From an uncultured Verrucomicrobiae bacterium (GTDB taxonomy: Bacteria > Verrucomicrobiota > Verrucomicrobiia > Chthoniobacterales > JAFAMB01), in contig CAVZKG010000001.1 in assembly GCA_963775805.1 (NCBI GenBank), positions 1,030,996-1,094,995 of the forward strand: a stretch of DNA of 64,000 nucleotides, read 5' to 3'. The position numbers and the translations under genes were made by a program. This document shows, piece after piece, positions 1 through 64,000 of the stretch. Each line of letters begins with the position of its first letter. Positions within the stretch are counted from its first letter, which is position 1. The notes under the pieces are model-generated. The model did not search any database, was not told the DNA's origin, and was given only the letters and a program-made list of their open reading frames with translations.

Positions 1-172
1 CGCGCAGCAGTCCGCGACTCATCTTAAACCGCGGCATTCTCCATGTCCATCGGGACCAATGTGCAGACCTCTCCTGCGTCGATCCCACTAAGGTCGCGCA
101 TCGTCACCGACGACGGGGAAGTCGCGATTTCATCAAATGAACCCCCAATCAACGGAGAGGCTCGAATGTTTC

Positions 173-937
173 CTAAGCTGAGACCAACTCCGGTTTCAAT
201 GCCTGTTCTGAGAATGATATCTGCGATCCGATACTCTTCGCACCCTGATATTGCCGAAGTTTCGAGCTTCGCTTGTTTAGACCAGCTACGGTCCGGAATA
301 CGCCCAAAATGACTCCGAGAATCAGGCTTAAGCGCCATTCACCGGTCGCTGCCCGCCAGTCAAACGGTTTGGCGGCGCCGGCATCGGCCCATGGTGTAAG
401 TCGTGGCAACAATCGAGGTACGTGCCGGCGATAGCTCTCGTATTGGTCCCGAAATTTCTGGCTCAAAAATTCCTCCTCTGCTGGAATCAGTCCGAAATAG
501 AGTGCCAGAAAGGTGAGCGCGCACGGCAAGAGAAAGCGCCGATCACCAATGAGGAACACCATGCCAAATCCCAGAATAATGCTTCCGAAGTAAATCGGAT
601 TACGGACGTGCGCGTAGGGTCCAACCGTAGCCAGTTTTTTGCCTTCAATTTCCGAACTGCGAGTGTGCCGACCTGCGAATCCTGCCGCCCATGCGCGAAC
701 CACCATTCCGGCCAGAACCATACCAAGCCCGAACACCTTTACGCGGACCTCGCTTGGCTTGGTAGCGATCGTTGGTCGTACGAATGGCACAACCAAGGCT
801 GTTACCCCAAGGCCAATTTCAAGACGATGGGTGAACAGCGACTTGCCGATTCGAACCAACCCTTTTGTGACGCGACCGCTACTCCTTGGCTCTGGGCGTA
901 CGTCGCTTTTTGCCGATAATTGGATGACTGCATTCAT
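173..937 (-). CDS. ICMT / phospholipid methyltransferase-family membrane protein
   Basis: 254-aa ORF with several hydrophobic helices. It carries the family-typical segment GPYAHVRNPIYFGSIILGFG followed by PAEEEFL. Start codon not verified. Confidence 0.6.
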   Translation of the reverse strand: MNAVIQLSAKSDVRPEPRSSGRVTKGLVRIGKSLFTHRLEIGLGVTALVVPFVRPTIATKPSEVRVKVFGLGMVLAGMVVRAWAAGFAGRHTRSSEIEGKKLATVGPYAHVRNPIYFGSIILGFGMVFLIGDRRFLLPCALTFLALYFGLIPAEEEFLSQKFRDQYESYRRHVPRLLPRLTPWADAGAAKPFDWRAATGEWRLSLILGVILGVFRTVAGLNKRSSKLRQYQGAKSIGSQISFSEQALKPELVSA

Positions 938-1210
938 GAACGATAATGAGGTCGATTTGAGATTCCTCCTCTCCGCTTGCCTAAGCCGGAGGAAACCTTG
1001 GAACCGTGAATCAAGCCTAGCGCCCGCTTCTAACGGAATCCTTAAGATGTGATGACAATATTGTTATATTACTCCGATCGCTTTGTATCGGAGCAGGGCC
1101 CCAATCTGAGCTTGGCACGTCGGTCGCATGCACTGGAAAAATCCCAGAGTAGCAACGCGGCCGAACATAACGCACCTGGGCTGTGTCGCCAACAGAATTA
1201 CCGAGCCGAA

Positions 1211-3031
1211 TTACATGCGGCAGATCAACAATTCTCGTTCGTAAAGCATTTCTTTCGGAAGACCTTCATGCAGGTCAAGGAAGAGTTCCTCGTGTCCAAT
1301 AACCTCAGCACGCCATGCGCCTCGATCAAATTTCTGCAGAGAATCAAAATCTTCTTTCGAAAAATCGAGTTCGGTCCAGTCCAGATCTTCGTAGTTCGGC
1401 ATCCATCCGATCGGGGTTTCCTTGGCTTTTGCGCGCCCTCTGGCTCTATCGACGATCCACTTTAAAACCCGCATGTTTTCGCTGTAACCCGGCCAAGCGA
1501 AATTCCCTTTGTCGTCTTTACGGAACCAATTCACATGGAACACACGAGGCGTTTCGCTCAATTTTCTTTGCATCGCGATCCAATGCCGGAAGTAATCGCC
1601 CATGTTGTAGCCGCAAAACGGCAGCATCGCCATCGGGTCGCGGCGCACTTTACCCACGACGCCAGCGGCCGCGGCGGTCATTTCGGATCCCATCGTAGCA
1701 CCGACATATACGCCACCTGACCAATTAAACGCCTGAAAGACCAATGGCATCGTTGTCGCCCGCCGCCCGCCAAATATCAACGCACTGATCGGTACACCGT
1801 CGGGCTTCTCCCAGTCTGGATCAATGGTGGGACACTGGGACGCAGGCGCAGTGAAACGCGCATTTGGATGAGCCGCTTTTGCGCCTGTCTCCTTCGCGAT
1901 TTGCGGAGTCCACTCTTTGCCTTGCCAATCGATCAGCCGAGGAGGAATCTCTGGTGTCATTCCCTCCCACCAAATTCCTCCCTCAGGCGTCAAAGCTACA
2001 TTCGTGAAAATCGTATTCTTCGCTAGAGCCGCCATCGCGTTCGGGTTCGTTTTCGCAGAAGTTCCTGGCGCAACACCGAAAAATCCGGCCTCGGGGTTAA
2101 TGGCAAAGAGTCGCCCTTCCTTATCCGGTTTAATCCACGCGATGTCATCTCCGACCGTCCAGACTTTCCAGCCCTTTTCTGCAAACGGCTTCGGAGGAAT
2201 CAACATTGCAAAATTCGTTTTTCCGCATGCACTCGGAAACGCCGCCGCAACGTAGGTCTTTTCGCCCTGCGGGTCTTCGACGCCGAGAATAAGCATGTGC
2301 TCCGCCATCCATCCTTCATCCCGCGCAATATTGGATGCGATTCGAAGAGCGAAGCATTTCTTGCCAAGCAAGGCATTTCCTCCGTACCCGGAGCCGTATG
2401 ACCAGATCTCGCGAGTCTCCGGAAAATGGACGATATACTTTTCCGTATTGCAGGGCCACGGAACGTCCTTTTGTCCCCGCGCGAGGGGTGCCCCCACCGA
2501 ATGCATACAAGGGACGACACGCTTTTCGCCGCGATCGATCTCTTTGTAAACCGGTAGACCGATGCGAGCCATGATCCGCATGCTGACGACGACATAGGGA
2601 GAATCGGTCAGCTGCACTCCAATTTGAGACATCGACGAACCGATAGGGCCCATGGAAAATGGGAGAACAAACATTGTGCGCCCTGCCATGCAGCCTTTAA
2701 AAAGCCGTTTGAGCTTTTTTCTCATGTCAAACGGGTTCACCCAGTTGTTCGTTGGACCAGCTGCGTACTCGGAAAGCGAACAAATGTAGGTCCGGTCCTC
2801 GACACGAGCCACATCGGTCGCGTCAGAACGCGCATAATAGCATCCGGGCCACGATTTCTCGTTTAGCTTGATGAACGTGCCGCTTTTAACGAGCTGCGCG
2901 CAGAGCAGATTATTTTCCTTTTCGGACCCGTCTACCCAATGAATCGACTGCGGCGTGCAAAGCTCCGCCATTTTTTCGATCCACCGGAGTAGGTGCCTGT
3001 TCTGACTCAGTGGCTTAGAAAACGGTTTCAT
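1211..3031 (-). CDS. pckG: Phosphoenolpyruvate carboxykinase (GTP)
   Basis: 606-aa ORF of typical full length for GTP-PEPCK. It has recognisable family blocks (SACGKTN kinase-1a loop, GDDIAW, FGGRR..PLV, NWFRKD). Confidence 0.95.
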
Positions 3032-3472
3032 AACTAGATTAGTCTACTTAGGGGTTTACTGCTCTCGTAAACGGAGGCGGTGCGCGATCTTCCGCTGACC
3101 CGAACAGCTCGCACAATGTTCAAGGAATCGTGAATCTGCATTGCAACCGTGGTCGAGTTTTGCAGCTTTGTTGATTGGGATCGACCTTTTTCCACGAAGG
3201 GTTTGTCTCAGACCTGTTATTGCCTTAGCGCTCGCCGCAGCAGGCGAATGTCTCAAACCAAATGGCATCACCAATTGATGCATTCGATTGCGCAATGGCT
3301 TGCTCAGGCGTTTCGGTAGTGCGAGCCTTTCTTCCCCCTTTCTCGCTATGAAAATAAACGCTCTAGTCTGGTCCTCTTCCAGCAAACTCGTTGAAACTCG
3401 TCGGAGTTTTCGTTTCATCGAAACGCAATTTTCCTCTCTTCCTTCTAAGGCACGCCAAAGTTTTTTTGCGAT

Positions 3473-4299
3473 ATGTACGTGCATCACATTGGCTGGCGCT
3501 CTCTCTCCGCAGCCCGTCCAGGCTTGATCCAAGACTTCCATCGGAACGGAGTCAAAGTCCTGTTTCCGTATAATCCGTGGGACACCGGGACCCACGACCC
3601 GGGCGCTGCCTGGTCAGAAGTACTGCCGCAAACAATGGCCGAAATTGAGGCAGACGGACTGAATGGAGACACACTTGCAACAGTCGACAATGCATTCTAT
3701 CAAAGTTCACTGACAGACAAACGTCCCCTGGCTTTGGAACCCGAACTCGGATGCGGGACCGGAATTTATTTCGATGGCATCGGAACGGCACCCCAAGGTT
3801 TAGTTTCCGTTCCGGCAGCGGTTCAATGGAACACGATGGGCTGGGGATATTGGCAACCCCCTTACACATCCCTAGGAGTCAGTCTGCCTAAATGGTTCGA
3901 ACCGCGATTCACTGTTCATGTGAACGATCGGTGGTCCATGAGCAAAATAGCAATGCTACAAGCTGCGTTCTTCAATGGCACCGGTCTTGAGAGCTGGGAA
4001 AATATCTGGGGCACTTGGAACCGATTATCGGCCCCTTCGGTGTGCTCGATATGGTCGGAAATGTATGGCAATGGACTAATTCTTACCGCGACGAACACAC
4101 CAGCGCGGCTGTTGTCAGAGGTGGATCTCAATATCAGCCACAGACCACACTAAATTTTTATTTCCCTTCGACGCCAGCGGCCTATCAACTGAACTACCAC
4201 AATAAATATCTTCTCATGGCTCCCAGCCTGGACCGCTCCGCCGAAATCGGGTTCCGCACTGCGGCTGATGCTCCGTCCGAACCAACGACGGCGCAATAG
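3473..4299 (+). pseudogene. Frameshifted, 5'-truncated gene with a C-terminal FGE-sulfatase (formylglycine-generating enzyme-like) domain
   Basis: Two overlapping ORFs lie in different frames (3473..4153 and 4015..4299). The downstream frame has GVLDMVGNVWQWTNSY...VRGGS, typical of FGE/SUMF domains. The upstream frame reads as the preceding part of one protein. There is no credible N-terminus upstream. Confidence 0.5.
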
Positions 4300-4336
4300 G
4301 TGAAAGCTAGTCCCAAACGCTAAGTTGGCGCACATA

Positions 4337-4510
4337 GGCTGGAAGCCTGTCCATTCCCTGGAAGAATTCACCACGGAGGCACGGAGTTCACAGAGATTCG
4401 GATTTATGGAGTTTCGCTGTCCGGACCGGGAAGATATCGCGTTTAACACGCTGCACGGACTCGGACGCCGGAACGTCTGGGAACTTACCGTAAGATATGC
4501 TTTCAGCCTA
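4337..4510 (-). repeat. Dispersed intergenic element, copy 1 (inverted relative to copies at 24.4 and 44.2 kb)
   Basis: The reverse complement aligns by eye with 24560..24730 and 44225..44400. Shared blocks are aggctgaaagc, ttcccRaacgttcYggcgt, aacgcgatatc, gtccggacagc, aaatccgaa and ctctgtg..gtggtgaatt. Confidence 0.7.
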
Positions 4511-4540
4511 TAGGCGTTAACCTAATCAACGCCTTAGTGC

Positions 4541-4762
4541 GTGAATGGCGATCGCCAGAACAGTCCGTGGAACGACAAGGTTTGGCACGATCGATTTATT
4601 GAGTTGCTCCCGAAGAGGGCAATGGTCCTTGATCTCGGCTGTGGCGGTGGAAGGCCTGTAGCGCAGCATTTAGCCGAAGCGGGGCTCAAAGTCGTTGGCG
4701 TTGACTCCTCGCCGACTCTTGCCCTGTCGTTCAAAAATGTAGGGCCCAAATATCGTTCGTGA
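4541..4762 (+). pseudogene. Truncated class I SAM-dependent methyltransferase (N-terminal fragment only)
   Basis: The 73-aa ORF contains motif I (VLDLGCGGGRP) and the acidic post-I region (VVGVDSS), then stops. No frame continues the fold downstream. Confidence 0.45.
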
Positions 4763-4974
4763 TGACCCATTAGCCCCAGCGATCTTGTTCGACAGAGTTG
4801 TTCGCGAACCAATTGCCAAGCCTTGCGCATTGCTCTCTCGCAGTACAACTTCAAAGGATACGCAACGTTCGAATAATACCGAAATCCGAAAGTCTCTCTC
4901 GACCTGTAAGCCATGCAAAAGAGAGTTTGAAATACAACCTTCACTCCGTCGGGACCTGAAGGCCCCTTCTTGCC

Positions 4975-5748
4975 ATGGTTCAGGAGACGAACTCTCAGGA
5001 AGACCGCTTCAGGCTTGATGGTCGGTTTGCCGTCGTAACAGGAGCCAGCAAGGGGCTTGGTTTTGCCTGTGCTCGGCGGCTAGCCAAAAATGGTTGCAAA
5101 GTCCTTCTCGTCAGTCGAAGCGCGACATCCCTTGATTCGGCACGAAAGATCCTGGAGGCGGAAGGATTGTCTGTGGAAATCGCCCCTTGTGATATTTGTG
5201 ACGTCGACCACTTTGCGAATTTAGTAGATGGTCTGGACCGCTTAGACATTCTCGTAAACAACGCGGGTGGCAATGTTCCTGCACCGATTTTGGCGGTCAC
5301 CAAGGAGGATTTCGACCGGATCTTTGAACTGAATGTCAGATCTGTCTTCTTCGCAAGCCAGTCTGCTCTGCGAAAAATGGCGCATCTCGGAATCAGAGGT
5401 ACGATCATCAACATGTCGTCACAGATGGGACATGTTGGTTCCAGCAATCGAACCGTCTATTGCGCAAGCAAACATGCTGTAGAAGGTCTGACAAAGGCAC
5501 TCGCCATCGAGGCGGCGCCCTTCGGAATCCGAGTTAACTCCGTGGCCCCCACTTTTGTGCGAACCCCGATGACGGAAAAGTTCTTCGAGGACGCGCAATT
5601 CTCAGAGTTTGTTCACTCAAGAATCCCTCTTGGTCGCTGCGCTACATCCGAAGATGTCGCAGACGCGGTTCTCTATCTTGCCTCTGACGCTGCCTCCTCG
5701 GTGACAGGCACGAGTCTGCGAGTCGACGGAGGATGGACCGCCCAGTAG
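4975..5748 (+). CDS. Short-chain dehydrogenase/reductase (SDR) family oxidoreductase
   Basis: 257 aa. It has the TGASKGLG cofactor motif, NNAG, and the catalytic YCASKHAVEGL (YxxxK). Confidence 0.9.
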   Translation: MVQETNSQEDRFRLDGRFAVVTGASKGLGFACARRLAKNGCKVLLVSRSATSLDSARKILEAEGLSVEIAPCDICDVDHFANLVDGLDRLDILVNNAGGNVPAPILAVTKEDFDRIFELNVRSVFFASQSALRKMAHLGIRGTIINMSSQMGHVGSSNRTVYCASKHAVEGLTKALAIEAAPFGIRVNSVAPTFVRTPMTEKFFEDAQFSEFVHSRIPLGRCATSEDVADAVLYLASDAASSVTGTSLRVDGGWTAQ

Positions 5749-5795
5749 ACATTATTTATCGAATCAGTCAGCCAAGTTAACTCCCGAATAAAATA

Positions 5796-7070
5796 ATGAC
5801 CAAAATCATCAAAGCTGGAGTATCCAGCACTGAAAAGAGACAGGTCGATCTCGAAGTACAACGGACCGTAATTAATATTATCGAACAGATCGCAGCGGGG
5901 GGCGATAAAGCTGTTCGCGAACTCTCGGTCAAATTCGATCGGTGGGACCGTTCTGATTACCGGCTTTGTCAGACGGAAATTGAGGAGATCGTAGCTTCGG
6001 TACCTGAATCGGTAAAAGCTGATATCAAATTTGCGCAAAAACAAATTCGCACTTTCGCTGAAGCGCAAAGAGCCGCTCTCAAAGACATCGAAGTTGAGAC
6101 GATTCCAGGAGTGCACCTCGGTCATAAGAATATTCCCGTGAACAGTGTAGGGGCCTATGTGCCAGGGGGACGATATCCGATGGTTGCCTCAGCACACATG
6201 AGCATCGTCACGGCAAAGGTAGCGGGCGTGCCTCGGGTTGCCGCTGCGACCCCGCCAATGAATGGCGCACCGCCCGCTGCTACGATTGCGGCTATGGTGC
6301 TCGCCGGAGCCGATGAAATCTACGTGATGGGGGGAGTTCAAGCCGTGGCGGCGCTAGCGCTCGGAACGGATAACATTAGACCGGTTGATATGTTAGTCGG
6401 GCCAGGCAATGCCTACGTTGCGGAAGCAAAACGACAGCTCTTCGGCAGGGTGGGAATCGATCTTTTAGCAGGTCCAACCGAGACTTTGATCATTGCCGAC
6501 GACACCGCCGACTCTGAGATGGTTGCGACGGACTTACTTGGTCAAGCGGAGCATGGGCCTAGTTCTCCCGCGATTTTGCTGACTACCTGCCGTGGACTTG
6601 CATCGGAAATCGAGGATGTGATTCAGGGACAATTAAAGAGCCTGCCAACCGCGGATGTCGCCTCCATTGCATGGAAAAACTGCGGAGCGATTATCCTGGT
6701 TGATTCCGAAGATGAGCTGGTTTCGGAAGCGAACAAGATCGCTTCGGAACATGTTCAAGTTTTAACTAGAAATCCGGATCGCTTTCTACGGGATCTCAGC
6801 AATTTCGGCGCTCTTTTTCTGGGGCCGGAGACCAATGTTGCTTATGGCGATAAGGTCATTGGCACCAATCACACACTGCCTACCGGAAAGGCTGCAAGAT
6901 ATACGGGTGGATTATGGGTTGGTAAATTTTTAAAAACCGTCACCTACCAGCGGTGCACCCCGGAGGCTAGCGTGCTGATCGGCGAATACTGCTCAAGGCT
7001 CTGCGAAATTGAAAATTTCGCCGGTCACAAGGCGCAGGCCGACTTACGCATCCGTCGTTTCAAGAAGTAA
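5796..7070 (+). CDS. Histidinol dehydrogenase-family protein (HisD paralogue; substrate uncertain)
   Basis: 424 aa with the HisD-family architecture: [43 protein letters not shown]. It is adjacent to an SDR and not to other his genes. Confidence 0.8.
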
Positions 7071-7237
7071 ATTGAATGTAAAGATCCCAGCAGTGCCACT
7101 CAGGACCTGGGCTGAACATCCGTTACTCGCCTTCATGACAGCTCTTACGCGGCTCTTCCGACCCGAAAAATAGATTTCCAAACGCGTTGTCATCGGATTT
7201 AGTTGCAAATGACATTGGGAATCATCAGCCCGGCGCA

Positions 7238-8488
7238 ATGAATCGCACTCAATTGCAAAGCGACGATGCTAGCATACGGAAGGAGGACGGAACTGCTCCC
7301 CCTTTTGTGCCTGCCGGAACCAACTCCCCTGAGCTGGAAGTCAAGGATGCGCAACTCATCTTCGGTGCCGCCTTGCGGGAGCTGGAACGGGAATTCGGCC
7401 GCAACAGGATGCGTTTCCCAAAGGAGTTGATCCTGCTCGGAGGAGCGCCGGGCGCGGGCAAAGGCACCAACACGGACTTCATCCGTAATGTGCGCGAGAT
7501 CGACGCGCCGCCCATTGTCGTATCGCAGCTCCTTGACACGCCAGAGGCGCGCGCCGTCAAGGCACGCGGCGGCATGGTCGGGGACCGGGAGGTGGTTGGA
7601 ATCCTGTTTCGCAAGCTGCTTGAAGCTGAGCATGAGAACGGTGCGCTGCTTGACGGCTTTCCGCGCACCAAGGTGCAGGTAGAGTGCCTCAAGCTACTCT
7701 TCGACGAGATGATCACTCTACGGCGGGAGTTTTCCGGCACCCCGGAGGTGATCCACTTCAAGCAGCCCATTTTCCACATCATGGTGCTATTCGTCGACGA
7801 GGCGGAAAGCGTGGCCCGTCAACTCAAGCGCGGGCGGCAGGTCGTCGCGCACAACGAGGAGGTCGCCCGCTCGGGCGTGGGCGAACGTTGGGAGGAACGG
7901 GCAACTGACTTTAGTGAGGGGCTGGCACGCAACCGCTACCGCGTTTTTAAAGAGCAAACTTATGACGCGCTGGTTTCCCTCAAGCAGATCTTCCACTACC
8001 ACTTCATCAATGCCCAGGCGCCCATTCCGGAGGTCCAGGCCAACATCGTCCGCGAGCTGGAATATCAAAGCACTTTGGAGTTGGACCCTCGCACCTTCGA
8101 CCGGCTTCGGGGGTTGCCCTTGGCCAGCCAAATCGTCCGACACGCGCGCCAGGAACTCGTCCGCCGGTTAGACGGCTACGAGGTGGATCAGCCAGAGACC
8201 TTTGGTCGAGTGATAGAATTCATTGAATGCAAGATGATGCCCATCGTGGTTCGCCACGCGGTCTCGGGTATCGCCAACGTCAACTCCGAAGACCTACTGT
8301 TCGATGACCCGACCGCTTTAGCGATGCTGATTGACGTCTTCTCCGAGCGCGGCTTCCACGCGACGGTGGATGTTACCCGGATCGGCGTGCCATTGCGCTT
8401 TGATCTAAAAACCGGGAACATTCACTCTGAAGAGAAGAAGGTTTACCGTTTCAGCGTGCGCTTCCGAAATCCGGAGATCCGGGGTTAG
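7238..8488 (+). CDS. Adenylate kinase-like nucleotide kinase with N- and C-terminal extensions
   Basis: P-loop LLGGAPGAGKGT and the AK-type LLDGFPRT motif are present. About 130 aa of unrecognised C-terminal sequence follow. The ORF track starts at TTG 7187; the first in-frame ATG is 7238. The gene is visibly more GC-rich than its neighbours. Confidence 0.6.
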   Translation: MNRTQLQSDDASIRKEDGTAPPFVPAGTNSPELEVKDAQLIFGAALRELEREFGRNRMRFPKELILLGGAPGAGKGTNTDFIRNVREIDAPPIVVSQLLDTPEARAVKARGGMVGDREVVGILFRKLLEAEHENGALLDGFPRTKVQVECLKLLFDEMITLRREFSGTPEVIHFKQPIFHIMVLFVDEAESVARQLKRGRQVVAHNEEVARSGVGERWEERATDFSEGLARNRYRVFKEQTYDALVSLKQIFHYHFINAQAPIPEVQANIVRELEYQSTLELDPRTFDRLRGLPLASQIVRHARQELVRRLDGYEVDQPETFGRVIEFIECKMMPIVVRHAVSGIANVNSEDLLFDDPTALAMLIDVFSERGFHATVDVTRIGVPLRFDLKTGNIHSEEKKVYRFSVRFRNPEIRG

Positions 8489-8674
8489 TTTGTGCGTTGC
8501 ATCCAATCGCAGACTCCTGCGGTAATCACGCGGGTCTTACTTCGAAAGCCAAGAGGCTGAACCCGCCCCTTTGACTTGATGGTTTGAATTTCAAAAGTGC
8601 TCAGAGACTTTTGAACGCTGAACTATTCGACTAGAATTCGATGGGTAAGTCTCTCAAAACCAAGAGATAACAAC

Positions 8675-8749
8675 TGGAGCCAACGATGGGAGTCGAACCC
8701 ATGACCTGCCGATTACGAATCGGCTGCTCTACCTCTAAGCTACGTTGGC
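8675..8749 (-). tRNA. tRNA-Thr (anticodon CGU), CCA encoded
   Basis: The reverse complement folds as a cloverleaf: GCCAACG/TA/GCTT-AGAGGTA-GAGC/A/GCCGA-TTCGTAA-TCGGC/AGGTC/ATGGG-TTCGACT-CCCAT/CGTTGGC/T/CCA. The anticodon loop is TT-CGT-AA. Confidence 0.9.
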
Positions 8750-8813
8750 GCTCAGAAAGGCCGGATAATAACTCTAGCAGAGTCGACCGTCAAATGGACG
8801 CCGAGCGCCATGT

Positions 8814-9842
8814 TCAATCGCCGACACGAATCACGACTTTGCCAAAATGCGATCCAGCCTCCAGGTGATCGAACGCTTCCGGCGCAGATTCGAACGGAAA
8901 GACCTTGTCGATAACGGGCCGGATATTCGCCAATTCCAGCGCCCGGTTCATCGCCTCGAACATTTCCCGGCTGCCGACATATATCCCAAAGACAGTCGCG
9001 CTTTTGCTGACAATCGGGAAAATTGCGGTTTCGGCTTCGCGTCCTGAGAGAATGCCGATCAGCCCAATCTTGCCACCCGACCGACAGGCGCGGACGGATT
9101 GAAGGAATGTCCCTGCGCCGCCCACTTCGATCACGTGGTCAACTCCTTCCTCGCCTGAGAGCGTTGCGGCCGCCTTACCCCAATCGGTTGTGGTTTTGTA
9201 GTTAATCAGAGCGTCTGCGCCCAGCTTGCGAGCGCGCTCAAGCTTTTCGTCGCTACTGGACGTTATAATGACTTTCGCGCCTGCAGCCTTGGCAATTTGC
9301 AGCCCAAAAATTGAAACACCTCCGGTACCAAGCAACAAGACAGTCTCACCTGGAACCAGGGCGCCGCGGACGATTAACGACTGCCAGGCAGTCAAGGCCG
9401 CGCAAGGAAGCGTCGCCCCTTCTTCGAACGAATAACTGCGAGGCAAACGCACCAATCCTTCTTCGCTGAACTTCACCTGCTCAGCCAGAACGCCGTCGAT
9501 CGCGCCCCCTAATGCCGTTCGATGCATGTGCGCTTTAAATTGTCCCGAGGACCATCCCTGAAAAAAACAGGCGGCAACCCGATCGCCAATCTTAAAAGCA
9601 GTGACAGCCGATCCGATAGCGACGACCTCCCCTGCTCCATCTGACAAAGGGACACGTCCGGGGACCGGTTTCCGATCATACTGCCCACGAAGGACTACCA
9701 GATCGCGGAAATTAAGAGAGGCCGCTTTGACGCGGACCAAAACCTCATGATCGCCCAATTCAGGCAGAGGACGCTCGACAATTTGCAAACCGTCGGATCG
9801 ACCGAACGTCTGAATCTCGTAGGCTCTCATAAACGGACTCAC
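8814..9842 (-). CDS. Zinc-type alcohol dehydrogenase / NADPH:quinone oxidoreductase family (MDR) protein
   Basis: 342 aa with a GroES-like N-terminus and the Rossmann motif LLLGTGGVSIFGLQIAK. Confidence 0.85.
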   Translation of the reverse strand: MSPFMRAYEIQTFGRSDGLQIVERPLPELGDHEVLVRVKAASLNFRDLVVLRGQYDRKPVPGRVPLSDGAGEVVAIGSAVTAFKIGDRVAACFFQGWSSGQFKAHMHRTALGGAIDGVLAEQVKFSEEGLVRLPRSYSFEEGATLPCAALTAWQSLIVRGALVPGETVLLLGTGGVSIFGLQIAKAAGAKVIITSSSDEKLERARKLGADALINYKTTTDWGKAAATLSGEEGVDHVIEVGGAGTFLQSVRACRSGGKIGLIGILSGREAETAIFPIVSKSATVFGIYVGSREMFEAMNRALELANIRPVIDKVFPFESAPEAFDHLEAGSHFGKVVIRVGD

Positions 9843-9848
9843 TCAGGG

Positions 9849-10541
9849 CTAGATCGGGCGCACCGGGCTGCTCCGAAAACCCGTTTCAGTGACTTTCCGT
9901 GCCCGCGCCCGAAACGTGAGTCCAAGCATACCGGATCCCAGCAGGAAAAAAAGGATGACCGCTGGCAGGGATAATCCGGCGCGGAACATCGAAATGGAGT
10001 GTTGCGAGACTAACAGGGCACCCATATATCGGACGGCAGAGATTGACGGCAACAAAAGCGCCGATGCAACCAATAATTGAAAAAACCGCTTACGCCAGCC
10101 TGAATCGAATCGGTACAAAGCAAGCGCAAAAGAGAGAAACAAACTTGTCGCCGCGCTGTACGGTGACGGTCGCGCTGCATAAATAGTGACGCGCGGACCT
10201 GTTGAGACAGGCAAAAAGTAAGCGTCAAGATCTGGGAATCGGATTCCGGTGGCGTACTCGAGCAGGAAGACCACTGCGGTACAAATGACCAGGGCACAGA
10301 TCACTTTCGGGATCACGGCCAGTCCAGGGTGCTGACGCGATACAGGGGCCGAAATAAGAGCCAAGGCTAAACTAAGCAGCGTGATAAAAGCGGTCGTCCA
10401 AGGCGTCAAATAGGGAATACGCTCGGATTGATAACCAATGGTAACGTACTGTTTCCAGTGCGGGAAATAGATCAAGCAGGCAGCAAAGAGCAAAAGCGCA
10501 ATGCCAAACGAATAGGAGATTCGGCTACGGAGTGTCGCCAT
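9849..10541 (-). CDS. Polytopic membrane protein of unknown function
   Basis: About 6 hydrophobic helices. The likely start is the internal ATG (MATLRSRISYSF...) at 10541 rather than the ORF-track start at 10706. Confidence 0.5.
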   Translation of the reverse strand: MATLRSRISYSFGIALLLFAACLIYFPHWKQYVTIGYQSERIPYLTPWTTAFITLLSLALALISAPVSRQHPGLAVIPKVICALVICTAVVFLLEYATGIRFPDLDAYFLPVSTGPRVTIYAARPSPYSAATSLFLSFALALYRFDSGWRKRFFQLLVASALLLPSISAVRYMGALLVSQHSISMFRAGLSLPAVILFFLLGSGMLGLTFRARARKVTETGFRSSPVRPI

Positions 10542-10770
10542 ATTCGATTGCTTAAAACTTTTAGTTTGCCAATTCCCATCTCGGAAACGACCTGGGGAAG
10601 TTTCCTTTGCTCTACTTCCCTTTGATCCAGCACGACTCAATCGAGGTCCCGAGCGACAGAATAATGTTCGTACCACCAAATTATTCCATCGACACGATCG
10701 TCCCAACCTTTAATGAAATTTTATCGCGCCTATCGGCGTAGCACTATACGCAATCGTAGTAGTCTTGATT

Positions 10771-11985
10771 TCAATCCGCTTTAAATTCGAGTTCGTACTC
10801 GTCGCGTACCTTGGAGAATTGTTCGATAGCAAACTGCAAGTCTTCCCGCGAGTGAGCTGCCGAGACTTGAGTTCTGATCCGCGCGGTTCCCTGTGGGACT
10901 ACCGGGAAAAAGAATCCAATCACATAAAGACCGAGCTCCAGGAGTCGGTTGGCGACCTTTTGCGACAGCGCTGCATCCCCGATCATGACAGGCACGATCG
11001 GGTGTGTTCCCGGGCGAATGGCGAGTCCGTTCTCTGTCAGCCCAGCTCGGAAAAACCGAGTATTATCTTCCAGACGATCGCGATATTCAGTTGACCGTGA
11101 AACGATCTCGATTGCCTTGATGGATGCCGCGACGGTACAGGGTGTCAGGCTATTCGAAAAAAGATACGGTCGCGAACGTTGGCGGAGCAGATCGATTAAT
11201 TCTCGGCGTCCTGTGATATAACCTCCACTCCCTCCCCCTAGCGCTTTTCCAAGTGTGCCGGTGATAATATCAACCCGATCCATCACTCCATGGTACTCGG
11301 GAGTTCCGCGCCCTGTCTGTCCAACGAACCCAGCGGCATGACATTCGTCGACCATCACGAGCGCCGAGTACCTGTCCGCAAGATCACAAATATCTTTTAA
11401 ACTCGCGATCGTACCATCCATTGAGAAGACACCATCCGTTGCAATCAGACGATATCGGCTCCCTTGCGCCTCCTTTAGCCGGGTCTCGAGTTCATCCATG
11501 TCGTTGTGGCGATACCGATAGCGTTGGGCTTTGCAGAGTCGAACGCCATCGATGATGGAGGCGTGATTCAACTGGTCGCTGATCACAGCGTCTTCGCTCG
11601 ACAAGATCGTTTCAAACAGTCCGCCGTTCGCATCGAAGCAACTGCCATAGAGGATTGCGCCCTCGGTCTGATGAAATGCGCTCAGTGCCGCTTCAAGCTC
11701 ATTGTGAATCTCCTGGGTGCCGCAAATAAAACGCACGGACGCAAGGCCGAAACCCCATCGATCCAAGGCATTTTTTGCTGCTTCGATTACCTCGGGGTGA
11801 TCCGCCAAGCCTAGGTAGTTGTTCGCGCAAAAGTTGAGGACTTCCTTGCCAGCAGCGGTTTTTATGCGCACTCGCTGGGGCGTACTGATCGCCCGCTCGG
11901 TTTTATACAGTCCTTGTAACCGGATCTCATCGAGCTGTGCCGCAATATACTTCTGGAATGCACCAATCATGGGGAAATTTGTCAA
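10771..11985 (-). CDS. kbl: Glycine C-acetyltransferase (2-amino-3-ketobutyrate CoA ligase)
   Basis: 404 aa in the alpha-oxoamine synthase family ([20 protein letters not shown]). It lies immediately downstream of tdh. Confidence 0.9.
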
Positions 11986-11986
11986 A

Positions 11987-12137
11987 CAGTTGTCGGTAGT
12001 CAGTTGTCAGTCGGAGAGTTATCAGTGTCGGTTGCCAGTCGGAGAACCATTTATCCAGGAAATCTGATCGAAAAAACAGCCTGTGAGTTTACTAATCTCC
12101 TCTTGTTTCGTCACTGACAAGTGACACTGACTACTGG
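11987..12137. repeat. Intercistronic element with inverted low-complexity arms (CAGTTGT/GTCAGT type)
   Basis: The left arm gtagtcagttgtcagt is complementary to the right arm actgacaagtgacactgactac with a 6-nt bulge. The arms enclose about 95 nt. The right arm overlaps the tdh stop codon. Confidence 0.6.
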
Positions 12138-13171
12138 TCGCTCCAATGAAGGATGATTTTTCCTGACTGGCCCTCTTTCATCAGCTGAAAACCGTGATGA
12201 AATTCCTTGTATGGAAGGCGATGAGTAATCACAGGGGAAATGTCCAGGCCCGACTGGATCATGGTCGTCATTTTATACCAGGTTTCATACATCTCCCTTC
12301 CGTAAATTCCCTTAATCGTAAGCCCATTAAAGACAACCAGATCCCAGTCGATCGGAGAATTCTTCGATTGGATGCCTAGAACGGCTATTTTCCCGCCGTG
12401 ACACATTACAGCGAGCATGGCGTTGAGCGCCTCACCGTTGCCTGACATTTCAAGGCCGACATCGAACCCTTCCTTCATTCCCAGATCGTCCATCACCGTC
12501 TCCAGAGATGTTTTCGTTACGTCGACGGCGCGGGTGACTCCCATGCTCTCCGCCAACGCGAGCCGGTATGGATTGACATCGGTAATCACCACAAACCGCG
12601 CACCGGCATGACGCGCTATCGCTGCCGCCATGATTCCAATCGGGCCTGCGCCGGTAATCAGCACATCTTCCCCGAGCACATCGAACGAAAGAGCTGTGTG
12701 AACCGCGTTCCCTAGCGGATCGAAACAGGAAATAACATCAAGCGGGATCCTGGGATCGGCGACCCAAATGTTTGTTTGCGGAATCGTTAGATACTGGGCA
12801 AAAGCGCCCGGGCGATTAACGCCAACTCCGCTGGTTCGATTACAAAGGTGCCGGCGGCCGGCGAGACAGTTCCGACATCGCCCGCAAACGATATGCCCTT
12901 CGCCAGTGACAATCATGCCGGGATGAAAATCGATCACATGGCTTCCCACCGATTCGATGACTCCGACGAACTCGTGACCGATCTGCATCGGCACAGGAAC
13001 CGTCCGCTGAGCCCATGCGTCCCAGTCGAAAATATGAACGTCCGTGCCGCAGATGGAAGAGCGCAGAACCCGGATCAAAACGTCAAACTCGCCCACAACC
13101 GGTACCGGGATTTCTTCAAGCCAAAGGCCCGGTTCACGCTCCCTTTTGACAAGCGCCTGCATCGTTCTCAT
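12131..13171 (-). CDS. tdh: L-threonine 3-dehydrogenase
   Basis: 346 aa zinc MDR with GHEFVG, the structural-zinc Cys cluster CGRCRNC and GAGPIG. It is paired with kbl. Confidence 0.9.
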
Positions 13172-13368
13172 TGCAAATGGATTTAAAAAAAGAAAGAAAA
13201 CATCGCGTGAACATGAATTTTGGCAAGCTTTGAGAGCCGGATCTCGTATGATTTGAAAATCAGCTCTTGGAGACCGGGCAGGTCACTTTCGTGACTATTT
13301 CTTTCCAAAAATTGGACATCGGGACTTTCGGTCTTCTGGAATTGGCGATCCTGGATATCATTAGGAAT

Positions 13369-13872
13369 GTGCGCCTGTTAGCCCTTGATCCTGCACTTAG
13401 AACCTCTGGGTATGCGATCCTTCAAAAGGAAGGTTCGAAGCTAGGCGCGATCGCGTATGGTGTGATTCGCAATAAATCCCAGCTCTCGATGCCAGGATGC
13501 CTGCTCGAAATTCATCGTAAAATCGACGAATTGATCCGACTCCATGCTCCTGAAGAGTGCGCGGTCGAGGGATTGATCTACGTTCAGAACATGCGTACCG
13601 CGATGACGCTTGGCGCGGCACGCGGTTCCGCGCTCTTGGCTGCAGCTCAACACGGGATGCCGATCTACGAATATCCGCCTAGACGAGTGAAACAAGCGAT
13701 TGTGGGCCACGGCGCCGCACAGAAATCGCAAGTCGGCTTTATGGTGCGGTCTCTGCTGGGGCTTACCGAAACACCCGAAGCCGATGCCGCTGACGCCCTT
13801 GCAATTGGGCTGACGCACTTTCAAATGATAAGCTCACCCATCGCAGTTCACCGAGCGAATCGTCCAATATGA
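13369..13872 (+). CDS. ruvC: Crossover junction endodeoxyribonuclease RuvC
   Basis: RuvC-like N-terminus (LLALDPALRTSGYAIL) and C-terminal DAADALAIGLTH. The probable GTG start is 13369; the ORF track starts at TTG 13267. Confidence 0.85.
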   Translation: MRLLALDPALRTSGYAILQKEGSKLGAIAYGVIRNKSQLSMPGCLLEIHRKIDELIRLHAPEECAVEGLIYVQNMRTAMTLGAARGSALLAAAQHGMPIYEYPPRRVKQAIVGHGAAQKSQVGFMVRSLLGLTETPEADAADALAIGLTHFQMISSPIAVHRANRPI

Positions 13873-14513
13873 AAATCGAATGGCTCGGCCGGATCAATTA
13901 CGAATCCGGTTTGCGAATCCAGGAAGAGCGGCTCAAAGAGTCCGTGGCAGGAGGTGAAGATTCCGTGCTCCTGCTCGAGCACGAGCCGGTCTACACAATC
14001 GGAAGGTTACCGGATAAGTCGAGCCTGGGTGTCGCTGCGCAGCTTCCGTATCCTGTGTTCGAGACCAATCGTGGCGGTCAAGCGACCTATCACGGGCCTG
14101 GCCAATTGGTCGGTTATCCAATCCTCGATCTGCGAATTCGCGGACGCGACGTACACGTTTATCTGCGAACGTTGGAAAGCTTGTTAATCGAGCTGCTGAA
14201 CGAATTTGGAGTGCCAGGAACCAGAATCGAAGGAAAAACAGGTGTCTGGGTGCAGGATCGTAAGATCGCGTCGATCGGGGTCGGTGTTCGAAAATGGATA
14301 ACAATGCACGGATTCGCGTTGAATATCGCAAGCGATCTAAGCGGCTTTGCGAACATCGTTCCGTGCGGGCTCTCCGGAGTCACGATGACTTCCATCAGCT
14401 CCGAATCCGGGCGCGAGATCTCAATGGAGAGTGTGTTGGAAAAGGTGGGCCCATTGCTGGTGCACTATCTGGAGGTAGGCAGTTTTGCGTGGAGTGAGAG
14501 CCATTACGCGTAA
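13869..14513 (+). CDS. lipB: Lipoyl(octanoyl) transferase
   Basis: 214 aa with LLLEHEPVYTIGR, RGGQATYHGPGQLVGYPI and KIASIGV. Its ATG overlaps the ruvC stop (ATGA). Confidence 0.9.
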   Translation: MKIEWLGRINYESGLRIQEERLKESVAGGEDSVLLLEHEPVYTIGRLPDKSSLGVAAQLPYPVFETNRGGQATYHGPGQLVGYPILDLRIRGRDVHVYLRTLESLLIELLNEFGVPGTRIEGKTGVWVQDRKIASIGVGVRKWITMHGFALNIASDLSGFANIVPCGLSGVTMTSISSESGREISMESVLEKVGPLLVHYLEVGSFAWSESHYA

Positions 14514-14556
14514 TGGGGCGTTTACGACGGGTAGGTCGAGGTACCGGGCGTAGACC

Positions 14557-15813
14557 TCATCGTCGAAGTGCGGGAATGTTGCCGATCCAAGTGGTAACCA
14601 GAGCGAGAATCATTGTCCATCCGAATATCAGGGTCACAGAATCGACGGTGGCGCCGTTCGGAAGGACTGCCAAAAGTAATGAGACCAGGCCCCCGAGATA
14701 GACCAGACCGGCAATGATGCTAAACACGATTTGGCCCCTTTTCGAGCGATTCGTGAAGACCAGAGACATCGGGAACGCCGCTGCTACCAGTGTCAGGCCG
14801 ACGATAACCACTCCGATCTGTTTCAGGAGCAAACCGGCAATAAACAGACCGACTCCGGCAACCGCTCCCCCGCCGACTGCCACGGCTTCTCTCTTTTCGC
14901 TGGGACGCAGGGAAAGGCGCGCAAAGCGATCGGCTAACAGGAACAGGTTTCCGACCGATTTTGCCGCCCAGATCCAGAGGACGAACAGGAAATAAAGCGC
15001 CACAACCGCCACACCGACCGAAGCAAGACGTCCGACAAAGGCGAAGTTCGCAATTTGCATCACGACCAGGAGGCCGATCACAACCACCGCGCGGCCGGTG
15101 CGTCCCAGTTTCTCCATCGCGAAGCTGTACTTCAAATAGGCCCGGTATAGCGGCATTCTCGAGCGATAAGCATGCAGCAACCCTTCGCGCGCCTCTCGAT
15201 GTTCCGGATCAATCCGCAGGGCAGAAAGGAAATGCTCTTCTGCCTGGCGGATTTCGCCGCGTTGAAGCGCCAGCATGCCCGCCGAGGAATGAGCCCACGG
15301 ATTTTCCGGGTTTTTACCTAGCAAACCTTGAACTTCAGCCGCACTCTCCTCGAGGCGCCCTTGCATCCTAAGAGCGTCTGCCAAGCTGTCCGCTGCCGCT
15401 TCGTTCCCGGCGTCCAGCGCCAGTGCTTGACGAGCCGCGCGCTCAGCCTCACGCGGTTTGCCATAGACGAGCATTGCGAGCGATTCCGCCACATAAGAAT
15501 CCGGCGAATTCGGATCAAGATTTCGCGCCGAATTCACCTCTACGAGGGCCTCTTTTGTGCGGCTAAGCAAAACCAAGATGTTCGCGCGCTGGGCATGATA
15601 AAACGCCTGTGTCGGGCGCAATCTCAATGCCTGATCGATCATCGATAACGCTTCAGGGCGCGTTTTCGGGTCGTGCATCAGACAAGTCGCCAAGAAAAAG
15701 AAACATTGCGGATCGTCTGGATCGCTTTGAATTGCCTGGCGCAAATAAGATTCCGCCTCTCGATACCGGCCTTGTCTGACGAATAGAAGTGCCCGCGTGA
15801 ATGGATCGTTCAT
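14557..15813 (-). CDS. TPR-repeat protein with C-terminal multi-pass membrane domain
   Basis: 418 aa. The N-terminal ~230 aa are TPR-like. The C-terminal ~180 aa contain about 5 hydrophobic helices. Its start overlaps the stop of the upstream AAA+ gene (ATGA). Confidence 0.7.
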   Translation of the reverse strand: MNDPFTRALLFVRQGRYREAESYLRQAIQSDPDDPQCFFFLATCLMHDPKTRPEALSMIDQALRLRPTQAFYHAQRANILVLLSRTKEALVEVNSARNLDPNSPDSYVAESLAMLVYGKPREAERAARQALALDAGNEAAADSLADALRMQGRLEESAAEVQGLLGKNPENPWAHSSAGMLALQRGEIRQAEEHFLSALRIDPEHREAREGLLHAYRSRMPLYRAYLKYSFAMEKLGRTGRAVVVIGLLVVMQIANFAFVGRLASVGVAVVALYFLFVLWIWAAKSVGNLFLLADRFARLSLRPSEKREAVAVGGGAVAGVGLFIAGLLLKQIGVVIVGLTLVAAAFPMSLVFTNRSKRGQIVFSIIAGLVYLGGLVSLLLAVLPNGATVDSVTLIFGWTMILALVTTWIGNIPALRR

Positions 15814-17165
15814 TTGCGGATTCCCAAAAATTTTAGCACATCATCGTAGAACCCGGCCTGGTTCGCGTAGAGGGCATAGTTCTTCGCGTTTTCGAGCCAT
15901 GCTCGCGTTGACGGATTCATCGATTTGGCCACTTGAATAAGGTCTTCGGTTGCCAACGGCACAAGTCGTCCCTCTTTCATCGCTCGAGACAGTGCGCGCT
16001 CTGTCGCCAAATCGAACAGAGATTTCAGATCGGCACCTGAAAAATCTTTCGTTCGTTTGGCGATCGCTTTTATATCCAGAGGTTTGGCCGGTTTATCGCG
16101 CGCCAATATTTCAACGATCGATTCCCGGGCCGATTCATCGGGAGGCGGAACAAATATGATTCGATCGAAGCGTCCCGGACGTCTGAACGCCGGGTCGAGG
16201 TGCCAGGGAGCGTTCGTAGCTCCAAGCACCAGGATCCCTTCGTTGCTACCGATGTTCCCGTCCATTTCCGCGAGGAACTGGTTGATGACCGTTCGAATAG
16301 CGCTTTCGCGAAAATCTTTGCGATCGGCCGCCAAAGCATCGACTTCATCGAAAAATAGAATTGCAGGCGCGTGATCACGTGCCAGCTGAAACGCTTGATG
16401 GAGGTTCTTTTCGCTGTTGCCAACGTAGAGATCCAAGATCTGATGAATCCCGACCGAAATGAAATTTGCTTGGATCTCCCCGGCGGCCGCTTTGCTGATC
16501 AGCGTTTTCCCGCACCCGGGCGGCCCATAGAGTAAGACACCGCCGCCGAGCTTTTTCCCGTAAGCTTTGAACAAAGCACGGTTCTGAAGCGGATAAATGA
16601 TTTTCATCCGAATCTCTTCCTTGATCTCTTCCATGCCACCGACGTCCTCAAAAGAGGAATCCGGTTTTTGCAGGTCGGGCGAAGTGTCGTTCTCCTTATC
16701 CGATTCCCAGATTTCGGATTCGCTCTCGTACGACGAGTCTGCAGATTGATCGGTAACCGCAGCTGTCTGTTCGACTGGGATATCGTGCTCGATACCGGCA
16801 TCGCTTAAACCAGGATTCAATTTGAGCGCCTTCTGGTAACAGCGCGTTGCCAGATCCCGATCGCCTTCCGCGATCGCCAACCTTGAGAGCAGCATCCAGG
16901 CCTCCGCGAAACCGGGATCACCTTTGGTAAGGGCCTCGGTGCGAACCACGGCCTCGGAGATGTTCCCGGCCAGGAATAGAGCCTGCGCTATCCCAAGTTT
17001 GCCTTGCGCATTCCCAGGTGCATTTTGAAGAACACGATCGAATGCTTCTCTCGCCTCGTCGAAATTCAAGTCGTCCAAACAAGCTTGGCCGAACAGAAGC
17101 AGCAGCGGAACGTTGCTCGGCGATACCGATAGTGCTTCGCGCAGCGAGTCGAGCCTGGAGGTCAT
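15810..17165 (-). CDS. TPR-domain AAA+ ATPase (classical Cdc48/FtsH-clade AAA module, no protease domain)
   Basis: 451 aa: N-terminal TPRs, an acidic linker, Walker A GPPGCGKT, Walker B ILFFDEVD, and the second region of homology (GATNAPWHLDPAFRRPGRFD). Confidence 0.8.
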   Translation of the reverse strand: MTSRLDSLREALSVSPSNVPLLLLFGQACLDDLNFDEAREAFDRVLQNAPGNAQGKLGIAQALFLAGNISEAVVRTEALTKGDPGFAEAWMLLSRLAIAEGDRDLATRCYQKALKLNPGLSDAGIEHDIPVEQTAAVTDQSADSSYESESEIWESDKENDTSPDLQKPDSSFEDVGGMEEIKEEIRMKIIYPLQNRALFKAYGKKLGGGVLLYGPPGCGKTLISKAAAGEIQANFISVGIHQILDLYVGNSEKNLHQAFQLARDHAPAILFFDEVDALAADRKDFRESAIRTVINQFLAEMDGNIGSNEGILVLGATNAPWHLDPAFRRPGRFDRIIFVPPPDESARESIVEILARDKPAKPLDIKAIAKRTKDFSGADLKSLFDLATERALSRAMKEGRLVPLATEDLIQVAKSMNPSTRAWLENAKNYALYANQAGFYDDVLKFLGIRK

Positions 17166-17327
17166 GAGGAATCACTATCAAGGTTCACAGAGAAATCGAA
17201 TGGAATTTGTCCTTATCCGTGGGGAGTTCCGGGCAGTTTCCGGAAAGTGAACCTCTCACAAGCTTGTAAACCTGTGAGAAGTTCAGGCTATTATGGTGTC
17301 TCCGAATTAACGTCTACTATCGATGGA

Positions 17328-19277
17328 ATGACTTTCATGTCACTAATTGCTGACTCAACAGAATGGCTCGAAACCGATGGTCTCGGAGGGTTTGCGAGCG
17401 GGACTGTGTCCGGGATTCGAACACGGCGCTACCATGCGCTTTTGCTAACGGCGACCAATCCGCCGTCCGATCGCAAGGTGCTGGTAAACGGTTTCGAAGC
17501 GTGGGTTGAGACAGCGGGCAAAAAACTTTTTCTCAGTTCGCAACGGTACGCGCCGGATGTTGTTTACCCCGACGGCTCAACAAGGATCAGAAGCTTTAAT
17601 GCACGACCATGGCCGACGTGGCGATTTGGTCTCGGGAACAAACTGGAGATTCAGCAAGAGGTTTTTGTTCCGCACAACGAGTCTGCAGTCGTTCTGACCT
17701 GGTCCATCTCAGGAGGGACAGGGATTGGGGCCAAGCTGATCGTCAGACCGTTGCTTTCAGGCAGGGATTTTCATGCGACCCACCACGAAAACGGAGCGAT
17801 TCACTTCGATGCAGAAGTTCACAGGGAGCAGGTTCGCTGGAAACCGTACGGGGATATACCATCGACCGTTGCAAGAACGAATGGACGCTATCAACATTCG
17901 CCGACCTGGTACCGAAACTTTTGCTACTCCGAAGAACGCGCGCGCGGCCTGGATTTTGTCGAGGACTTGGCGAGTCCAGGACTGTTCGAATGGGATTTGG
18001 GAATAGGTCCGGCTATTTTGATTTTCTGCGCCGAAGGTTTTGCGGAAGAAATCGTGACAGACCAAACCGCAGTTGTGGAGAGTTCGAAAAGACTTCGCGG
18101 CCGCGAGCTCGAACGCCGAAGGGCATTCCCAAATCGACTGGCGTCCGCTGCGGATAGCTATCTCGTCCGGCGCGGCGCGGGCAAGACCATAATCGCCGGC
18201 TATCCATGGTTCGGCGACTGGGGCCGAGATACATTTATTTCTCTGCGGGGTCTGTGCCTCGCCGGTGATCGCCTGGAGATTGCGCGCCAGATATTGACCG
18301 AATGGGCCGGGGCCGTTTCAAAGGGAATGTTGCCGAACCGATTCCCGGATCGCGGCGTTGAACCGGAATTCAATTCGGTAGACGCCTCTCTCTGGTACAT
18401 CATTGCCGTCTTCGAGTATCTGCAGGCAGTTCGTGGTAAACCGGATATCGATGATCCACAAACGAGCGCACAGCTTCGGCTCGCAATTGAATCCATCCTC
18501 ACAGGCTATCATTCCGGGACAAGATTTCAGATCAAAGCCGACGTTGACAGCTTGCTCGCCGCGGGGAAACCGGGCGTGCAACTGACATGGATGGACGCAA
18601 AAGTCGGAGACCACGTGATCACACCCAGGATCGGGAAACCAGTCGAAGTCCAGGCGCTATGGATCAATGCGCTCTGGGTTGGACAATCAATTTCTGATAA
18701 ATGGAAACCTATATTCGCGAGAGCGTCGGAGGCATTTGCCGCTCGGTTCTGGAACACAGAAAAAGGAGAGCTCTATGATGTCGTCGATGTCGATCATCGG
18801 CCAGGCGCGATCGATTCGCTCTCGCGCCCGAATCAAATCTTCGCCGTGGGCGGCCTGCCATTGAGGCTGCTCGATATGACCCGCGCGCGGCAGGTGGTCG
18901 ATGCAGTCGAACGGAAGCTTTGGACACCCGCTGGGCCGCGGTCACTGGCACCGGGGCAACCGGGCTATATCCAGCGCTATGAAGGAGATGTCTGGCACCG
19001 AGACTCTGCATATCATCAAGGCACAGTTTGGCCCTGGTTAGCCGGTCCTTTCATCGAAGCCTGGGTAAGAGTCAACGGCGATACGTCAGAGGCAAAAAAG
19101 TTAGCAAGACAACGTTTTTTTGAACCGTTATTATCTCGCCTCGAGCTCGCTGGGGTCGGCCATTTATCAGAGATTGCGGACGCCGAACCGCCTCACGCAC
19201 CGCGCGGCTGCCCGTTCCAAGCATGGTCAATGGGAGAACTCCTGCGGCTCGACCGCGTCGTGCTAGCCACAGATTAA
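17328..19277 (+). CDS. Glycogen debranching enzyme (amylo-alpha-1,6-glucosidase family)
   Basis: N-terminal EWLETDGLGGFASGT..TRRYHALL and a C-terminal GDE domain (AGYPWFGDWGRDT, QGTVWPWL). The ATG at 17328 is preferred over the GTG at 17247. The last codons (gcc aca gat taa) lie in repeat-core-like sequence. Confidence 0.85.
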   Translation: MTFMSLIADSTEWLETDGLGGFASGTVSGIRTRRYHALLLTATNPPSDRKVLVNGFEAWVETAGKKLFLSSQRYAPDVVYPDGSTRIRSFNARPWPTWRFGLGNKLEIQQEVFVPHNESAVVLTWSISGGTGIGAKLIVRPLLSGRDFHATHHENGAIHFDAEVHREQVRWKPYGDIPSTVARTNGRYQHSPTWYRNFCYSEERARGLDFVEDLASPGLFEWDLGIGPAILIFCAEGFAEEIVTDQTAVVESSKRLRGRELERRRAFPNRLASAADSYLVRRGAGKTIIAGYPWFGDWGRDTFISLRGLCLAGDRLEIARQILTEWAGAVSKGMLPNRFPDRGVEPEFNSVDASLWYIIAVFEYLQAVRGKPDIDDPQTSAQLRLAIESILTGYHSGTRFQIKADVDSLLAAGKPGVQLTWMDAKVGDHVITPRIGKPVEVQALWINALWVGQSISDKWKPIFARASEAFAARFWNTEKGELYDVVDVDHRPGAIDSLSRPNQIFAVGGLPLRLLDMTRARQVVDAVERKLWTPAGPRSLAPGQPGYIQRYEGDVWHRDSAYHQGTVWPWLAGPFIEAWVRVNGDTSEAKKLARQRFFEPLLSRLELAGVGHLSEIADAEPPHAPRGCPFQAWSMGELLRLDRVVLATD

Positions 19278-19286
19278 AGAAAGCAG

Positions 19287-20757
19287 GCCGCAGATTGCAC
19301 AGATCGAAGGAGGGATAGCCACAGATTTCACCGATTATCACAGATTTGAGACATGAGATGGGATTCGCCGATCATCACTGTCTTCAGGCTAGCGTACCGA
19401 GTAACATCTTTTGCCGCAGATCGCACAGATCGAAGAAGGGATAGCCACAGATTTCACCGATTATCACAGATTTGAGACATGAGATGGGATTCGCCGATCA
19501 TCACTGTCTTCAGCCTAGCGTACCGGGGAACATCTTTTGCCGCAGATCGCACAGATCGAAGAAGGGATAGCCACAGATTTCACCGATTATCACAGATTTG
19601 AGACATGAAATGGGATTCGCCGATCCTCACTGTCTTCAGCCTAGCGTACCGGGAAACGTCTTTTGCCGCAGATCGCACAGATCGAAGAAGGGATAGCCAC
19701 AGATTTCACAGATTATCACAGATTTGAGACATGAGATGGGATTCGCCGATCATCACTGTCTTCAGGCTAGCGTACCGGGGAACATCTTTTGCCGCAGATT
19801 GCACAGATCGAAGAAGGGACAGCCACAGATTTCACAGATTATCACAGATTTGAGACATGAGATGGGATTCGCCGATCCTCACTGTCTTCAGCCTAGCGTA
19901 CCGGGGAACATCTTTTGCCGCAGATCGCACAGATCGAAGAAGGGATAGCCACAGATTTCACCGATTATCACAGATTTGAGACACGAGATGGGATTCGCCG
20001 ATCCTCACTGGTCTTCAGGCTAGCGTACCGGGGAACATCTTTTGCCGCAGATCGCACAGATCGAAGAAGGGACAGCCACAGATTTCACAGATTATCACAG
20101 ATTTGAGACATGAGATGGGACTCGCCGATCCTCACTGTCTTCAGCCTAGCGTACCGGGGAACATCTTTTGCCGCAGATCGCACAGATCGAAGAAGGGATA
20201 GCCACAGATTTCACAGATTATCACAGATTTGAGACATGAGATGGGACTCGCCGATCATCACTGTCTTCAGGCTAGCGTACCGGGGAACATCTTTTGCCGC
20301 AGATTGCACAGATCGAAGAAGGGACAGCCACAGATTTCACAGATTATCACAGATTTGAGACATGAGATGGGACTCGCCGATCCTCACTGTCTTCAGGCTA
20401 GCGTACCGGGGAACATCTTTTGCCGCAGATCGCACAGATCGAAGAGGGGATAGCCACAGATTTCACCGATTATCACAGATTTGAGACACGAGATGGGATT
20501 CGCCGATCATCACTGTCTTCAGCCTAGCGTACCGGGGAACATCTTTTGCCGCAGATCGCACAGATCAAAGAAGGGACAGCCACAGATTTCACCGATTATT
20601 ACAGATTTGAGACACGAGATGGGATTTGCCGATCATCACTGTCTTCAGGCTAGCGTACCGGGGAATATCTTTTGCCGCAGATGGCACAGATCGAAGAAGG
20701 TATAGCCACAGATTTCACAGATTATCACAGATTTGGGATATGAATTGGGATTCGCCA
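19287..20757 (+). repeat. Tandem array A: 126-bp unit, about 11.6 copies
   Basis: Unit starts are 19287, 19413, 19539, 19665, 19791, 19917, 20044 (1-bp insertion), 20170, 20296, 20422, 20548 and 20674. The consensus is GCCGCAGATCGCACAGATCGAAGAAGGGATAGCCACAGATTTCACCGATTATCACAGATTTGAGACATGAGATGGGATTCGCCGATCATCACTGTCTTCAGGCTAGCGTACCGGGGAACATCTTTT. Only a few biallelic positions vary. Confidence 0.95.
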
Positions 20758-20767
20758 TTTTGCCTTT

Positions 20768-21175
20768 CCCAATCTGCGATAATCTGTGCAATCTGTGGCT
20801 GTCTCGTCCCCGACCTGTTGAATCCGTCGATCGCTTTTCCCAATCTGTGATAATCGGTGGAATCTGTGGCTATCTCTCCCCGAGCCGTGGAGTCCGCTGC
20901 TTGCTTGTTCCCAATCTGTGTTAATCGGTGGAATCTGTGGCTGTCCCTCCCCGAGCCGTGGAGTCCGCTGCTTGCTTTTCCCAATCTGTGATAATCGGTG
21001 GAATCTGTGGCTGTCCCCTCCCCGAGCCGTGGAGTCCGCTGCTTGCTTTTCCCAATCTGTGATAATCGGTGGAATCTGTGGCTATCCCCTCCCCGAGCCG
21101 TGGAGTCTGCTGCTTGCTTTTCCCAATCTGCGTTGATCTGTGGCATCCCTTCTTCGATCTGTGCAATCTGTGGCC
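20768..21175 (-). repeat. Tandem array B: 70-71-bp unit, about 5.8 copies, inverted relative to array A
   Basis: Unit starts are 20768 (diverged), 20839, 20910, 20980, 21051 and 21122 (terminal variant). Each unit contains cccaatctgtgataatcggtggaatctgtggctatccc, which is the reverse complement of the array A core. Confidence 0.9.
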
Positions 21176-21257
21176 GCGCTTAACCTATTCGCTCTTTACT
21201 CGCCTAGTGGGATTTGCGATAGAGAGCACTCAAACGTCGAGAAACTACACTAATTTA

Positions 21258-21680
21258 ATGAAGCATTTCATCGCGAGTATTCTGTTTGCAGTATTGGCCA
21301 TAGGATGTGCAACTCAGTCCGCAAATCCGGATAACAACCTTGTCGCACGCGTCAAACAGAGTAAAGACGGACGAATTTCAAAAGAGGAATATACAACCTG
21401 GAATGTCGCGAGAATGTTCAGGCTCTATGACAGCGGCGCCAAGGGTTATGTTTCGATCGAGGATTGGCGAAGGCTTGAAGGGCCCGGTAGAGATGGGCTG
21501 TTCAAGAACCTGGATCACAATCACAATGGAAAAGTCACCGTAGAAGAAGCGGAAGCGAGTCCAAAGGTTCGCGCGTTGCTTGGTGGAAACTTTGCTGATA
21601 TCGACACTAATCACGATGGCTGGATCGATCAGCAGGAAGCGGCTGCATATCTTGCAAAACGGCTGAAGTACGTCCCGTAA
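21258..21680 (+). CDS. EF-hand calcium-binding lipoprotein
   Basis: It has a signal peptide with a lipobox (LAIGC) starting at ATG 21258. Two clear EF-hand loops are present (DHNHNGKVTVEE, DTNHDGWIDQQE), plus a weaker one (SKDGRISKEE). Confidence 0.7.
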   Translation: MKHFIASILFAVLAIGCATQSANPDNNLVARVKQSKDGRISKEEYTTWNVARMFRLYDSGAKGYVSIEDWRRLEGPGRDGLFKNLDHNHNGKVTVEEAEASPKVRALLGGNFADIDTNHDGWIDQQEAAAYLAKRLKYVP

Positions 21681-21739
21681 GCGCAACTTCAGGCGATAAC
21701 GAGAGTCGATCAGCGCGCATGAGCGAACTGTAAGAGCGC

Positions 21740-22303
21740 TTACATGGAGAGGAAGTTCGCCAATAACTTCTTGCCTTCACCCGTCATGATCGACTCTGGA
21801 TGAAATTGAACTCCATGAACCGGGTACTCCCGGTGACGCAAACCCATTATCTCGTGTTCAGATGTTTCTGCTACGATTTCAAGTTGGTCGGGCAGCGTTT
21901 CGCGCCGCACAATCAGCGAATGATACCGGGTTGCCTCGAACGGGACCGGCAACCCTTGAAACACTCCGTCCCCCTCGTGAATGATTGGCGAGGTTTTTCC
22001 GTGCATAAGACGAGCCGCACGCACAACTTCTCCGCCGTACACCTGCCCGATGCACTGGTGTCCGAGGCAAACTCCCAGAACCGGAATGTGCGGCCCAAAA
22101 TGACGGATTAGGTCGTTGCTGATGCCCGCATCATCCGGCGTCCCGGGACCAGGCGAAATGCAGATCTTTTCCGGGTGCAACTCCTCCACTTCTTCGATTG
22201 ACGTGCGATCGTTGCGTCGCACAACAAGATCCGCCCCCAATTCGCCAAAATATTGGACAAGGTTGTAGGTAAATGAGTCGTAGTTATCGAGGACCAGAAT
22301 CAT
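21740..22303 (-). CDS. trpG: Anthranilate synthase component II / aminodeoxychorismate synthase glutamine amidotransferase
   Basis: 187 aa class I GATase (GVCLGHQ, HPES). It overlaps the trpE stop by ATGA. Confidence 0.9.
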
Positions 22304-23796
22304 AAGAGTTGCTCCGCTCTTTCGATGGCGCGGAATGTTGCCATCGCCTTGTTAACGCTCTCTTGGTATTCCAGTTCGGGCTCCGAATCAGCTACGACCC
22401 CCCCACCCGCCTGCACATACGCAACCCCATTTTGGAGCACAGTACTTCGCAATGCGATACAGGAATCGAGCTGGCCGTCGAACCCGAAATAACCGACAGC
22501 ACCCGCGTAAACGCCTCTCTTCCCTTTCTCGAACTCGTAAATGAGCTGCATCGCACGGACTTTCGGCGCACCTGAGACGGTCCCGGCCGGAAACGTCGCG
22601 CGCATCACATCGTAGGCGGTGTAGGTCTCATCTAGCTGACCCACCACGTTTGATACGATATGCATCACGTGACTGTATCGTTCGACCGCCATAAATTCGG
22701 TTAGTTTGACAGTGCCGAATTCGGAGATCCGGCCTACATCATTCCTTGCAAGGTCGACGAGCATCAAGTGTTCTGCTCGCTCTTTCGGATCTGCCAGGAG
22801 CTCTTCGGCAAGCAGTCGATCTTCGACAGAGTTGGACCCTCTCTTGCGCGTCCCTGCGATTGGACGGATCTCGACGGTACGCCCGCGCAACCGGACGTGA
22901 ACCTCCGGAGAACTCCCAACCAGCGCGAATCGTTCTCCGAGTTTCAGGCAAAACATATAAGGAGACGGGTTAACAAAGCGCAACGCCCGGTAGAGCGCGA
23001 GGGGATCCCCCTCAAATGTGGCTTCGAAACGCTGCGAAGGAACCATCTGAAAAATGTCGCCCGCTGCGATATGATCTTTCGCCTTGCGAACCATCTCGTG
23101 AAATTCTTCCCGGGTCGTATTTGACCGCGGCGTCGGTGAAGCTGTGACTGGCGCCGCATTCATCAACCGAGGCTCAGTCGGGGCTTCAAGTTGTTTGACG
23201 ATTCCCTCAATCTTTCGCGCCGCTTCGTCATACGCTCGATCAATATCTTTTCCCTCTACAAATGCGTTTGCGAAGATTTTTAAGCGCCGGAATCGATGAT
23301 CGAACACTAAAAATGTATCTGTTATGATAAAAACCATGTCCGGAAGACCAAGTTGGTCCGGAGGTGGTTCACCCACCGTCGGTTCAAAGAACCGCACCGT
23401 ATCATACCCAATATAACCCACGGCTCCCCCGCTGAATGGAGCGAGCCCGGGAATCTCGACCGGCTTGTACGTCGCCATCAGTTGCTGGAGCTCCAGCAAA
23501 GGATCAACCGCAGTCTCGAATTCACGGCTCTTGCCGTTCTCTTCGATACGAATATGCTTGCCGCGTGCTTCGAAGTAAGTCCGAGGATCACTACCCAGAA
23601 ACGAGTAGCGGCCCACGTGATCGTTACTCTCCGCCGATTCAAACAAAAACGATCGAACGCCGTTGTCGATCTTTTCAAACACCGCTATAGGCGTTTCATA
23701 ATCGGCAACAAACTCCGTGTAGACCGGAATCAAATTACCTTTTCCGGCGAGCGCAGCAAACTCGTCGCGGGAAGGTAAGAGTGGCAAAGTAGTCAT
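22300..23796 (-). CDS. trpE: Anthranilate synthase component I
   Basis: 498 aa chorismate-binding enzyme ([29 protein letters not shown]). Confidence 0.95.
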
Positions 23797-24176
23797 TTTG
23801 CGTAGACGTCCTCGGGATCAAAGAGTCGCTCTTCAACAACCGGCTTCGGTTCACCGGCGAAATCGAGCTCCTGAAAAAAGCAGGTTCGATATCCCGTGTG
23901 ACAGGCACCGGAAGTTTGTTCGACGTCAAAAAGCAGCGTATCACGGTCGCAATCGGTGAACCAACGAATTACGTGCTGTGTGTGCCCGCTTGTTTCTCCC
24001 TTTAGCCATAGTTGATCGCGTGACCGGCTCCAATAGTGCATCAACCCGGTTTCCAAGGTCTTTTCAAGCGATTGCCGGTTCATCCAGGCCATCATTAAAA
24101 CTCTGCCAGGGGCGCCTGCCTCCCGCACGATCGCGGGAATCAGTCCATCGGCGGTGTACTTAAAGTCGAGGTTCAT
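23793..24176 (-). CDS. hisI: Phosphoribosyl-AMP cyclohydrolase (monofunctional HisI)
   Basis: 127 aa with MMAWMNRQSL, YWSRSR..LW.KGETSG and CDRD..L..V...G.ACHTG. Its stop overlaps the trpE ATG. Confidence 0.9.
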   Translation of the reverse strand: MNLDFKYTADGLIPAIVREAGAPGRVLMMAWMNRQSLEKTLETGLMHYWSRSRDQLWLKGETSGHTQHVIRWFTDCDRDTLLFDVEQTSGACHTGYRTCFFQELDFAGEPKPVVEERLFDPEDVYAK

Positions 24177-24230
24177 TGGTTGATCAGAAAGGAGTAACTC
24201 AGGGTGGAACTCTCTTCAAGCGAGCCTGGG

Positions 24231-24295
24231 CGGGAGGTTGGAAGGTTGGAGGTTCAAAGTTCGAGGTTTGGAGTTCGAAGTTCGAGGTTCGAGGG
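24231..24295 (+). repeat. Heptamer-type low-complexity repeat (GGTTCGA/GTTCGAG family)
   Basis: The sequence is gggaggttggaaggttggaggttcaaagttcgaggtttggagttcgaagttcgaggttcgagggg. The family recurs at 38.0, 38.2, 40.7 and 41.0 (inverted) and 63.5 kb (inverted). Confidence 0.8.
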
Positions 24296-24442
24296 GCGCA
24301 GTCAATACATAGGCAACACTTCAGGTTCAATACATCGGTAACACTTTTCTTGAGCCCACGGCGTCAGCCGTGGAAAGAGAACCATAAATGGGTCAACACG
24401 GGAGGAGTGGGCGACGGCAATTCTACCGAGGTATTCGCCGAT

Positions 24443-24800
24443 ACCGCATCCATTTGGTTGCAGCTTTCCGACTTCGCTTAAGCTACGTCGGACAGGTCTA
24501 TCGCGCTGTGCCTCAGTGGTAAACCCTTCCCGGGAATGAACAGGCGAGACGCCAATCGAAGACAGGCTGAAAGCCAATTATACTTTCAATTCCCGAACGT
24601 TCTGGCGTTTTCCCGATTTCCACGTCCGTACGGCGCGTTCAACGCGATATCGCTCTAGTCCGGACAGCAAGACTCAAAAATCCGAAACTCTGTGCCTTTG
24701 TGGTGAATTCGATTCTCTGTGCCCTCATTCCTTCCTCTGCGCCCTCCTCCGTTTCTTCAAGTCTCTGTGGTAAACCCTTTCCGGGAAAAGGCGCTTTGCC
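24443..24800 (+). repeat. Dispersed intergenic element, copy 2 (longest copy; starts with the hairpin motif)
   Basis: It begins with accgcatccatttggttgcag. It then has the ctcagtggtaaaccc-ttcccgggaatgaacaggcgagacgcc module, the aggctgaaagc..aacgcgatatcgc..gtccggacagc core, and ctctgtg/ctctgcgccctcctcc modules. It is homologous to 44163..44420 and inverted at 4337..4510. Confidence 0.75.
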
Positions 24801-25013
24801 AATTGCAAGTTGTTTATTCAGCGAAATTTTCGCGCTAAATGATGCAATAAGCTCAAACACGACTTGACGCAGTATGGTGATTTTGTGTGAGATTGAGCCC
24901 GGCATAAGCAACCAGGGTCGGTATTGTTGACATGTCGGAAGTGGTCGCTGAAAACAACGGAGTGATTGACAGAACAGACTACTGCAGCACGAGCCTCAAA
25001 AATTTGCCTACTG

Positions 25014-26075
25014 ATGAATAGCTCGAACCGACCTACAAGAGATATCGCTAAGTTGCACCGGGCCCTTCTGCTTCTGGTCGCGATTTTGCCCGGTATCGCA
25101 AAGGCGCAGGACTCCGAGCAGGTCCGATCGGTCCAGAACATATTTGCTCCGGTCGGAGTTCCGGCTGAAACCCTCAATGCAACGGCAACACTGGTGTTGC
25201 TGATCTGTCTAGTCATTTTCATCGTGGTAGGTGGACTCATGTTTTATGCGGTTGTCCGATACCGCCGCAGGCCGGACGATGACGGAAGCGAGCCGCCGCA
25301 AGTTTACGGAAGCACCGCAATCGAGTTGGCATGGACGGTTCCGCCAATCCTGATCGTCGTGGTACTGGCGTTGGCCACGGCCCGGACAGTAGGGGAAATT
25401 CAGAATCCGAAATTAAACGGCGACCCGGTAGAGGTCAGAATAATCGGCCACCGTTTCTGGTGGGAAGTAAGCTATCCTAAATACAACATCGTCACAGCGA
25501 ACGAAATCCATGTGCCTGTGAGTTACCTGAGTGCGCAGCGTCCGATAGCGTTGACGATGGGTTCCGCGGACGTCGTTCACGGATTCTGGGTCCCGGAGCT
25601 GAACGGAAAAGAATGGCTAGTGCCGGGGCGTGACAATAAATGGTGGATTCAACCGAGCTCTCTTGGAATCTATCTCGGCAACTGCACTGTTCTATGCGGA
25701 CCACAGCATGCGAACATGCTGCTGCGCATCGTTGTCGAGTCTCCGGACGACTTCGATAAATGGGTCGAAAGGGAACAGCGGCCTCCAAACGAGGACCCGG
25801 CAGTGAACACCGGTCGAACCGCGTTTGCAACGAACTCCTGCGGAAGTTGCCACACGATTGACGGTACCAAATCGAACGGAACGTTCGGCCCGAACCTTAC
25901 ACATTTTATGAGCCGTCAGACGCTGGGCGCAGGTGTGGCTCCAAATGACGATACGAACCTGAAAATCTGGCTCCACGACCCACAAGACCTGAAGCCGGGA
26001 TGTTTGATGCCGGATATGAAGCTTAGCTCGGAGCAGGTTGACGAAATCTTGGCCTACCTTAAAACGCTGAACTAA
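25014..26075 (+). CDS. ctaC: Cytochrome c oxidase subunit II with fused C-terminal cytochrome c domain (caa3-type)
   Basis: CuA site CTVLCGPQHANM with upstream His, followed by haem c motif CGSCH. The ATG at 25014 is preferred over the TTG at 24966. Confidence 0.9.
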   Translation: MNSSNRPTRDIAKLHRALLLLVAILPGIAKAQDSEQVRSVQNIFAPVGVPAETLNATATLVLLICLVIFIVVGGLMFYAVVRYRRRPDDDGSEPPQVYGSTAIELAWTVPPILIVVVLALATARTVGEIQNPKLNGDPVEVRIIGHRFWWEVSYPKYNIVTANEIHVPVSYLSAQRPIALTMGSADVVHGFWVPELNGKEWLVPGRDNKWWIQPSSLGIYLGNCTVLCGPQHANMLLRIVVESPDDFDKWVEREQRPPNEDPAVNTGRTAFATNSCGSCHTIDGTKSNGTFGPNLTHFMSRQTLGAGVAPNDDTNLKIWLHDPQDLKPGCLMPDMKLSSEQVDEILAYLKTLN

Positions 26076-26082
26076 TTAAATT

Positions 26083-27780
26083 ATGGCAGATGGAACGATT
26101 ATTGCCGAGTCAGGTACCGAGACGTTGCCGGCCAAGCCCGGAGAAGAGAAAGGAACTCTCACCGGCTGGGTGCAGGATTTGGTCTACACGGTCGACCACA
26201 AGAAGCTGGGGATGCTCTATGTCGGCACCGGCCTCTTCTTTTTAATTTGCGGCGGGATCATAGCACTCATCATTCGTGCTCAGCTGGCGTTTCCGAACGG
26301 GAAAGTGACCACGCCCGAGGAATTCAATGCCATGATCACCATGCATGGAACGGTGATGATCTTCTGGGTGGCAATGCCAATCATCTTCGGGATGATTAAC
26401 TATGTGGTACCGCTCATGATCGGAGCCAGGGACATGGCATTTCCGCGACTGAACGCATTTTCGTTCTGGCTAACATTCTTCAGCGGATTCTTTCTATTTT
26501 TCAGTTTCGTCGCCGGTCCCGGTCTTTACGGATTTAGCGGCGCGCCGGATGCAGGATGGTTCGCCATCGCGCCCCTGACCTCCACGGCTTTTTCAAAAGG
26601 CAATAGCATTGACTTCTGGTCCCTGAGCGTGCTCATCAGTGGCGTGGGTAGCATCACGGGCGGCATCAACATCATGGTGACGATTATTTGCTATCGAACC
26701 AAAGGAATGACGCTCCACCGAATGCCGTTATTTGTCTGGTTGGCTCTCGTCACAATGTTTTTGGTCGTCGTGTTTCTTCCCCCTCTTTCCGCCGCCCAGA
26801 TCATGTTGATCCTGCAGCGCTACCTGGGAGCGAAGTTCTTCGAAGCGCAGGCCGGCGGTTCAGCAATTCTCTGGCAGCATTTCTTCTGGATATTCGGTCA
26901 CCCGGAAGTTTACATCCTGGTTTTACCGGCTTTCGCCACGGTTTCGGAGGTAATTCCTGTTTTCTCGAGAAAACCGATCTTTGGCTATCCAATGATGGTT
27001 GCCGCTACGGTTCTCATCGGCTTTATCAGTGCGGGCGTCTGGGCGCACCATATGTTCGCTGTGGGTCTGAATTCGTATGGAGTTACTTTCTTTGCGATGG
27101 CGACATTAGCCATCTCTGTACCAACCGGCATCAAAATCTTTAACTGGCTGGCAACCATGTACGGCGGCAAGATCCGTTTGGAATTGCCGATGGTCTTTTG
27201 CATCGCTTTCCTGTTCCAATTTCTGATTGCCGGGTTGACAGGGGTCATGCTCGGTGTGGCACCGTTTGATTGGCAATTGAACGACTCCTATTTCGTGATC
27301 GCCCATTTCCATTATGTGATCGTAGGCGGAATTCTGTACGGGATCTTTGCATTCCTTTATTACTATTATCCCAAAGCTTTCGGCCGGATGCTCAACAAGA
27401 AACTTGGGTTCTGGCATTTCTGGCTCTTCACGATCGGATTTCATCTGACGTTTGACCCGCAGCATTTTGCAGGGTTCCTGGGTATGCCGCGCCGGATCTA
27501 CACGTATCAACCGGGACGTGGCTGGGAACTTTGGAATCTGATTTCGAGCATCGGAGCGATTTTCCAGGCGCTTGGCGCAATCTGCCTTGTGATTAATCTT
27601 CTCTGGTCGGCACGCAAAGGGGCTATCGCCGGAGACGATCCTTGGGATGCATGGACGCTGGAATGGACTACCACGTCACCGCCGCCGGACTATAACTTTG
27701 AAACGTTGCCGGAGGTTAAGAGCCGTCGTCCGCTTTGGGATTTGAAACACCCCGAGGACCCCGATTGGAAATTCGAGTAG
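26083..27780 (+). CDS. ctaD: Cytochrome c oxidase subunit I
   Basis: 565 aa, 12+ TM, with canonical haem-copper oxidase blocks (WFFGHPEVY-like FWIFGHPEVYILVLP, HHMF, HFHYV). Confidence 0.97.
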   Translation: MADGTIIAESGTETLPAKPGEEKGTLTGWVQDLVYTVDHKKLGMLYVGTGLFFLICGGIIALIIRAQLAFPNGKVTTPEEFNAMITMHGTVMIFWVAMPIIFGMINYVVPLMIGARDMAFPRLNAFSFWLTFFSGFFLFFSFVAGPGLYGFSGAPDAGWFAIAPLTSTAFSKGNSIDFWSLSVLISGVGSITGGINIMVTIICYRTKGMTLHRMPLFVWLALVTMFLVVVFLPPLSAAQIMLILQRYLGAKFFEAQAGGSAILWQHFFWIFGHPEVYILVLPAFATVSEVIPVFSRKPIFGYPMMVAATVLIGFISAGVWAHHMFAVGLNSYGVTFFAMATLAISVPTGIKIFNWLATMYGGKIRLELPMVFCIAFLFQFLIAGLTGVMLGVAPFDWQLNDSYFVIAHFHYVIVGGILYGIFAFLYYYYPKAFGRMLNKKLGFWHFWLFTIGFHLTFDPQHFAGFLGMPRRIYTYQPGRGWELWNLISSIGAIFQALGAICLVINLLWSARKGAIAGDDPWDAWTLEWTTTSPPPDYNFETLPEVKSRRPLWDLKHPEDPDWKFE

Positions 27781-27837
27781 AACCCCTTCGTGTTCTGCCC
27801 CCTGACTTTGACGAACACTAACAACAAATCTTGACGC

Positions 27838-28434
27838 GTGAGTTCACAAACCTTAGCCAGCACTGAATCAGATTGGAAGCTCCCTTCTCCGCGAGTCGTG
27901 GGAATGATCCTTGTCATTCTCACGGAGACAGCGCTCTTCACGATTTTCGTGGTGGCGTATCTCTACTATATCGGGAAAAGCCTATCCGGCCCATATCCGC
28001 ACGAAGTACTCGAACTCCCAATTCTGGGCACCATTTTGCTACTGTCAAGCAGCGGAACGATTGTGCTTGCAGAGCAAAATCTGCATAAAGGCGAGAACAG
28101 CTTATTCAATCTCTGGTGGTTGATCACTGCGCTGCTCGGGTTGGGATTTCTGGTCTACACCGGTCTCGAGTGGCACAAGCTGATCTACGAAGATCATCTC
28201 ACGATCAGCACGAACTTGTTTGGCTCGACGTTTTATTCGCTCGTGGGACTACACGCCAGCCACGTCGTAGTCGGACTTATTCTGATCCTGATGATTCTGA
28301 TCCTGAATATCACCGGGAAAATTAAACCGTATCATCACCAGCATATCATAATGATTTCCTGGTATTGGCACTTCGTCGATGCGGTCTGGATCATCGTTTT
28401 CACCGTCGTCTACGTCGTTGGTATCAAATCTTAA
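27838..28434 (+). CDS. ctaE: Cytochrome c oxidase subunit III
   Basis: 198 aa, 5 TM, subunit III-like (TGLEWHK, FYSLVGLHASHV, YWHFVD). GTG start. Confidence 0.85.
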   Translation: MSSQTLASTESDWKLPSPRVVGMILVILTETALFTIFVVAYLYYIGKSLSGPYPHEVLELPILGTILLLSSSGTIVLAEQNLHKGENSLFNLWWLITALLGLGFLVYTGLEWHKLIYEDHLTISTNLFGSTFYSLVGLHASHVVVGLILILMILILNITGKIKPYHHQHIIMISWYWHFVDAVWIIVFTVVYVVGIKS

Positions 28435-28437
28435 GCC

Positions 28438-29283
28438 ATGAGCTCACAAGAACACGGACATTCTTCAGAAGAGGGCGTCGAGTTACCGACGCCGACGGCG
28501 TGGCCGTTTATGTGCGCCTTCGGCATCACTTTGCTCGGAGTCGGTCTCGTGACCACCCTCCTGGTGACGTTGGTCGGGTTTATCATTGCGCTGATTTCTG
28601 CTGTCGGCTGGTTCCGGAGCGTATTTCCGAAGCCGCAGCATTTGCTGATTCCTTTGGCACCGGCAGATCACCGTCCGGCAGCGATCAAGGTCTCCAAAAG
28701 TCACATCAGTAATCTGCGGATTGGCCAATCAAGCCATCGTGTCCGCATCCCAGTCGAAGTGCATCGCTATTCCTCCGGCATTCTTGGAGGGTTGGCCGGC
28801 GGCGCCGCGATGGCGGTCCTGGCCATGGGCTACGGCTTGGTCGTTGAGCATAGCATCTGGTATCCAATCAACCTGATGGCGGCGGCTGGTGTGCCGGCTT
28901 TAACGAACGCGAGCTTAGCCACGTTAAGAGAATTCAGTGCAGCGGGACTGACGGTGGCAATTTTGAGTCACCTTACCTTCTCGATCTTGGTTGGTTTGCT
29001 CTACACGGTTCTATTGCCCATGTTGCCCGCGAAATTGGAATGGTTGTTCGGCGGTATTATCACCCCGCTGATGTGGACCGGACTGATTTACCCGACATTT
29101 AACTTGATCAACCCCGCGCTTGCCGCCCGCGTCGACTGGGGATGGTTTGTGATTTGCCAGGTCGCCTTCGGGCTGGTGGGCGGTTTTGTCGTATTCAAGT
29201 CGCAGAAAGTGGAAACGATGCAGAGTTGGTCGCTCGGCCAGAGAATGGGACTGCACGCGATGGGCGAAGATAAACCGGAATAA
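28438..29283 (+). CDS. Membrane protein of unknown function, embedded between the oxidase and bc-complex genes
   Basis: 281 aa with about 6-7 TM helices. The N-terminus (LPTPTAWPF...) resembles small oxidase accessory subunits. The remainder is unrecognised. Spacing to ctaE is tight (4 nt). Confidence 0.6.
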   Translation: MSSQEHGHSSEEGVELPTPTAWPFMCAFGITLLGVGLVTTLLVTLVGFIIALISAVGWFRSVFPKPQHLLIPLAPADHRPAAIKVSKSHISNLRIGQSSHRVRIPVEVHRYSSGILGGLAGGAAMAVLAMGYGLVVEHSIWYPINLMAAAGVPALTNASLATLREFSAAGLTVAILSHLTFSILVGLLYTVLLPMLPAKLEWLFGGIITPLMWTGLIYPTFNLINPALAARVDWGWFVICQVAFGLVGGFVVFKSQKVETMQSWSLGQRMGLHAMGEDKPE

Positions 29284-29304
29284 AAGAGTAAAAAGAACGC
29301 CCAG

Positions 29305-30057
29305 ATGCTGTTACGCCCATTAAACTCGATTCTGGTCATTTGCGGCCTCGCCTTGGTAAGCGGTTGCGATCGTCTGCCAGGCAAACCGACAGAAGCAGAC
29401 CGGTGGAAGCCACCGCAGGATGTCAAAGATTTTGCGGAGCTGTTTGATACGAACTGCCGAGCTTGTCACAGCAATGGGAAGACCCTCGGAGCGTCAATGC
29501 CAATGAGTAATCCCACCTACCTCGCGATCGTACCGAAAGAGGTGGTACGCAAAGTGATCACTACAGGGATTGCAGGCACCGCGATGCCCGGTTTTTCAGC
29601 ACAGGCCGGCGGATTACTGACCGAAGAGCAAATCGGGATCCTCGCGGACGGGATCTACACGTGGGCAAAGGGTCATGAAGTCCCGACGGATAATCTTCCA
29701 CCCTACAGCGCGGCGCTTGGCGATGCCAACCATGGGAAAGAGGTCTTTACGGCGGCTTGCGCAGGTTGCCACGGTGCTGAGGGCGAGGGCGTGACCGGCA
29801 AAGCCGGGGCGGTCGCTGATTCGGCCTATTTGAGTCTGGTAAGCGATCAATATTTACGAACTGTTGTCATCGCCGGTCGGCCTGATTTTGGAATGCCAGG
29901 ATTTCGCGACTACGTGGCCGGGAAGCCGCTGACACCTGAAGAGATTTCCGACGTTGTGGCCTGGCTGGCATCGCACCGAGAGGGAGCAGCCCCAGGAGAG
30001 CCCGCAAAAACCGCTGATACCAGCTCCGGAACGCAACCTTCAACCTCAAACCAGTAA
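29305..30057 (+). CDS. Di-haem cytochrome c lipoprotein
   Basis: Lipobox LVSGC is present, with two CxxCH motifs (CRACH, CAGCH), each followed by a distal Met region. The C-terminal tail is low-complexity. Confidence 0.8.
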   Translation: MLLRPLNSILVICGLALVSGCDRLPGKPTEADRWKPPQDVKDFAELFDTNCRACHSNGKTLGASMPMSNPTYLAIVPKEVVRKVITTGIAGTAMPGFSAQAGGLLTEEQIGILADGIYTWAKGHEVPTDNLPPYSAALGDANHGKEVFTAACAGCHGAEGEGVTGKAGAVADSAYLSLVSDQYLRTVVIAGRPDFGMPGFRDYVAGKPLTPEEISDVVAWLASHREGAAPGEPAKTADTSSGTQPSTSNQ

Positions 30058-30599
30058 TGACACCGAGCGAACCTGAAAACGACCATCCAATAAGTCCGGA
30101 GGCGAAGAGTTACTCCACGCGGCGTGATTTCTTGCTCCAGATCGGTGTAGTAATCAACGCCGTTGCGGCGTTTATGATCGGGATACCCCTCGTGGGATTT
30201 GTCCTCTCAAGCCTCATCAGGAGTACTCCACGCGTTTGGTTTTCCTTGGGGCCGGTGTCAAAATTTCCCGAAGGTCAAATGCGCCTTGTCACTTTTGAAA
30301 ACCCTTATCATTCGCAAGCGGATGGACAGACCGCACGATTGACCTGCTGGGTTCGACGAATCCAAGGGGACCAATTCAAGGTTTTTGCAGCAAACTGCAC
30401 CCATCTTGGATGCCCTGTACGCTGGTTTGAGGAGTCGCAATTGTTTTTGTGCCCCTGTCACGGCGGCGCTTTCTACGCGGACGGCGGACGCGCTGCGGGT
30501 CCGCCCCCGAGGGGTCTCTACGTCTACGAACATAAGGTCCAGAACGGCGAGCTGCAGATCGACGCGGGTGTTCTGCCAACATTGGCAAGCCCCTCCTAA
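30057..30599 (+). CDS. Rieske [2Fe-2S] subunit of a cytochrome bc-type complex
   Basis: N-terminal TM/TAT-like segment and cluster boxes CTHLGCPV and CPCHGG. The start overlaps the upstream stop (TAATG). Confidence 0.9.
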   Translation: MTPSEPENDHPISPEAKSYSTRRDFLLQIGVVINAVAAFMIGIPLVGFVLSSLIRSTPRVWFSLGPVSKFPEGQMRLVTFENPYHSQADGQTARLTCWVRRIQGDQFKVFAANCTHLGCPVRWFEESQLFLCPCHGGAFYADGGRAAGPPPRGLYVYEHKVQNGELQIDAGVLPTLASPS

Positions 30600-30604
30600 A
30601 TCGT

Positions 30605-32128
30605 ATGAGCGCAAAGGAGAAACGGATCATTAAAGCAGCGACGAATGTGGCCATGTGGGTGGAGGACCGGCTGCATCTGGTAAAGATCTGGAAAGCAACG
30701 GGCGGTCATCCGATTCCAAGGAGCAGTGCGAGCTGGTTCTATGTCTTTGGGAGCATGACCCTGCTCTGCTTTACGATCCAGATTCTCACCGGGATTCTGC
30801 TCGCGATGGTTTACATCCCGTCAGCGAATGAAGCCTATAACAGTCTGCTGATCCTGAATTATCAGCGAGAACTCGGGTGGTTTCTGCGGGCCATGCACTA
30901 CTGGGGTTCGAATTGCATGGTGATTGTCATGGCTTTGCACATGACGCAGGTGTTTCTTTGGGGTGCGTACAAGCATCCGAGAGAGCTCACCTGGATCTCC
31001 GGTGTGGTCCTTTTGCTTCTCACGCTGGCGTTATCCTTTACCGGCCAGGTCATGCGATTCGATTCGGATGCTTATTGGGGAATTGGCATCGGCGCCGCGG
31101 TTGCCGGGCGCATACCGATTATCGGCGCTCAAATGGTAAATCTCATTTTAGGGGGGCCAATCATTGGGAGCGAAACGTTGTCGCGATTCTTCGCTCTCCA
31201 CGTTTTTGTGTTGCCCGGAGCGGTCCTGGCCCTGGTCAGCTTGCATTTACGTCTCGTTCTTTTAAAGGGGATAAACGAATACCCGAAACCGGGGGTTCAA
31301 GTTCGCAGGGAAACCTACGCCAAGGATTACGAAGAGCTTGTTCACAAAGATGGTATGCCGTTCATGCCGGATGGCATTGGGAAGGATATCGTCGCCAATG
31401 GATTGCTTTTGCTGTTGATCGTCGCGCTTGCGCTTTTTGTCGGGCCGAAAGGGCCGGCGACTCCGGCGGATCCAGCTCAAGTAATTTCGGAAGCTAAACC
31501 GGATTATCCATTTCTCTGGTTACTCTCCGCTGCAGCTCTCCTGCCGAGTGGCTCAGAGGTCATCCTCTTCTTCGTCTTTCCGACCATTGCGTTCATTCTA
31601 TTGTTCGGGCTCCCTTTTTTCTCGAACCAGGGTGAGAAACATTTCAGCCGGCGCCCGGTCGCTGTCGTCGTGGTTCTGTTAACCTACCTCACGATCGGCA
31701 TGTTGACGTACGCGGGCCTAACCGGTCCATGGTCCCCGCATATGGAGGCATGGAGCAGCGCTCCAATGGGACCGGAATTTGTGAAAGGGCGTTCGCCGCT
31801 CGAGTTACAGGGTTCGCTGGTGCTTCAGAGCAAACAGTGTCGGAATTGCCACGTGATCGGCGATGAAGGTGGTCACCGCGGACCGGATCTTTCGGGTGTT
31901 GGTGCGCGCATGGATGCACCCGAACTGGTTCGTCAAGTCATCCAGGGAGGTGGCAACATGCCCGCCTACGGCAACAACTTGTCGCCGCAGGAGGTGAAAG
32001 CATTGGTTGCCTATCTCGTCTCCCTCCGCCCTGCGCATACCATCCCTGCGCAAAACCCAGCAAATCTTCCCGGCAAAGAGAATGCGCCGTCCAGCGCGTC
32101 TGCCGCACATTCTCAGACGGGAAGCTAG
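30605..32128 (+). CDS. Cytochrome b (b6-like N-domain plus subunit IV-like C-domain) fused to a C-terminal mono-haem cytochrome c
   Basis: Four candidate haem-ligand His residues in helices B and D (RAMHYW, ALHMTQ, FALHVF, SLHLRL). The subunit IV-like region has KPDYPFLW in place of PEWY. The C-terminus has CRNCH ... MP. Confidence 0.9.
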   Translation: MSAKEKRIIKAATNVAMWVEDRLHLVKIWKATGGHPIPRSSASWFYVFGSMTLLCFTIQILTGILLAMVYIPSANEAYNSLLILNYQRELGWFLRAMHYWGSNCMVIVMALHMTQVFLWGAYKHPRELTWISGVVLLLLTLALSFTGQVMRFDSDAYWGIGIGAAVAGRIPIIGAQMVNLILGGPIIGSETLSRFFALHVFVLPGAVLALVSLHLRLVLLKGINEYPKPGVQVRRETYAKDYEELVHKDGMPFMPDGIGKDIVANGLLLLLIVALALFVGPKGPATPADPAQVISEAKPDYPFLWLLSAAALLPSGSEVILFFVFPTIAFILLFGLPFFSNQGEKHFSRRPVAVVVVLLTYLTIGMLTYAGLTGPWSPHMEAWSSAPMGPEFVKGRSPLELQGSLVLQSKQCRNCHVIGDEGGHRGPDLSGVGARMDAPELVRQVIQGGGNMPAYGNNLSPQEVKALVAYLVSLRPAHTIPAQNPANLPGKENAPSSASAAHSQTGS

Positions 32129-32217
32129 TGCACCCGAGTCCGAGACTGGCTGCAGCTGTTTCCTCGCCTCGAAATATTCGACGTTGGCTTAGCGTAGCGC
32201 TGCTATACTGCTGATCA

Positions 32218-34542
32218 ATGGAAGACCCGGCGAATGCGGTTTTTAGCTCTTGGGCTATACCGATCGGGCCGGTTTTTGCGATCCTGTTTCTGTTTGCCGT
32301 TTATATCCGCGGTTGGATCGGTCTCCAGTTCCGTACCCCGCGCAGATTTCCGTTGTGGCGTCTCCTTGCATTTGCGGGAGGATTGGGCGCGATCTTTCTG
32401 GCGATCGCATCTCCCTTGGATGCATTCGGCAGCCTGCTGCTGCAGGTCCACATGATCCAGCATCTGCTTCTGATGATGGTTGCTCCGCCATTGATCCTCG
32501 CGGGAGCGCCGTACCTGCCACTGCTTTCAGGACTTCCTCGCCTATTCACACGCGAAGTGATCGGACCTTTCCTGATTTGGCCTCCCCTCAAGCGACTCGG
32601 ACATTTCTTGCTCCATCCGGTCGTGTCGTGGATCGCATTCACTTCTTCCAACGTTCTCTGGCATCTGCCGTACTTTTATGAACTCGCGCTGAATTTTCCA
32701 GCCTGGCACGAATTTGAACATTTCTGCTTTCTGTTCACGGGAATCCTCTTCTGGTGGCATCTCATTCAGCCGTGGCCAAGCCGCCCGGTTTGGCCACGCT
32801 GGGCAATGATCCCATATCTTGTTCTCGCCGATTTGCAAAACACCGGGCTCGCAGCGTTTCTGACTTTTTGCGATAGGGTTCTTTATCCAACCTATCAATC
32901 CGCCCCGCGATTGTGGCATTCAAATCCATTAGATGATCAGGTGATCGCCGGAACGATCATGTGGGTGCCCGGCTCCATCGTTTTTCTGGTTCCTGCTGCA
33001 GTCATTGCGCTTCAAGCTCTTTCGCCACGACTCAGCAGGCACGCTTCAGCGGCGGTCGGTTCTACAACATCTGCGGCCAATCCCGATAACGGCCCCGCAG
33101 TTATGCTTCGGAGGCTGGGCCTTGCGCCTCGGGCGGCTCATCAGCCATTCGATTTATTCCGGATTCCAGTTATCGGAGCCGTGCTCCGTTCCAACCGGTT
33201 CCGGCGCGGTATGCAAGTGGTCATGCTGATCCTCGCGATCGCAGTTCTGCTCGACGGATTTTTGGGACCGCAAATGAGCCCGATGAACCTCGCCGGCGTG
33301 CTCCCCTGGACACATTGGCGCGGACTGACGGTCGTGGCCTTGCTCCTCGCAGGTAATTTGTTTTGCATGATCTGCCCGTTCACTCTCGTCCGCGATTTCG
33401 GGCGGCGCTGGTTGCCCGCAAAATGGGTCTGGCCGGCATTTCTAAGAAACAAGTGGCTGGCTGCAGCACTCGTCGGCCTCTACCTCTGGGCATATGAAGC
33501 GTTCAGTCTTTGGAATAGCCCTTGGCTGACTGCATGGATCATTTTGCTTTATTTTCTGTCAGCCTTTTTGATCGACGGATTTTTCCAGGGAGGCAGTTTT
33601 TGCAAATACGTTTGCCCGATTGGACAATTTCATTTCGTTCAGTCGTTGATTTCTCCACTCGAAGTCAAAGTGCATACACCGGATGTCTGCCAGACGTGCA
33701 GGACTCATGATTGCATCCGGGGAAACCTCGAACGACGCGGATGCGAACTGAAGCTCTTTCAACCTAGAAAAAAGGGAAATATGGACTGCACGTTCTGCAT
33801 GGATTGTGTCCATGCATGCCCGCACGATAACGTCGGCTTGATCGCCGTTCTTCCTGGTAAACAGCTGTGGAACGGCGAACAGCGTTCTTCAATCGGATTA
33901 TTTAAAAATCGATTCGATCTTGCCGTGCTTATCCTTGTCTTGGTCTTTGGCGCTTTGGCGAATGCTGCAGGAATGGTCGCGCCCGTCACCGCTCTCTTCG
34001 ATCGAGCTCGTCTCCTCTTCGGACTCGATCGACCGATCGTGATTGCCTTGTTCCTGCTGTCCGGGGTTCTTCTTGTTCCTGGCACAGCCGTCTGGGTCGC
34101 TGCAGTTGTGAGCCGATATTTTGGTAAAGTCGCTGCTTCCACAAAATCATTCGTTTCCGATTTCACGATGACCCTCGCGCCGCTTGGTTTCGCGATGTGG
34201 CTGGCACATCTGGTGTTCCATCTTTTCACCGGGTCGCACACGCCGATTCCGGTGGCACAGCGGATCGCTGTGGATCTTCACCTCGCTCTGTTCGGAAAAC
34301 CGAACTGGGCGATCGCTTCCTGGGCTTTTCCTCAGCTGCTCGATTTCGAGATTCTCTTTCTCGACCTCGGGCTGCTACTCTCGCTCTATGCGGGCTGGAA
34401 AGTCGCGGAGCGATATAACAAATCCGTCAAACGTTGTTTTCTTACTTTTTTGCCATGGGCCGTGATTTACGTTCTATTCTTCCTGGCGGCAATCTGGATC
34501 ATTTTCCAACCGATGGATATGCGCGGAACCATGGTTTCCTGA
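32218..34542 (+). CDS. Fusion protein: CtaG-type cytochrome oxidase assembly factor (N) plus CcoG/NapH-like polyferredoxin membrane domain (C)
   Basis: The N-terminal ~270 aa carry caa3_CtaG signatures (VHMIQHLLLMMVAPPLILAG, HEFEHFCFLFTGILFWW). The C-terminal half has CMICPF, FCKYVCPIGQF and CTFCMDCVHACP Fe-S motifs within TM segments. Confidence 0.8.
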   Translation: MEDPANAVFSSWAIPIGPVFAILFLFAVYIRGWIGLQFRTPRRFPLWRLLAFAGGLGAIFLAIASPLDAFGSLLLQVHMIQHLLLMMVAPPLILAGAPYLPLLSGLPRLFTREVIGPFLIWPPLKRLGHFLLHPVVSWIAFTSSNVLWHLPYFYELALNFPAWHEFEHFCFLFTGILFWWHLIQPWPSRPVWPRWAMIPYLVLADLQNTGLAAFLTFCDRVLYPTYQSAPRLWHSNPLDDQVIAGTIMWVPGSIVFLVPAAVIALQALSPRLSRHASAAVGSTTSAANPDNGPAVMLRRLGLAPRAAHQPFDLFRIPVIGAVLRSNRFRRGMQVVMLILAIAVLLDGFLGPQMSPMNLAGVLPWTHWRGLTVVALLLAGNLFCMICPFTLVRDFGRRWLPAKWVWPAFLRNKWLAAALVGLYLWAYEAFSLWNSPWLTAWIILLYFLSAFLIDGFFQGGSFCKYVCPIGQFHFVQSLISPLEVKVHTPDVCQTCRTHDCIRGNLERRGCELKLFQPRKKGNMDCTFCMDCVHACPHDNVGLIAVLPGKQLWNGEQRSSIGLFKNRFDLAVLILVLVFGALANAAGMVAPVTALFDRARLLFGLDRPIVIALFLLSGVLLVPGTAVWVAAVVSRYFGKVAASTKSFVSDFTMTLAPLGFAMWLAHLVFHLFTGSHTPIPVAQRIAVDLHLALFGKPNWAIASWAFPQLLDFEILFLDLGLLLSLYAGWKVAERYNKSVKRCFLTFLPWAVIYVLFFLAAIWIIFQPMDMRGTMVS

Positions 34543-34564
34543 AGACCTCACAAGCCCAAACGCG

Positions 34565-35119
34565 ATGATTCGGAAACTCCTCCTATTTGGATTAGCTATC
34601 ATTTTGGCGCGTTCGGCATGGGCCGATGGAGGGACAATCCGGTTCCAGGGGGATGCAGGCCCGTTTCACATCACTCTGTTCACCCTGCCTCCCATCCTAA
34701 CTGCCGGTGCAATCGACGCAACGGTGCTCGTCCAGGATCGTACCGGACTCAATCCACTGATCGATGCCGACGTGACTTATGGCCTCGCCGCCGAGTCAGG
34801 GCCTGCAACGCAGACCGCAGCGTGGCTGCCGCCCGCCTGCGCGATGAATCCTCCCCCTTTGCTAACCAGCATTCCTGCGACTCTCGGTCATGGAGAAAAT
34901 CGACTTCTTTACGGGGCCTATCTCCAAATCCCTTACAGCGGTTCCTGGAGAATCAAAATCGACATTCGGCGTGGGACCGAACACGAGACTGTTTCCGCGC
35001 TGCTCGCGGTGCACCCGCCGGCTCCTCCGGTTATGGCCTACTGGCAACTTTTTATCCTCCCGCCTCTGTGTGTCCTCGGATTTATCGTCAATCGATCAGC
35101 GCGCAGCAGGAATCGATGA
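34565..35119 (+). CDS. Secreted/anchored FixH/YtkA-like domain protein
   Basis: It has a signal peptide and a beta-rich domain whose pattern (VLVQDRTG.P..DADV ... HGENRLLYGAY...SGSWRIKIDI) resembles YtkA/FixH Ig-like domains. A C-terminal TM anchor follows. The assignment comes from pattern memory only. Confidence 0.45.
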   Translation: MIRKLLLFGLAIILARSAWADGGTIRFQGDAGPFHITLFTLPPILTAGAIDATVLVQDRTGLNPLIDADVTYGLAAESGPATQTAAWLPPACAMNPPPLLTSIPATLGHGENRLLYGAYLQIPYSGSWRIKIDIRRGTEHETVSALLAVHPPAPPVMAYWQLFILPPLCVLGFIVNRSARSRNR

Positions 35120-35279
35120 TAACTCTCCGCGGGTTTGCAGGCAATGCCGGCCACAGTGAAGAATCTTTGCGGGCTGACGCCGCAACACTTGCGGTCCGAC
35201 CCCAGATCACCGAGTAGTCTGGAAAATTGTCGACTGGAAGAGGGTTCGACTCCGCTGGGCCTTCTTTTATCCCGATCGC

Positions 35280-36599
35280 GTGAAAAATCGCTCCCTCTTA
35301 ATATTCATTCCCCTCCTGCTCTTGGTCCTGGTCTGTGCGGGATGGTTCAGCATCCATTTTTATGTCCACAGCGACGCATTTCGCGAGTGGCTTTCCCGCC
35401 GGGTAAGCCGCTCTATTCACGCAGAGGGCCAATTCGAACCGTTAACCTGGGAAGGTTCCACCTTTCACAGTGCCGGCTTTTCTGCCTTGGGAGGGCCGCG
35501 GAGCAAATTACGGTCACTAAAAGTCACAAACATCTCCGCGCACATCGATTGGAAGCAGCTCCTCAAAGGAGTGTTCGCCATTGATCTGGTGACTGTCGAT
35601 AAACTCGAGGCAGTTGTCGGGAAGAACCATGGGCCGATTCCTCCGCGGCCGCCTCCCGATCATCGGGAGTCGCAACCGGCCTCGCGAGTTCCGATCGAAC
35701 TGCATGTTGAAAAGCTCTACGTCGATTCCGCTAACATCCAATGGCAAACTGCAACCGGTGAGAACGGCGGATTCACCGACACCAAGTTGACCGCCACCAG
35801 CACCGGTCCCAGCGAATGGGATATACAAGCGGTCGGCGGGACAGTGCGACACGCAATCTACCCGCCGCTGCAAGTGGACCATGTTCACGCCTCTGTAAGC
35901 CAGGAGTCCGTTTCCATCGTCGATGCCAAAGCGACTGTTGCCGGCGGGGGTGAGATCACGATCACGGGCAAAATCTCCACGGAAAAACAAGTAAGCGCTC
36001 AATTGAACTTTGATCTTTCCGGTCTGGAACTGAACCCGCTTCTTCCTGCCCAATGGAGAATTGGTGGAAAAATTTCGGGTCATCTCACGTACACCGGTGA
36101 TTTTAATCGGTTTGAACAGGGCGGGATTGCCGGTTCGGTCAAAATCGACGGAGCCTCCTTCGATATGACCAACGTCTTCCCAACCCTGCGTAAACTGGCC
36201 AAATTCGGCGGCTTGAACGATGTCCGAATCGATTCGATCGAAACAAATCTCAAATACAAGGAACAACGATTGGATCTCACCGGTATCCACGCCGGATCAA
36301 AGGACCAAATTCGGGTCGAGGGCTCAGGCAGCCTCACTCCGGACAGGCTCGACGGAGATCTCTTCATTGGGTTGTCCCCGAAAATTCTTGGATGGATTCC
36401 AGGAGCCGAGGAAAAGGTCTTCGTCGATCAACGCGACGGGTTGCGCTGGACAAAGGTGACAATTAGCGGGAGTCCTGCAAAACCCAAAGAAGATCTGACA
36501 CAACGATTGATCTCCGCGTTTAAAGACAAAATGACAAAGGAATTCAACGGAGACACCAAAGACGCGGTCAAATCGCTGCTGGACATGTTCCATCGATAA
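35280..36599 (+). CDS. N-terminally anchored envelope protein, weakly AsmA-like
   Basis: 439 aa with a GTG start, a single N-terminal TM helix and a long beta-rich periplasmic region. No catalytic motifs were recognised. Confidence 0.45.
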   Translation: MKNRSLLIFIPLLLLVLVCAGWFSIHFYVHSDAFREWLSRRVSRSIHAEGQFEPLTWEGSTFHSAGFSALGGPRSKLRSLKVTNISAHIDWKQLLKGVFAIDLVTVDKLEAVVGKNHGPIPPRPPPDHRESQPASRVPIELHVEKLYVDSANIQWQTATGENGGFTDTKLTATSTGPSEWDIQAVGGTVRHAIYPPLQVDHVHASVSQESVSIVDAKATVAGGGEITITGKISTEKQVSAQLNFDLSGLELNPLLPAQWRIGGKISGHLTYTGDFNRFEQGGIAGSVKIDGASFDMTNVFPTLRKLAKFGGLNDVRIDSIETNLKYKEQRLDLTGIHAGSKDQIRVEGSGSLTPDRLDGDLFIGLSPKILGWIPGAEEKVFVDQRDGLRWTKVTISGSPAKPKEDLTQRLISAFKDKMTKEFNGDTKDAVKSLLDMFHR

Positions 36600-36600
36600 T

Positions 36601-37068
36601 ATGGCTTCATTGAATTTTCGCCTGAATGTCGCGGCGATTATTATGAAGCCGGACGGAAAAATCCTGATCGGAGAACGCACCAATGTCGCAAACGCCTGGC
36701 AATTTCCGCAAGGAGGCGTCAAACGTTCCGAAACGCTGCAAGAAGCACTTCGGCGTGAATTGCAGGAAGAAGTCTCATTGGCTCCACGGCATTATCAGGT
36801 GATCGAATCAAAAGGACCTTATCGTTACCTCTTTCCGGCAGGACGTACCAAGGAAGGATTCCACGGCCAGGAACAGATCTATTTCCTAATCCAGTTCACA
36901 GGGAACGACTCTGATCTCAATGCCGAAACAAAAGAACCGGAATTCACGAATATTCGCTGGATTAAACCCTCCGAGTTCAAAATCGATTGGGTGCCAGAGT
37001 TTAAGCAAGCAGTCTATCAGCAGGTATTTGCGGACTTTTTTGGGCTCGATTTGGGTGGATCCGAATAA
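36601..37068 (+). CDS. rppH: NUDIX hydrolase, RNA pyrophosphohydrolase-like
   Basis: 155 aa with Nudix box GGVKRSETLQEALRRELQEEVSL and an RppH-like N-terminus (WQFPQGG). Confidence 0.8.
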   Translation: MASLNFRLNVAAIIMKPDGKILIGERTNVANAWQFPQGGVKRSETLQEALRRELQEEVSLAPRHYQVIESKGPYRYLFPAGRTKEGFHGQEQIYFLIQFTGNDSDLNAETKEPEFTNIRWIKPSEFKIDWVPEFKQAVYQQVFADFFGLDLGGSE

Positions 37069-37313
37069 ATTTGGGCTTTTATGATAAGAAGCTCAGTTTC
37101 CTTTTGACTCTCACCGGGTATTCCGGCATCACCAGTGGCGTATGTTGACTTTGGGAGCTTTTTTGTTTCTTGGTTCCGCGTTAATTGGTTGTGTTTGGTG
37201 GGCGTGCAAAACGGATGATGCAAATCGCTCACGGTAGCGTCCTCTAAATTGTTAAATCGATCCTTCTGGTGCGGGCCTGGCCGGGAGGAATAAACAGGGA
37301 ATACATGGGAAAT

Positions 37314-37340
37314 TCGTCGCTGAAGAGGCGGCGATTTTTT
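37314..37340 (+). terminator. Intrinsic terminator-like hairpin with U-tract, 245 nt downstream of rppH
   Basis: TCGTCGC-tgaagag-GCGGCGA forms a 7-bp stem with one G-U pair. It is followed directly by TTTTTT. Confidence 0.5.
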
Positions 37341-37466
37341 AAATAGCACCCGGATATTGTAACTGAGATTGTTACAGAAAGAACCTTTCTTATCCAACCT
37401 GTTCAATCAGCATGGCTTACAACTGAGCTTGATTGAAAACTGATTTTGTTCCACGATGCTGGCACC

Positions 37467-37997
37467 ATGAAATTGGTCGGATGGCTCCGGTTCACATGGG
37501 AAAGCAAACTGCTTCCCGGCACAAGTTATCTCTTTCGAGAAGAGTATTCGATCCGGCGCGCTACCAAACACGAGAAAACGCAGGCTTGGCAGGTCATCAG
37601 CAGCTGTTTTCTTCTGGATACCTGCTGGAACGATGTCGTGACCGCGATGCTGCCGCCGATCCGTCACGACTTCGAAGAAAGCTTCGGTCACCGTGAGATT
37701 GATTGCCTGGTGATCACCCACGGGAATCGAACCATAGGGGCTTCCCTCATCAAGCCGTTACCCGATCTCTCTAATCACCTTATTTCCGGCCCCTGTATTT
37801 CGAGCGAATATCGGAACCGCGGTTTTGGATCCGTATTGCTCAAAGAGTCACTTCTCCTGGTCGCGAATCACGGTACACCGAGAATTTTCGGCGTGACTCG
37901 TTCCACCAGCCCAGCCGCCCGGTTTGTCTACCCAAAGTTCGAAGGTCGCTCCGAGAGCTACGAATTACCGATGGGCGACGTCGCCCTGGCTCAGTAG
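37467..37997 (+). CDS. GNAT-family N-acetyltransferase (divergent)
   Basis: The acetyl-CoA motif A-like segment is ISSEYRNRGFGSVLLKESL. ATG 37467 is preferred over TTG 37446. Confidence 0.55.
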   Translation: MKLVGWLRFTWESKLLPGTSYLFREEYSIRRATKHEKTQAWQVISSCFLLDTCWNDVVTAMLPPIRHDFEESFGHREIDCLVITHGNRTIGASLIKPLPDLSNHLISGPCISSEYRNRGFGSVLLKESLLLVANHGTPRIFGVTRSTSPAARFVYPKFEGRSESYELPMGDVALAQ

Positions 37998-38007
37998 AGG
38001 GCGGAGA

Positions 38008-38245
38008 GTTTGGGGTTCGAGGTTCCGGGTTCGTAGGGGCGGAGCTCCTTCTCCTTTGCTTGTATCCTTGGACGAATCGTACTCGTGATCGTCCTCGTGC
38101 TCGTACTCGGAGGCGTTCGGCGTTCACGGTTCGGCGTTCACGGTTCGGCGTTCGGCGTTCGGCGTTTGCCGTTCGCATGTAGGCGTCTCGCCTGTCCACT
38201 TAGCGGCTTCCAGGCAAGCTGCGTTCAAGGTTCCGGGTTTGAGGG
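38008..38245 (+). repeat. Cluster of low-complexity repeats (GGTTCGA type, hexamer TCGTNN run, 9 x GGCGTTC heptamer)
   Basis: 38008..38039 is gtttggggttcgaggttccgggttcgtagggg. 38080..38108 is tcgtgatcgtcctcgtgctcgtactcgg. 38112..38176 is a tandem run of ggcgttc/acggttc heptamers. 38221..38245 is gcgttcaaggttccgggtttgaggg. Confidence 0.85.
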
Positions 38246-38491
38246 AGCGGACTCCCTCGTTGGTGTGATCCTTCCTCCCTCCGGGACCGTTCTAAAGCGG
38301 AGCAGAATGACGTGCCTATCCAACTTGGGTATTGGCCGACACGCCCATACTCCCACACGCCGACACCGCATCCATTTGGTTGCGGCTTCCTCCGCCGCGC
38401 CGTGCTTCTGTGGTGAATCCCCTCTCTGCGCCCTCCCTCCCATCTCCGCGTTCTCCAAAATTGCTCTTGAAATAGAAAGCGAGCCAGATAG

Positions 38492-38505
38492 TGTTCATCC
38501 GAACA
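38492..38505. promoter_or_regulatory. Candidate LexA operator (SOS box) TGTTCATCCGAACA
   Basis: A perfect TGTTC-N4-GAACA palindrome ends 1 nt before the imuA ATG. It is the only such palindrome I found in the window. As I recall, it matches the palindromic LexA motif reported for Verrucomicrobia. Confidence 0.6.
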
Positions 38506-38506
38506 T

Positions 38507-39148
38507 ATGTCCGCTTCGCCTAAAATTATCGAGTTACGCAAGGTTTTAGCCGAACGGTTTCCACATCAAAACAGCCCCCCTTCCTTTTGCTTCCCCACGG
38601 GATGGGACCCGCTCGATTCCCTTCTCGGAGGAGGCTTGCCAAAAGGAGGAATCACACAACTGCTGATTCCAAATATCAGTTCAGGAGGCGCGATCGTATT
38701 ACATGAAATCATTGATGCGATGCAGGGGCTTGCACATCATGTCGTTTTGATCGATGGCAAAAATTGTTTTGAACCGATTACAGATCATCCACTTCTGCTC
38801 TGGATCCGCTGCAACAATGTCCTGCAGGCTTTGAAAGCAACCGATTTGGTTCTCCGGGACGGCAACCTGCCGCTAGTCATCCTCGATTTCAAAGAAAGCC
38901 TGGAGAAGGAACTCAGGAAAATTCCCTGCTCCGCCTGGTATCGATTTCAACGGATTACCGAAGAAAACAGAGGCACGCTGCTCACCATCACACGTCATCC
39001 CGTAATCACCAACGCACAGATTACAATTTCACTATCACGCCAACTTTCTATTGATGACTTATCAACAAGAAGATCTGATTTGATCAAATGCATTTCACTG
39101 AAAATAACTCGTTCAAGAATTCAACAGGAATATCGATATGCGTCGTAA
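38507..39148 (+). CDS. imuA: ImuA-like (RecA/SulA-fold) protein of the mutagenesis cassette
   Basis: 213 aa and first gene of an imuA-imuB-dnaE2 arrangement. The N-terminus (LRKVLAERFP....W..LDSLLGGGLPKGGITQL) is typical of ImuA-type proteins. Confidence 0.7.
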   Translation: MSASPKIIELRKVLAERFPHQNSPPSFCFPTGWDPLDSLLGGGLPKGGITQLLIPNISSGGAIVLHEIIDAMQGLAHHVVLIDGKNCFEPITDHPLLLWIRCNNVLQALKATDLVLRDGNLPLVILDFKESLEKELRKIPCSAWYRFQRITEENRGTLLTITRHPVITNAQITISLSRQLSIDDLSTRRSDLIKCISLKITRSRIQQEYRYAS

Positions 39149-40727
39149 CGCAACAGGCTTATTTGCAGTTGTTTATATTCCTTTTTACGCACTTCAATCT
39201 GGCCGGCAAAAGCGTATTTTGGAAAAATCCGCACTCGATGGAAAGCCGTTGAATCAACTCTCATTCAAGGAAATTGGAACGGATATTCCCGGTTTGAATG
39301 AAGGATGTGAATCTGATGATATGTCATTCGGTTTTCCAAATGCTCTTTTGGATCCGGATGGAGTGCATGTACTGGAATTGAATCCCGCCGCCGAGCAAGC
39401 CGGGATTCAACCCGGAATGTCAACAAGTCAAGCAATTGCCCGAGCGCCTCAGCTCCTGTTATACAGACGGAGTCCATCGACCGAACAACAACTCCAGCAG
39501 ACGTTGCTCCAGCTTGTTTACCGTTATTCGCCCTTGATCGAGGAGAGCGCCCCTGGAATGTGCACGCTCGATTTAAAAGGTAAACGGATCCGCAAACATC
39601 AGCCGTGGTTGCGCGAATTATTGGCGCAGCTTCGGGCAATCGGTCTCCAAGCGCAGGCCGGTATTGGTCCCAACCCGGAGATTGCGCTACAAGCTGCAAA
39701 GATTGCGAACCCGATCCTGGAAATCTCGGAAGATTCCGTTCTGCTTCAATCGTTGGCTCTTGAGTCCTTGAGCCCCTCCCCGTTCCTGCTGGATATCTTG
39801 AAAAACTGGGGAATCCACACCCTCGGGGCATTTACGCGGTTGCCACGGGAAGAAATTGGAGAGCGCCTTGGCCTGGAAGCTCTTTCGCTCTGGGATCGCG
39901 CTGCCGGACGCTCTTCCAAGGTGCTGCAACTCGTTCAACCACCGGAAATATTCGAAGAATCGATCGATTTCGATCAATGCCTGGAAACGCTCGAGCCGCT
40001 CCTTTTTATTTTGAGACGATTTCTGGAAAACTTGTCGCTACGGATCGAGTCCGTTTATCTATTGATCGCCGAGCTGCGTCTGACGTTGACGCTGGACGAT
40101 GGAGGAAAAATCATGCGTCTCCTGCAGATTCCAGTTCCGACACGGGACGTGGAGACGCTTTTTGGGATTGCCACCCAGTATCTTGAAACGCTGCAGACGC
40201 TAGCACCTGTCGTTGGGTTTCATCTGGGAGTGACACCAAGCCGGCCGGCGGATCATCAATTTGATCTGTTCCAGGGTGGATTGAAAGATCCGAACCGTTT
40301 TTTCCAGACATTGGCGCGCCTGGCGGCCCTGGTAGGGAACGAAAAAGTCGGTATCCCAAAAAGGGTCGACACCCATAGACCGGATAGTCTGCAGATGCTG
40401 ATACCGGAACTCAGCTGGTCTCTGAGAGAGGTCAAAACCAATATGGCTCCAAAAACCGGGCCTGGCCTGCGCCGGTACCGGCCCGGGATCATCGCCCGAG
40501 TGGAATTAAATGGTGGCAAACCGGCCTGGATGCACAGCAGCGTGATCTCAGGAAGAGTCTTGGAGACACGTGGTCCATGGAAACTATCCGGCAACTGGTG
40601 GGATCGAGTCCGATGGGAAACCAATGAATGGGATATCGCGCTGGATAATGGAGGGATTTACCGCATTGCCCAGTGCGGAGCCACTACACTCCAGGACCAA
40701 TGGGAGATTGTCGGGGTGTACGATTAG
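39138..40727 (+). CDS. imuB: ImuB, Y-family DNA polymerase-like protein
   Basis: 529 aa with a Y-family/ImuB-like N-terminus (FAVVYIPFYALQ). It sits between imuA and dnaE2 and overlaps imuA by 11 nt. Confidence 0.8.
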   Translation: MRRNATGLFAVVYIPFYALQSGRQKRILEKSALDGKPLNQLSFKEIGTDIPGLNEGCESDDMSFGFPNALLDPDGVHVLELNPAAEQAGIQPGMSTSQAIARAPQLLLYRRSPSTEQQLQQTLLQLVYRYSPLIEESAPGMCTLDLKGKRIRKHQPWLRELLAQLRAIGLQAQAGIGPNPEIALQAAKIANPILEISEDSVLLQSLALESLSPSPFLLDILKNWGIHTLGAFTRLPREEIGERLGLEALSLWDRAAGRSSKVLQLVQPPEIFEESIDFDQCLETLEPLLFILRRFLENLSLRIESVYLLIAELRLTLTLDDGGKIMRLLQIPVPTRDVETLFGIATQYLETLQTLAPVVGFHLGVTPSRPADHQFDLFQGGLKDPNRFFQTLARLAALVGNEKVGIPKRVDTHRPDSLQMLIPELSWSLREVKTNMAPKTGPGLRRYRPGIIARVELNGGKPAWMHSSVISGRVLETRGPWKLSGNWWDRVRWETNEWDIALDNGGIYRIAQCGATTLQDQWEIVGVYD

Positions 40728-41035
40728 CGTTCGGCGTTGCCGAACGCTGTTCGAGGTTCGGAGTTCCGGGTTCGGAGTTCAGAGGAAGGGCGACAATCTA
40801 GCGTGATGGCAATCAGCTATTCCGGAAAAGAGAAGATGCGTTCAAAAGTCGCCTGCCTCTGGTGTATTGCGTGGTGCCGACACCGCATCCATTTAATTGC
40901 GGCTCCCGCCGCGCTGTGATCTCTGTGCGATTCTTCCCTTTCCCAACTCTAAACATCGAACCCTGAACTCAGAACTCCAAACATCGAACTTGGAACCGCG
41001 AACTCGGAACCGCGGACGGCGAACGCCGTTCGCCT
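40727..41035. repeat. Inverted-arm element between imuB and dnaE2 (MITE-like architecture)
   Basis: The left arm is the gcgttcggc-gtt-gccgaacgc hairpin plus gttcgaggttcggagttccgggttcggagttcag. The right arm (40945..41033) carries the same motif family in reverse complement and ends in ggcgaac-gcc-gttcgcc. The centre carries hairpin motif accgcatccatttaattgcgg at 40882..40902. Confidence 0.65.
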
Positions 41036-44000
41036 ACGTCGAACTACATGCTCGCAGCGCATTCAGTTTCCTGCGAGGAAGTTCTTCACCGGAGCATCTG
41101 GCTTTTACGGCGGCGGGTCTGGAATTGCCGGCTTTGGCGCTCTGTGACCGTGACGGTGTTTTTGGAGCCCCGCGGTTTGATGCGGCTGCGAAAGAATGCG
41201 AGATACGCCCGATCGTCGGCAGCGAATTGACGATGGAAGATGGTTCGGTTTTGCCGGTACTCGTGCAATCGAGAATCGGGTATCAGAACCTGTGCCGCCT
41301 GCTTTCACGAGCCAGGCTTCGTTCCCCAAAGAACGAAAGCTCAATTTACTGGTCAGAGTTGCCGGAGTTCCGAGAGGGTTTGATCTGTTTAACAGGCGAT
41401 GAAGAAGGGCCTGTTCATCGGGCCTTGGCTACTGGCAATTTTTCGCATGCCAATCAATGCATGACCTTGCTCAAAGAGGTTTTTGGAACAGACCATCTGT
41501 TTGTAGAAATTCAGCGGCACGCGCTTCGTGCAGAGCAATGGCTGAACCAGCAGTTGTCCGAGCTTGCCGATCACCACCAATTGAAGCTCGTGGCAACCAA
41601 CGGTGTATTGTACGGCACACCGGATCGCCGCACCGCGTTCGATGTATTCACCTGCGCGCGAAATCACACCGACCTCGATGCGGCAGGGCGATTACTGGAA
41701 CCGAATACGGAGCGGCACCTTAAATCGGCGGCGGCGATGCGGGAATTATTTCCGGATCTGCTGCACGCAGTGGCTAACACTGTGGCTATTGGCAACGAAA
41801 TCGAATTCACCCTGAAAAATCTCGGTTATCAATTTCCCAGGTTCCCCGTACCGCAGGGTGAAACCATGGACAGTTTTCTTGAAAAAGTGGTTTGGGAGGG
41901 CGCCCGGCAACGCTACGGCAATTCCTTTGCGACACCGGTTCGATCGCAGATTGAGCGTGAACTGGCGTTGATTCATAGGCTCGAGTTTTCAGGTTATTTC
42001 CTGATTGTCTGGGATCTTGTTCGTTATTGTCGTGAATCAAATATCATGGTGCAAGGCCGTGGCAGCGCCGCAAACAGTGCGGTCTGCTACAGTCTGGGAA
42101 TCACTCCCGTTGATCCGGTCGGTGGCAACCTGTTATTTGAACGTTTTTTAAGTGAAGGCCGAAAAGGCTGGCCGGATATCGATCTTGATCTGCCAAGCGG
42201 CGATCGTCGTGAACAGGTGATCCAGGAGGTTTATCGGCGTTACGGAAGACTCGGCGCAGCGATGACGGCGAATGTGATCACATTTCGGGGTCGAAGCGCG
42301 ATGCGTGAAACCGGCAAAGCATTGAATCTGCCGGAAGATGTCATGGATCGTTTCTCGCGTTTGTATGCCAACGGCGATTTCCCGCACACGCTTCAAACAG
42401 CGGATCAATTGCGCCAGGCAGGCCTTCCAGCAGAACACCCACGGGTTAACGCATTTCTAGAGGTTTATCATGCCATCCAGGGGTTACCTCGTCATCTGGG
42501 GCAACATTCCGGCGGGATGGTGATTTGCGAAGGACAACTGGATACGGTCGTTCCACTTGAAAACGCCACGATGCCAGGACGCACCGTGATCCAATGGGAT
42601 AAAGATGATTGCGAAGATCTGGGCATTGTGAAAGTGGATTTGCTCGGTCTTGGAATGATGTCGGCGCTGCAGGATTCGATCGAGATCTGCGCCCAGCGAA
42701 ATCGTCCTGTGGATCTGACCGCCCTGCCAAAGGATGATCCATTGACCTACGAAATGCTTTGCCGGGCCGACACGATCGGTGTCTTCCAGGTCGAAAGCCG
42801 CGCACAGATGGCCACGTTGCCCCGGATGAAACCGCAAACATTCTACGATCTTGTAATCGAAGTGGCTATTATCCGGCCCGGACCGATTCAAGGTCATCTG
42901 ATGAATCCATACCTGGCCCGGCGCGAAGGGATAGAAGAAGTTCATTATCTTGATCCCCGGCTTGTTCCCGTCTTGCAGCGGACCCTTGGTGTTCCACTTT
43001 TTCAAGAGCAGATGCTGAAAATGGCGATGGTCATGGCCAATTTTTCCGGAGATGAAGCCGAAGAACTGCGCAGAGCGCTCAGCTATCATCGTTCGCAAGA
43101 AAGAATGCAACGTGTCGAAACAAAGTTGCGGCTTGCACTTCGTTCAAACGATGTCAGCGACGAAGTTGCCGAAAAAATTCTCGCAGCCATTTCCTCCTTT
43201 GCGTTGTACGGATTTCCGGAATCGCACGCGATCAGTTTCGCGATGATTACCTACGCCAGTTCCTGGTTGAAAGTCCATCGGACTGTAGAGTTTTTCGTCG
43301 GATTGCTGAACAACCAGCCGATGGGATTTTATTCTCCCGCTACCCTGATCAAAGATGCTCAACGTCACGGAATCAAAATCCGCCCGGTTTCCATCACCGA
43401 TTCCGAATGGTTCTGTATCGTCGAATCCAATCTGTCGCTCAGGCTCGGCTTTTGTCTGACACAGGGAATCAGCCGTGCACACACCGAACAGATGATTGCT
43501 GAGCGCCGGCAGAAGGTATTTCATAACATACAAGATTTCCGTAATCGCACTGCATTCGATCGAGACGAGTTACGGATCCTGGCAAAATCCGGGGCACTCA
43601 ATCCCTTGATCGGGCATCGGCGTGACGCGCTCTGGGCAATCGAAAATGAACTCTATCAGGGAGAATTATTTTCTGAAGTTCACGAAGAATCGGTCTCTCC
43701 GCTGGCCCCGATGCAGCCTGTAGAACGCCTTGCAGCCGATTTTTCCACGATGCATCTCACAACCGGTCCCCACCCTATGGCCTACATCCGGTCATCGTTG
43801 CCGGACGATATCTGGCGCAGTGCGGATCTGCCGTTTGGAGAGAACGGCTCCCGGTTGGGTGTTGCCGGTCATGCGATTTGCCGACAACGCCCTGGCACAG
43901 CCAAAGGCTTTGTCTTTATCAGTCTGGAAGATGAAACCGGCATCTCAAACGTTATTGTCACCCCGCAGTTTTTTGAGAAGAACCGGCTCGTGATCACACA

Positions 44001-44127
44001 GGAACCCTTTCTGCTGATCGAAGGTGTCCTGCAAATCCATTCAGGGGTTATTCACGTTCGTGCCGAAAAGATCGAACGCTTGCCGTCGCTCGCCATCGAG
44101 ACCGCCGATTCGCACGATTTCCAATAA
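40990..44127 (+). CDS. dnaE2: Error-prone DNA polymerase III alpha-subunit paralogue DnaE2 (ImuC)
   Basis: It has a PHP-domain N-terminus (YVELHARSAFSFLRGSS) and DnaE-family blocks throughout. The start is uncertain. The ORF track uses TTG 40897, inside repeat sequence. TTG 40990 is the nearest in-frame start upstream of the conserved N-terminus. Confidence 0.9.
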   Translation: MEPRTRNRGRRTPFAYVELHARSAFSFLRGSSSPEHLAFTAAGLELPALALCDRDGVFGAPRFDAAAKECEIRPIVGSELTMEDGSVLPVLVQSRIGYQNLCRLLSRARLRSPKNESSIYWSELPEFREGLICLTGDEEGPVHRALATGNFSHANQCMTLLKEVFGTDHLFVEIQRHALRAEQWLNQQLSELADHHQLKLVATNGVLYGTPDRRTAFDVFTCARNHTDLDAAGRLLEPNTERHLKSAAAMRELFPDLLHAVANTVAIGNEIEFTLKNLGYQFPRFPVPQGETMDSFLEKVVWEGARQRYGNSFATPVRSQIERELALIHRLEFSGYFLIVWDLVRYCRESNIMVQGRGSAANSAVCYSLGITPVDPVGGNLLFERFLSEGRKGWPDIDLDLPSGDRREQVIQEVYRRYGRLGAAMTANVITFRGRSAMRETGKALNLPEDVMDRFSRLYANGDFPHTLQTADQLRQAGLPAEHPRVNAFLEVYHAIQGLPRHLGQHSGGMVICEGQLDTVVPLENATMPGRTVIQWDKDDCEDLGIVKVDLLGLGMMSALQDSIEICAQRNRPVDLTALPKDDPLTYEMLCRADTIGVFQVESRAQMATLPRMKPQTFYDLVIEVAIIRPGPIQGHLMNPYLARREGIEEVHYLDPRLVPVLQRTLGVPLFQEQMLKMAMVMANFSGDEAEELRRALSYHRSQERMQRVETKLRLALRSNDVSDEVAEKILAAISSFALYGFPESHAISFAMITYASSWLKVHRTVEFFVGLLNNQPMGFYSPATLIKDAQRHGIKIRPVSITDSEWFCIVESNLSLRLGFCLTQGISRAHTEQMIAERRQKVFHNIQDFRNRTAFDRDELRILAKSGALNPLIGHRRDALWAIENELYQGELFSEVHEESVSPLAPMQPVERLAADFSTMHLTTGPHPMAYIRSSLPDDIWRSADLPFGENGSRLGVAGHAICRQRPGTAKGFVFISLEDETGISNVIVTPQFFEKNRLVITQEPFLLIEGVLQIHSGVIHVRAEKIERLPSLAIETADSHDFQ

Positions 44128-44162
44128 AGTCCGCAAACAATCAACCGACAAGGGAATCAGAT

Positions 44163-44576
44163 ACCGCATCCATTCGGTTGCGTCTACGTGGTGCAGGGTT
44201 CCCGGGAATGGACAGGCGAGACGCCCATCCTACTTTAAACCTTTAAACTCCCGGCCGTTCTCGCGTTTTCCGTGCGTCCACGTTCTTGAAGCGAGTTCAA
44301 CGCGACATCGCTCCAGTCTAGACAGCGACACCTTATAAATCCGAACCTCTGCGTCCTTTGCGCCTTTGTGGTGAATTAATCCTCTGCGCCCTCCTCCGTA
44401 CTACAATGGTTGGAAATCTTGTTTTTCTGCGAGGATTTCACCTTATTGCGCTAGGACTGTCTGCGTGGAACGCGCCCCGAGCCAGCGCAGGCAGAATGCT
44501 TGCTCCGCCACCATTTGGTTGCGGCTACTGCCGCGCTGTATCTCTGTGGTAAACCCCTTCTCGGGAATGGAAAACC
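44163..44576 (+). repeat. Dispersed intergenic element, copy 3, plus an adjacent partial copy
   Basis: 44163..44420 is homologous to 24443..24800. 44500..44576 repeats the hairpin-motif variant plus gccgcgctgtatctctgtggtaaacccc-ttctcgggaatgg. Almost the whole 449-bp dnaE2/cysK-like spacer is repeat sequence. Confidence 0.75.
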
Positions 44577-45620
44577 CTACAATTTGTCGAGAAATTCGAG
44601 GCCGCGTGATTTGGGTGTGAGGTTTTTTTCCGCAAGCCAAACGGGATTATAGAGCCGCGAAACATACTTCGATCCAGAGTCGCACAGAATCGTTGCGATC
44701 ACCTGCCCGGGGCCCTTTTCTTTCGCCAACTTCACCGCGCCACAAACATTGATCGCCGACGAAAGACTCAAAAACAGTCCCTCGGCATGAAGCAAATGCT
44801 TGAGCATCTCGACCGCTACATCATCCGCGATGCGGTAGGCTTCATCGATTTGAACCCCTTTTAGATTTTCCGTCACACGGCTCTGTCCGATTCCTTCGGC
44901 GAACGAGTCGCCATCGTGAATTTCGGTGTGCCCAAATTTGACCCAGGACCACATCGCCGCGCCGTATGGATCAGCGCAAACAATGTCGATGTTTGGGTTT
45001 TTCTCTTTCAAAAAGAGAGCCGTCCCCGCGAGAGTTCCTCCCGTGCCAATCGAAGCAACGAACCCGGTCACTCCACCCTGGGTTTGATGCCAAATCTCCG
45101 GCCCGGTCGACTGGTAATGAGCGGTCCGATTCGCAAGATTATCGAATTGGTTTGCCCAAAACGCGTTTTCGGTCTGCTTTGCGACTCTCTCCGATACATG
45201 AATATAATTGCCTGGATCCGTGTACGGCTTTTCCGGGACAGTCCGAAGTTCCGCGCCAATCGCGCGCAGGCCATCGATCTTCTCCTGGGAAATATTATCC
45301 GGAACAACAATAATCGTTCGATATCCGCGAGCGTTACCGACCAGGGCTAGCCCGATACCAGTGTTGCCGGCGGTCCCTTCAACGATTGTTCCGCCGCGTT
45401 GAAGCGCTCCGGATTTTTCTGCATCCAGAATGATTCCGAGCGCTGCCCGGTCCTTCACCGATCCGCCCGGATTCAGGAATTCTGCTTTCCCAAGGATTTC
45501 CGACCCAGTCGCCTCGGAGAGAGCGCGCAACCGGATCAGCGGGGTTTTACCGATCGTCTGGCAAAATCCTGTCGTCACAAACCCTAGCGAGCAATCCTGT
45601 CCGAAACCGTTATTGAGCAT
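44577..45620 (-). CDS. Cysteine synthase / cystathionine beta-synthase-family PLP enzyme
   Basis: 347 aa with a PLP-lysine region (NPGGSVKDRAA), GNTGIGLA and GTGGT. Confidence 0.85.
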   Translation of the reverse strand: MLNNGFGQDCSLGFVTTGFCQTIGKTPLIRLRALSEATGSEILGKAEFLNPGGSVKDRAALGIILDAEKSGALQRGGTIVEGTAGNTGIGLALVGNARGYRTIIVVPDNISQEKIDGLRAIGAELRTVPEKPYTDPGNYIHVSERVAKQTENAFWANQFDNLANRTAHYQSTGPEIWHQTQGGVTGFVASIGTGGTLAGTALFLKEKNPNIDIVCADPYGAAMWSWVKFGHTEIHDGDSFAEGIGQSRVTENLKGVQIDEAYRIADDVAVEMLKHLLHAEGLFLSLSSAINVCGAVKLAKEKGPGQVIATILCDSGSKYVSRLYNPVWLAEKNLTPKSRGLEFLDKL

Positions 45621-45790
45621 AGTGTCTTGGTAGATTCAATCTTCTTCGGGCAAAGACAGCAACCGGAATCGAAGAGAGAGGAAGGAGAACAAAGAACAGA
45701 CAGAAACCATTTTAAGTATATCAAACCAGTATAGATTGTGGCTGCATCGCTCTGTGCAATTAGGCCATATATCCACTCCACTCACCCAGA

Positions 45791-47365
45791 CTAGTTTGCC
45801 ATCTTGGTCGTCTGCCGCGGCAGATGATAAATCTCCAAACCTGGCTGCAAAAATGGGATGGGTCCCGCTTCGCGCTTCCAGACAAGCGTTCCATGTTTGA
45901 ACAGCTCCAAGTAAAACTGCTTCACAGCGACGAGCGAGCTACTCTTCACCGAATCAGCCGGACCTTCCGGCGAAAATACACGATCGTAATCGGCCGGCGA
46001 AGCAATGATGTAATCGACGCCTGAAGCAGCAACTTGATCGACATTCGCCTGGTCCTCTTTGAACTTTGCGAGGTCGCCCTCTGCGATCACGAACGGGTGC
46101 CGATGCTTTGATGCGCCAAGAAGTCCCGGAAGCAGCACGTCCGGGTCAGCCAAGATCTTGCTACCCGGCTGCACATTCCCATCGATCCAATTGAGCATCT
46201 CCATCCGTTCGTCTCCACTGAATGCGGCGTAGTAAGGATAGCCGCGCAGAAACTCAAAAAAGCAGGCCGCCATGCAAACACCAACCAGCACCGGCAAAAG
46301 CCATCCCCTTACCCCGTCACGAACTGTCGCAAGGCATTCCGTCATTGAGGCGACGCCGACGACTGCGAACGCATAGGTAAGTCCGATCATCGGCAGAAAC
46401 CGCAAATCGCCGGAAGGGGCGAACAAGAGTAACAGAAAATAGAGGAGCGGGATCAGTCCGAGGAAAATCTCGCTGATCCGAAGTTTATGACGGCGAACCC
46501 AGAAGAGCCAGATCGAGACGCCTATCATGATCCAGATTGCCGGAGTCGTATTGTGCCAAAGATCGAGCCAATAGGTGCCATGCACCAAGCCGCTAAAGCC
46601 TTCCGGCGCACTGGCGAATGCCGCTCCGAGATCCTGGAGAACATCAATCGCCGTCAATCTAAGTTCCGATACAGCGTAGAAATCCACGACAAGAATCGTA
46701 AACAGCAAACCGAGAAGGAATTCTGCGACCCGATTCAGCCGGGACTGTCCTGGACCGCTGCTGAGAACGGCTACGAGCGCTGGAATAGCCAGCAAAGCGC
46801 CGATGTATTTAGCAGAAACCGCGAGCGCGACACTCATCCCTAGGAACAGCGCCCTAGTGGTTGTAGCTTTCTGTTCGAGCAACACGATCGCCAGGAGAGT
46901 CAGACTTGCACCGAACAAGAATGAACTTCCCTCGGTCATCCGATGGGCGAGCGCAAATATCTGGTGCTGGCAAAGCAGTAATACCGATAGCAACAGTGCA
47001 GCCGTGCTGCTCTCCAGAAAATAGACCGTTAGACAGAGCGCAACGATCGATCCGACAGCGAAGAATGCGGAAACAGTTCTTCCAATCACCACGACCGGCT
47101 GGATCTCGTCGGGAACATGCAGCGCTTTCTTGACAATCTTCGCGGCAACCGCAGAGAGCAGCGGCCGATGCAGATCCCAATCTTTCCCTATCTCCTGGCT
47201 CGCCCGGACCTGTTCGCCCGGGTCGTAAAATGCCGGGTATCGATTCCCATGTGTGAACCAGATCATTCCGACCAGGAAAACGGCTATCATCAACACCGTA
47301 ATTCCCCAGTCTATCTTGGGGCGTCCTCCCGAAAGCAGCTCATAATGCTTCTGACTCACCGGCAT
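45791..47365 (-). CDS. Polytopic membrane protein, suspected GT-C (ArnT/PMT-like) glycosyltransferase
   Basis: More than 10 TM helices followed by a soluble C-terminal domain. The assignment rests on overall architecture only. ATG 47365 is preferred over TTG 47443. Confidence 0.45.
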   Translation of the reverse strand: MPVSQKHYELLSGGRPKIDWGITVLMIAVFLVGMIWFTHGNRYPAFYDPGEQVRASQEIGKDWDLHRPLLSAVAAKIVKKALHVPDEIQPVVVIGRTVSAFFAVGSIVALCLTVYFLESSTAALLLSVLLLCQHQIFALAHRMTEGSSFLFGASLTLLAIVLLEQKATTTRALFLGMSVALAVSAKYIGALLAIPALVAVLSSGPGQSRLNRVAEFLLGLLFTILVVDFYAVSELRLTAIDVLQDLGAAFASAPEGFSGLVHGTYWLDLWHNTTPAIWIMIGVSIWLFWVRRHKLRISEIFLGLIPLLYFLLLLFAPSGDLRFLPMIGLTYAFAVVGVASMTECLATVRDGVRGWLLPVLVGVCMAACFFEFLRGYPYYAAFSGDERMEMLNWIDGNVQPGSKILADPDVLLPGLLGASKHRHPFVIAEGDLAKFKEDQANVDQVAASGVDYIIASPADYDRVFSPEGPADSVKSSSLVAVKQFYLELFKHGTLVWKREAGPIPFLQPGLEIYHLPRQTTKMAN

Positions 47366-47487
47366 CGGTTCGATCGAAATCGGAGTCCCGATTCCACCTG
47401 AACCCTCCGGAGGATCCGCTTCGCAATACCACGGTGCACGCAAGATAAACGGTTCATCTACGTAAACGCCAGCCTGGCGAAGCGTAT

Positions 47488-47600
47488 CCTATGAAAGGCA
47501 GAAGTCAGAAGGAAAAAGGCAGAAGTCGCGCTCTTTAATCTTACTCGTGCCCTTGCTTGTAATCGTAATCGTGATCGTCCTTCGTACTCGATTTGAAGCG
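47488..47600 (+). repeat. Low-complexity repeats (GGCAGAAG type and TCGTNN hexamer run)
   Basis: The sequence is ggcagaagtcagaaggaaaaaggcagaagt, then cttactcgtgcccttgcttgtaatcgtaatcgtgatcgtccttcgtactcg. It is related to 54.6-54.8 kb and 38.08 kb respectively. Confidence 0.7.
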
Positions 47601-47829
47601 CGCAACCGGATTCAATCGGGTTGTTTCCGCAGCACATCAAGCAAAGGAGCAATGCCCTTCCCTGCAATCGAGAACGATCACGATTAGAACGGCAGCTCCT
47701 TCAGAGACAGGCTGAGCCCTCTTCGTAAAAAATTGACATTCGGCCCGACTCATGTCGATCTTCACGGTCCCGCCTGGCACGATACCAGATCCGCGGATTG
47801 ATTCGCGCACGATCATAACAAAAGTACCT

Positions 47830-48894
47830 ATGTCGAATCTCACCGAAGAACTCGTTCTGGAACGGCTGAAGAGCGTTAAGTTTCCAGGGTACAGCCGGGA
47901 TATTGTCAGCTTCGGTCTTATCAAAGAAATCAAAATCGCTGGGTCGGACCTGCTCCTCAGGTTGAGTGTCGCAACCAGCAACCCGAGCATTGCACAGGCA
48001 CTTAAGACCGAGTCAGAGAAAGTCTTGCGTTCAATCCCAGGGGTGACATCCGCCAGGACTGTAATCGATATCACAAACCCGCCGGACGTCGCTTCCTCTG
48101 GTCAATCGGGGACGACGCAAATCCCTGGAGTACGCTATGTGATTGCCGTTGCCAGCGGAAAAGGAGGAGTCGGCAAATCGACGGTCGCAGCCAATCTCGC
48201 CGCCGCGCTTACACGCTCCGGGGCAGAAGTCGGTCTCTGTGACTGCGACATTTACGGCCCAAGCATATCGTTGATGTTCGGGGCCACTCAAGAAAGGCCG
48301 ATGGCAACTAGCGACAACACGATCATTCCAATTGAACGATACGGAATTAAACTGATGTCGATGGGGTCGCTGCTGGATGACACGTCTCCCGCGATTTTAC
48401 GTGGCCCTATGGTGACTCGGGCAACCCAACAATTCCTGCGCCAGACTGATTGGTCGGGCCTTGATTATCTCGTCCTCGACCTGCCGCCAGGCACAGGCGA
48501 CATCCAATTAACTGTGGTACAAACTGTTGCGCTCGCCGGAGCCGTGATCGTGACGACTCCACAAGAAGTCGCATTGATTGACGCCCGCAAAGCCAGTTCG
48601 ATGTTCGCCAAGGTGAACGTCCCGGTCCTTGGCATCATCGAAAACATGAGTTATTTCCTCTCCCCGAGCGACGGCAAACGTTATGACATTTTTGGTTCCG
48701 GAGGAGGCGCGCGTGAAGCAAACCGTTTGAAAGTCCCGCTGCTGGGCGCTGTGCCCCTGGATATCGAGACAAGGGAAGCTGGCGATCGGGGCATCCCGGT
48801 TACTCTCGAGAAGCCTGATCACCCGATCTCTAAAGTATTCGAAAATATTGCCGATCAACTACGTAAGAAGATTGAGGGCTTGTCCCACGATTGA
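47830..48894 (+). CDS. apbC: Mrp/ApbC-family Fe-S cluster carrier ATPase
   Basis: N-terminal DUF59-like segment, deviant Walker A (SGKGGVGKST) and the CxxC-type region of Mrp/NBP35 proteins. ATG 47830 is preferred. Confidence 0.9.
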   Translation: MSNLTEELVLERLKSVKFPGYSRDIVSFGLIKEIKIAGSDLLLRLSVATSNPSIAQALKTESEKVLRSIPGVTSARTVIDITNPPDVASSGQSGTTQIPGVRYVIAVASGKGGVGKSTVAANLAAALTRSGAEVGLCDCDIYGPSISLMFGATQERPMATSDNTIIPIERYGIKLMSMGSLLDDTSPAILRGPMVTRATQQFLRQTDWSGLDYLVLDLPPGTGDIQLTVVQTVALAGAVIVTTPQEVALIDARKASSMFAKVNVPVLGIIENMSYFLSPSDGKRYDIFGSGGGAREANRLKVPLLGAVPLDIETREAGDRGIPVTLEKPDHPISKVFENIADQLRKKIEGLSHD

Positions 48895-48951
48895 CCGATT
48901 TGTCGTGCATTAGCCGCCTGCCTGTAGAATCTGATTGACTGGAAACGACAG

Positions 48952-49191
48952 ATGTACAAACTCGCCACAAACCAGATGGAACCCCCGAAAGAAGACTCCA
49001 CAGAGTTGGTGAAAAATTCTGTGTTGTACAAGGAGTTCTTGGCCGAGCGCGAAGAGATCTTGCGCCACAAGTGGATTGAAAGTGAGAAAGCCGGGTATGA
49101 CATCGGCTTCGAAAGGGCGTTGCTCGACTGGATTGTCAAGTATCGATCGGCGTGGCGTGAACGCAGGCAAAAGCAGGTAAAAAGCGCTTAA
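48952..49191 (+). CDS. Small conserved-looking protein of unknown function
   Basis: 79 aa. The motif ILRHKWIESEKAGYDIGFERALLDWI resembles the H(K/R)W(Y/I)xSExxGxDxG pattern of DUF4032-type domains. That match is from memory and has low certainty. Confidence 0.45.
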   Translation: MYKLATNQMEPPKEDSTELVKNSVLYKEFLAEREEILRHKWIESEKAGYDIGFERALLDWIVKYRSAWRERRQKQVKSA

Positions 49192-49249
49192 GCCAGGCAA
49201 AATTGATTGAGACCTTTAAGGTGATACCGAGAGATCACCAAGGTAAGAC

Positions 49250-49789
49250 ATGGCGAACTCTATCCTGATCATGGATGGCGACGCGATTAGTCGTGCGCTG
49301 CGACGAATCGCCCATGAGATCCTTGAACATAATCCCGACCCAACGGCCCTAGCGCTGGTTGGTATCCCCTCACGCGGCGTCGAACTCGCCCGCCGCCTAG
49401 CGGATCTGGTGAAAGCCACCGAGGGGCGGAAACCGGAACTGGGCGCGATAGATATCTCGATGCACCGTGATGACTTGAGCATCCGGCGCGCCGTCACCGG
49501 CATCCAGGAAACGCGTCTTCCACTTCATCTCGAAAGTTTCACGATCGTTCTGGTCGACGACGTCCTTTACACAGGGCGAACCTGCCGTGCCGCGATGGAT
49601 GCGATCAGCTCGTTTGGTCGTCCTGCCCGGATCCAACTCGCGGTGCTTCTGGATCGGGGCCATCGAGAACTCCCAATCCGGCCGGATTACGTTGGTAAAA
49701 ACCTGCCTACCGCTCGAGAGGAAAAAGTCAAAGTGCGCCTCCAGAACGTGGACGAACAACCGGATTCAGTCCGTGTGGAAAGAGAATGA
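49250..49789 (+). CDS. pyrR: Bifunctional pyr operon regulator / uracil phosphoribosyltransferase PyrR
   Basis: 179 aa with PRPP-binding motif [12 protein letters not shown]. It lies immediately upstream of pyrB. Confidence 0.9.
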
Positions 49790-50754
49790 AAGCCGCCCCG
49801 CCTGACACCTCCTTTTCGGAAACCGCGCAGTGGCGCCGCAAAGACCTTCTCGGAATCCGGGAGCTTGAACCAAACGAGATCAAGACGATCCTCGACACCG
49901 CGGCTGCCTTCAAAACAGTCGGCTCACGCGACATCAAAAAGGTTCCGGCGCTGCGAGGCAAAACATTGGTCAACTTCTTTGTCGAACCGAGTACGCGAAC
50001 CCGTATCTCTTTTGAACTCGCAGCATTCCGCCTTAGTGCCGACGTCGTGAATATCTCTGCGACGACATCGAGTCTGCAAAAAGGAGAAACACTCAAAGAC
50101 ACCGCGCTTAATCTGCAGGCGTTGCATGCCGACATTATCGTATTACGTCACAGCTCGGCAGGCGCAGCCAAATTTCTCGCTGAACGACTCGGCGCGAGCA
50201 TCATCAATGCAGGTGATGGCGCTCACGAGCACCCGACGCAAGCACTACTGGATGCACTGACGGTCCGCGAACACGTCGGGCGGATTGAAGGGCTGAAAGT
50301 TGCCATAATCGGAGACATTTTCTTTAGCCGGGTTGCGCGCTCAAATATCTGGACGCTCAAAAAGCTTGGTGCGGAGGTCACCCTGGTCGGCCCGAGCACG
50401 CTGGTGCCAAGAACTTTCGAAGAAATGGGGGTTCGAGTCGTTCGCAGGATCGATGACGTGCTCGATTCGGCGGACGTGATCAACCTGTTACGGATTCAGC
50501 ACGAACGTCAACGCAAAGAGTATTTTCCCAGCCTGAGCGAGTACACCCGGTTCTTCGGGCTGACCAAAGAGCGGGCGGCGAAGCTGAAGCCCAATTGTTT
50601 GATCATGCACCCGGGACCGATTAACCGCGGGATCGAAATCGACAGCGACGTCGCGGACGGGCCACAGAGCGTCATTCTGGATCAGGTGACCAACGGACTT
50701 GCCGTTCGGATGGCAGTTCTCTATTTGTGCAACACAGCGGCCAGGAAGGTATGA
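49786..50754 (+). CDS. pyrB: Aspartate carbamoyltransferase catalytic subunit
   Basis: 322 aa with STRTR, HPTQ and HPGP motifs. ATGA overlap with pyrR. Confidence 0.95.
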
Positions 50755-52019
50755 ATTTAATCATCAAAAATGGCCGGATCATCGATCCTTCGGACGACCG
50801 GGATGAAGTGGCGGATCTCTACGTCGTTGACGGCCGGATTTCGGCCGAAGCTCCAAAAGAAGATCACGAAACAATCGATGCCAGCAAATTGATCGTGGCT
50901 CCCGGACTGATCGATATTCATGTTCACCTCCGGGAACCGGGCCAGTCACACAAGGAGACGATTGGAACCGGAACACGAGCGGCTGCGGCTGGCGGATTCA
51001 CTTCGGTTGTCTGTATGCCGAATACTGAGCCTCCGGCGGATAACCCAAGCACAATAGCCTGGATTACAGATCGTGCCCGGGGTTCCGCTTCGGTCAATGT
51101 CTTCCCAACCGGCGCAATCACGAAGGGACTAAAGGGCGAAGAGATGGCACCTATCGGGTCCATGGTACAAGCGGGAATCGTCGCGATCACAGACGACGGT
51201 TATTGCGTTCAAAACCACGAGGTGATGCGACGCGCCGTGGAGTATGCCCGGATGTTTGACATTGCAGTCATGGATCATTGCCAGGATTACAACATGGTTG
51301 GTTCAGGAGTGATGCATGAAGGATACTGGAGCACCGTACTTGGATTGGCCGGATGGCCTCGAACGGCTGAAGAAATCATCGTGACCCGAAACATTCTCCT
51401 GGCAGAACTGTGCGACACGCGAATCCATTGCCAACATCTCACTTCAGGTGGAAGTGTCCGGCTCCTGCGAGATGCGCGCGCCCGCGGCATCCCGATCACA
51501 GCCGAAATCTGCCCTCATCATATCGCACTAACGGACGAATGCATTGCCACGTTCGACACTAATTACAAAATGAATCCGCCTCTTCGGGCACAGAAAGACA
51601 TTGACCAGTTGATCGAGGGAGTCGCCGACGGCACGATTACTTTACTGGCAAGCGATCACGCGCCCCATGCTTATTTTGAAAAGGAAGTCGAATTCGATCA
51701 GGCACCCTTTGGCATTCTTGGCCTCGAAACGGAACTCGCGCTGTTTCTGACGATTCTCGTTCATCAGACCAAAGCAATCGACATCAAGCGATTGATAACG
51801 CTGTATACCGTCAATCCAGCAACCCTGGTCCGATTGCCCAAGGGAACCATCAGTCCGGGAGCAGACGCAGATATCACCATCATCGATCCCGACATGGAAT
51901 GGATATTCAAAAACGAAGAATCCTTTTCCCACTCCCGCAATACTCCTTTTGACGGCCGTGAACTTAAAGGGCGAGCTGTCCGGACAATTGTTGGCGGAAA
52001 AACGGTCTGGAGTCTTTAA
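50751..52019 (+). CDS. pyrC: Dihydroorotase (long, PyrC' type)
   Basis: Amidohydrolase signatures are present ([15 protein letters not shown]). ATG 50751 overlaps the pyrB stop (ATGA). Confidence 0.9.
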
Positions 52020-52044
52020 ACAGGGAGGCCTGTTTATTCCGGCA

Positions 52045-52132
52045 AAAAATCCGAACCTCTGCGCCTTGTGGTGGACCCAATCCTCTGTGCCCTCCGTGCC
52101 TCCGTGGTGAGCCCCTCTTCGGAATGGGCATC
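52045..52132 (+). repeat. Partial copy of the dispersed element (aaatccgaa-ctctgcg-gtggtg module)
   Basis: The sequence is aaaaatccgaacctctgcgccttgtggtggacccaatcctctgtgccctccgtgcctccgtggtgagcccctcttcggaatggg. It matches the 3' modules of the copies at 24.7 and 44.35 kb. Confidence 0.65.
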
Positions 52133-52148
52133 CAATATTGTCCTGGGC

Positions 52149-53141
52149 CTAATCCCCAGTCTGCGGGGTCACAGGCTTGTTGTACGGATCGGTTGGTTGA
52201 ACGGGCTTGCTGTAGCGGTCCTGGTCGGGAGATTGATCGTCGCTGTTGTCTCCATCATCCTCGCTATGCTTCGGATCGATCGTGTTGTGACCGGTGAACT
52301 TTTGCTGGAACCAACCGCCCACGGTCTGAAGCACTCGCGTGGTGCGGTGGGCGACATGATGACCAAACTCCACGACCGAAGCACCAAACCGGTTTGCCCT
52401 GTCGGTCACAGAACCGCCACTATGAGAGTCAGAATCCTCATCGGAGGCGGTGCTGTCATGATAATCGCGCGGAGGATGCGTGTCGTCACTCGATGGCGGT
52501 GGCGGTCCTCCCGCAGGGGGTGGCTCAGGTTCGTTTAGAGCTTCTGAATCAGCTTGTCCAGACTGGGGCGGAGGTGGTCCCGGTGGACGATGGCTATTCG
52601 CCTCCTGTTTGGTCGGGACCCAATTATTGGCGCTTATCAGTTGCCCGTTGCTCGCAGCGATCCGGACCGTGCCAACCGGGCGCTGCTCGTAATCGAAGAG
52701 CTCAAGTGTCCAGATCGGATCTCCTGAACCCCCTTCGACTGAAAGCTTGTAATTGACGCTGTCGAACCCGACCTGGTTTTTCTTTGCTTCGCGCTCTGCG
52801 GTCTGAAACGCTCCATCGGAATCGAGGTTCAACTTGGTCAGATCGATCGGCGGAAGCCCCCCGCCCTCAGGATGGACCGGTGTCCGTTCAGACGAGATCT
52901 GTCCCGCAACAATATCGAGTTCGCGCGCTCCGCCGCGAGCAACTGGATCGTCAAGCGTCACCAGCCAGTCAATCGGTTGCGGCTTGCCAGAGTGGCCAAT
53001 CAGCGCCGTCACCTGGCCTAATGCCTTTTCGCCACGCTTTGTCCCGACAGCGCGCAACGCCTTATAAGCCGTATCCTGGGCTAGTACAAACCCGGGTGCG
53101 AGCGCACCCGCCAGAACGAGAACAAACAACAAACGCTTCAT
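52149..53141 (-). CDS. Secreted protein of unknown function with Pro/Asp-rich C-terminal half
   Basis: A signal peptide (MKRLLFVLVLAGALAPGFVLA) starts from ATG 53141. The N-terminal half is globular. The C-terminus has PPGPPPPQ...PPPAGGPPPP low-complexity sequence. Confidence 0.55.
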   Translation of the reverse strand: MKRLLFVLVLAGALAPGFVLAQDTAYKALRAVGTKRGEKALGQVTALIGHSGKPQPIDWLVTLDDPVARGGARELDIVAGQISSERTPVHPEGGGLPPIDLTKLNLDSDGAFQTAEREAKKNQVGFDSVNYKLSVEGGSGDPIWTLELFDYEQRPVGTVRIAASNGQLISANNWVPTKQEANSHRPPGPPPPQSGQADSEALNEPEPPPAGGPPPPSSDDTHPPRDYHDSTASDEDSDSHSGGSVTDRANRFGASVVEFGHHVAHRTTRVLQTVGGWFQQKFTGHNTIDPKHSEDDGDNSDDQSPDQDRYSKPVQPTDPYNKPVTPQTGD

Positions 53142-53253
53142 CAGGTGTTTTCCCCTTTGTACCGATCTTTCCTTGTTTGTGCAACAGAAGAGAGCTCTCA
53201 AAGACGTATCGGCTTGAACCGCCGTTTGGAAAATAGTCTTCTTACACTCCGAA

Positions 53254-54624
53254 ATGCCTGCGCCACGCCTGTTAATCGCCGACGACCAGCCTGAGGTTTT
53301 AAGAGCCCTCACCGTGATTTGCTCGGCGGAAGGCTATGAAGTCGCAGCCGTGAATTCGCCGGCGGCGCTTCTTGCAAAGATCGCCAAGGAGGATTTTGAC
53401 ATTGCGTTAATCGATCTCAACTATCGCCAGGAGGTTGCGACCGGCAGAGAAGGTCTGGAACTCCTGACCCAAATCCGCGCAGCCGATGCTTCGCTGCCCG
53501 TTATTGTGATGACAGCCTACGCTTCGATTCAATTGGCTGTTGAAGCGGTTCGCCTTGGCGCCCGCGATTTCCTTCAAAAACCGTGGGAAAACGAGCGGCT
53601 CATTTCGATCCTGCACACGCAGTTAACGCTGCGTGACGCGCTCCGGGGAAAAGAACGACTCGAAGCCGAGAACAGCGTGCTGCGATCCGCTCAACTCCCG
53701 CCGGCCGGTTTCGTCGCTGCGTCACAAGCGATGCTGAAAATCCGGGAGATGGTGGAGCAAGTCGCTCCGTCGGACGCCAACGTCATGATCACTGGCGAGA
53801 ACGGCACCGGAAAAAACGTGGTGGCCCGATTGCTGCATCAGACTTCTTTGCGTTCCGCACAACCGCTGATCACGGTCAATATGGGAGGATTGGCAGACGG
53901 GGTATTTGAAAGCGAGATGTTTGGTCATGTCAAAGGCGCATTCACAGATGCCCGGGCCGATCGAGCGGGTCGGTTCGAACTCGCTGACAACGGTACCCTG
54001 TTTCTGGACGAAATCGCGAACCTGACCCCAGGCCAACAAGCCAAGCTTTTGCGTGTTCTCGAGACCGGCGAATTCGAACGAGTCGGCTCTTCAAAGACAC
54101 GGCGTGCCGATGTGCGAATTCTGACCGCAACCAACTCGGATCTAGAGAAAGAGATCGAATCCGGTAAATTCCGCGAGGATCTTTACTTCCGACTGAACAC
54201 CATTCAGATCCATCTGCCGCCGCTCAGGGAGCGAACAGAGGATATCGCTATTCTGGCGGAAGAATTTCTGACTGAACTTACGCAACGCTACCGAAAGCAG
54301 ATCAAAGGTCTTCGCCCAGACGCTGTGGGTGCGCTTAAAGGGTACGCATGGCCCGGAAATGTCCGCGAATTACGGCACATCATGGAGCGAGCGGTCCTGT
54401 TGACTCGCACCGACATGATCCAGGCGTCGGACCTTGGGATTCGCGACACGACACACCGCTCCCAAGCCCTTGAAGAGATGGATCTCGATGCGGCTGAGCT
54501 TTTTTTGATCAATCGCGCGTTGGCCCGGCACAATGGCAATGCTCTGCTGGCAGCAAAGGATCTTGGCTTGAGCCGGAGTGCATTCTACCGCCGCCTCCAG
54601 AGGCACGGAATCAATCCGGGCTAA
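53254..54624 (+). CDS. Sigma-54-dependent response regulator (NtrC family)
   Basis: Receiver domain (LLIADDQ...DLNY), AAA+ domain with GENGTGKN and the GAFTDA variant of the GAFTGA loop, and a C-terminal Fis-type HTH. No cognate kinase is adjacent. Confidence 0.9.
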   Translation: MPAPRLLIADDQPEVLRALTVICSAEGYEVAAVNSPAALLAKIAKEDFDIALIDLNYRQEVATGREGLELLTQIRAADASLPVIVMTAYASIQLAVEAVRLGARDFLQKPWENERLISILHTQLTLRDALRGKERLEAENSVLRSAQLPPAGFVAASQAMLKIREMVEQVAPSDANVMITGENGTGKNVVARLLHQTSLRSAQPLITVNMGGLADGVFESEMFGHVKGAFTDARADRAGRFELADNGTLFLDEIANLTPGQQAKLLRVLETGEFERVGSSKTRRADVRILTATNSDLEKEIESGKFREDLYFRLNTIQIHLPPLRERTEDIAILAEEFLTELTQRYRKQIKGLRPDAVGALKGYAWPGNVRELRHIMERAVLLTRTDMIQASDLGIRDTTHRSQALEEMDLDAAELFLINRALARHNGNALLAAKDLGLSRSAFYRRLQRHGINPG

Positions 54625-54822
54625 AGAAGGGAAGGCAGAATTAAGAAGTAAGAAGGAAGAAGTAGAGAATCGCATCCGCTCCAGAGTAAATGCCACGGAG
54701 CGGCCACTCTCTGGAGAGCGTTCTAGTCCGTATTTCTGCCTTCTTACTTCCCACTTCTGCCCTTACTTCCCACTTCTGCCTTCTTCCTTCTTAATTCTGC
54801 CTTCTTAATTCTGCCTTCTTAC
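54621..54822. repeat. Inverted-arm element between the NtrC-family gene and uvrA (CTTCTTA/ATTCTGC heptamer arms)
   Basis: The left arm aagaagggaaggcagaattaagaagtaagaaggaagaagtagag is complementary to the right arm ...cttcttccttcttaattctgccttc... The centre holds two mutually exclusive hairpins (CCGCTCC/GGAGCGG and CTCCAGAG/CTCTGGAG). It is followed by the hairpin-motif variant at 54823..54843. Confidence 0.7.
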
Positions 54823-54931
54823 ACCGCATCCTCTCGGTTGCGGCTAACTTCTCTCTGAACGATGCAATCCCAAAACCACTGGTGGCAAGATCGCTCTTAT
54901 GCTTTGGTGAGGGTTTACCGGTATTCAACCG

Positions 54932-57829
54932 ATGGCTGCTGAGACGATTCGCATAATTGGCGCCCGCCAACACAATTTAAAGAACGTCAGTGTCGAGTTT
55001 CCTCGTGAGCGGCTGGTCGTATTCACTGGGATGAGCGGGTCCGGAAAATCGTCGCTCGCGTTCGACACGCTCTACGCGGAAGGCCAGCGCCGCTATGTGG
55101 AAAGCCTTTCAGCATACGCCAGACAGTTTCTGGACCAAATGGAGAAACCGGATGTTGACTTCATTGAAGGGCTTTCTCCCGCAATCGCAATCGAGCAACG
55201 GAGTTCCGTCGCAAATCCGCGTTCGACAATTGCAACGACCACAGAGATTTACGACTATCTCCGGGTCCTATTCGCCGTCGTCGGCCAGCCGCATGACCCT
55301 GCAACAGGCGAAAAGATCTTCAAGCAAACTCCTCAACAAATTGTTGATCAGATCCTCGCTTATCCCGAAGAGACTCGGGTCCTCGTCATCGCGCCGATCA
55401 TCCGCAATGAGACAGGCGAGTTCCGGGACGTGCTCGAGAAGATCAAGCGGGAAGGATTTGTTCGGGTCCGAATTGACGGCGAAATCCTGGAACTTGCGCG
55501 GCCCGAACCGATCCGACTGGCAAAGTCGCATCGTCACACGATTGAAATCGTCGTTGACCGCCTCGTGATCCGCGAAGGGGTCCGGACTCGCCTGGCAGAC
55601 TCAGTCGATACCGGACTTCTGTGGGGTAAAAACCGGATCATTGTCAGCCGGCAGCGTTCAGATGAAGCCGCCTGGGAAGATATCCCGTACTCGACCGACT
55701 TTTGTAATCCGAAGACCGACTTTCTATTGCCTGAATTAACGCCCAAGCATTTCTCCTTCAACAGCCTGGCGGGCGCATGCCCGGAATGTCAGGGCCTTGG
55801 ATCCGAAGGATTTTTCGATCCGGACCTTGTCGTGCCGGATCAAACACGATCACTGGTGGGCGGTGCAATCGCGCCGTGGCGCAAAGCCACCAAACGAATG
55901 CAGTCGTACTACAACGCGCAACTGAAAGCGTTGGCAACGCATTTTGAATTCAAACTCGAAACGCCTTACGCCGATCTGCCGCCTGAAACAAAGGACGTGC
56001 TCCTTTTTGGGACTGGAGACGGGCCGGTTCAATTCGTATTTGGCGAAAAAATCGTCGAGCGTCCATTCGACGGTGTGATCGCCCAATTAGAACATCTCTT
56101 TCGCGAAACTGAGAGCGAGTTTACCCGATCTCGGCTAAAGAGTTATCAGGCTAGGCGAACGTGCAAACTCTGTAACGGTGCGCGGTTACGTTCCGAGATT
56201 CTGGCTGTGACAGTTCGCGATCTCACCGAACGGGAATTAAATATTTACGATTTCTGCCGGCTAACGATAGAGCAGGCAAAGAGTTTCGTTGAAAACATCC
56301 TTCTTTCCAAGCACCAGCGGGCGGTTGCAACGGAAGTGCTCCGTGAAATCAGAAACAGGCTCACGTTTCTTGTAGAAGTCGGTCTTGGCTATCTCACACT
56401 TAATCGGGAGAGCGGAACGCTTTCGGGTGGTGAAGCTCAACGGATCCGGCTTGGCACACAGATCGGCTCCGGCCTGGCCGGGGTTTTATACGTACTCGAT
56501 GAGCCGAGTATCGGTCTCCATCAACGCGATAACGATCGACTTGTTTCGACCCTGAAGCATTTACGGGATTTGGGAAACACCGTTGTGGTGGTTGAACACG
56601 ATGAAGATACGATCCGAGCCGCCGATTATATTATCGATCTCGGGCCAGGAGCCGGGCCGCGCGGTGGTCAGATTGTCGCAAGCGGTTCCATTCACGAAAT
56701 CGAGCGAAATCCTGAATCGCTGACGGGTCAGTATCTTTCGGGTGTTCTCCGAATCCCGGTTCCTCGTGCTCGAGTCCTGCCAAAGGGTCTCCTCTACAAT
56801 CGGGACCGGATTCCCGAACCGGGCGCAGAGGGCTGGCTGACGATCGTTGGGGCAGCAGAGAATAATCTACGTGATCTGACCGTCTCATTTCCGCTCGGTT
56901 GCCTGGTCTCGGTGACCGGAGTTTCCGGGAGCGGAAAATCGACCCTTGTGGACGACATTCTCCGGAAAGCCCTGTTCCGTCATTTTTACAAGTCGAAGGA
57001 CCGCCCTGGCAGACATCGTTCAATCGCAGGGATCGATCAAATCGACAAAGCGATCGTGATTGATCAGAGCCCAATCGGCCGCACACCACGCTCCAATGCT
57101 GCGACCTATTCCGGCGCGTTCGGACCAATTCGGGATCTATTCAGCCAACTACCCGCGTCTCGCGTTCGGGGCTACGACAGCGGTCGTTTCAGTTTCAATC
57201 TGAAAGGAGGACGATGCGAGAACTGCCAGGGAGACGGTGTGATCAAGATTGAAATGCATTTTTTGGCCGACGTGTATGTCGAGTGTGAGGTCTGCCGAGG
57301 TGCTCGATACAATCGAGAAACTCTGGAAATCACATATCGCGGCAAAAATGTTTCCGACGTTCTAAAGATGTCAGTCGACGAAGCGGCCCGATTTTTTCGG
57401 AATGTGCCGGCGATCTTTGACAAACTTGAACCGCTTGTTGCGGTAGGCCTCGGTTATCTGACGCTAGGCCAGTCCGGCACGCAACTTTCCGGTGGTGAAG
57501 CCCAGCGTGTCAAACTGGCAGCCGAACTTGCGAAAAAAGCGACCGGGCGCACCATTTACATTCTGGATGAACCGACAACCGGCCTCCACTTCGCCGATAT
57601 ACACAAACTGCTGGAAGTGCTCTTGAAGCTGCGTGATCAGGGAAACACGTTGATCGTGATCGAGCACAACCTCGAAGTAATCAAATCGGCAGACTGGATC
57701 ATTGACCTCGGTCCGGAAGGAGGTTCTGGCGGCGGCCGTGTCATCGCCCAGGGTTCTCCCGAACAAATTGTGCAGGTAGAGAGCAGTCACACCGGACGCT
57801 ATTTGAAACGCGTCCTGGCCCTTGAATGA
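54932..57829 (+). CDS. uvrA: Excinuclease ABC subunit A
   Basis: 965 aa with two ABC ATPase modules (GMSGSGKSS, GVSGSGKST, LSGGE signatures) and zinc-finger Cys clusters. Confidence 0.97.
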   Translation: MAAETIRIIGARQHNLKNVSVEFPRERLVVFTGMSGSGKSSLAFDTLYAEGQRRYVESLSAYARQFLDQMEKPDVDFIEGLSPAIAIEQRSSVANPRSTIATTTEIYDYLRVLFAVVGQPHDPATGEKIFKQTPQQIVDQILAYPEETRVLVIAPIIRNETGEFRDVLEKIKREGFVRVRIDGEILELARPEPIRLAKSHRHTIEIVVDRLVIREGVRTRLADSVDTGLLWGKNRIIVSRQRSDEAAWEDIPYSTDFCNPKTDFLLPELTPKHFSFNSLAGACPECQGLGSEGFFDPDLVVPDQTRSLVGGAIAPWRKATKRMQSYYNAQLKALATHFEFKLETPYADLPPETKDVLLFGTGDGPVQFVFGEKIVERPFDGVIAQLEHLFRETESEFTRSRLKSYQARRTCKLCNGARLRSEILAVTVRDLTERELNIYDFCRLTIEQAKSFVENILLSKHQRAVATEVLREIRNRLTFLVEVGLGYLTLNRESGTLSGGEAQRIRLGTQIGSGLAGVLYVLDEPSIGLHQRDNDRLVSTLKHLRDLGNTVVVVEHDEDTIRAADYIIDLGPGAGPRGGQIVASGSIHEIERNPESLTGQYLSGVLRIPVPRARVLPKGLLYNRDRIPEPGAEGWLTIVGAAENNLRDLTVSFPLGCLVSVTGVSGSGKSTLVDDILRKALFRHFYKSKDRPGRHRSIAGIDQIDKAIVIDQSPIGRTPRSNAATYSGAFGPIRDLFSQLPASRVRGYDSGRFSFNLKGGRCENCQGDGVIKIEMHFLADVYVECEVCRGARYNRETLEITYRGKNVSDVLKMSVDEAARFFRNVPAIFDKLEPLVAVGLGYLTLGQSGTQLSGGEAQRVKLAAELAKKATGRTIYILDEPTTGLHFADIHKLLEVLLKLRDQGNTLIVIEHNLEVIKSADWIIDLGPEGGSGGGRVIAQGSPEQIVQVESSHTGRYLKRVLALE

Positions 57830-60261
57830 GATTTTGTCTTGCAGTCCTGATCGCGCTTCCGATTGCGCTCCAATCGCTCCGGGCGGATTTGCTCGACGAC
57901 GCGCTCGCGGCGCATCAGACGGGAGTGCCCGAAGTCAGCATTATCAAACTGCGCCAATTTCTGGCGACGCAGCCACCGGAGCCGAGAGCTGAGACGGCAA
58001 AACTGCTACTCGCTCGATGTCTGCTCGAAACCCAAAACCCGACAGAGGCAGCGACGATTCTCAGCAGTACCCACGGACCGGAAGCGACCTTTCTGAAAGC
58101 GCAGGAAGCTTTTCGCTCCGGGCGATTTACAGAAGCCGGTTCTTATTTCGCAGACCTCATCGGAAAAGGGAGCCAATATGCACTAGAAGCCCGTTTAGGG
58201 CTTGCTGACACGGAAAGAGCGACTGGACGGCCCGATGCCGCTCTGCAGACTCTCGCTCCGTTGATTTCCGAATCAGGCGATCCGCGTGCGGCGTTGATGA
58301 CTGCTGAGATCCTCTTATCGGAATCGCAAATCTCGAAAGCTGAACAGCTGATCGCGAAGACTAAGACAAATTCTGAACGCACCGACATCGAAAAGCTTTG
58401 CCTCCAAGGCGAGCTCGCTTTGAAGCAAGGCCGGCTCTCGGAAGCGTCGCAGACCTTTCAGGCCGTGCTCGAAAAGCCAGAGGACCGGACCTACCGAGTG
58501 ATCGGGATTGCTCGGCTCGGACTCGCCAAGATTCTGGCTCTGAAACAGGAAATCGAAGAGGCCGAAAACGAACTGGAGAAATTGATTTCGGATCAGCCCA
58601 GAAGTGTGATTATCGGCGATATGTTCGAGAACCTTTTCGAAATCTATTCGCAAGAGGACAATCCCGAAACCTCCATGCTAACGCAATGGGCTGAGGAAGA
58701 TCCGCAAACGTCAGGGCCGGACCGCCCAGCATACGCACTGTACTACCTCCTGCGTCTTCACCTCCAGCAAGGGTTGGCGGCTGATGCGGCGCAGAACTAT
58801 CAAAAACTGCTCGATCGATTCCCTGGTCACCCTGTTACCGTCGATGCGTCGCTGATCCTGGGACGCCAGCAGATTGCCGCGGGCCACCCCGATGACGCAA
58901 TTAAGCAAATTCAAGCTCTACTGGCCCATTCGCCCAGATTTTCAACCGAGGACCGTTCCCGAATCGATTTTTTGCTCGGCGAAGCGAACTACATTCAAGG
59001 CGACATCACCGCTGCTCGAAATATCTTCGAGAAACTTGCTGCTCTGCCTGAAGGGGATCGTCAAAATACACTCTTCAATTGGGCGGTCTGCAGCCTTGAA
59101 ATTGGCGACACGGCTTCGTTCGAGCAAGCGTTGCAAAAGCTTGAAGAACTGAAACCGGACCAGGGCCTGATCGCCGATTTGTTCTTCGCCAAAGGGCTAA
59201 CGGAAGCAAAAATGGGGAACGCATCCGCAGACGATACTCTCCGAAAATATCTACTGAGATTCCCGAATCACGCAGACTCTTCCCAGGCGCGCCTGATTCA
59301 AGCCGAGGTTCGTATGACCGGGAAATCTCCGGACCCGCCCGGTGCGGAGCGCGCGTTGCGTGAGATTGCCAACACAGGGGACCAAGAGCTCAACGAGAAA
59401 GCGGATAGAGTTAAATTCTTTGTTGCGGCGGATGACCCTTCGCAAGATGTCAGTGCCGTCCAGGCGTTGGCGCAAGATTACCTTCAGAAGTATCCCGACT
59501 CCCCCGCGAAAGCCGAGGTGCGCTTGAAGCTGGGCGAACTCTATTTCAGAGAAAACGATTTCCCGAATGCTCAGACCCAATTTGAGCTCGTCAGAGAGGA
59601 TTCTCCCGATTCGCCCCTGGTCGAGACCGCTCTCTTCCTTGCCGGGGAAGCCGCGAGAAAGAGCATCAACTCTGCGTCCGTCGACCGCTCAATCTCGTTA
59701 TTTGAAGATGTCTACAAGCTCGGCGGCCCCCTCAAGTTCCAAGCCAGGCTGGAACAGGCGATAACGATGCGGCAAACGAAGCGGGACAGAGAAGCAATTG
59801 TGCTGTTCGATGACCTTCTCTCACAAAATCCGCCCAATGAGACGCGTTTCGAGGCTTTGGACCAAAAAGCGGAAGCCCTTTACACATTGGCAGCGGACGA
59901 TCCGAAACTCTACGGCCAGGCTATCAGCACCTTAGATACGCTTTTGAATAGCGAAGGATTAACGACTGCATGGAAGCAGCAGGCCCTTTATCAAAAAGGA
60001 AAATGCTTCGAAAAACTGGGCAAGCAGGATGATGCGCTGGTCCAGTACTACGATGTACTCGCCGTCGAAGGCGATGGAGCCGATCAACTCTGGTATTTTC
60101 GAGCAGGGTTCGATGCGGCACAAATTCTCGAAGACCGTCGTTCCTGGAGTTCGGCAGCGGCAATTTACCAAAAATTGGCAAACACCGGTGGCGCGCGTTC
60201 CTCGGAAGCGAAAGACCGGCTCACAAAGCTACGTTTGGAACATTTTTTGTGGCCGGGTTAG
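57826..60261 (+). CDS. Large secreted TPR-repeat protein
   Basis: 811 aa with a signal peptide and TPR-like repeats throughout. Its ATG overlaps the uvrA stop (ATGA). Confidence 0.7.
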   Translation: MRFCLAVLIALPIALQSLRADLLDDALAAHQTGVPEVSIIKLRQFLATQPPEPRAETAKLLLARCLLETQNPTEAATILSSTHGPEATFLKAQEAFRSGRFTEAGSYFADLIGKGSQYALEARLGLADTERATGRPDAALQTLAPLISESGDPRAALMTAEILLSESQISKAEQLIAKTKTNSERTDIEKLCLQGELALKQGRLSEASQTFQAVLEKPEDRTYRVIGIARLGLAKILALKQEIEEAENELEKLISDQPRSVIIGDMFENLFEIYSQEDNPETSMLTQWAEEDPQTSGPDRPAYALYYLLRLHLQQGLAADAAQNYQKLLDRFPGHPVTVDASLILGRQQIAAGHPDDAIKQIQALLAHSPRFSTEDRSRIDFLLGEANYIQGDITAARNIFEKLAALPEGDRQNTLFNWAVCSLEIGDTASFEQALQKLEELKPDQGLIADLFFAKGLTEAKMGNASADDTLRKYLLRFPNHADSSQARLIQAEVRMTGKSPDPPGAERALREIANTGDQELNEKADRVKFFVAADDPSQDVSAVQALAQDYLQKYPDSPAKAEVRLKLGELYFRENDFPNAQTQFELVREDSPDSPLVETALFLAGEAARKSINSASVDRSISLFEDVYKLGGPLKFQARLEQAITMRQTKRDREAIVLFDDLLSQNPPNETRFEALDQKAEALYTLAADDPKLYGQAISTLDTLLNSEGLTTAWKQQALYQKGKCFEKLGKQDDALVQYYDVLAVEGDGADQLWYFRAGFDAAQILEDRRSWSSAAAIYQKLANTGGARSSEAKDRLTKLRLEHFLWPG

Positions 60262-60319
60262 CCTGTATCGTTGACAACTCCGAAATTCCTCTGGGTTGTG
60301 AGCGACTCAAGGCCCAGTA

Positions 60320-60353
60320 GCGGAATTTTTCCCGATGCGCCTGAAAATTCCGC
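60320..60353. promoter_or_regulatory. Perfect 10-bp inverted repeat GCGGAATTTT-N14-AAAATTCCGC
   Basis: Seen directly in the sequence. It lies 59 nt after the TPR gene stop and 57 nt before the aminotransferase ATG. No U-tract follows. Confidence 0.35.
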
Positions 60354-60409
60354 TAGAGACTGATTTGATTTGAGTTTTCTGACGGCCTTCCGAGAGTTGA
60401 TCGTTACCG

Positions 60410-61489
60410 ATGACTACTAAAATTAAGCTTTTCATTCCCGGCCCGGTGGAGGTCTCGCAGAAGACATTGGCTGCAATGACCGGACCGATGATCGGGCACC
60501 GCGGTTCTGACTTTAAAGCTCTCTACCGCTCGGTTTTTCCTGGACTCCAGCAACTCTTTCAAACCAAGCAACCGGTCTTTATTTCGACGTCATCGGCATG
60601 GGGGATCATGGAAGGCGCAGTCCGCAACCTGGTGAAAAAGGGTGTCCTGAATTGCATGTGCGGCGCGTTCTCAGATAAATGGTTCGACGTCTCAAAACGA
60701 TGCGGGAAACATGCCGCACCCTTACAGGTGGAATGGGGTCAGCCCATTGATCCGGAGGCCGTCGATGCACAGCTTGCCACCGGACAATTCGATGCGGTGA
60801 CGTTGATCCATAACGAAACATCGACCGGCCTGGTGAACCCACTCAAAGAGATCAGCGATGTCGTTCGTAAATACCCCGATGTGATCTTTATCGTCGACAC
60901 GGTCTCATCGTTTTCGGCGCTACCGATTCCGATGGATGAACTTGGCATTGATCTCATGCTGACCGGCAGCCAGAAGGCGCTTGCACTCCCTCCGGGAATG
61001 TCGCTATTTGCGGCTTCCGACGCCGCCTTCGCTCGAGCTGCTCAGCTAAATGATCGCGGCTACTATTTTGACCTGCTGGAGTTTAAGAAAAATGCAGAGG
61101 ATTTCATGACGCCAAGCACTCCGACAATTCCGCACATTTACGCTTTGCGGTCCAAGCTTGAAGAGATTTTTGCCGAAGGGCTCGAAAATCGGTACCGGCG
61201 GCATGTCCAGACAAATCAAGTTGTCCATGATTGGGTAAACGCCAACGGATTCGAATTTTTCGCGAAAGAAGGGTACCGATCGGTCACGCTAACATGTGTC
61301 AAAAACAATCGAGACATCGATGTGGCGGCATTAGCAAAGCGGGTCCGGGAGGAGCACGCATTTCAAATCGACGGTGGCTACGGAAAAATTAAAGGTAAAT
61401 CGTTTCGTATCTCCAATATGGGAGATGAAACAGTCGAATCTTTGAAACCACTTCTTGATGCGCTGACGACTACCGTCTCTACACTGTGA
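60410..61489 (+). CDS. Class V aminotransferase (serine-pyruvate / alanine-glyoxylate aminotransferase family)
   Basis: 359 aa with a fold-type I class V pattern (NETSTG, DTVSS, the SQKAL PLP-lysine region, FRISNMG). Confidence 0.85.
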   Translation: MTTKIKLFIPGPVEVSQKTLAAMTGPMIGHRGSDFKALYRSVFPGLQQLFQTKQPVFISTSSAWGIMEGAVRNLVKKGVLNCMCGAFSDKWFDVSKRCGKHAAPLQVEWGQPIDPEAVDAQLATGQFDAVTLIHNETSTGLVNPLKEISDVVRKYPDVIFIVDTVSSFSALPIPMDELGIDLMLTGSQKALALPPGMSLFAASDAAFARAAQLNDRGYYFDLLEFKKNAEDFMTPSTPTIPHIYALRSKLEEIFAEGLENRYRRHVQTNQVVHDWVNANGFEFFAKEGYRSVTLTCVKNNRDIDVAALAKRVREEHAFQIDGGYGKIKGKSFRISNMGDETVESLKPLLDALTTTVSTL

Positions 61490-61589
61490 TCGAGCTTCCA
61501 CAGATCCGTCGTTACGGCCGATTGGATGACTCCACAGCAGAATTCATCGGCGGCTCAAACGCCGCTGCGAAGGAGGACTAGCGCGAGCG

Positions 61590-62303
61590 ATGGCCGGTGA
61601 ATCAGAAATGCACCGGCGGCTCAAGCAACAGATCTTTCTTTGGGCCTATGAACGGGGATACCGCTGCTCCGCGATGGAGGTGCGGGCGCCGCGTTCACGA
61701 TTTATTGTCGATCTTGCCGGGATCCGGTTCGACCGCATGGAAAGCCAACCAACGGTCGCTGTCTTCGAGTGTAAACAATCCAGGGAAGATCTGAAGCGCG
61801 ATAACCGGCGGACAGAAGTGCTCAAAGAAAAACTGGCCGCTTTACAGGAACGCCGGGAAACACTCGAGCGTCTTTTGGCAATTCATTACCCATCGCTCCG
61901 GACGACAGAGTGGCTATTCGCGGAATGGTCCACGTTCGATTTCGACAAAATCGATCACGCGGCCTATCGGCAAACAGTTCGGAAAATCGACTGCATTCAT
62001 CGCCAACTCTTCGATCACACGAAGTTCGACCAAATGAATCGATATAAACTGGCTGATCTTCACTACCTGGTGACAATCCCCGGATTGCTTTTGCCGAGCG
62101 AGGTTCCGCTTGGCTGGGGATTAATCGAGACCGATTGCAAGGGGGCGATCAGTGAAAAAGTGGCTCCGACTCGTTTCGAAAAAGTGAACGCCATGGAATG
62201 GCTCAAAAGAATCGCGGCAGCAGCAACCCGCCGGAACTTGAAAATGATCGCGGAGCAGGAAGAAGTAGAGAAAAGGTCTCCTGGGCAACTCTTTCACTCT
62301 TAG
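61590..62303 (+). CDS. PD-(D/E)xK nuclease-like protein (MmcB/DUF1052-like, weak)
   Basis: E..(24 aa)..VDLAG...(17 aa)..FECKQSREDLKRD fits a D-(x)n-E-x-K restriction-endonuclease-like core. The last ~15 codons run into repeat sequence (ggaagaagtagagaa). Confidence 0.45.
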   Translation: MAGESEMHRRLKQQIFLWAYERGYRCSAMEVRAPRSRFIVDLAGIRFDRMESQPTVAVFECKQSREDLKRDNRRTEVLKEKLAALQERRETLERLLAIHYPSLRTTEWLFAEWSTFDFDKIDHAAYRQTVRKIDCIHRQLFDHTKFDQMNRYKLADLHYLVTIPGLLLPSEVPLGWGLIETDCKGAISEKVAPTRFEKVNAMEWLKRIAAAATRRNLKMIAEQEEVEKRSPGQLFHS

Positions 62304-62412
62304 TTCTGCCTTTTACTCACGGCTTAGGCAACGTTGCCACTCCCTGGCAATCGCTCCGTAGTGCATCCCAATCCATACTTCTTCCTTCTTAATTCTTACT
62401 TCTGCCTTTTTA
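62256..62412. repeat. Second copy of the CTTCTTA/TTCTGCC arm family between convergent genes
   Basis: The left arm (caggaagaagtagagaaaagg) lies within the 3' end of the upstream ORF. The right arm (acttcttccttcttaattcttacttctgcc) abuts the GNAT stop codon. Confidence 0.6.
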
Positions 62413-62832
62413 CGCGATGCGCTTCACCAGGAAAAATCGTTTATGTCCCGGAGGGTAATCCGGGAGCACTCCGAACACTTCGAAGCCCAACTTTTTGTAA
62501 AACTCCGGTGCCTGAAAATCAAACGTATCTAGAAAGATTGCGTCGCAGTCTAATGCGCGCGCCTGCTTTTCCACTCGCTTCATGAGTTCCCGGCCAACTC
62601 CGACTTTACGGAAACGCTCATGGACAAAAAGGGTGCTAACAAAACAGTGATTCCAGTGTGTCGACCCTACCAACCCGCCCACAACGATCCCGGACCTGTC
62701 TTTCGCAAATAGCGCAAACCGTCTAACTCTTCGATCGCCGGCCTTAGACTCATTGAATTGGACGAGCGCGTCGCTCAATGACTGCGTTCTATCCGGTGCC
62801 GGCTCCATTTCAACCGTAAAAGTAAGGTTCAT
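62410..62832 (-). CDS. GNAT-family N-acetyltransferase
   Basis: 140 aa with motif A HERFRKVGVGRELMKRVE. Confidence 0.8.
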   Translation of the reverse strand: MNLTFTVEMEPAPDRTQSLSDALVQFNESKAGDRRVRRFALFAKDRSGIVVGGLVGSTHWNHCFVSTLFVHERFRKVGVGRELMKRVEKQARALDCDAIFLDTFDFQAPEFYKKLGFEVFGVLPDYPPGHKRFFLVKRIA

Positions 62833-62906
62833 CCTTTGTTACTAGCCTCTATTTTTGTACGACTCTTACTTGCGCTCGGCGAACCTTTTTGTTAACAGCG
62901 ATCTGG

Positions 62907-63412
62907 ATGAAGCAGCACATTGTGGTAGTCGGCGGATTTCTAATCTTTAGTCTCTTCGCGCCTCTGGGAAGTGGCCCGAAACGGAGCAGGAAGTCCATGC
63001 ATGGATCGAAGGAAACTGGAAATTCATTTCGACCTTTAGCGGAACGGTTACTCAGCCATTGGGTTTCAAAGTGGGCCTAACACCTCCAGTACAAGAGCGT
63101 GCCGGATCTGGATCAACTACCTCTCCTGAGCAATGGAGGCAAGAGACCAAGTACCTGTTGGCCGAGGCCCCTCTTCCTCCGTACCCGCGTGCCTACACAG
63201 AGGAAATTCGAAGTTTCGAAAACAGAAAACAATGCGAGGCCGGCGTTCTACTCGCTATGACTGCTCGAAACGGAGAAATAACTGATCTCCGTGTCCTGGA
63301 TTTAATGGGGCCGCCGATTTTGGCCAACTATCTCGTCGAGTGGGTTCGTCATAATTGGCGCTTCAGGCCTAACGTCACCGGGACGTTCAAATATCCCGTC
63401 TATTTTCGCTAA
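62907..63412 (+). pseudogene. TonB C-terminal-domain protein, apparently split by a frameshift
   Basis: ORF 62889..63080 encodes a TM anchor (MKQHIVVVGGFLIFSLF) plus linker. ORF 63059..63412 is in another frame and encodes a TonB_C-like domain (PPYPRAY...GEITDLRVLD...W.F.P). It may instead be a sequencing error or two separate small genes. Confidence 0.35.
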
Positions 63413-63473
63413 AAGCCACCGTCTATCGACGTCGGGTTGGCTGAACGGATGGGCCCACCAGGACCCGAAAAAT

Positions 63474-63510
63474 CCGGAACTTTGAACTCCGAACCTCGAA
63501 CTCCGAACCC
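63474..63510 (-). repeat. Heptamer-type low-complexity repeat (GGTTCGA family, inverted)
   Basis: The sequence is ccggaactttgaactccgaacctcgaactccgaaccc. Confidence 0.75.
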
Positions 63511-63533
63511 GCACCGTAGACCCAGTCTACCGT

Positions 63534-64000
63534 TCAATCCGTCACCGCCCCAACAGACGCTGAATTGACCTGCTTCGCGTACTTTGCCAAAACTCCTTTT
63601 GCATATTTAGGCTTCGGCTGTTTCCACTGTTTTAACCGTGCGGCGAGTTCGGTTTTGGAGATTTTTATATCGATCGTTTTCTTTTCGGCGTCGATCTCAA
63701 TCGGGTCCCCGTTCTTGATGATCGCGATCGGGCCGCCCACGAATGCCTCGGGGGCCACATGCCCAATAACAAAACCATGGCTACCGCCGGAGAATCTCCC
63801 ATCGGTGATAAACGCGACATCTTTGCCGAGGCCTTTGCCCATGATCGCAGAGGTGGGTGAGAGCATCTCGCGCATGCCCGGCCCCCCTTTTGGACCTTCG
63901 TAACGAACCACGATTACAGCCCCTTTTTTGATCTTGTCGTCCAGGATGGCACGGAGCGCCTTTTCTTCAGAATCAAATACGTGCGCCGTTCCTTCAAATC
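63534..64000 (-). CDS. ilvD: Dihydroxy-acid dehydratase, C-terminal part (gene continues beyond the window)
   Basis: IlvD C-terminal blocks are present ([34 protein letters not shown]). The reading frame is open to position 64000. Confidence 0.9.

Follow-up and report, generated by a model that had tools for sequence, protein, structure and literature searches.

The spacer between a glycogen debranching enzyme gene and an EF-hand protein gene of a Chthoniobacterales-like verrucomicrobium is occupied by a 1.9-kb block of repeats, and the question it raises is what the block is, how it came to be there and whether it serves the host. The stretch of DNA that was analysed, here called the window, is 64 kb long. 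Pfam searches place the block among genes for the debranching enzyme, the EF-hand protein, trpG/trpE and hisI, and the window ORFs of at least 150 amino acids are housekeeping genes only. The block is best read as an orphan, tandemly amplified REP/BIME-like or MITE-like palindromic element.

Tandem Repeats Finder resolves the block into two arrays of opposite orientation (Table 1). The first lies on the + strand and has a period of 126 bp (19287-20756, 11.7 copies, 95% matches, score 2609); the second has a period of 71 bp (20760-21130, 5.2 copies, 91% matches) and reaches about 5.8 copies once the terminal partial unit up to 21175 is counted. A 1-bp insertion lengthens one unit of the 126-bp array to 127 bp. 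Within the repeat region there are 12 copies of the core CACAGATTNCACNGATTATCACAGAT on the + strand and 5 on the - strand (0 expected, 100 shuffles); in all 17, a C precedes three CAC[N]GAT words spaced by 9 and 10 bp. The pitch within the upstream doublet is 9 bp, and the step from doublet to triple is 22 bp. The left outer terminus matches the reverse complement of the right one at 29 of 31 positions. Repeat finder, core counts and terminus match agree with the original prediction of two opposed tandem arrays with a common core and imperfectly inverted outermost ends of about 40 nt, and with its figures of about 11.6 units of 126 bp on the + strand, about 5.8 opposed units of 70-71 bp, and CACAGAT heptads 9-10 bp apart. 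Its account of the units themselves is corrected here: the homology between the two unit types is not a common core of 38 nt but a stretch of about 60 nt at 78-85%, which leaves private segments of about 66 and 11 nt, where 88 and 33 nt had been given for the inter-core differences.

Table 1. Positions of the repeat block, its parts and its flanking genes in the 64-kb window.
Feature	Position	Strand	Basis and remarks
Glycogen debranching enzyme gene (GDE_N + GDE_C)	17337..19277	+	Pfam; 646-aa product (P0001)
Solitary first CACAGAT word	19268..19274	+	Sequence reading; overlaps debranching-enzyme stop codon
Left outer terminus GGCCGCAGATTGCACAGATCGAAGGAGGGAT, two-word doublet	19286..19316	+	Inverted copy of 21145-21175; homologous to left arm of the single hairpin in L122
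Eleven full 126-bp units (one of 127 bp)	19287..20673	+	Doublet, 22-bp step, triple-word core, 66-nt private segment
Twelfth 126-bp unit, truncated	20674..20759	+	Triple-word core 20707-20732 is the left arm of the central hairpin
Central junction hairpin	20704..20800	.	Core, ~30-nt loop, inverted core; canonical family form
70-71-bp units, 5.2 copies	20760..21130	-	Degenerate doublet, triple-word core, GGGAAAAGCAA
Right terminal partial unit (right outer terminus)	21131..21175	-	Two-word doublet intact
Conserved stretch before EF-hand gene	21185..21260	+	Alignment with relatives; outside the array and undisturbed by it
EF-hand protein gene, downstream of the array	21261..21680	+	Pfam; syntenic in L122 and L124

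Convergent inverted arms are present, with the + array on the left, the - array on the right and a hairpin at the centre. The junction (20690-20815) folds at -30.4 kcal/mol (z = -6.6) with a stem of about 33 pairs, and inverted arm pairs of 60-79 nt and 72-85% complementarity are numerous. Outside the array, CACAGAT occurs in the window 7 times on the + strand and 0 times on the - strand, with about 4 per strand expected, and no second copy of the element was found within the 64 kb.

The two closest relatives (L122 and L124), whose debranching enzymes show 81% and 78% identity, both keep the gene order ruvC-lipB-TPR-AAA-GDE-EF-hand-...-trpG-trpE-hisI-COX2. In both, the spacer between the debranching enzyme and EF-hand genes measures about 125-150 bp and the array is absent. 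The spacer of L122 carries a small version of the element, a single small hairpin (z = -3.0) whose arms align with the outer termini of the window array. The short spacer in the closest relatives and the single hairpin in one of them therefore indicate that the array is a recent private expansion. The spacer of L124 is so highly diverged that it is of no use as an empty site, and no target-site duplication is recognisable in the L122/L124 comparison. Neither a target-site duplication nor a clean pair of empty and occupied sites was found in the relatives compared, so mobility of the element is not demonstrated. The last codons of the debranching enzyme gene in the window, GCC ACA GAT TAA, already include a CACAGAT word; the enzymes of the relatives end in ...LAD* or ...LAE*, without it. 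The conserved stretch that follows the array probably represents the promoter or 5' UTR of the EF-hand gene. Searches for the private 66-nt segment elsewhere in the window, in the loci collected before this search and in 241 million metagenome records (JGI contigs) gave no match.

The eleven full 126-bp units all differ from one another. They contain 17 variable sites, at 7 of which the minor allele is present in at least three units, and all four allele combinations are seen in 17 of the 21 pairs of these common sites. This mosaic fits the ongoing recombination or conversion that had been proposed from the distribution of variants.

The block is probably a non-coding, lineage-specific satellite that was amplified in tandem from both arms of one palindromic intergenic element, itself a member of a widespread word family. 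An arm of that family consists of about three CACAGAT-type 7-mers, 9-10 bp apart and preceded by C, with the two arms converging (CACAGAT, loop, ATCTGTG). A small ancestral palindrome, a hairpin of 85 bp, would already have been present between the debranching enzyme and EF-hand genes, and its direct word repeats and hairpin-prone centre may have favoured slipped-strand or template-switch duplication. With two or more units in place, unequal homologous recombination and gene conversion would expand the array and shuffle its variants, so that the left arm would have yielded 12 units of 126 bp and the right arm 5-6 of 71 bp. Amplification does not account for where the 66-nt private segment came from. 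Nothing points to a function for the host; the most that may be suggested is that the central stem of the junction hairpin terminates transcription, or insulates the two genes, which run in the same direction, from each other. No intrinsic terminators were found in the block.

The words themselves are far from private. In a one-genome-per-species collection the degenerate core was found in at least 120 stretches, from over ten phyla among the matches listed; about 0.3 matches would be expected by chance (our estimate). IMG/VR holds 65 stretches with the degenerate core, 0 with a permuted word and 0 with a reversed word; a search there with the CACGAAT variant gave 36 stretches. The word occurs in Bacteroidota, Verrucomicrobiota, Planctomycetota, Acidobacteriota, Chloroflexota and Proteobacteria, in a CPR genome, in an ANME-1 archaeal genome and in viral contigs. 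The family consensus is TTTnnC-CACAGATTA-CACAGATTww-CACAGATT, and an inverted partner lies downstream of 45 of 121 cores and upstream of 8. The T-rich leader (TTTnnC) of the consensus is absent from the window units, which read GGGATAGC-CACAGAT, and this counts against their being members of the family. Tandem arrays elsewhere have units of 101 bp (L313, 10.8 copies), 57 bp (L236, 18.2), 60 bp (L261, 11.9) and 147 bp (L284, 6.9), and tandem reiteration is frequent in the family and reaches about 1.1 kb. The opposed two-array architecture is also seen in a Bacteroidota MAG (L111) and at one gut-metagenome locus (L270-L346, upstream of a Fur-like gene), where copy number differs from strain to strain. 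That the core might be ubiquitous filler, a condition attached to the original prediction, applies in part: the core is indeed present in many phyla, but it is word-specific, with control words giving 0 matches, and ordered opposed arrays exist elsewhere. No paper describing these repeats was found by full-text literature search and no family by Rfam. The CACAGAT-word elements appear to be a family undescribed so far, and a more interesting lead than the block itself.

Many family members lie beside a gene of one kind. Of the 8 GxxExxY genes (TIGR04256/PF13366; PDDEXK_3, Cas4-like fold) in the genome and viral-contig loci, 6 are at most 217 bp from a core, and of the 24 in the tandem-array loci, 23 are at most 400 bp from one. 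The gene is often flanked by forward words on one side and reverse words on the other. When 6 GxxExxY loci were picked by protein similarity alone, hairpins of CACAGAT/CGCAGAT-family words flanked 5 of them, and the sixth had a different word; a search for related GxxExxY loci in viral contigs gave 3 loci. A first clustering of neighbour genes showed no obligate partner, with 4 GxxExxY genes only, and the link became clear only after a profile search and the addition of the tandem-array loci. Over half of the complete 8-kb loci selected by pattern are without a GxxExxY gene. The protein, of 124 aa, is a minimal nuclease core and has no transposase features. Its predicted structure (pLDDT 95.7) has Cas4 SSO0001 as its best PDB match, at a marginal E-value of 1.7e-3 and a TMq of 0.59. 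A profile search of all ORFs of at least 50 aa found no GxxExxY gene in the 64-kb window, and this absence counts against the block being a satellite of the family. The words may be targets for binding or cleavage by a GxxExxY protein whose gene would lie outside the window, but this is a hypothesis only.

On these associations it may be suggested, tentatively, that CACAGAT-type palindromes are the cis partners of GxxExxY (PDDEXK_3) Cas4-like nucleases. The two would form a selfish or domesticated multi-phylum system, a REPIN-RAYT analogue with a PD-(D/E)XK nuclease, whose gene-less hairpins would spread and amplify into kilobase satellites, this block included. No description of such a system of word palindromes and GxxExxY genes was found in Rfam or in the literature searched.

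Mobility would be a further step. If the word arms were terminal inverted repeats recognised in trans by the GxxExxY nuclease, the block would be an actively mobile, non-autonomous element comparable to REPINs or MITEs, and its array would stem from nested insertions rather than recombination. The position of the gene between inverted word arms recalls the REPIN-RAYT systems of Enterobacteria and Pseudomonas, in which RAYT genes sit between REPs (PMC3116915, PMC3337134). The gene-less majority of the pattern-selected loci, the palindromes nested within loops at L002, L025 and L031, and a distribution over phyla and viral contigs that suggests horizontal transfer also point this way. However, the perfect register of 126 and 71 bp, at 91-95% identity, fits duplication and not independent insertions, target-site duplications were not seen, the protein lacks transposase features, and transposition is undocumented in the literature searched. 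Pfam searches of the window (ORFs of at least 150 aa, nested ORFs excluded) revealed no transposase, integrase, cas, Rep or partition gene, in line with the predicted lack of an associated transposase, and no RAYT gene (Y1 HUH transposase) was found among the ORFs of at least 150 aa in the 64 kb. An actively mobile element of this kind, with its array built by nested insertion, is unlikely.

Several known kinds of repeat resemble the block and its family. A REP unit is a palindrome of 20-40 bp with a terminal GTAG or CGTC tag, and in REP clusters inverted dimers recur in tandem along with the DNA beside them (PMC3733652). The word family likewise consists of short intergenic palindromes whose inverted pairs make hairpins, its clusters show the same tandem repetition of inverted dimers and adjacent DNA, and it includes both a nuclease-type gene flanked by repeats and many copies with no gene nearby. 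It differs in that its arms start with C-CACAGAT, carry no GTAG or CGTC tag and are built of 7-mers at a pitch of 9-10 bp; in that one word is common to many phyla and mobility is undemonstrated; and in that its gene encodes a 124-aa PD-(D/E)XK (Cas4-like) protein, not an HUH Y1 transposase. MITEs (Correia/NEMIS, ERIC, Nezha) have terminal inverted repeats, no coding capacity and an intergenic position, and their presence or absence varies among relatives. The block shares all of these features, its terminal inverted repeats being those described above, but no target-site duplication was identified and here the arms themselves have been amplified into 1.9 kb. We know of no cognate transposase for the word element, which is a further difference from MITEs.

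Intervening sequences of the 23S rRNA of Leptospira were reportedly described by Ralph and McClelland in 1993. Such sequences (23S_rRNA_IVP/TIGR02436, four-helix-bundle ORF) resemble the family loci in that a small ORF is enclosed by long inverted repeats, but the gene family and the words are others, and the window array has no ORF and does not lie in rRNA. On the contig of one relative, a 23S_rRNA_IVP-type cassette flanked by word-built inverted repeats lies between lipB and the TPR gene; in the window the lipB-TPR gap at this site is 43 bp.

Iterons, the ParR sites of parC and the heptads of the omega repressor are short words that recur roughly every helical turn, both in direct and in inverted orientation. 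The words of the block are arranged in the same way, and the original prediction had likened it to an iteron, protein-loading or nucleoid-organising site. As a functional array, the phased words would serve the host by titrating or loading a DNA-binding protein (as iterons, ParR- or omega-type heptads or a datA-like sink). About 89 words are crowded into the 1.9 kb, at a pitch of 9-10 bp, and word specificity is strict (permuted and reversed controls, 0 matches). In family arms the inter-word spacers match at 63% of positions (43% expected) and the words stay conserved; conserved words with variable spacers are the signature of a protein-binding site, which leaves room for a function. Against this, the array is missing from the two closest syntenic relatives, the context is that of chromosomal housekeeping genes, and no rep, par, repressor or other regulator gene is adjacent. 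The private 66 nt of each 126-bp unit, found nowhere else searched, have no evident use, family elements show no preferred orientation toward flanking genes, and the copy-number differences between strains at another locus are those expected of unconstrained DNA. The block also has no plasmid match, and there is no GC-skew turn at its site. A protein-binding function for host benefit is thus improbable, and the comparison with iterons or nucleoid-organising sites is not supported. A cluster of DnaA boxes was dropped as a candidate: any likeness to TTATCCACA is limited to the boundary TTnnCCACA, TTWTNCACA is not matched by the inner words, and the skew does not turn. Direct repeats of the PhoB/OmpR type were likewise dropped, their pitch being 11 bp as against 9-10 bp here; such a regulon would not span phyla.

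Each unit might also be a gene, either for a small RNA (as in the ToxI-like repeat arrays beside a nuclease gene in type III toxin-antitoxin systems) or for a peptide. Every 126-bp unit (42 codons) contains a 40-aa ORF with ATG, a weak sigma-70-like match (TTGAGA-18-GATCAT) occurs once per unit in 6 units, and family arrays adjoin a small nuclease gene. However, mutation has removed the ATG from 3 of 11 units, a frameshift affects one unit, and the variable sites fall at codon positions 1, 2 and 3 in the ratio 4/7/6, with no third-position bias. Coding units were rejected on this evidence, in accordance with the earlier statement that the locus is non-coding. The units fold no better than shuffled sequences (z = -0.26 and +1.78), and a structured RNA or DNA in each unit was rejected because these values lie around 0. 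Rfam, at gathering and permissive thresholds, gave no family for the units, its matches being a tRNA elsewhere and chance miRNA-like hairpins only. A type III toxin-antitoxin system was rejected as well, since the window has no nuclease gene and the orientation of family arrays toward the GxxExxY gene varies, unlike that of ToxI and ToxN, where the direct-repeat array directly precedes the toxin gene and shares its orientation. Tandem RNA or peptide genes are therefore very improbable. The regularly spaced repeat of about 26 nt and the association of the family with a distant structural relative of Cas4 recall CRISPR. The block is not CRISPR-like, as had been predicted, because whole units repeat (95% and 91%) without unique spacers: every unit has the same inter-core segments, which are thus themselves repeated (units 91-95% identical), no cas genes were found among the window ORFs of at least 150 aa, and the two arrays are opposed.

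Array length and copy number are taken from one assembly, on a source contig of 3.0 Mb. In an independent short-read assembly (Logan, ERR11523669), two contigs are identical to the window up to 19315 and from 21054 on, and both end inside the array, as expected for a genuine repeat. That an assembler mis-expanded a repeat is scarcely credible: the full array lies on a single long contig and short-read assemblies break at it, but no two of the 11 units are alike and their variants are ordered, the independent assembly reproduces both array edges exactly, and similar arrays of comparable size occur in unrelated assemblies.

As a neutral-looking satellite, the block matters mainly as an assembly hazard, and it marks a very recent change in the genome of this verrucomicrobium. 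The word family explains some spurious ORFs (HRFHRL or KSVKSV peptides) and contig breaks in metagenomes. It lies near genes of GxxExxY, a family of small nucleases that is very common and without a known function, and for whose proteins the word palindromes provide a concrete, testable substrate hypothesis. After REPIN-RAYT, the pair may be a second example of a nuclease accompanied by hairpin repeats of its own.

The repeat block that fills the debranching-enzyme/EF-hand spacer does not code for protein; it is a private tandem array, recently expanded, in which both arms of an already existing palindromic element have been multiplied. The element belongs to a family that is widespread, specific to its word and linked to genes for GxxExxY proteins (small PDDEXK_3 nucleases). 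Tandem Repeats Finder, core counts and the termini agree with the original prediction of two opposed tandem arrays with a common core and inverted ends. The core, CACAGATTNCACNGATTATCACAGAT, contains three CACAGAT-type 7-mers (words); it occurs 12 times on the + strand and 5 times on the - strand, always within the block, and shuffles give an expectation of 0. Word spacings in the block are predominantly 9, 10 and 22 bp. By reading of the sequence, its outermost 31 nt on the left and right are inverted copies (29/31 identical), and longer pairs of arms (60-79 nt) are numerous, at 72-85% complementarity. The prediction put the sequence common to both units at 38 nt; it extends to about 60 nt (78-85%), since the upstream doublet of words is present in the 71-bp unit too, in degenerate form. 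A CACAGAT word also overlaps the debranching-enzyme stop codon, adding one residue relative to the relatives' proteins. Elsewhere in the window (outside 19240-21200) CACAGAT occurs 7 times on + and 0 times on -, a small count, with about 4 per strand expected.

Features of the window and of related loci (L numbers are fetched loci; the long contig is the sole source of copy number for the window's array)
Feature	Location	Strand	Description
126-bp array	window 19287-20756	+	Tandem Repeats Finder: period 126, 11.7 copies, 95% matches, score 2609
71-bp array	window 20760-21130	-	Tandem Repeats Finder: period 71, 5.2 copies, 91% matches
Forward words C[AG]CNGAT	window 19268 to 20732		n=70
Reverse words	window 20772 to 21172		n=19
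Junction hairpin	window 20690-20815		~33 paired positions, -30.4 kcal/mol as DNA, z = -6.6
Debranching-enzyme end	window 19265-19277		GCC ACA GAT TAA, ...LATD-stop; relatives ...LAD-stop / ...LAE-stop
GAGGTTC-type heptad stutter	window 24234-24294		hisI/COX2 spacer, ~8.6 tandem copies
Word repeats at mutagenesis cassette	window 38076-38175 and 40945-41030		just upstream of / within imuA-like/imuB/dnaE2 (38507-44127)
TTCTGCC / TTCTTAC(TTCCCAC) word repeats	window 54734-54821		between sigma-54 response regulator gene and uvrA
Small hairpin ACACCGCATCC...TTGCGGCT	window 40880-40912 and 54821-54850		each adjoins a word-repeat tract
Four-helix-bundle gene	L124 2416-3126		23S_rRNA_IVP / TIGR02436, Avd-like; within ~100-bp inverted repeats of GACGAG-like words
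Corresponding lipB/TPR spacer	window 14514-14556		43 bp only
NDH2-type oxidoreductase gene	L122 8819-10840; L124 8659-10767		cNMP-binding + CBS domains; between EF-hand gene and trpG
Corresponding window site	window 21680-21740		gene missing
GxxExxY gene between sbcD and sbcC	L350-L369, e.g. L350 1501-1875		flanking CACAGAT hairpins; many metagenome strains
Comparable array	L313		101 bp x 10.8, 1108 bp
Comparable array	L236		57 bp x 18.2, 1025 bp
Comparable array	L265		57 bp x 15.2, interrupted by contig end
Comparable array	L261		60 bp x 11.9
Comparable array	L284		147 bp x 6.9
Comparable array	L277		48 bp x 13.4

A protein search traced the debranching-enzyme gene to a contig of 3.0 Mb. Two Logan contigs of run ERR11523669, an independent short-read assembly, agree with the window base for base as far as 19315 and again from 21054 on; each terminates within the array, the behaviour expected of a true repeat.

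The prediction that the block is neither CRISPR-like nor coding stands. Whole units are repeated, so unique spacers are absent. A 40-aa ORF starting with ATG is present in every 126-bp unit (42 codons); however, 3 of the 11 units read ACG in place of the ATG, a 1-bp insertion is present in one, and the 17 variable sites are spread 4/7/6 over codon positions 1/2/3. A structured-RNA reading was rejected, the units folding no better than shuffles (126-bp unit, z = -0.26 and +1.78; 71-bp unit, z = -1.16 and -0.27). Rfam gave no match for the block at gathering thresholds, and only chance miRNA-like matches to the central hairpin at permissive ones. All 11 full 126-bp units are distinct, and when common biallelic sites are paired, all four allele combinations occur in 17 of the 21 pairs. 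These mosaic variants are compatible with recurrent unequal exchange or gene conversion, as had been proposed.

The array lies among housekeeping genes (among them those for the glycogen debranching enzyme and a small EF-hand protein, trpG/trpE, hisI, ruvC, lipB, cytochrome oxidase, the imuA-like/imuB/dnaE2 cassette, uvrA and pyrimidine genes), and named homologues place the organism among Chthoniobacterales-like Verrucomicrobiota. Consistent with the earlier reading that no transposase is present, a scan of the non-nested window ORFs of at least 150 aa found no gene for a transposase or integrase and no cas, Rep or Par gene. Gene order is kept in the two closest relatives (debranching-enzyme identity 81% and 78%), where the debranching-enzyme/EF-hand spacer is only about 150 and 125 bp. 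The spacer of the 81% relative holds one hairpin, GCCGCACATTCCGCAGATTCGAGCAGGGGCAGCCAC ... GAATCTGCGTCACCTGTGGACGGC (z = -3.0), which aligns to both outer termini of the block; the conserved stretch upstream of the EF-hand gene aligns outside the array. Nothing similar to the 66-nt segment private to the 126-bp unit turned up elsewhere in the window or among the loci retrieved by that stage, and 241 million metagenome records contained no exact match to it. The array is thus a recent, private growth of an element already present, not a conserved feature of the locus. The iteron or nucleoid-organising function originally proposed is accordingly not borne out. Gene content differs as well (see table): the relatives' loci L122 and L124 have an NDH2-type gene that the window lacks, and the four-helix-bundle gene of L124, set between lipB and the TPR gene, looks like insertion or deletion of an ORF-in-palindrome cassette.

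Other short-word repeats occur in the window, the GAGGTTC-type stutter being another intergenic one. Those at the mutagenesis cassette include ATCGTACTCGTG (x2.8), GGCGTTC (x9), AACTC/GAACC words and a GGCGAACGCCGTTCGCC palindrome, with GTTC and GAAC words in opposite orientation to either side of imuA/imuB. The small hairpin found twice may be a separate dispersed element.

A degenerate core query, CACAGATNNCACNGATNNNCACAGAT (21 specified bases; estimated chance expectation about 0.3 in 596 Gb), matched at least 120 stretches in a one-genome-per-species collection. The matches listed include Bacteroidota, Verrucomicrobiota, Planctomycetota, Acidobacteriota, Chloroflexota, Gemmatimonadota, several proteobacterial classes, one CPR genome and one ANME-1 archaeon. 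In IMG/VR the core was found in 65 stretches and the related word CACGAAT in 36; CAGACAT (permuted) and TAGACAC (reversed) gave 0 each, indicating that what counts is the word itself and not only base composition or repetitiveness. Alignment gives the consensus (A/T-rich)TTTnnC-CACAGATTA-CACAGATTww-CACAGATT. Among the matches listed, at least two inverted words lie within 150 bp downstream of 45 of 121 cores and upstream of only 8; the convergent polarity is fixed, as in the window. Listed elements are mostly intergenic, with no preferred orientation to neighbouring genes. Inter-word spacers match between arms at 63% of positions (43% expected) and often differ where words persist. Nested palindromic repeats in the hairpin loops of L002, L025 and L031 suggest repeated insertion into hairpins or outward palindrome growth.

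Tandem amplification is a habit of the family. Among listed loci retrieved with a single core, about 10 of 185 have 2-5 tandem units, and a metagenome-contig scan for pairs of direct cores separated by 20-50 nt gave at least 120 matches, including arrays comparable to the window's. The opposed layout recurs in a Marinilabiliaceae MAG (L111; about 2.3 direct, then about 5 inverted 51-bp units) and at a gut-metagenome locus where copy number varies among related strains on both arms. That locus, upstream of a Fur-like regulator gene (L270, L274, L283, L298, L312, L317, L318, L331, L346), lacks a GxxExxY gene and is a natural series for working out array growth. The window block has the typical form and is the largest example among the matches listed.

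Profile searches showed that GxxExxY proteins (TIGR04256 / PF13366 PDDEXK_3) adjoin family elements. The core lies within 217 bp of 6 of 8 such genes in the genome and viral loci listed, and within 400 bp of 23 of 24 in the tandem-array loci listed. Usually forward words are 5' and reverse words 3' of the gene, or it sits within runs of complete hairpins. When GxxExxY loci were instead chosen through protein similarity only, flanking hairpins carried CACAGAT at 4 distinct loci, CGCAGAT at 1 and a different word at 1. In many metagenome strains the gene lies between sbcD and sbcC, which encode a hairpin-cleaving nuclease. The high-confidence predicted structure (pLDDT 95.7) is nearest to Cas4 SSO0001 and lambda exonuclease; this marginal match (E = 1.7e-3, TMq 0.59) would make the protein a minimal RecB/Cas4-like nuclease core. 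Sequence searches of solved structures gave no match, and defence-system models nothing except a weak Cas4 match. Profile search found no GxxExxY gene in the 64-kb window, so the array is an orphan. Most copies selected by pattern are orphans too: the 185 listed loci, more than half of them complete 8-kb stretches, contain 8 such genes.

Expansion probably began with slippage or template switching, promoted by the hairpin and the repeated words, and then continued through unequal recombination and gene conversion. The most likely identity of the block is a selfish or neutral satellite, probably with no host function except a possible terminator or insulator role of the central hairpin. That a trans-acting GxxExxY nuclease recognises the words is a hypothesis only. 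The nearest described analogues are REP/BIME clusters, in which dimers are reiterated in tandem along with flanking DNA (PMC3733652), and the REPIN-RAYT partnership, in which the transposase gene has its repeats on either side (PMC3116915, PMC3337134). The CACAGAT family, however, has no GTAG and CGTC tags and a different nuclease, and is therefore not a member of either. No earlier description of it was found in Rfam or the papers searched. The part worth pursuing is this cross-phylum family of CACAGAT-word palindromes tied to GxxExxY nucleases.

Follow-up and report, generated by a model that had tools for sequence, protein, structure and literature searches.

In Bacillus subtilis, the Caa3_CtaG protein is encoded at the end of the caa3 oxidase cluster (PMC9145763, PMC8239418), and its role, including the choice between the CuA and CuB centres, is unresolved in the literature (PMC9145763, PMC13344008). 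Published CtaG surveys took in only forms with 6-9 transmembrane (TM) helices (PMC8239418), and the sole other CtaG fusion described is C. glutamicum CtiP, in which CtaG is joined to CopD and not to an Fe-S protein (PMC9145763, PMC13344008). CcoG, in turn, reduces Cu(II) and carries two [4Fe-4S] clusters together with two Cu sites (reviewed in PMC7558416). Whether a dedicated membrane cupric reductase acts in Cta assembly was left as an open question for B. subtilis by Barnes et al. 2026 (PMC13344008), and Firmicutes are without a CcoG homologue (PMC13344008). More generally, the copper route to CuA and CuB of A-type oxidases outside Proteobacteria is poorly understood.

Here, the window (the whole stretch of 64,000 nucleotides analysed, from an uncultured Verrucomicrobiae bacterium) was found to carry a gene for a CtaG-polyferredoxin fusion directly downstream, and on the same strand, of genes for a caa3-type oxidase (cytochrome c domain on CoxII) and a bc complex. 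The fusion gene and the p184 gene are the last two of this operon, in agreement with the initial annotation, which had placed the fusion in cis after an oxidase/bc block; the oxidase is of the caa3 type. The gene block is composed of:

24966..26075, forward strand: coxII with a C-terminal cytochrome c domain (caa3-type subunit II; Pfam COX2_TM, COX2, Cytochrom_C), opening the block
26083..27780, forward strand: coxI (CtaD; Pfam COX1 E=1e-153; TIGR02891 681 bits, above cut-off)
27838..28434, forward strand: coxIII (Pfam COX3 E=2e-19)
28438..29283, forward strand: 281-aa multi-TM protein of no assigned family (just a weak Cyt_c_ox_IV match)
29305..30057, forward strand: dihaem cytochrome c of the bc complex (two Cytochrome_CBB3 stretches; weak QcrC-like match)
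30057..30599, forward strand: Rieske iron-sulfur subunit (Pfam Rieske)
30605..32128, forward strand: cytochrome b fused to a C-terminal cytochrome c domain (Pfam Cytochrome_B, Cytochrom_B_N_2, Cytochrome_CBB3)
32218..34542, forward strand: CtaG::polyferredoxin fusion gene, 774 aa (ATG start; single ORF)
34565..35119, forward strand: p184 gene, 184 aa (ATG start; next after the fusion gene)

The upstream position of coxII is conserved in fused loci, the 281-aa protein is kept at the same position wherever that part of the superoperon is held, and in 29/31 fused loci the fusion gene is preceded by coxI/cytochrome b of the caa3-bc superoperon. No ccoH, ccoI, ccoS or ccoN was seen at the locus, no napG/napA or mau partner genes occur in the window block or related loci, and ctaA and ctaB were not detected in any locus examined.

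The joining of CtaG to a polyferredoxin in one 774-aa protein was confirmed by the ORF, by Pfam and by profile comparisons, and the order of its parts is CtaG domain, linker, 4-TM polyferredoxin core and 5-TM extension:

32296..33018, forward strand: Caa3_CtaG domain, aa 27-267 (PF09678 E=2e-54, 184.9 bits against a cut-off of 27.7)
33019..33207, forward strand: basic linker, aa 268-330 (10 K/R; low model confidence; predicted cytoplasmic)
33208..33582, forward strand: NapH/YccM-like 4-TM core, aa 331-455 (hhalign to NapH and YccM; TIGR02163; invariant residues)
33364..33378, forward strand: CxxCP (C383, C386, P387), invariant, at the cytoplasmic end of a TM helix and aligned with CxxxCP of NapH/YccM
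33601..33618, forward strand: CxxxCP (C462, C466, P467), invariant
33688..33744, forward strand: first Fe-S motif, CX2CX4CX9C (C491, C494, C499, C509), non-canonical, invariant, aligned to the first NapH ferredoxin motif
33787..33822, forward strand: second Fe-S motif, CX2CX2CX3CP (C524, C527, C530, C534, P535), canonical, invariant, with Fer4 family matches
33922..34539, forward strand: family-specific 5-TM C-terminal extension, aa 569-774
34207..34221, forward strand: HxxxH (H664, H668) in the outer half of a TM helix, with W661; (nearly) invariant in both paralogue classes
34507..34527, forward strand: C-terminal QPMDMRG (Q764-G770; consensus QPMxMRG; P, M and R invariant), a predicted periplasmic Met motif

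Among the 84 loci surveyed (80 species-representative and 4 from metagenomes), both halves lie in one ORF in 44/80 species-representative loci and in the 4 metagenome loci (48/84), spanning Verrucomicrobiota, Planctomycetota and Acidobacteriota, with Acidobacteriaceae bacterium KBS 96 (L009) as a named-strain carrier. More than 120 full-length homologues were retrieved (746-813 aa, 54-100% identity) and, together with the same-ORF loci, they establish the fusion as one gene rather than the product of a frameshift or sequencing error. The fused forms make up a single clade. In Gemmatimonadaceae (L064) the same genes are unfused yet adjacent, in the order PolyFd-CtaG-p184; in Chloroflexia (L079), ~2.8 kb of a shared locus separates them. 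On these sequence comparisons, the 48 same-ORF loci in one clade and three phyla, together with the split adjacent genes, qualify the fusion as a 'Rosetta stone'. Literature searches returned no publication describing a CtaG-polyferredoxin fusion, consistent with the earlier impression that it was uncharacterised.

Like the B. subtilis protein, the N-terminal 270 aa are a clear multi-TM member of Caa3_CtaG, and the PF09678 match covers profile positions 1-234 of 237. Members of the family most commonly have 7 TM helices, with conserved His/Asp on the outer side. For the window domain, AF2 helices and positive-inside counts predict ~7 TM helices and a chain that starts outside and ends inside. 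D68, H78, H82, H149, H164, E167, H168 and D205 are among the residues invariant in 50 homologues and are predicted to fall in the outer leaflet; the initial annotation had noticed conserved His-rich helices in this domain. As in B. subtilis, the caa3 oxidase cluster has CtaG at its end. The window CtaG is a divergent member of PF09678 rather than an orthologue of the Bacillus protein, scoring 56.4 bits on the Bacillus equivalog TIGR02737 (cut-off 279.35). Unlike Caa3_CtaG, the window protein adds a 500-aa C-terminal polyferredoxin and 5-TM module.

In the polyferredoxin, 12 invariant Cys make up the four motifs listed above; the CxxCP annotated at first stands, whereas just one of the two supposed CX2CX2CX3CP clusters is canonical, the other being CX2CX4CX9C, and a CxxxCP is present in addition. 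The 4-TM core also holds a conserved periplasmic loop (GPQxxPxNxA..W.HxRG). Single-sequence Pfam matches are weak (Fer4_5 18.7-20.5 bits, below the cut-off of 22; also Fer4_18), and profile comparisons are solid: NCBIfam NapH/MauN matches 17/17 family members, all weakly (~42 bits against a cut-off of 213), the NosR model matches 11/17, and hhalign gave 96.6% probability for E. coli NapH, with aa 331-568 aligned over 159 columns including all motifs, and 97.2% (E=3e-11) for the CcoG-type E. coli YccM. The CcoG relationship proposed earlier therefore holds at the level of the superfamily shared with NapH and YccM. As a hallmark of CcoG itself the claim failed, since by hhalign the module is equally distant from NapH and YccM/CcoG and it falls short of the CcoG model TIGR02745 (13.8 bits against 316.7; 4/17 members match, weakly, best E=5e-4). 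CcoG orthology was also rejected on the missing C-terminal Ig domain and the protein's own 5-TM extension. With the module below both the CcoG and the NapH family cut-offs, CcoG activity is not simply transferable to it.

The likenesses and differences are distributed over both families. As in CcoG/YccM, Cys pairs lie in or near TM helices beside two Fe-S Cys motifs predicted to be cytoplasmic; as with CcoG, the gene is linked to those of a haem-copper oxidase, and a periplasmic Ig-like domain accompanies the protein. Unlike in CcoG, that domain is encoded separately by p184, the C-terminal 206 aa form 5 TM helices, the context is caa3/bc and not ccoNOQP-ccoGHIS, the first Fe-S motif is non-canonical and the protein is fused to CtaG. 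With NapH/MauN, the best-scoring curated models, the module has in common the 4-TM core, the Cys-Pro motifs and the pair of ferredoxin motifs, whereas its first motif is CxxCP rather than the CxxxCP of NapH. NapG/NapAB, mau or nos context and an FMN-binding domain are absent, and the C-terminal half is unique, unlike in NapH/MauN/NosR. NosR supports a periplasmic copper enzyme. From charge bias and AF2 helices, the Fe-S domain and both Cys pairs are predicted on the cytoplasmic side, the pairs at the membrane interface; the AF2 model of the Fe-S region is of low confidence (pLDDT <50 for aa 492-526).

About five TM helices follow the Fe-S domain, a part of the protein absent from the initial description. 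This extension has no Pfam, NCBIfam or PDB match and was found only joined to the polyferredoxin; its conserved His and Met are predicted to lie outside. Polyferredoxins with this unique extension are a new subfamily.

The neighbouring p184 has a signal peptide (aa 1-20, ..SAWA|DGG), a YtkA/CopC-like beta-sandwich (aa 21-152) and a C-terminal TM anchor (~aa 158-176) followed by a basic tail. A p184-type gene comes next after the polyferredoxin in 71/73 loci (39/40 fused, 32/33 unfused). The window p184 has no Pfam match even at E<=10; across the family, Pfam YtkA matches 11/21 members weakly (best E=1.8e-4) and FixH 5/21, also weakly. Comparison with bona fide YtkA-like lipoproteins by hhalign gave 86.7% probability (E=4e-6), and the best PDB fold match is CrdA (E=2.5e-5, TM 0.78), a copper/silver-binding protein that has been placed with the CopC family (PMC9182242). 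The YtkA copper ligands MxHxGM are absent from p184 at the aligned positions, and its own conserved N-terminal D-G-G is no established copper site. Judged by these profiles, p184 is probably a remote YtkA-like relative. Like YtkA/CtaK (PF13115), FixH (PF05751) and CrdA, it is a membrane-tethered extracytoplasmic beta-sandwich beside oxidase assembly genes; its C-terminal TM anchor differs from the lipid anchor of YtkA and the N-terminal TM helix of FixH/CcoH, and it is without the Met-rich loop of H. pylori CrdA. Identity with FixH was rejected on the cleavable signal peptide, the C-terminal rather than N-terminal anchor and the few weak FixH matches. Thus, of the initial proposal of a secreted, Ig-like, C-terminally anchored protein resembling FixH/YtkA, all is retained but FixH, the YtkA resemblance at the family/profile level; and since p184 is not FixH and the polyferredoxin is not a CcoG orthologue, the suggested fixG-fixH order is an analogy and not a homology of the pair.

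A second, unfused locus (type B) was identified in at least 28 loci, where a standalone polyferredoxin paralogue and a p184-like partner stand beside a canonical YtkA-type lipoprotein (Pfam E=3e-12; MxHxGM invariant). The predicted N-terminal His of the p184-like partner is invariant, and cox or bc genes were found near the standalone paralogue in 0/24 loci. Type B loci also feature a His/Glu-rich membrane protein, mem199. The pairing of polyferredoxin and anchored protein beside a YtkA-type Cu(I) lipoprotein, with the CopC-like fold of p184, gives independent support to a copper function.

In this context, we put at about even the chance that the last two genes of the operon form a dedicated copper-handling module maturing the caa3 oxidase. 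From the observed architecture, conservation, synteny, homology and fold relationships we infer a mechanism that takes in Fe-S occupancy, topology, copper binding and reduction, the direction of copper and its target centre. The CtaG domain would be a putative copper-insertion factor, tethered via the cytoplasmic linker to a membrane polyferredoxin whose two putative [4Fe-4S] clusters and two Cys pairs would sit on the cytoplasmic side. The Fe-S chain may take electrons from a donor that is perhaps quinol (as for NapH) or a ferredoxin, and Cu(II) would be reduced to Cu(I) at the Cys pairs, by analogy with the biochemically shown CcoG reaction. Cu(I) would then move outward along the 5-TM extension, where M586, H664, H668, M766 and M768 are predicted in or near the periplasmic leaflet, and pass to the CtaG site and to membrane-anchored p184, from which it might be delivered to CuB and/or CuA. 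The module offers no evident energy source that would drive Cu(I) outward. Tentatively, and with the balance of probability against it, the module may represent a previously unrecognised, widespread, ATP-independent 'reduce-and-hand-over' copper relay coupling Fe-S electron input in the cytoplasm to Cu(I) delivery at the periplasmic face. Of its two paralogous versions, one would be joined permanently to CtaG and take the place of the CcoA/CcoG/CcoI-type route for A-type (caa3) oxidases, and the other would work with a YtkA chaperone and mem199.

The invariant Cys pairs at the membrane interface, next to the [4Fe-4S] motifs, would also suit a module that reduces protein thiols in a TlpA/CcdA-like manner, keeping the cysteines of the CoxII CuA site or of a chaperone reduced for metallation by CtaG/p184. 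Disulfide reduction dependent on [4Fe-4S] clusters has precedents in ferredoxin:thioredoxin reductase and Hdr. Moreover, CuA assembly requires reduced cysteines (PMC13038864). We consider thiol reduction unlikely, however, with both pairs predicted at the cytoplasmic face, as in NapH, and no thioredoxin-fold partner conserved in fused or type B loci; the YtkA/CopC-like association also favours the metal over thiols. A unit for copper uptake or homeostasis, comparable to CopC/CopD or YcnJ/YcnI, in which copper would be captured by p184, imported via CtaG and the 5-TM extension and reduced by the Fe-S module on arrival, differs from the maturation module chiefly in copper direction, a point beyond what sequence can settle. 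It would fit the CopC-like fold and YcnI-like build of p184 (signal peptide, sandwich, C-terminal anchor), the N-terminal His of the type B partner, which resembles the CopC histidine brace (PMC13344008), and the actinobacterial fusion of CtaG to CopD (PMC9145763, PMC13344008). Nevertheless, the close tie of the fused form to a single oxidase operon indicates a dedicated rather than a general role, and uptake is given a low probability.

We hold it distinctly improbable that the module is respiratory, with the polyferredoxin serving a bc-caa3 supercomplex as a quinol dehydrogenase like NapH or as an electron-transfer subunit, and with the CtaG fusion just anchoring or co-assembling it. The closest NCBIfam models of the polyferredoxin are indeed NapH/MauN, and the gene lies in a respiratory superoperon of a kind that, in Acidobacteria, is transcribed as a unit (PMC8407424); yet the paralogue loci hold a copper chaperone instead of cox/bc genes, no NapG/NapA-type partner is present, and CtaG, to which the polyferredoxin is fused, is an assembly factor rather than a catalytic subunit. 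There is a very slight chance that the Fe-S module serves haem a chemistry, as donor to haem A synthase, which needs an electron donor that to our knowledge is not yet identified, or in the insertion of haem a3, CtaG then coordinating how the haem a3-CuB site forms. The work of CtaG is closely bound up with that centre's formation (PMC8239418), but ctaA and ctaB are missing from the loci examined and the type B paralogue pairs with copper-type proteins, with no oxidase nearby.

In brief, the conserved fusion of CtaG to a member of the CcoG/NapH superfamily, accompanied by a partner resembling copper chaperones, argues on genomic grounds for cooperation between the two activities, and it offers a concrete protein for experiments; a second, unfused locus type has been delineated as well. 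The carriers belong to Verrucomicrobiota, Acidobacteriota and Planctomycetota, phyla abundant in soil and water, in which the bc-caa3 superoperon is a main respiratory route (PMC8407424). The copper relay, if true, would give the first mechanistic handle on how Caa3_CtaG acts.

In the window, a tightly packed block of genes on one strand encodes coxII with a cytochrome c domain, coxI, coxIII, a 281-aa membrane protein and then the bc genes (dihaem cytochrome c, Rieske protein, and cytochrome b fused to cytochrome c), and is closed by two further genes:

32218..34542, + strand, gene of the CtaG::polyferredoxin fusion protein (ORF, ATG start, 774 aa)
34565..35119, + strand, gene of p184, an anchored beta-sandwich protein (ORF, ATG start, 184 aa), after a gap of 22 nt

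The oxidase is of the caa3 type, since coxII has a C-terminal cytochrome c domain, and the position of the fusion directly after an oxidase/bc block, proposed in the initial annotation, recurs in related loci. The fused gene ends a caa3-bc block in these type A loci, with coxI/cytb upstream in 29 of the 31 listed that had enough upstream sequence, and metagenome contigs of relatives showed the same gene order. The type A block is the 'bc1-A1 caa3 superoperon' of Acidobacteria, which has been described and shown to be expressed (PMC8407424); in the main text of that study, searched for the terms assembly and ferredoxin, no assembly gene is mentioned.

Within this block, the bc genes (29305-32128) belong to the dihaem-c/cytochrome b-c fusion type, with a QcrC-like dihaem cytochrome c, and lie downstream of the oxidase genes as in the acidobacterial superoperon (PMC8407424). 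The 281-aa multi-TM protein (28438-29283), encoded after coxIII and before the dihaem cytochrome c, received no family assignment, its sole match being a weak CoxIV-like stretch (aa 20-59); it occupies the same position in every locus that retains this stretch of the superoperon, and several Planctomycetota loci have two matches to it side by side. Beyond p184, across a 160-nt gap, come genes encoding a 439-aa protein of AsmA/TamB-like type and a Nudix hydrolase of the RppH type (35280-37068); this pair was syntenic in several verrucomicrobial loci (L002, L004-L007 and L010) but went undetected in those of other phyla, and is therefore probably outside the module. A promoter/terminator scan gave counts no different from the shuffled level, so operon boundaries rest on gene spacing and synteny.

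To derive the anatomy of the fusion protein, 50 such proteins were aligned and an AlphaFold2 model was consulted (mean pLDDT 76.7). The N-terminal 270 aa matched Pfam Caa3_CtaG at 184.9 bits (cut-off 27.7) and the Bacillus equivalog model at only 56 bits (cut-off 279); this domain is modelled with about seven TM helices, and its invariant residues across the 50 proteins include D68, H78, H82, H149, H164, E167, H168, D205, N208, M248 and W249. A basic, poorly modelled linker (aa 268-330, 10 K/R) leads to four TM helices, one of which carries an invariant CxxCP (C383/C386) at its inner end, while a CxxxCP (C462/C466) directly follows another. The soluble region (aa 456-568) holds two cluster motifs, both initially read as Cx2Cx2Cx3CP: one is canonical (CX2CX2CX3CP, C524/527/530/534), and the other is a variant CX2CX4CX9C (C491/494/499/509). 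The two halves of the fusion had been recognised correctly, but the C-terminal 200 aa had been overlooked: residues 569-774 form five further TM helices, here termed the extension. Conserved family-wide in the extension are N582-A583-x2-M586, W661-x2-H664-x3-H668 and a C-terminal Q-P-M-x-M-R-G. Searches of Pfam, NCBIfam and (by profile) PDB sequences gave no match to it, nor did a Foldseek comparison of the full fusion model with PDB folds at E<=0.001 (best E 0.21).

Positive-inside counts and the modelled helices predict a CtaG N-terminus outside, the linker and the Fe-S region (14 K/R) inside, and the C-terminus outside. The CtaG His/Asp set and the Met/His set of the extension would then face the periplasm, and the Cys pairs and Fe-S motifs the cytoplasm. 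Published work likewise puts conserved residues of CtaG at the outer face (PMC8239418), in agreement with this predicted topology.

Homologues were sought among 5.8 billion proteins, and more than 120 full-length homologues of the fusion were found (746-813 aa, 54-100% identity, 99-100% query coverage). Their names, where given, are Verrucomicrobia, Chthoniobacterales or Terrimicrobiaceae, relatives of the protein being Chthoniobacterales/Verrucomicrobiae, and automatic JGI names read 'CtaG/polyferredoxin' or 'CtaG/ferredoxin'. Moreover, a profile of the C-terminal half alone, run against one genome per GTDB species, returned at least 80 loci. We sorted 84 loci (80 species-genome loci listed and four metagenome loci), so that the counts are lower bounds: among them, CtaG and polyferredoxin shared one stop-free frame in at least 48, were both present as separate ORFs in at least three (L035, L064 and L079), and the polyferredoxin stood alone in at least 33. 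Among the loci listed, fused carriers were Verrucomicrobiota, Planctomycetota (including Phycisphaerae, Isosphaeraceae, Gemmataceae and Pirellulales), Acidobacteriota (including strain Acidobacteriaceae bacterium KBS 96, Bryobacteraceae and Terriglobia) and a few oddly labelled MAGs. Since the shared frame spans three phyla, the fusion is real and old; a frameshift or mis-assembly as its source is ruled out by the intact ORF in those 48 or more loci and more than 120 homologues.

Split copies occurred in L035, L085 and L086, error-prone long-read MAGs in which frameshifts cut both the fusion gene and the adjoining cytochrome b genes into pieces; the separation in L035 is therefore probably a frameshift. 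Owing to such long-read frameshifts, protein databases hold many spurious 'standalone' extension copies of about 250 aa. An independent extension family was thus ruled out, these matches being fragments of frameshifted or truncated genes, and among relatives of the C-terminal half the extension was never found alone. In L064 (Gemmatimonadaceae MAG, 3693-6810) separate genes run in the order polyferredoxin, CtaG, p184, and in L079 (Chloroflexia MAG, 2189-12003) coxII-I-III-CtaG is followed 2.8 kb downstream by a YtkA-like gene, the polyferredoxin and a p184-like gene. Both polyferredoxins fall in the standalone clade of a neighbour-joining tree in which fused and standalone forms separate into two clades, which points to a probable single origin of the fusion.

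An exhaustive HMMER search with the C-terminal 477 aa against 1.84 billion cluster representatives returned 2016 relatives at E<=1e-3, of which 381 reached E<=1e-30; these include fused forms, about 750-830 aa long, as well as standalone forms (about 480-500 aa) that align over their full length. As a single sequence, the C-terminal half matched Fer4_5, Fer4_18 and other Pfam Fer4 models below threshold throughout, and NapH/MauN at E=7e-11 (42 bits, below the cut-off of 213). Profile comparison supported the polyferredoxin assignment, with E. coli NapH (96.6% probability, E=6e-10, 159 columns) and E. coli YccM (97.2%, E=3e-11, 162 columns), the latter being the E. coli homologue of the CcoG family (PMC7558416); both alignments were confined to the 4-TM and Fe-S core. 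A scan with NCBIfam models covered 17 members of the family.

Matches of polyferredoxin family members to NCBIfam models
NapH/MauN: 17 of 17 members, best E 1e-11
NosR: 11 of 17 members, best E 5.6e-05
CcoG: 4 of 17 members, best E 5e-4

Judged by the scores against NapH, CcoG, NosR and YccM, the polyferredoxin belongs to neither the NapH nor the CcoG family: it forms a subfamily of its own within the NapH/YccM/CcoG/NosR superfamily, at about the same distance from NapH as from CcoG-type proteins.

The protein p184 directly follows the polyferredoxin in 39 of 40 fused and 32 of 33 standalone loci (those listed with enough downstream sequence). A Sec-type signal peptide (..SAWA|DGG) precedes a beta-rich domain, which is followed by a terminal hydrophobic helix with an Arg-rich tail, and the confident AlphaFold2 model of p184 (pLDDT 88) shows an eight-strand sandwich plus the terminal helix. 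Against Pfam, the window p184 matched nothing even at E<=10; among 21 relatives, 11 matched YtkA weakly and five FixH, and by hhalign the family aligned with bona fide YtkA-like lipoproteins (86.7% probability, E=4e-6, 91 columns). By fold, the best match in the PDB was CrdA of H. pylori (E=2.5e-5, target TM-score 0.78), which belongs to the CopC family, binds copper (PMC9182242) and has a silver-ion complex among its PDB entries; the same entry was the top, non-significant, sequence-profile match. The FixH/YtkA-like character first ascribed to p184 therefore holds as remote family-level similarity to YtkA, but an identity with YtkA or FixH is argued against: the MxHxGM Cu(I) ligands, invariant in the YtkA-like proteins compared, are missing at the aligned positions, and p184 is anchored by its C-terminal hydrophobic helix, unlike the lipid anchor of YtkA and the N-terminal TM helix of FixH. 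The equation of the two genes with a CcoG-FixH pair accordingly failed, since the window polyferredoxin scored 13.8 bits with the CcoG model (cut-off 316.7) and p184 is not FixH.

The p184 family conserves the predicted mature N-terminus D-G-G. In verrucomicrobial members, an inserted loop W-x-P-P-x-C-x-M...H (aa 87-112, window 34823-34900) could be a lineage-specific Cu(I) site. The loop residues in the window are C92, M94 and H109, with 'PPCC' in relatives; planctomycete and acidobacterial homologues are without the loop.

The standalone paralogues form type B loci, where cox genes occurred within 7.5 kb of the polyferredoxin in none of 24. There, a conserved four-gene set runs in the order mem199 (a membrane protein), YtkA-family lipoprotein, polyferredoxin and p184-like protein:

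L065 8976-11988 (Acidobacteriaceae ZG23-2), type B four-gene set; also in L033, L036, L038, L043, L045-L047 and others

The CtaG position of type A is taken here by mem199 and YtkA. The former is a 199-aa His/Glu-rich protein of no Pfam family, with 68% mean identity across phyla and invariant HWxEH, HHxEH and C-terminal CxC motifs; homology to CtaG, prompted by alike WHxxEH motifs, was rejected, as hhalign gave only 1.2% probability. The lipoprotein matches its Pfam family at E=3e-12 and has the invariant MxHxGM, and the p184-like protein has at its predicted mature N-terminus an invariant His (H-x-G-P-P) that recalls the CopC histidine brace. Some MAGs carry both locus types (L043 and L069 come from one bin). 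About 19 type B loci (e.g., L066 4063-10294) have very large TPR/FG-GAP/ASPIC-UnbV proteins and an RnfD/NqrB-family membrane protein within 2-5 kb downstream; these FG-GAP/ASPIC-UnbV and RnfD-like genes gave no clue to a cuproenzyme target.

The Fe-S module is linked functionally to CtaG and to a single caa3 oxidase by the fusion, by the adjacency in L064 and same-locus layout in L079, and by the exclusive operon context; it is linked to copper by its recurrent pairing with extracytoplasmic proteins that resemble YtkA and CopC. Within the superfamily, CcoG carries two Cu sites besides its two [4Fe-4S] clusters; it reduces Cu(II), though not Fe(III), and aids the insertion of CuB into cbb3 oxidase (PMC7558416). 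Together, the CtaG/oxidase tie, the YtkA/CopC-like partners and the presence of CcoG in the superfamily suggest copper handling for oxidase maturation. The comparative evidence has strengthened the idea of a copper device for the oxidase, and the CcoG-FixH identity given to it has been dropped. We give an even chance to a module for Fe-S-driven copper reduction, outward hand-over and insertion into the caa3 oxidase, whose cofactor content, copper binding, electron donor, copper direction and target centre we infer. Cu(II) would be reduced at the cytoplasmic Cys pairs, driven by Fe-S, with electrons from quinol, by analogy with NapH, or from ferredoxin; copper would then be handed outward to p184 and the CtaG site by way of the 5-TM extension with its Met and His residues, and finally inserted into the oxidase.

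Among rival explanations, a NapH-like role in respiratory electron transfer and a role related to haem a are both opposed by the type B loci, where the polyferredoxin has copper-type partners and no oxidase. Alternatively, the Cys pairs may serve thiol reduction, or the module may be a CopCD/YcnJ-like system of copper uptake, differing from the favoured reduction and outward hand-over mainly in direction.

The architecture is already visible in databases, where automated pipelines label the protein 'CtaG/polyferredoxin'. Full-text literature searches returned only unrelated Shewanella work for CtaG with polyferredoxin and nothing for caa3_CtaG with 4Fe-4S, and, judged by title or abstract, none of the top-ranked matches for CtaG with NapH was relevant. 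The fusion is also absent from the reviews and surveys of CtaG: the sole fusion given by Hederstedt 2022 (PMC9145763) is C. glutamicum CtiP, which contains a Caa3_CtaG domain, and the analysis of Degli Esposti 2021 (PMC8239418) is limited to CtaG forms with 6-9 TM helices. Recently, Barnes et al. 2026 (PMC13344008) discussed a possible need for enzyme-mediated membrane Cu(II) reduction in oxidase loading and stated that Firmicutes have no CcoG homologue. In brief, this is not a categorically new system; what is new is the architecture, together with a polyferredoxin subfamily that has a conserved partner.
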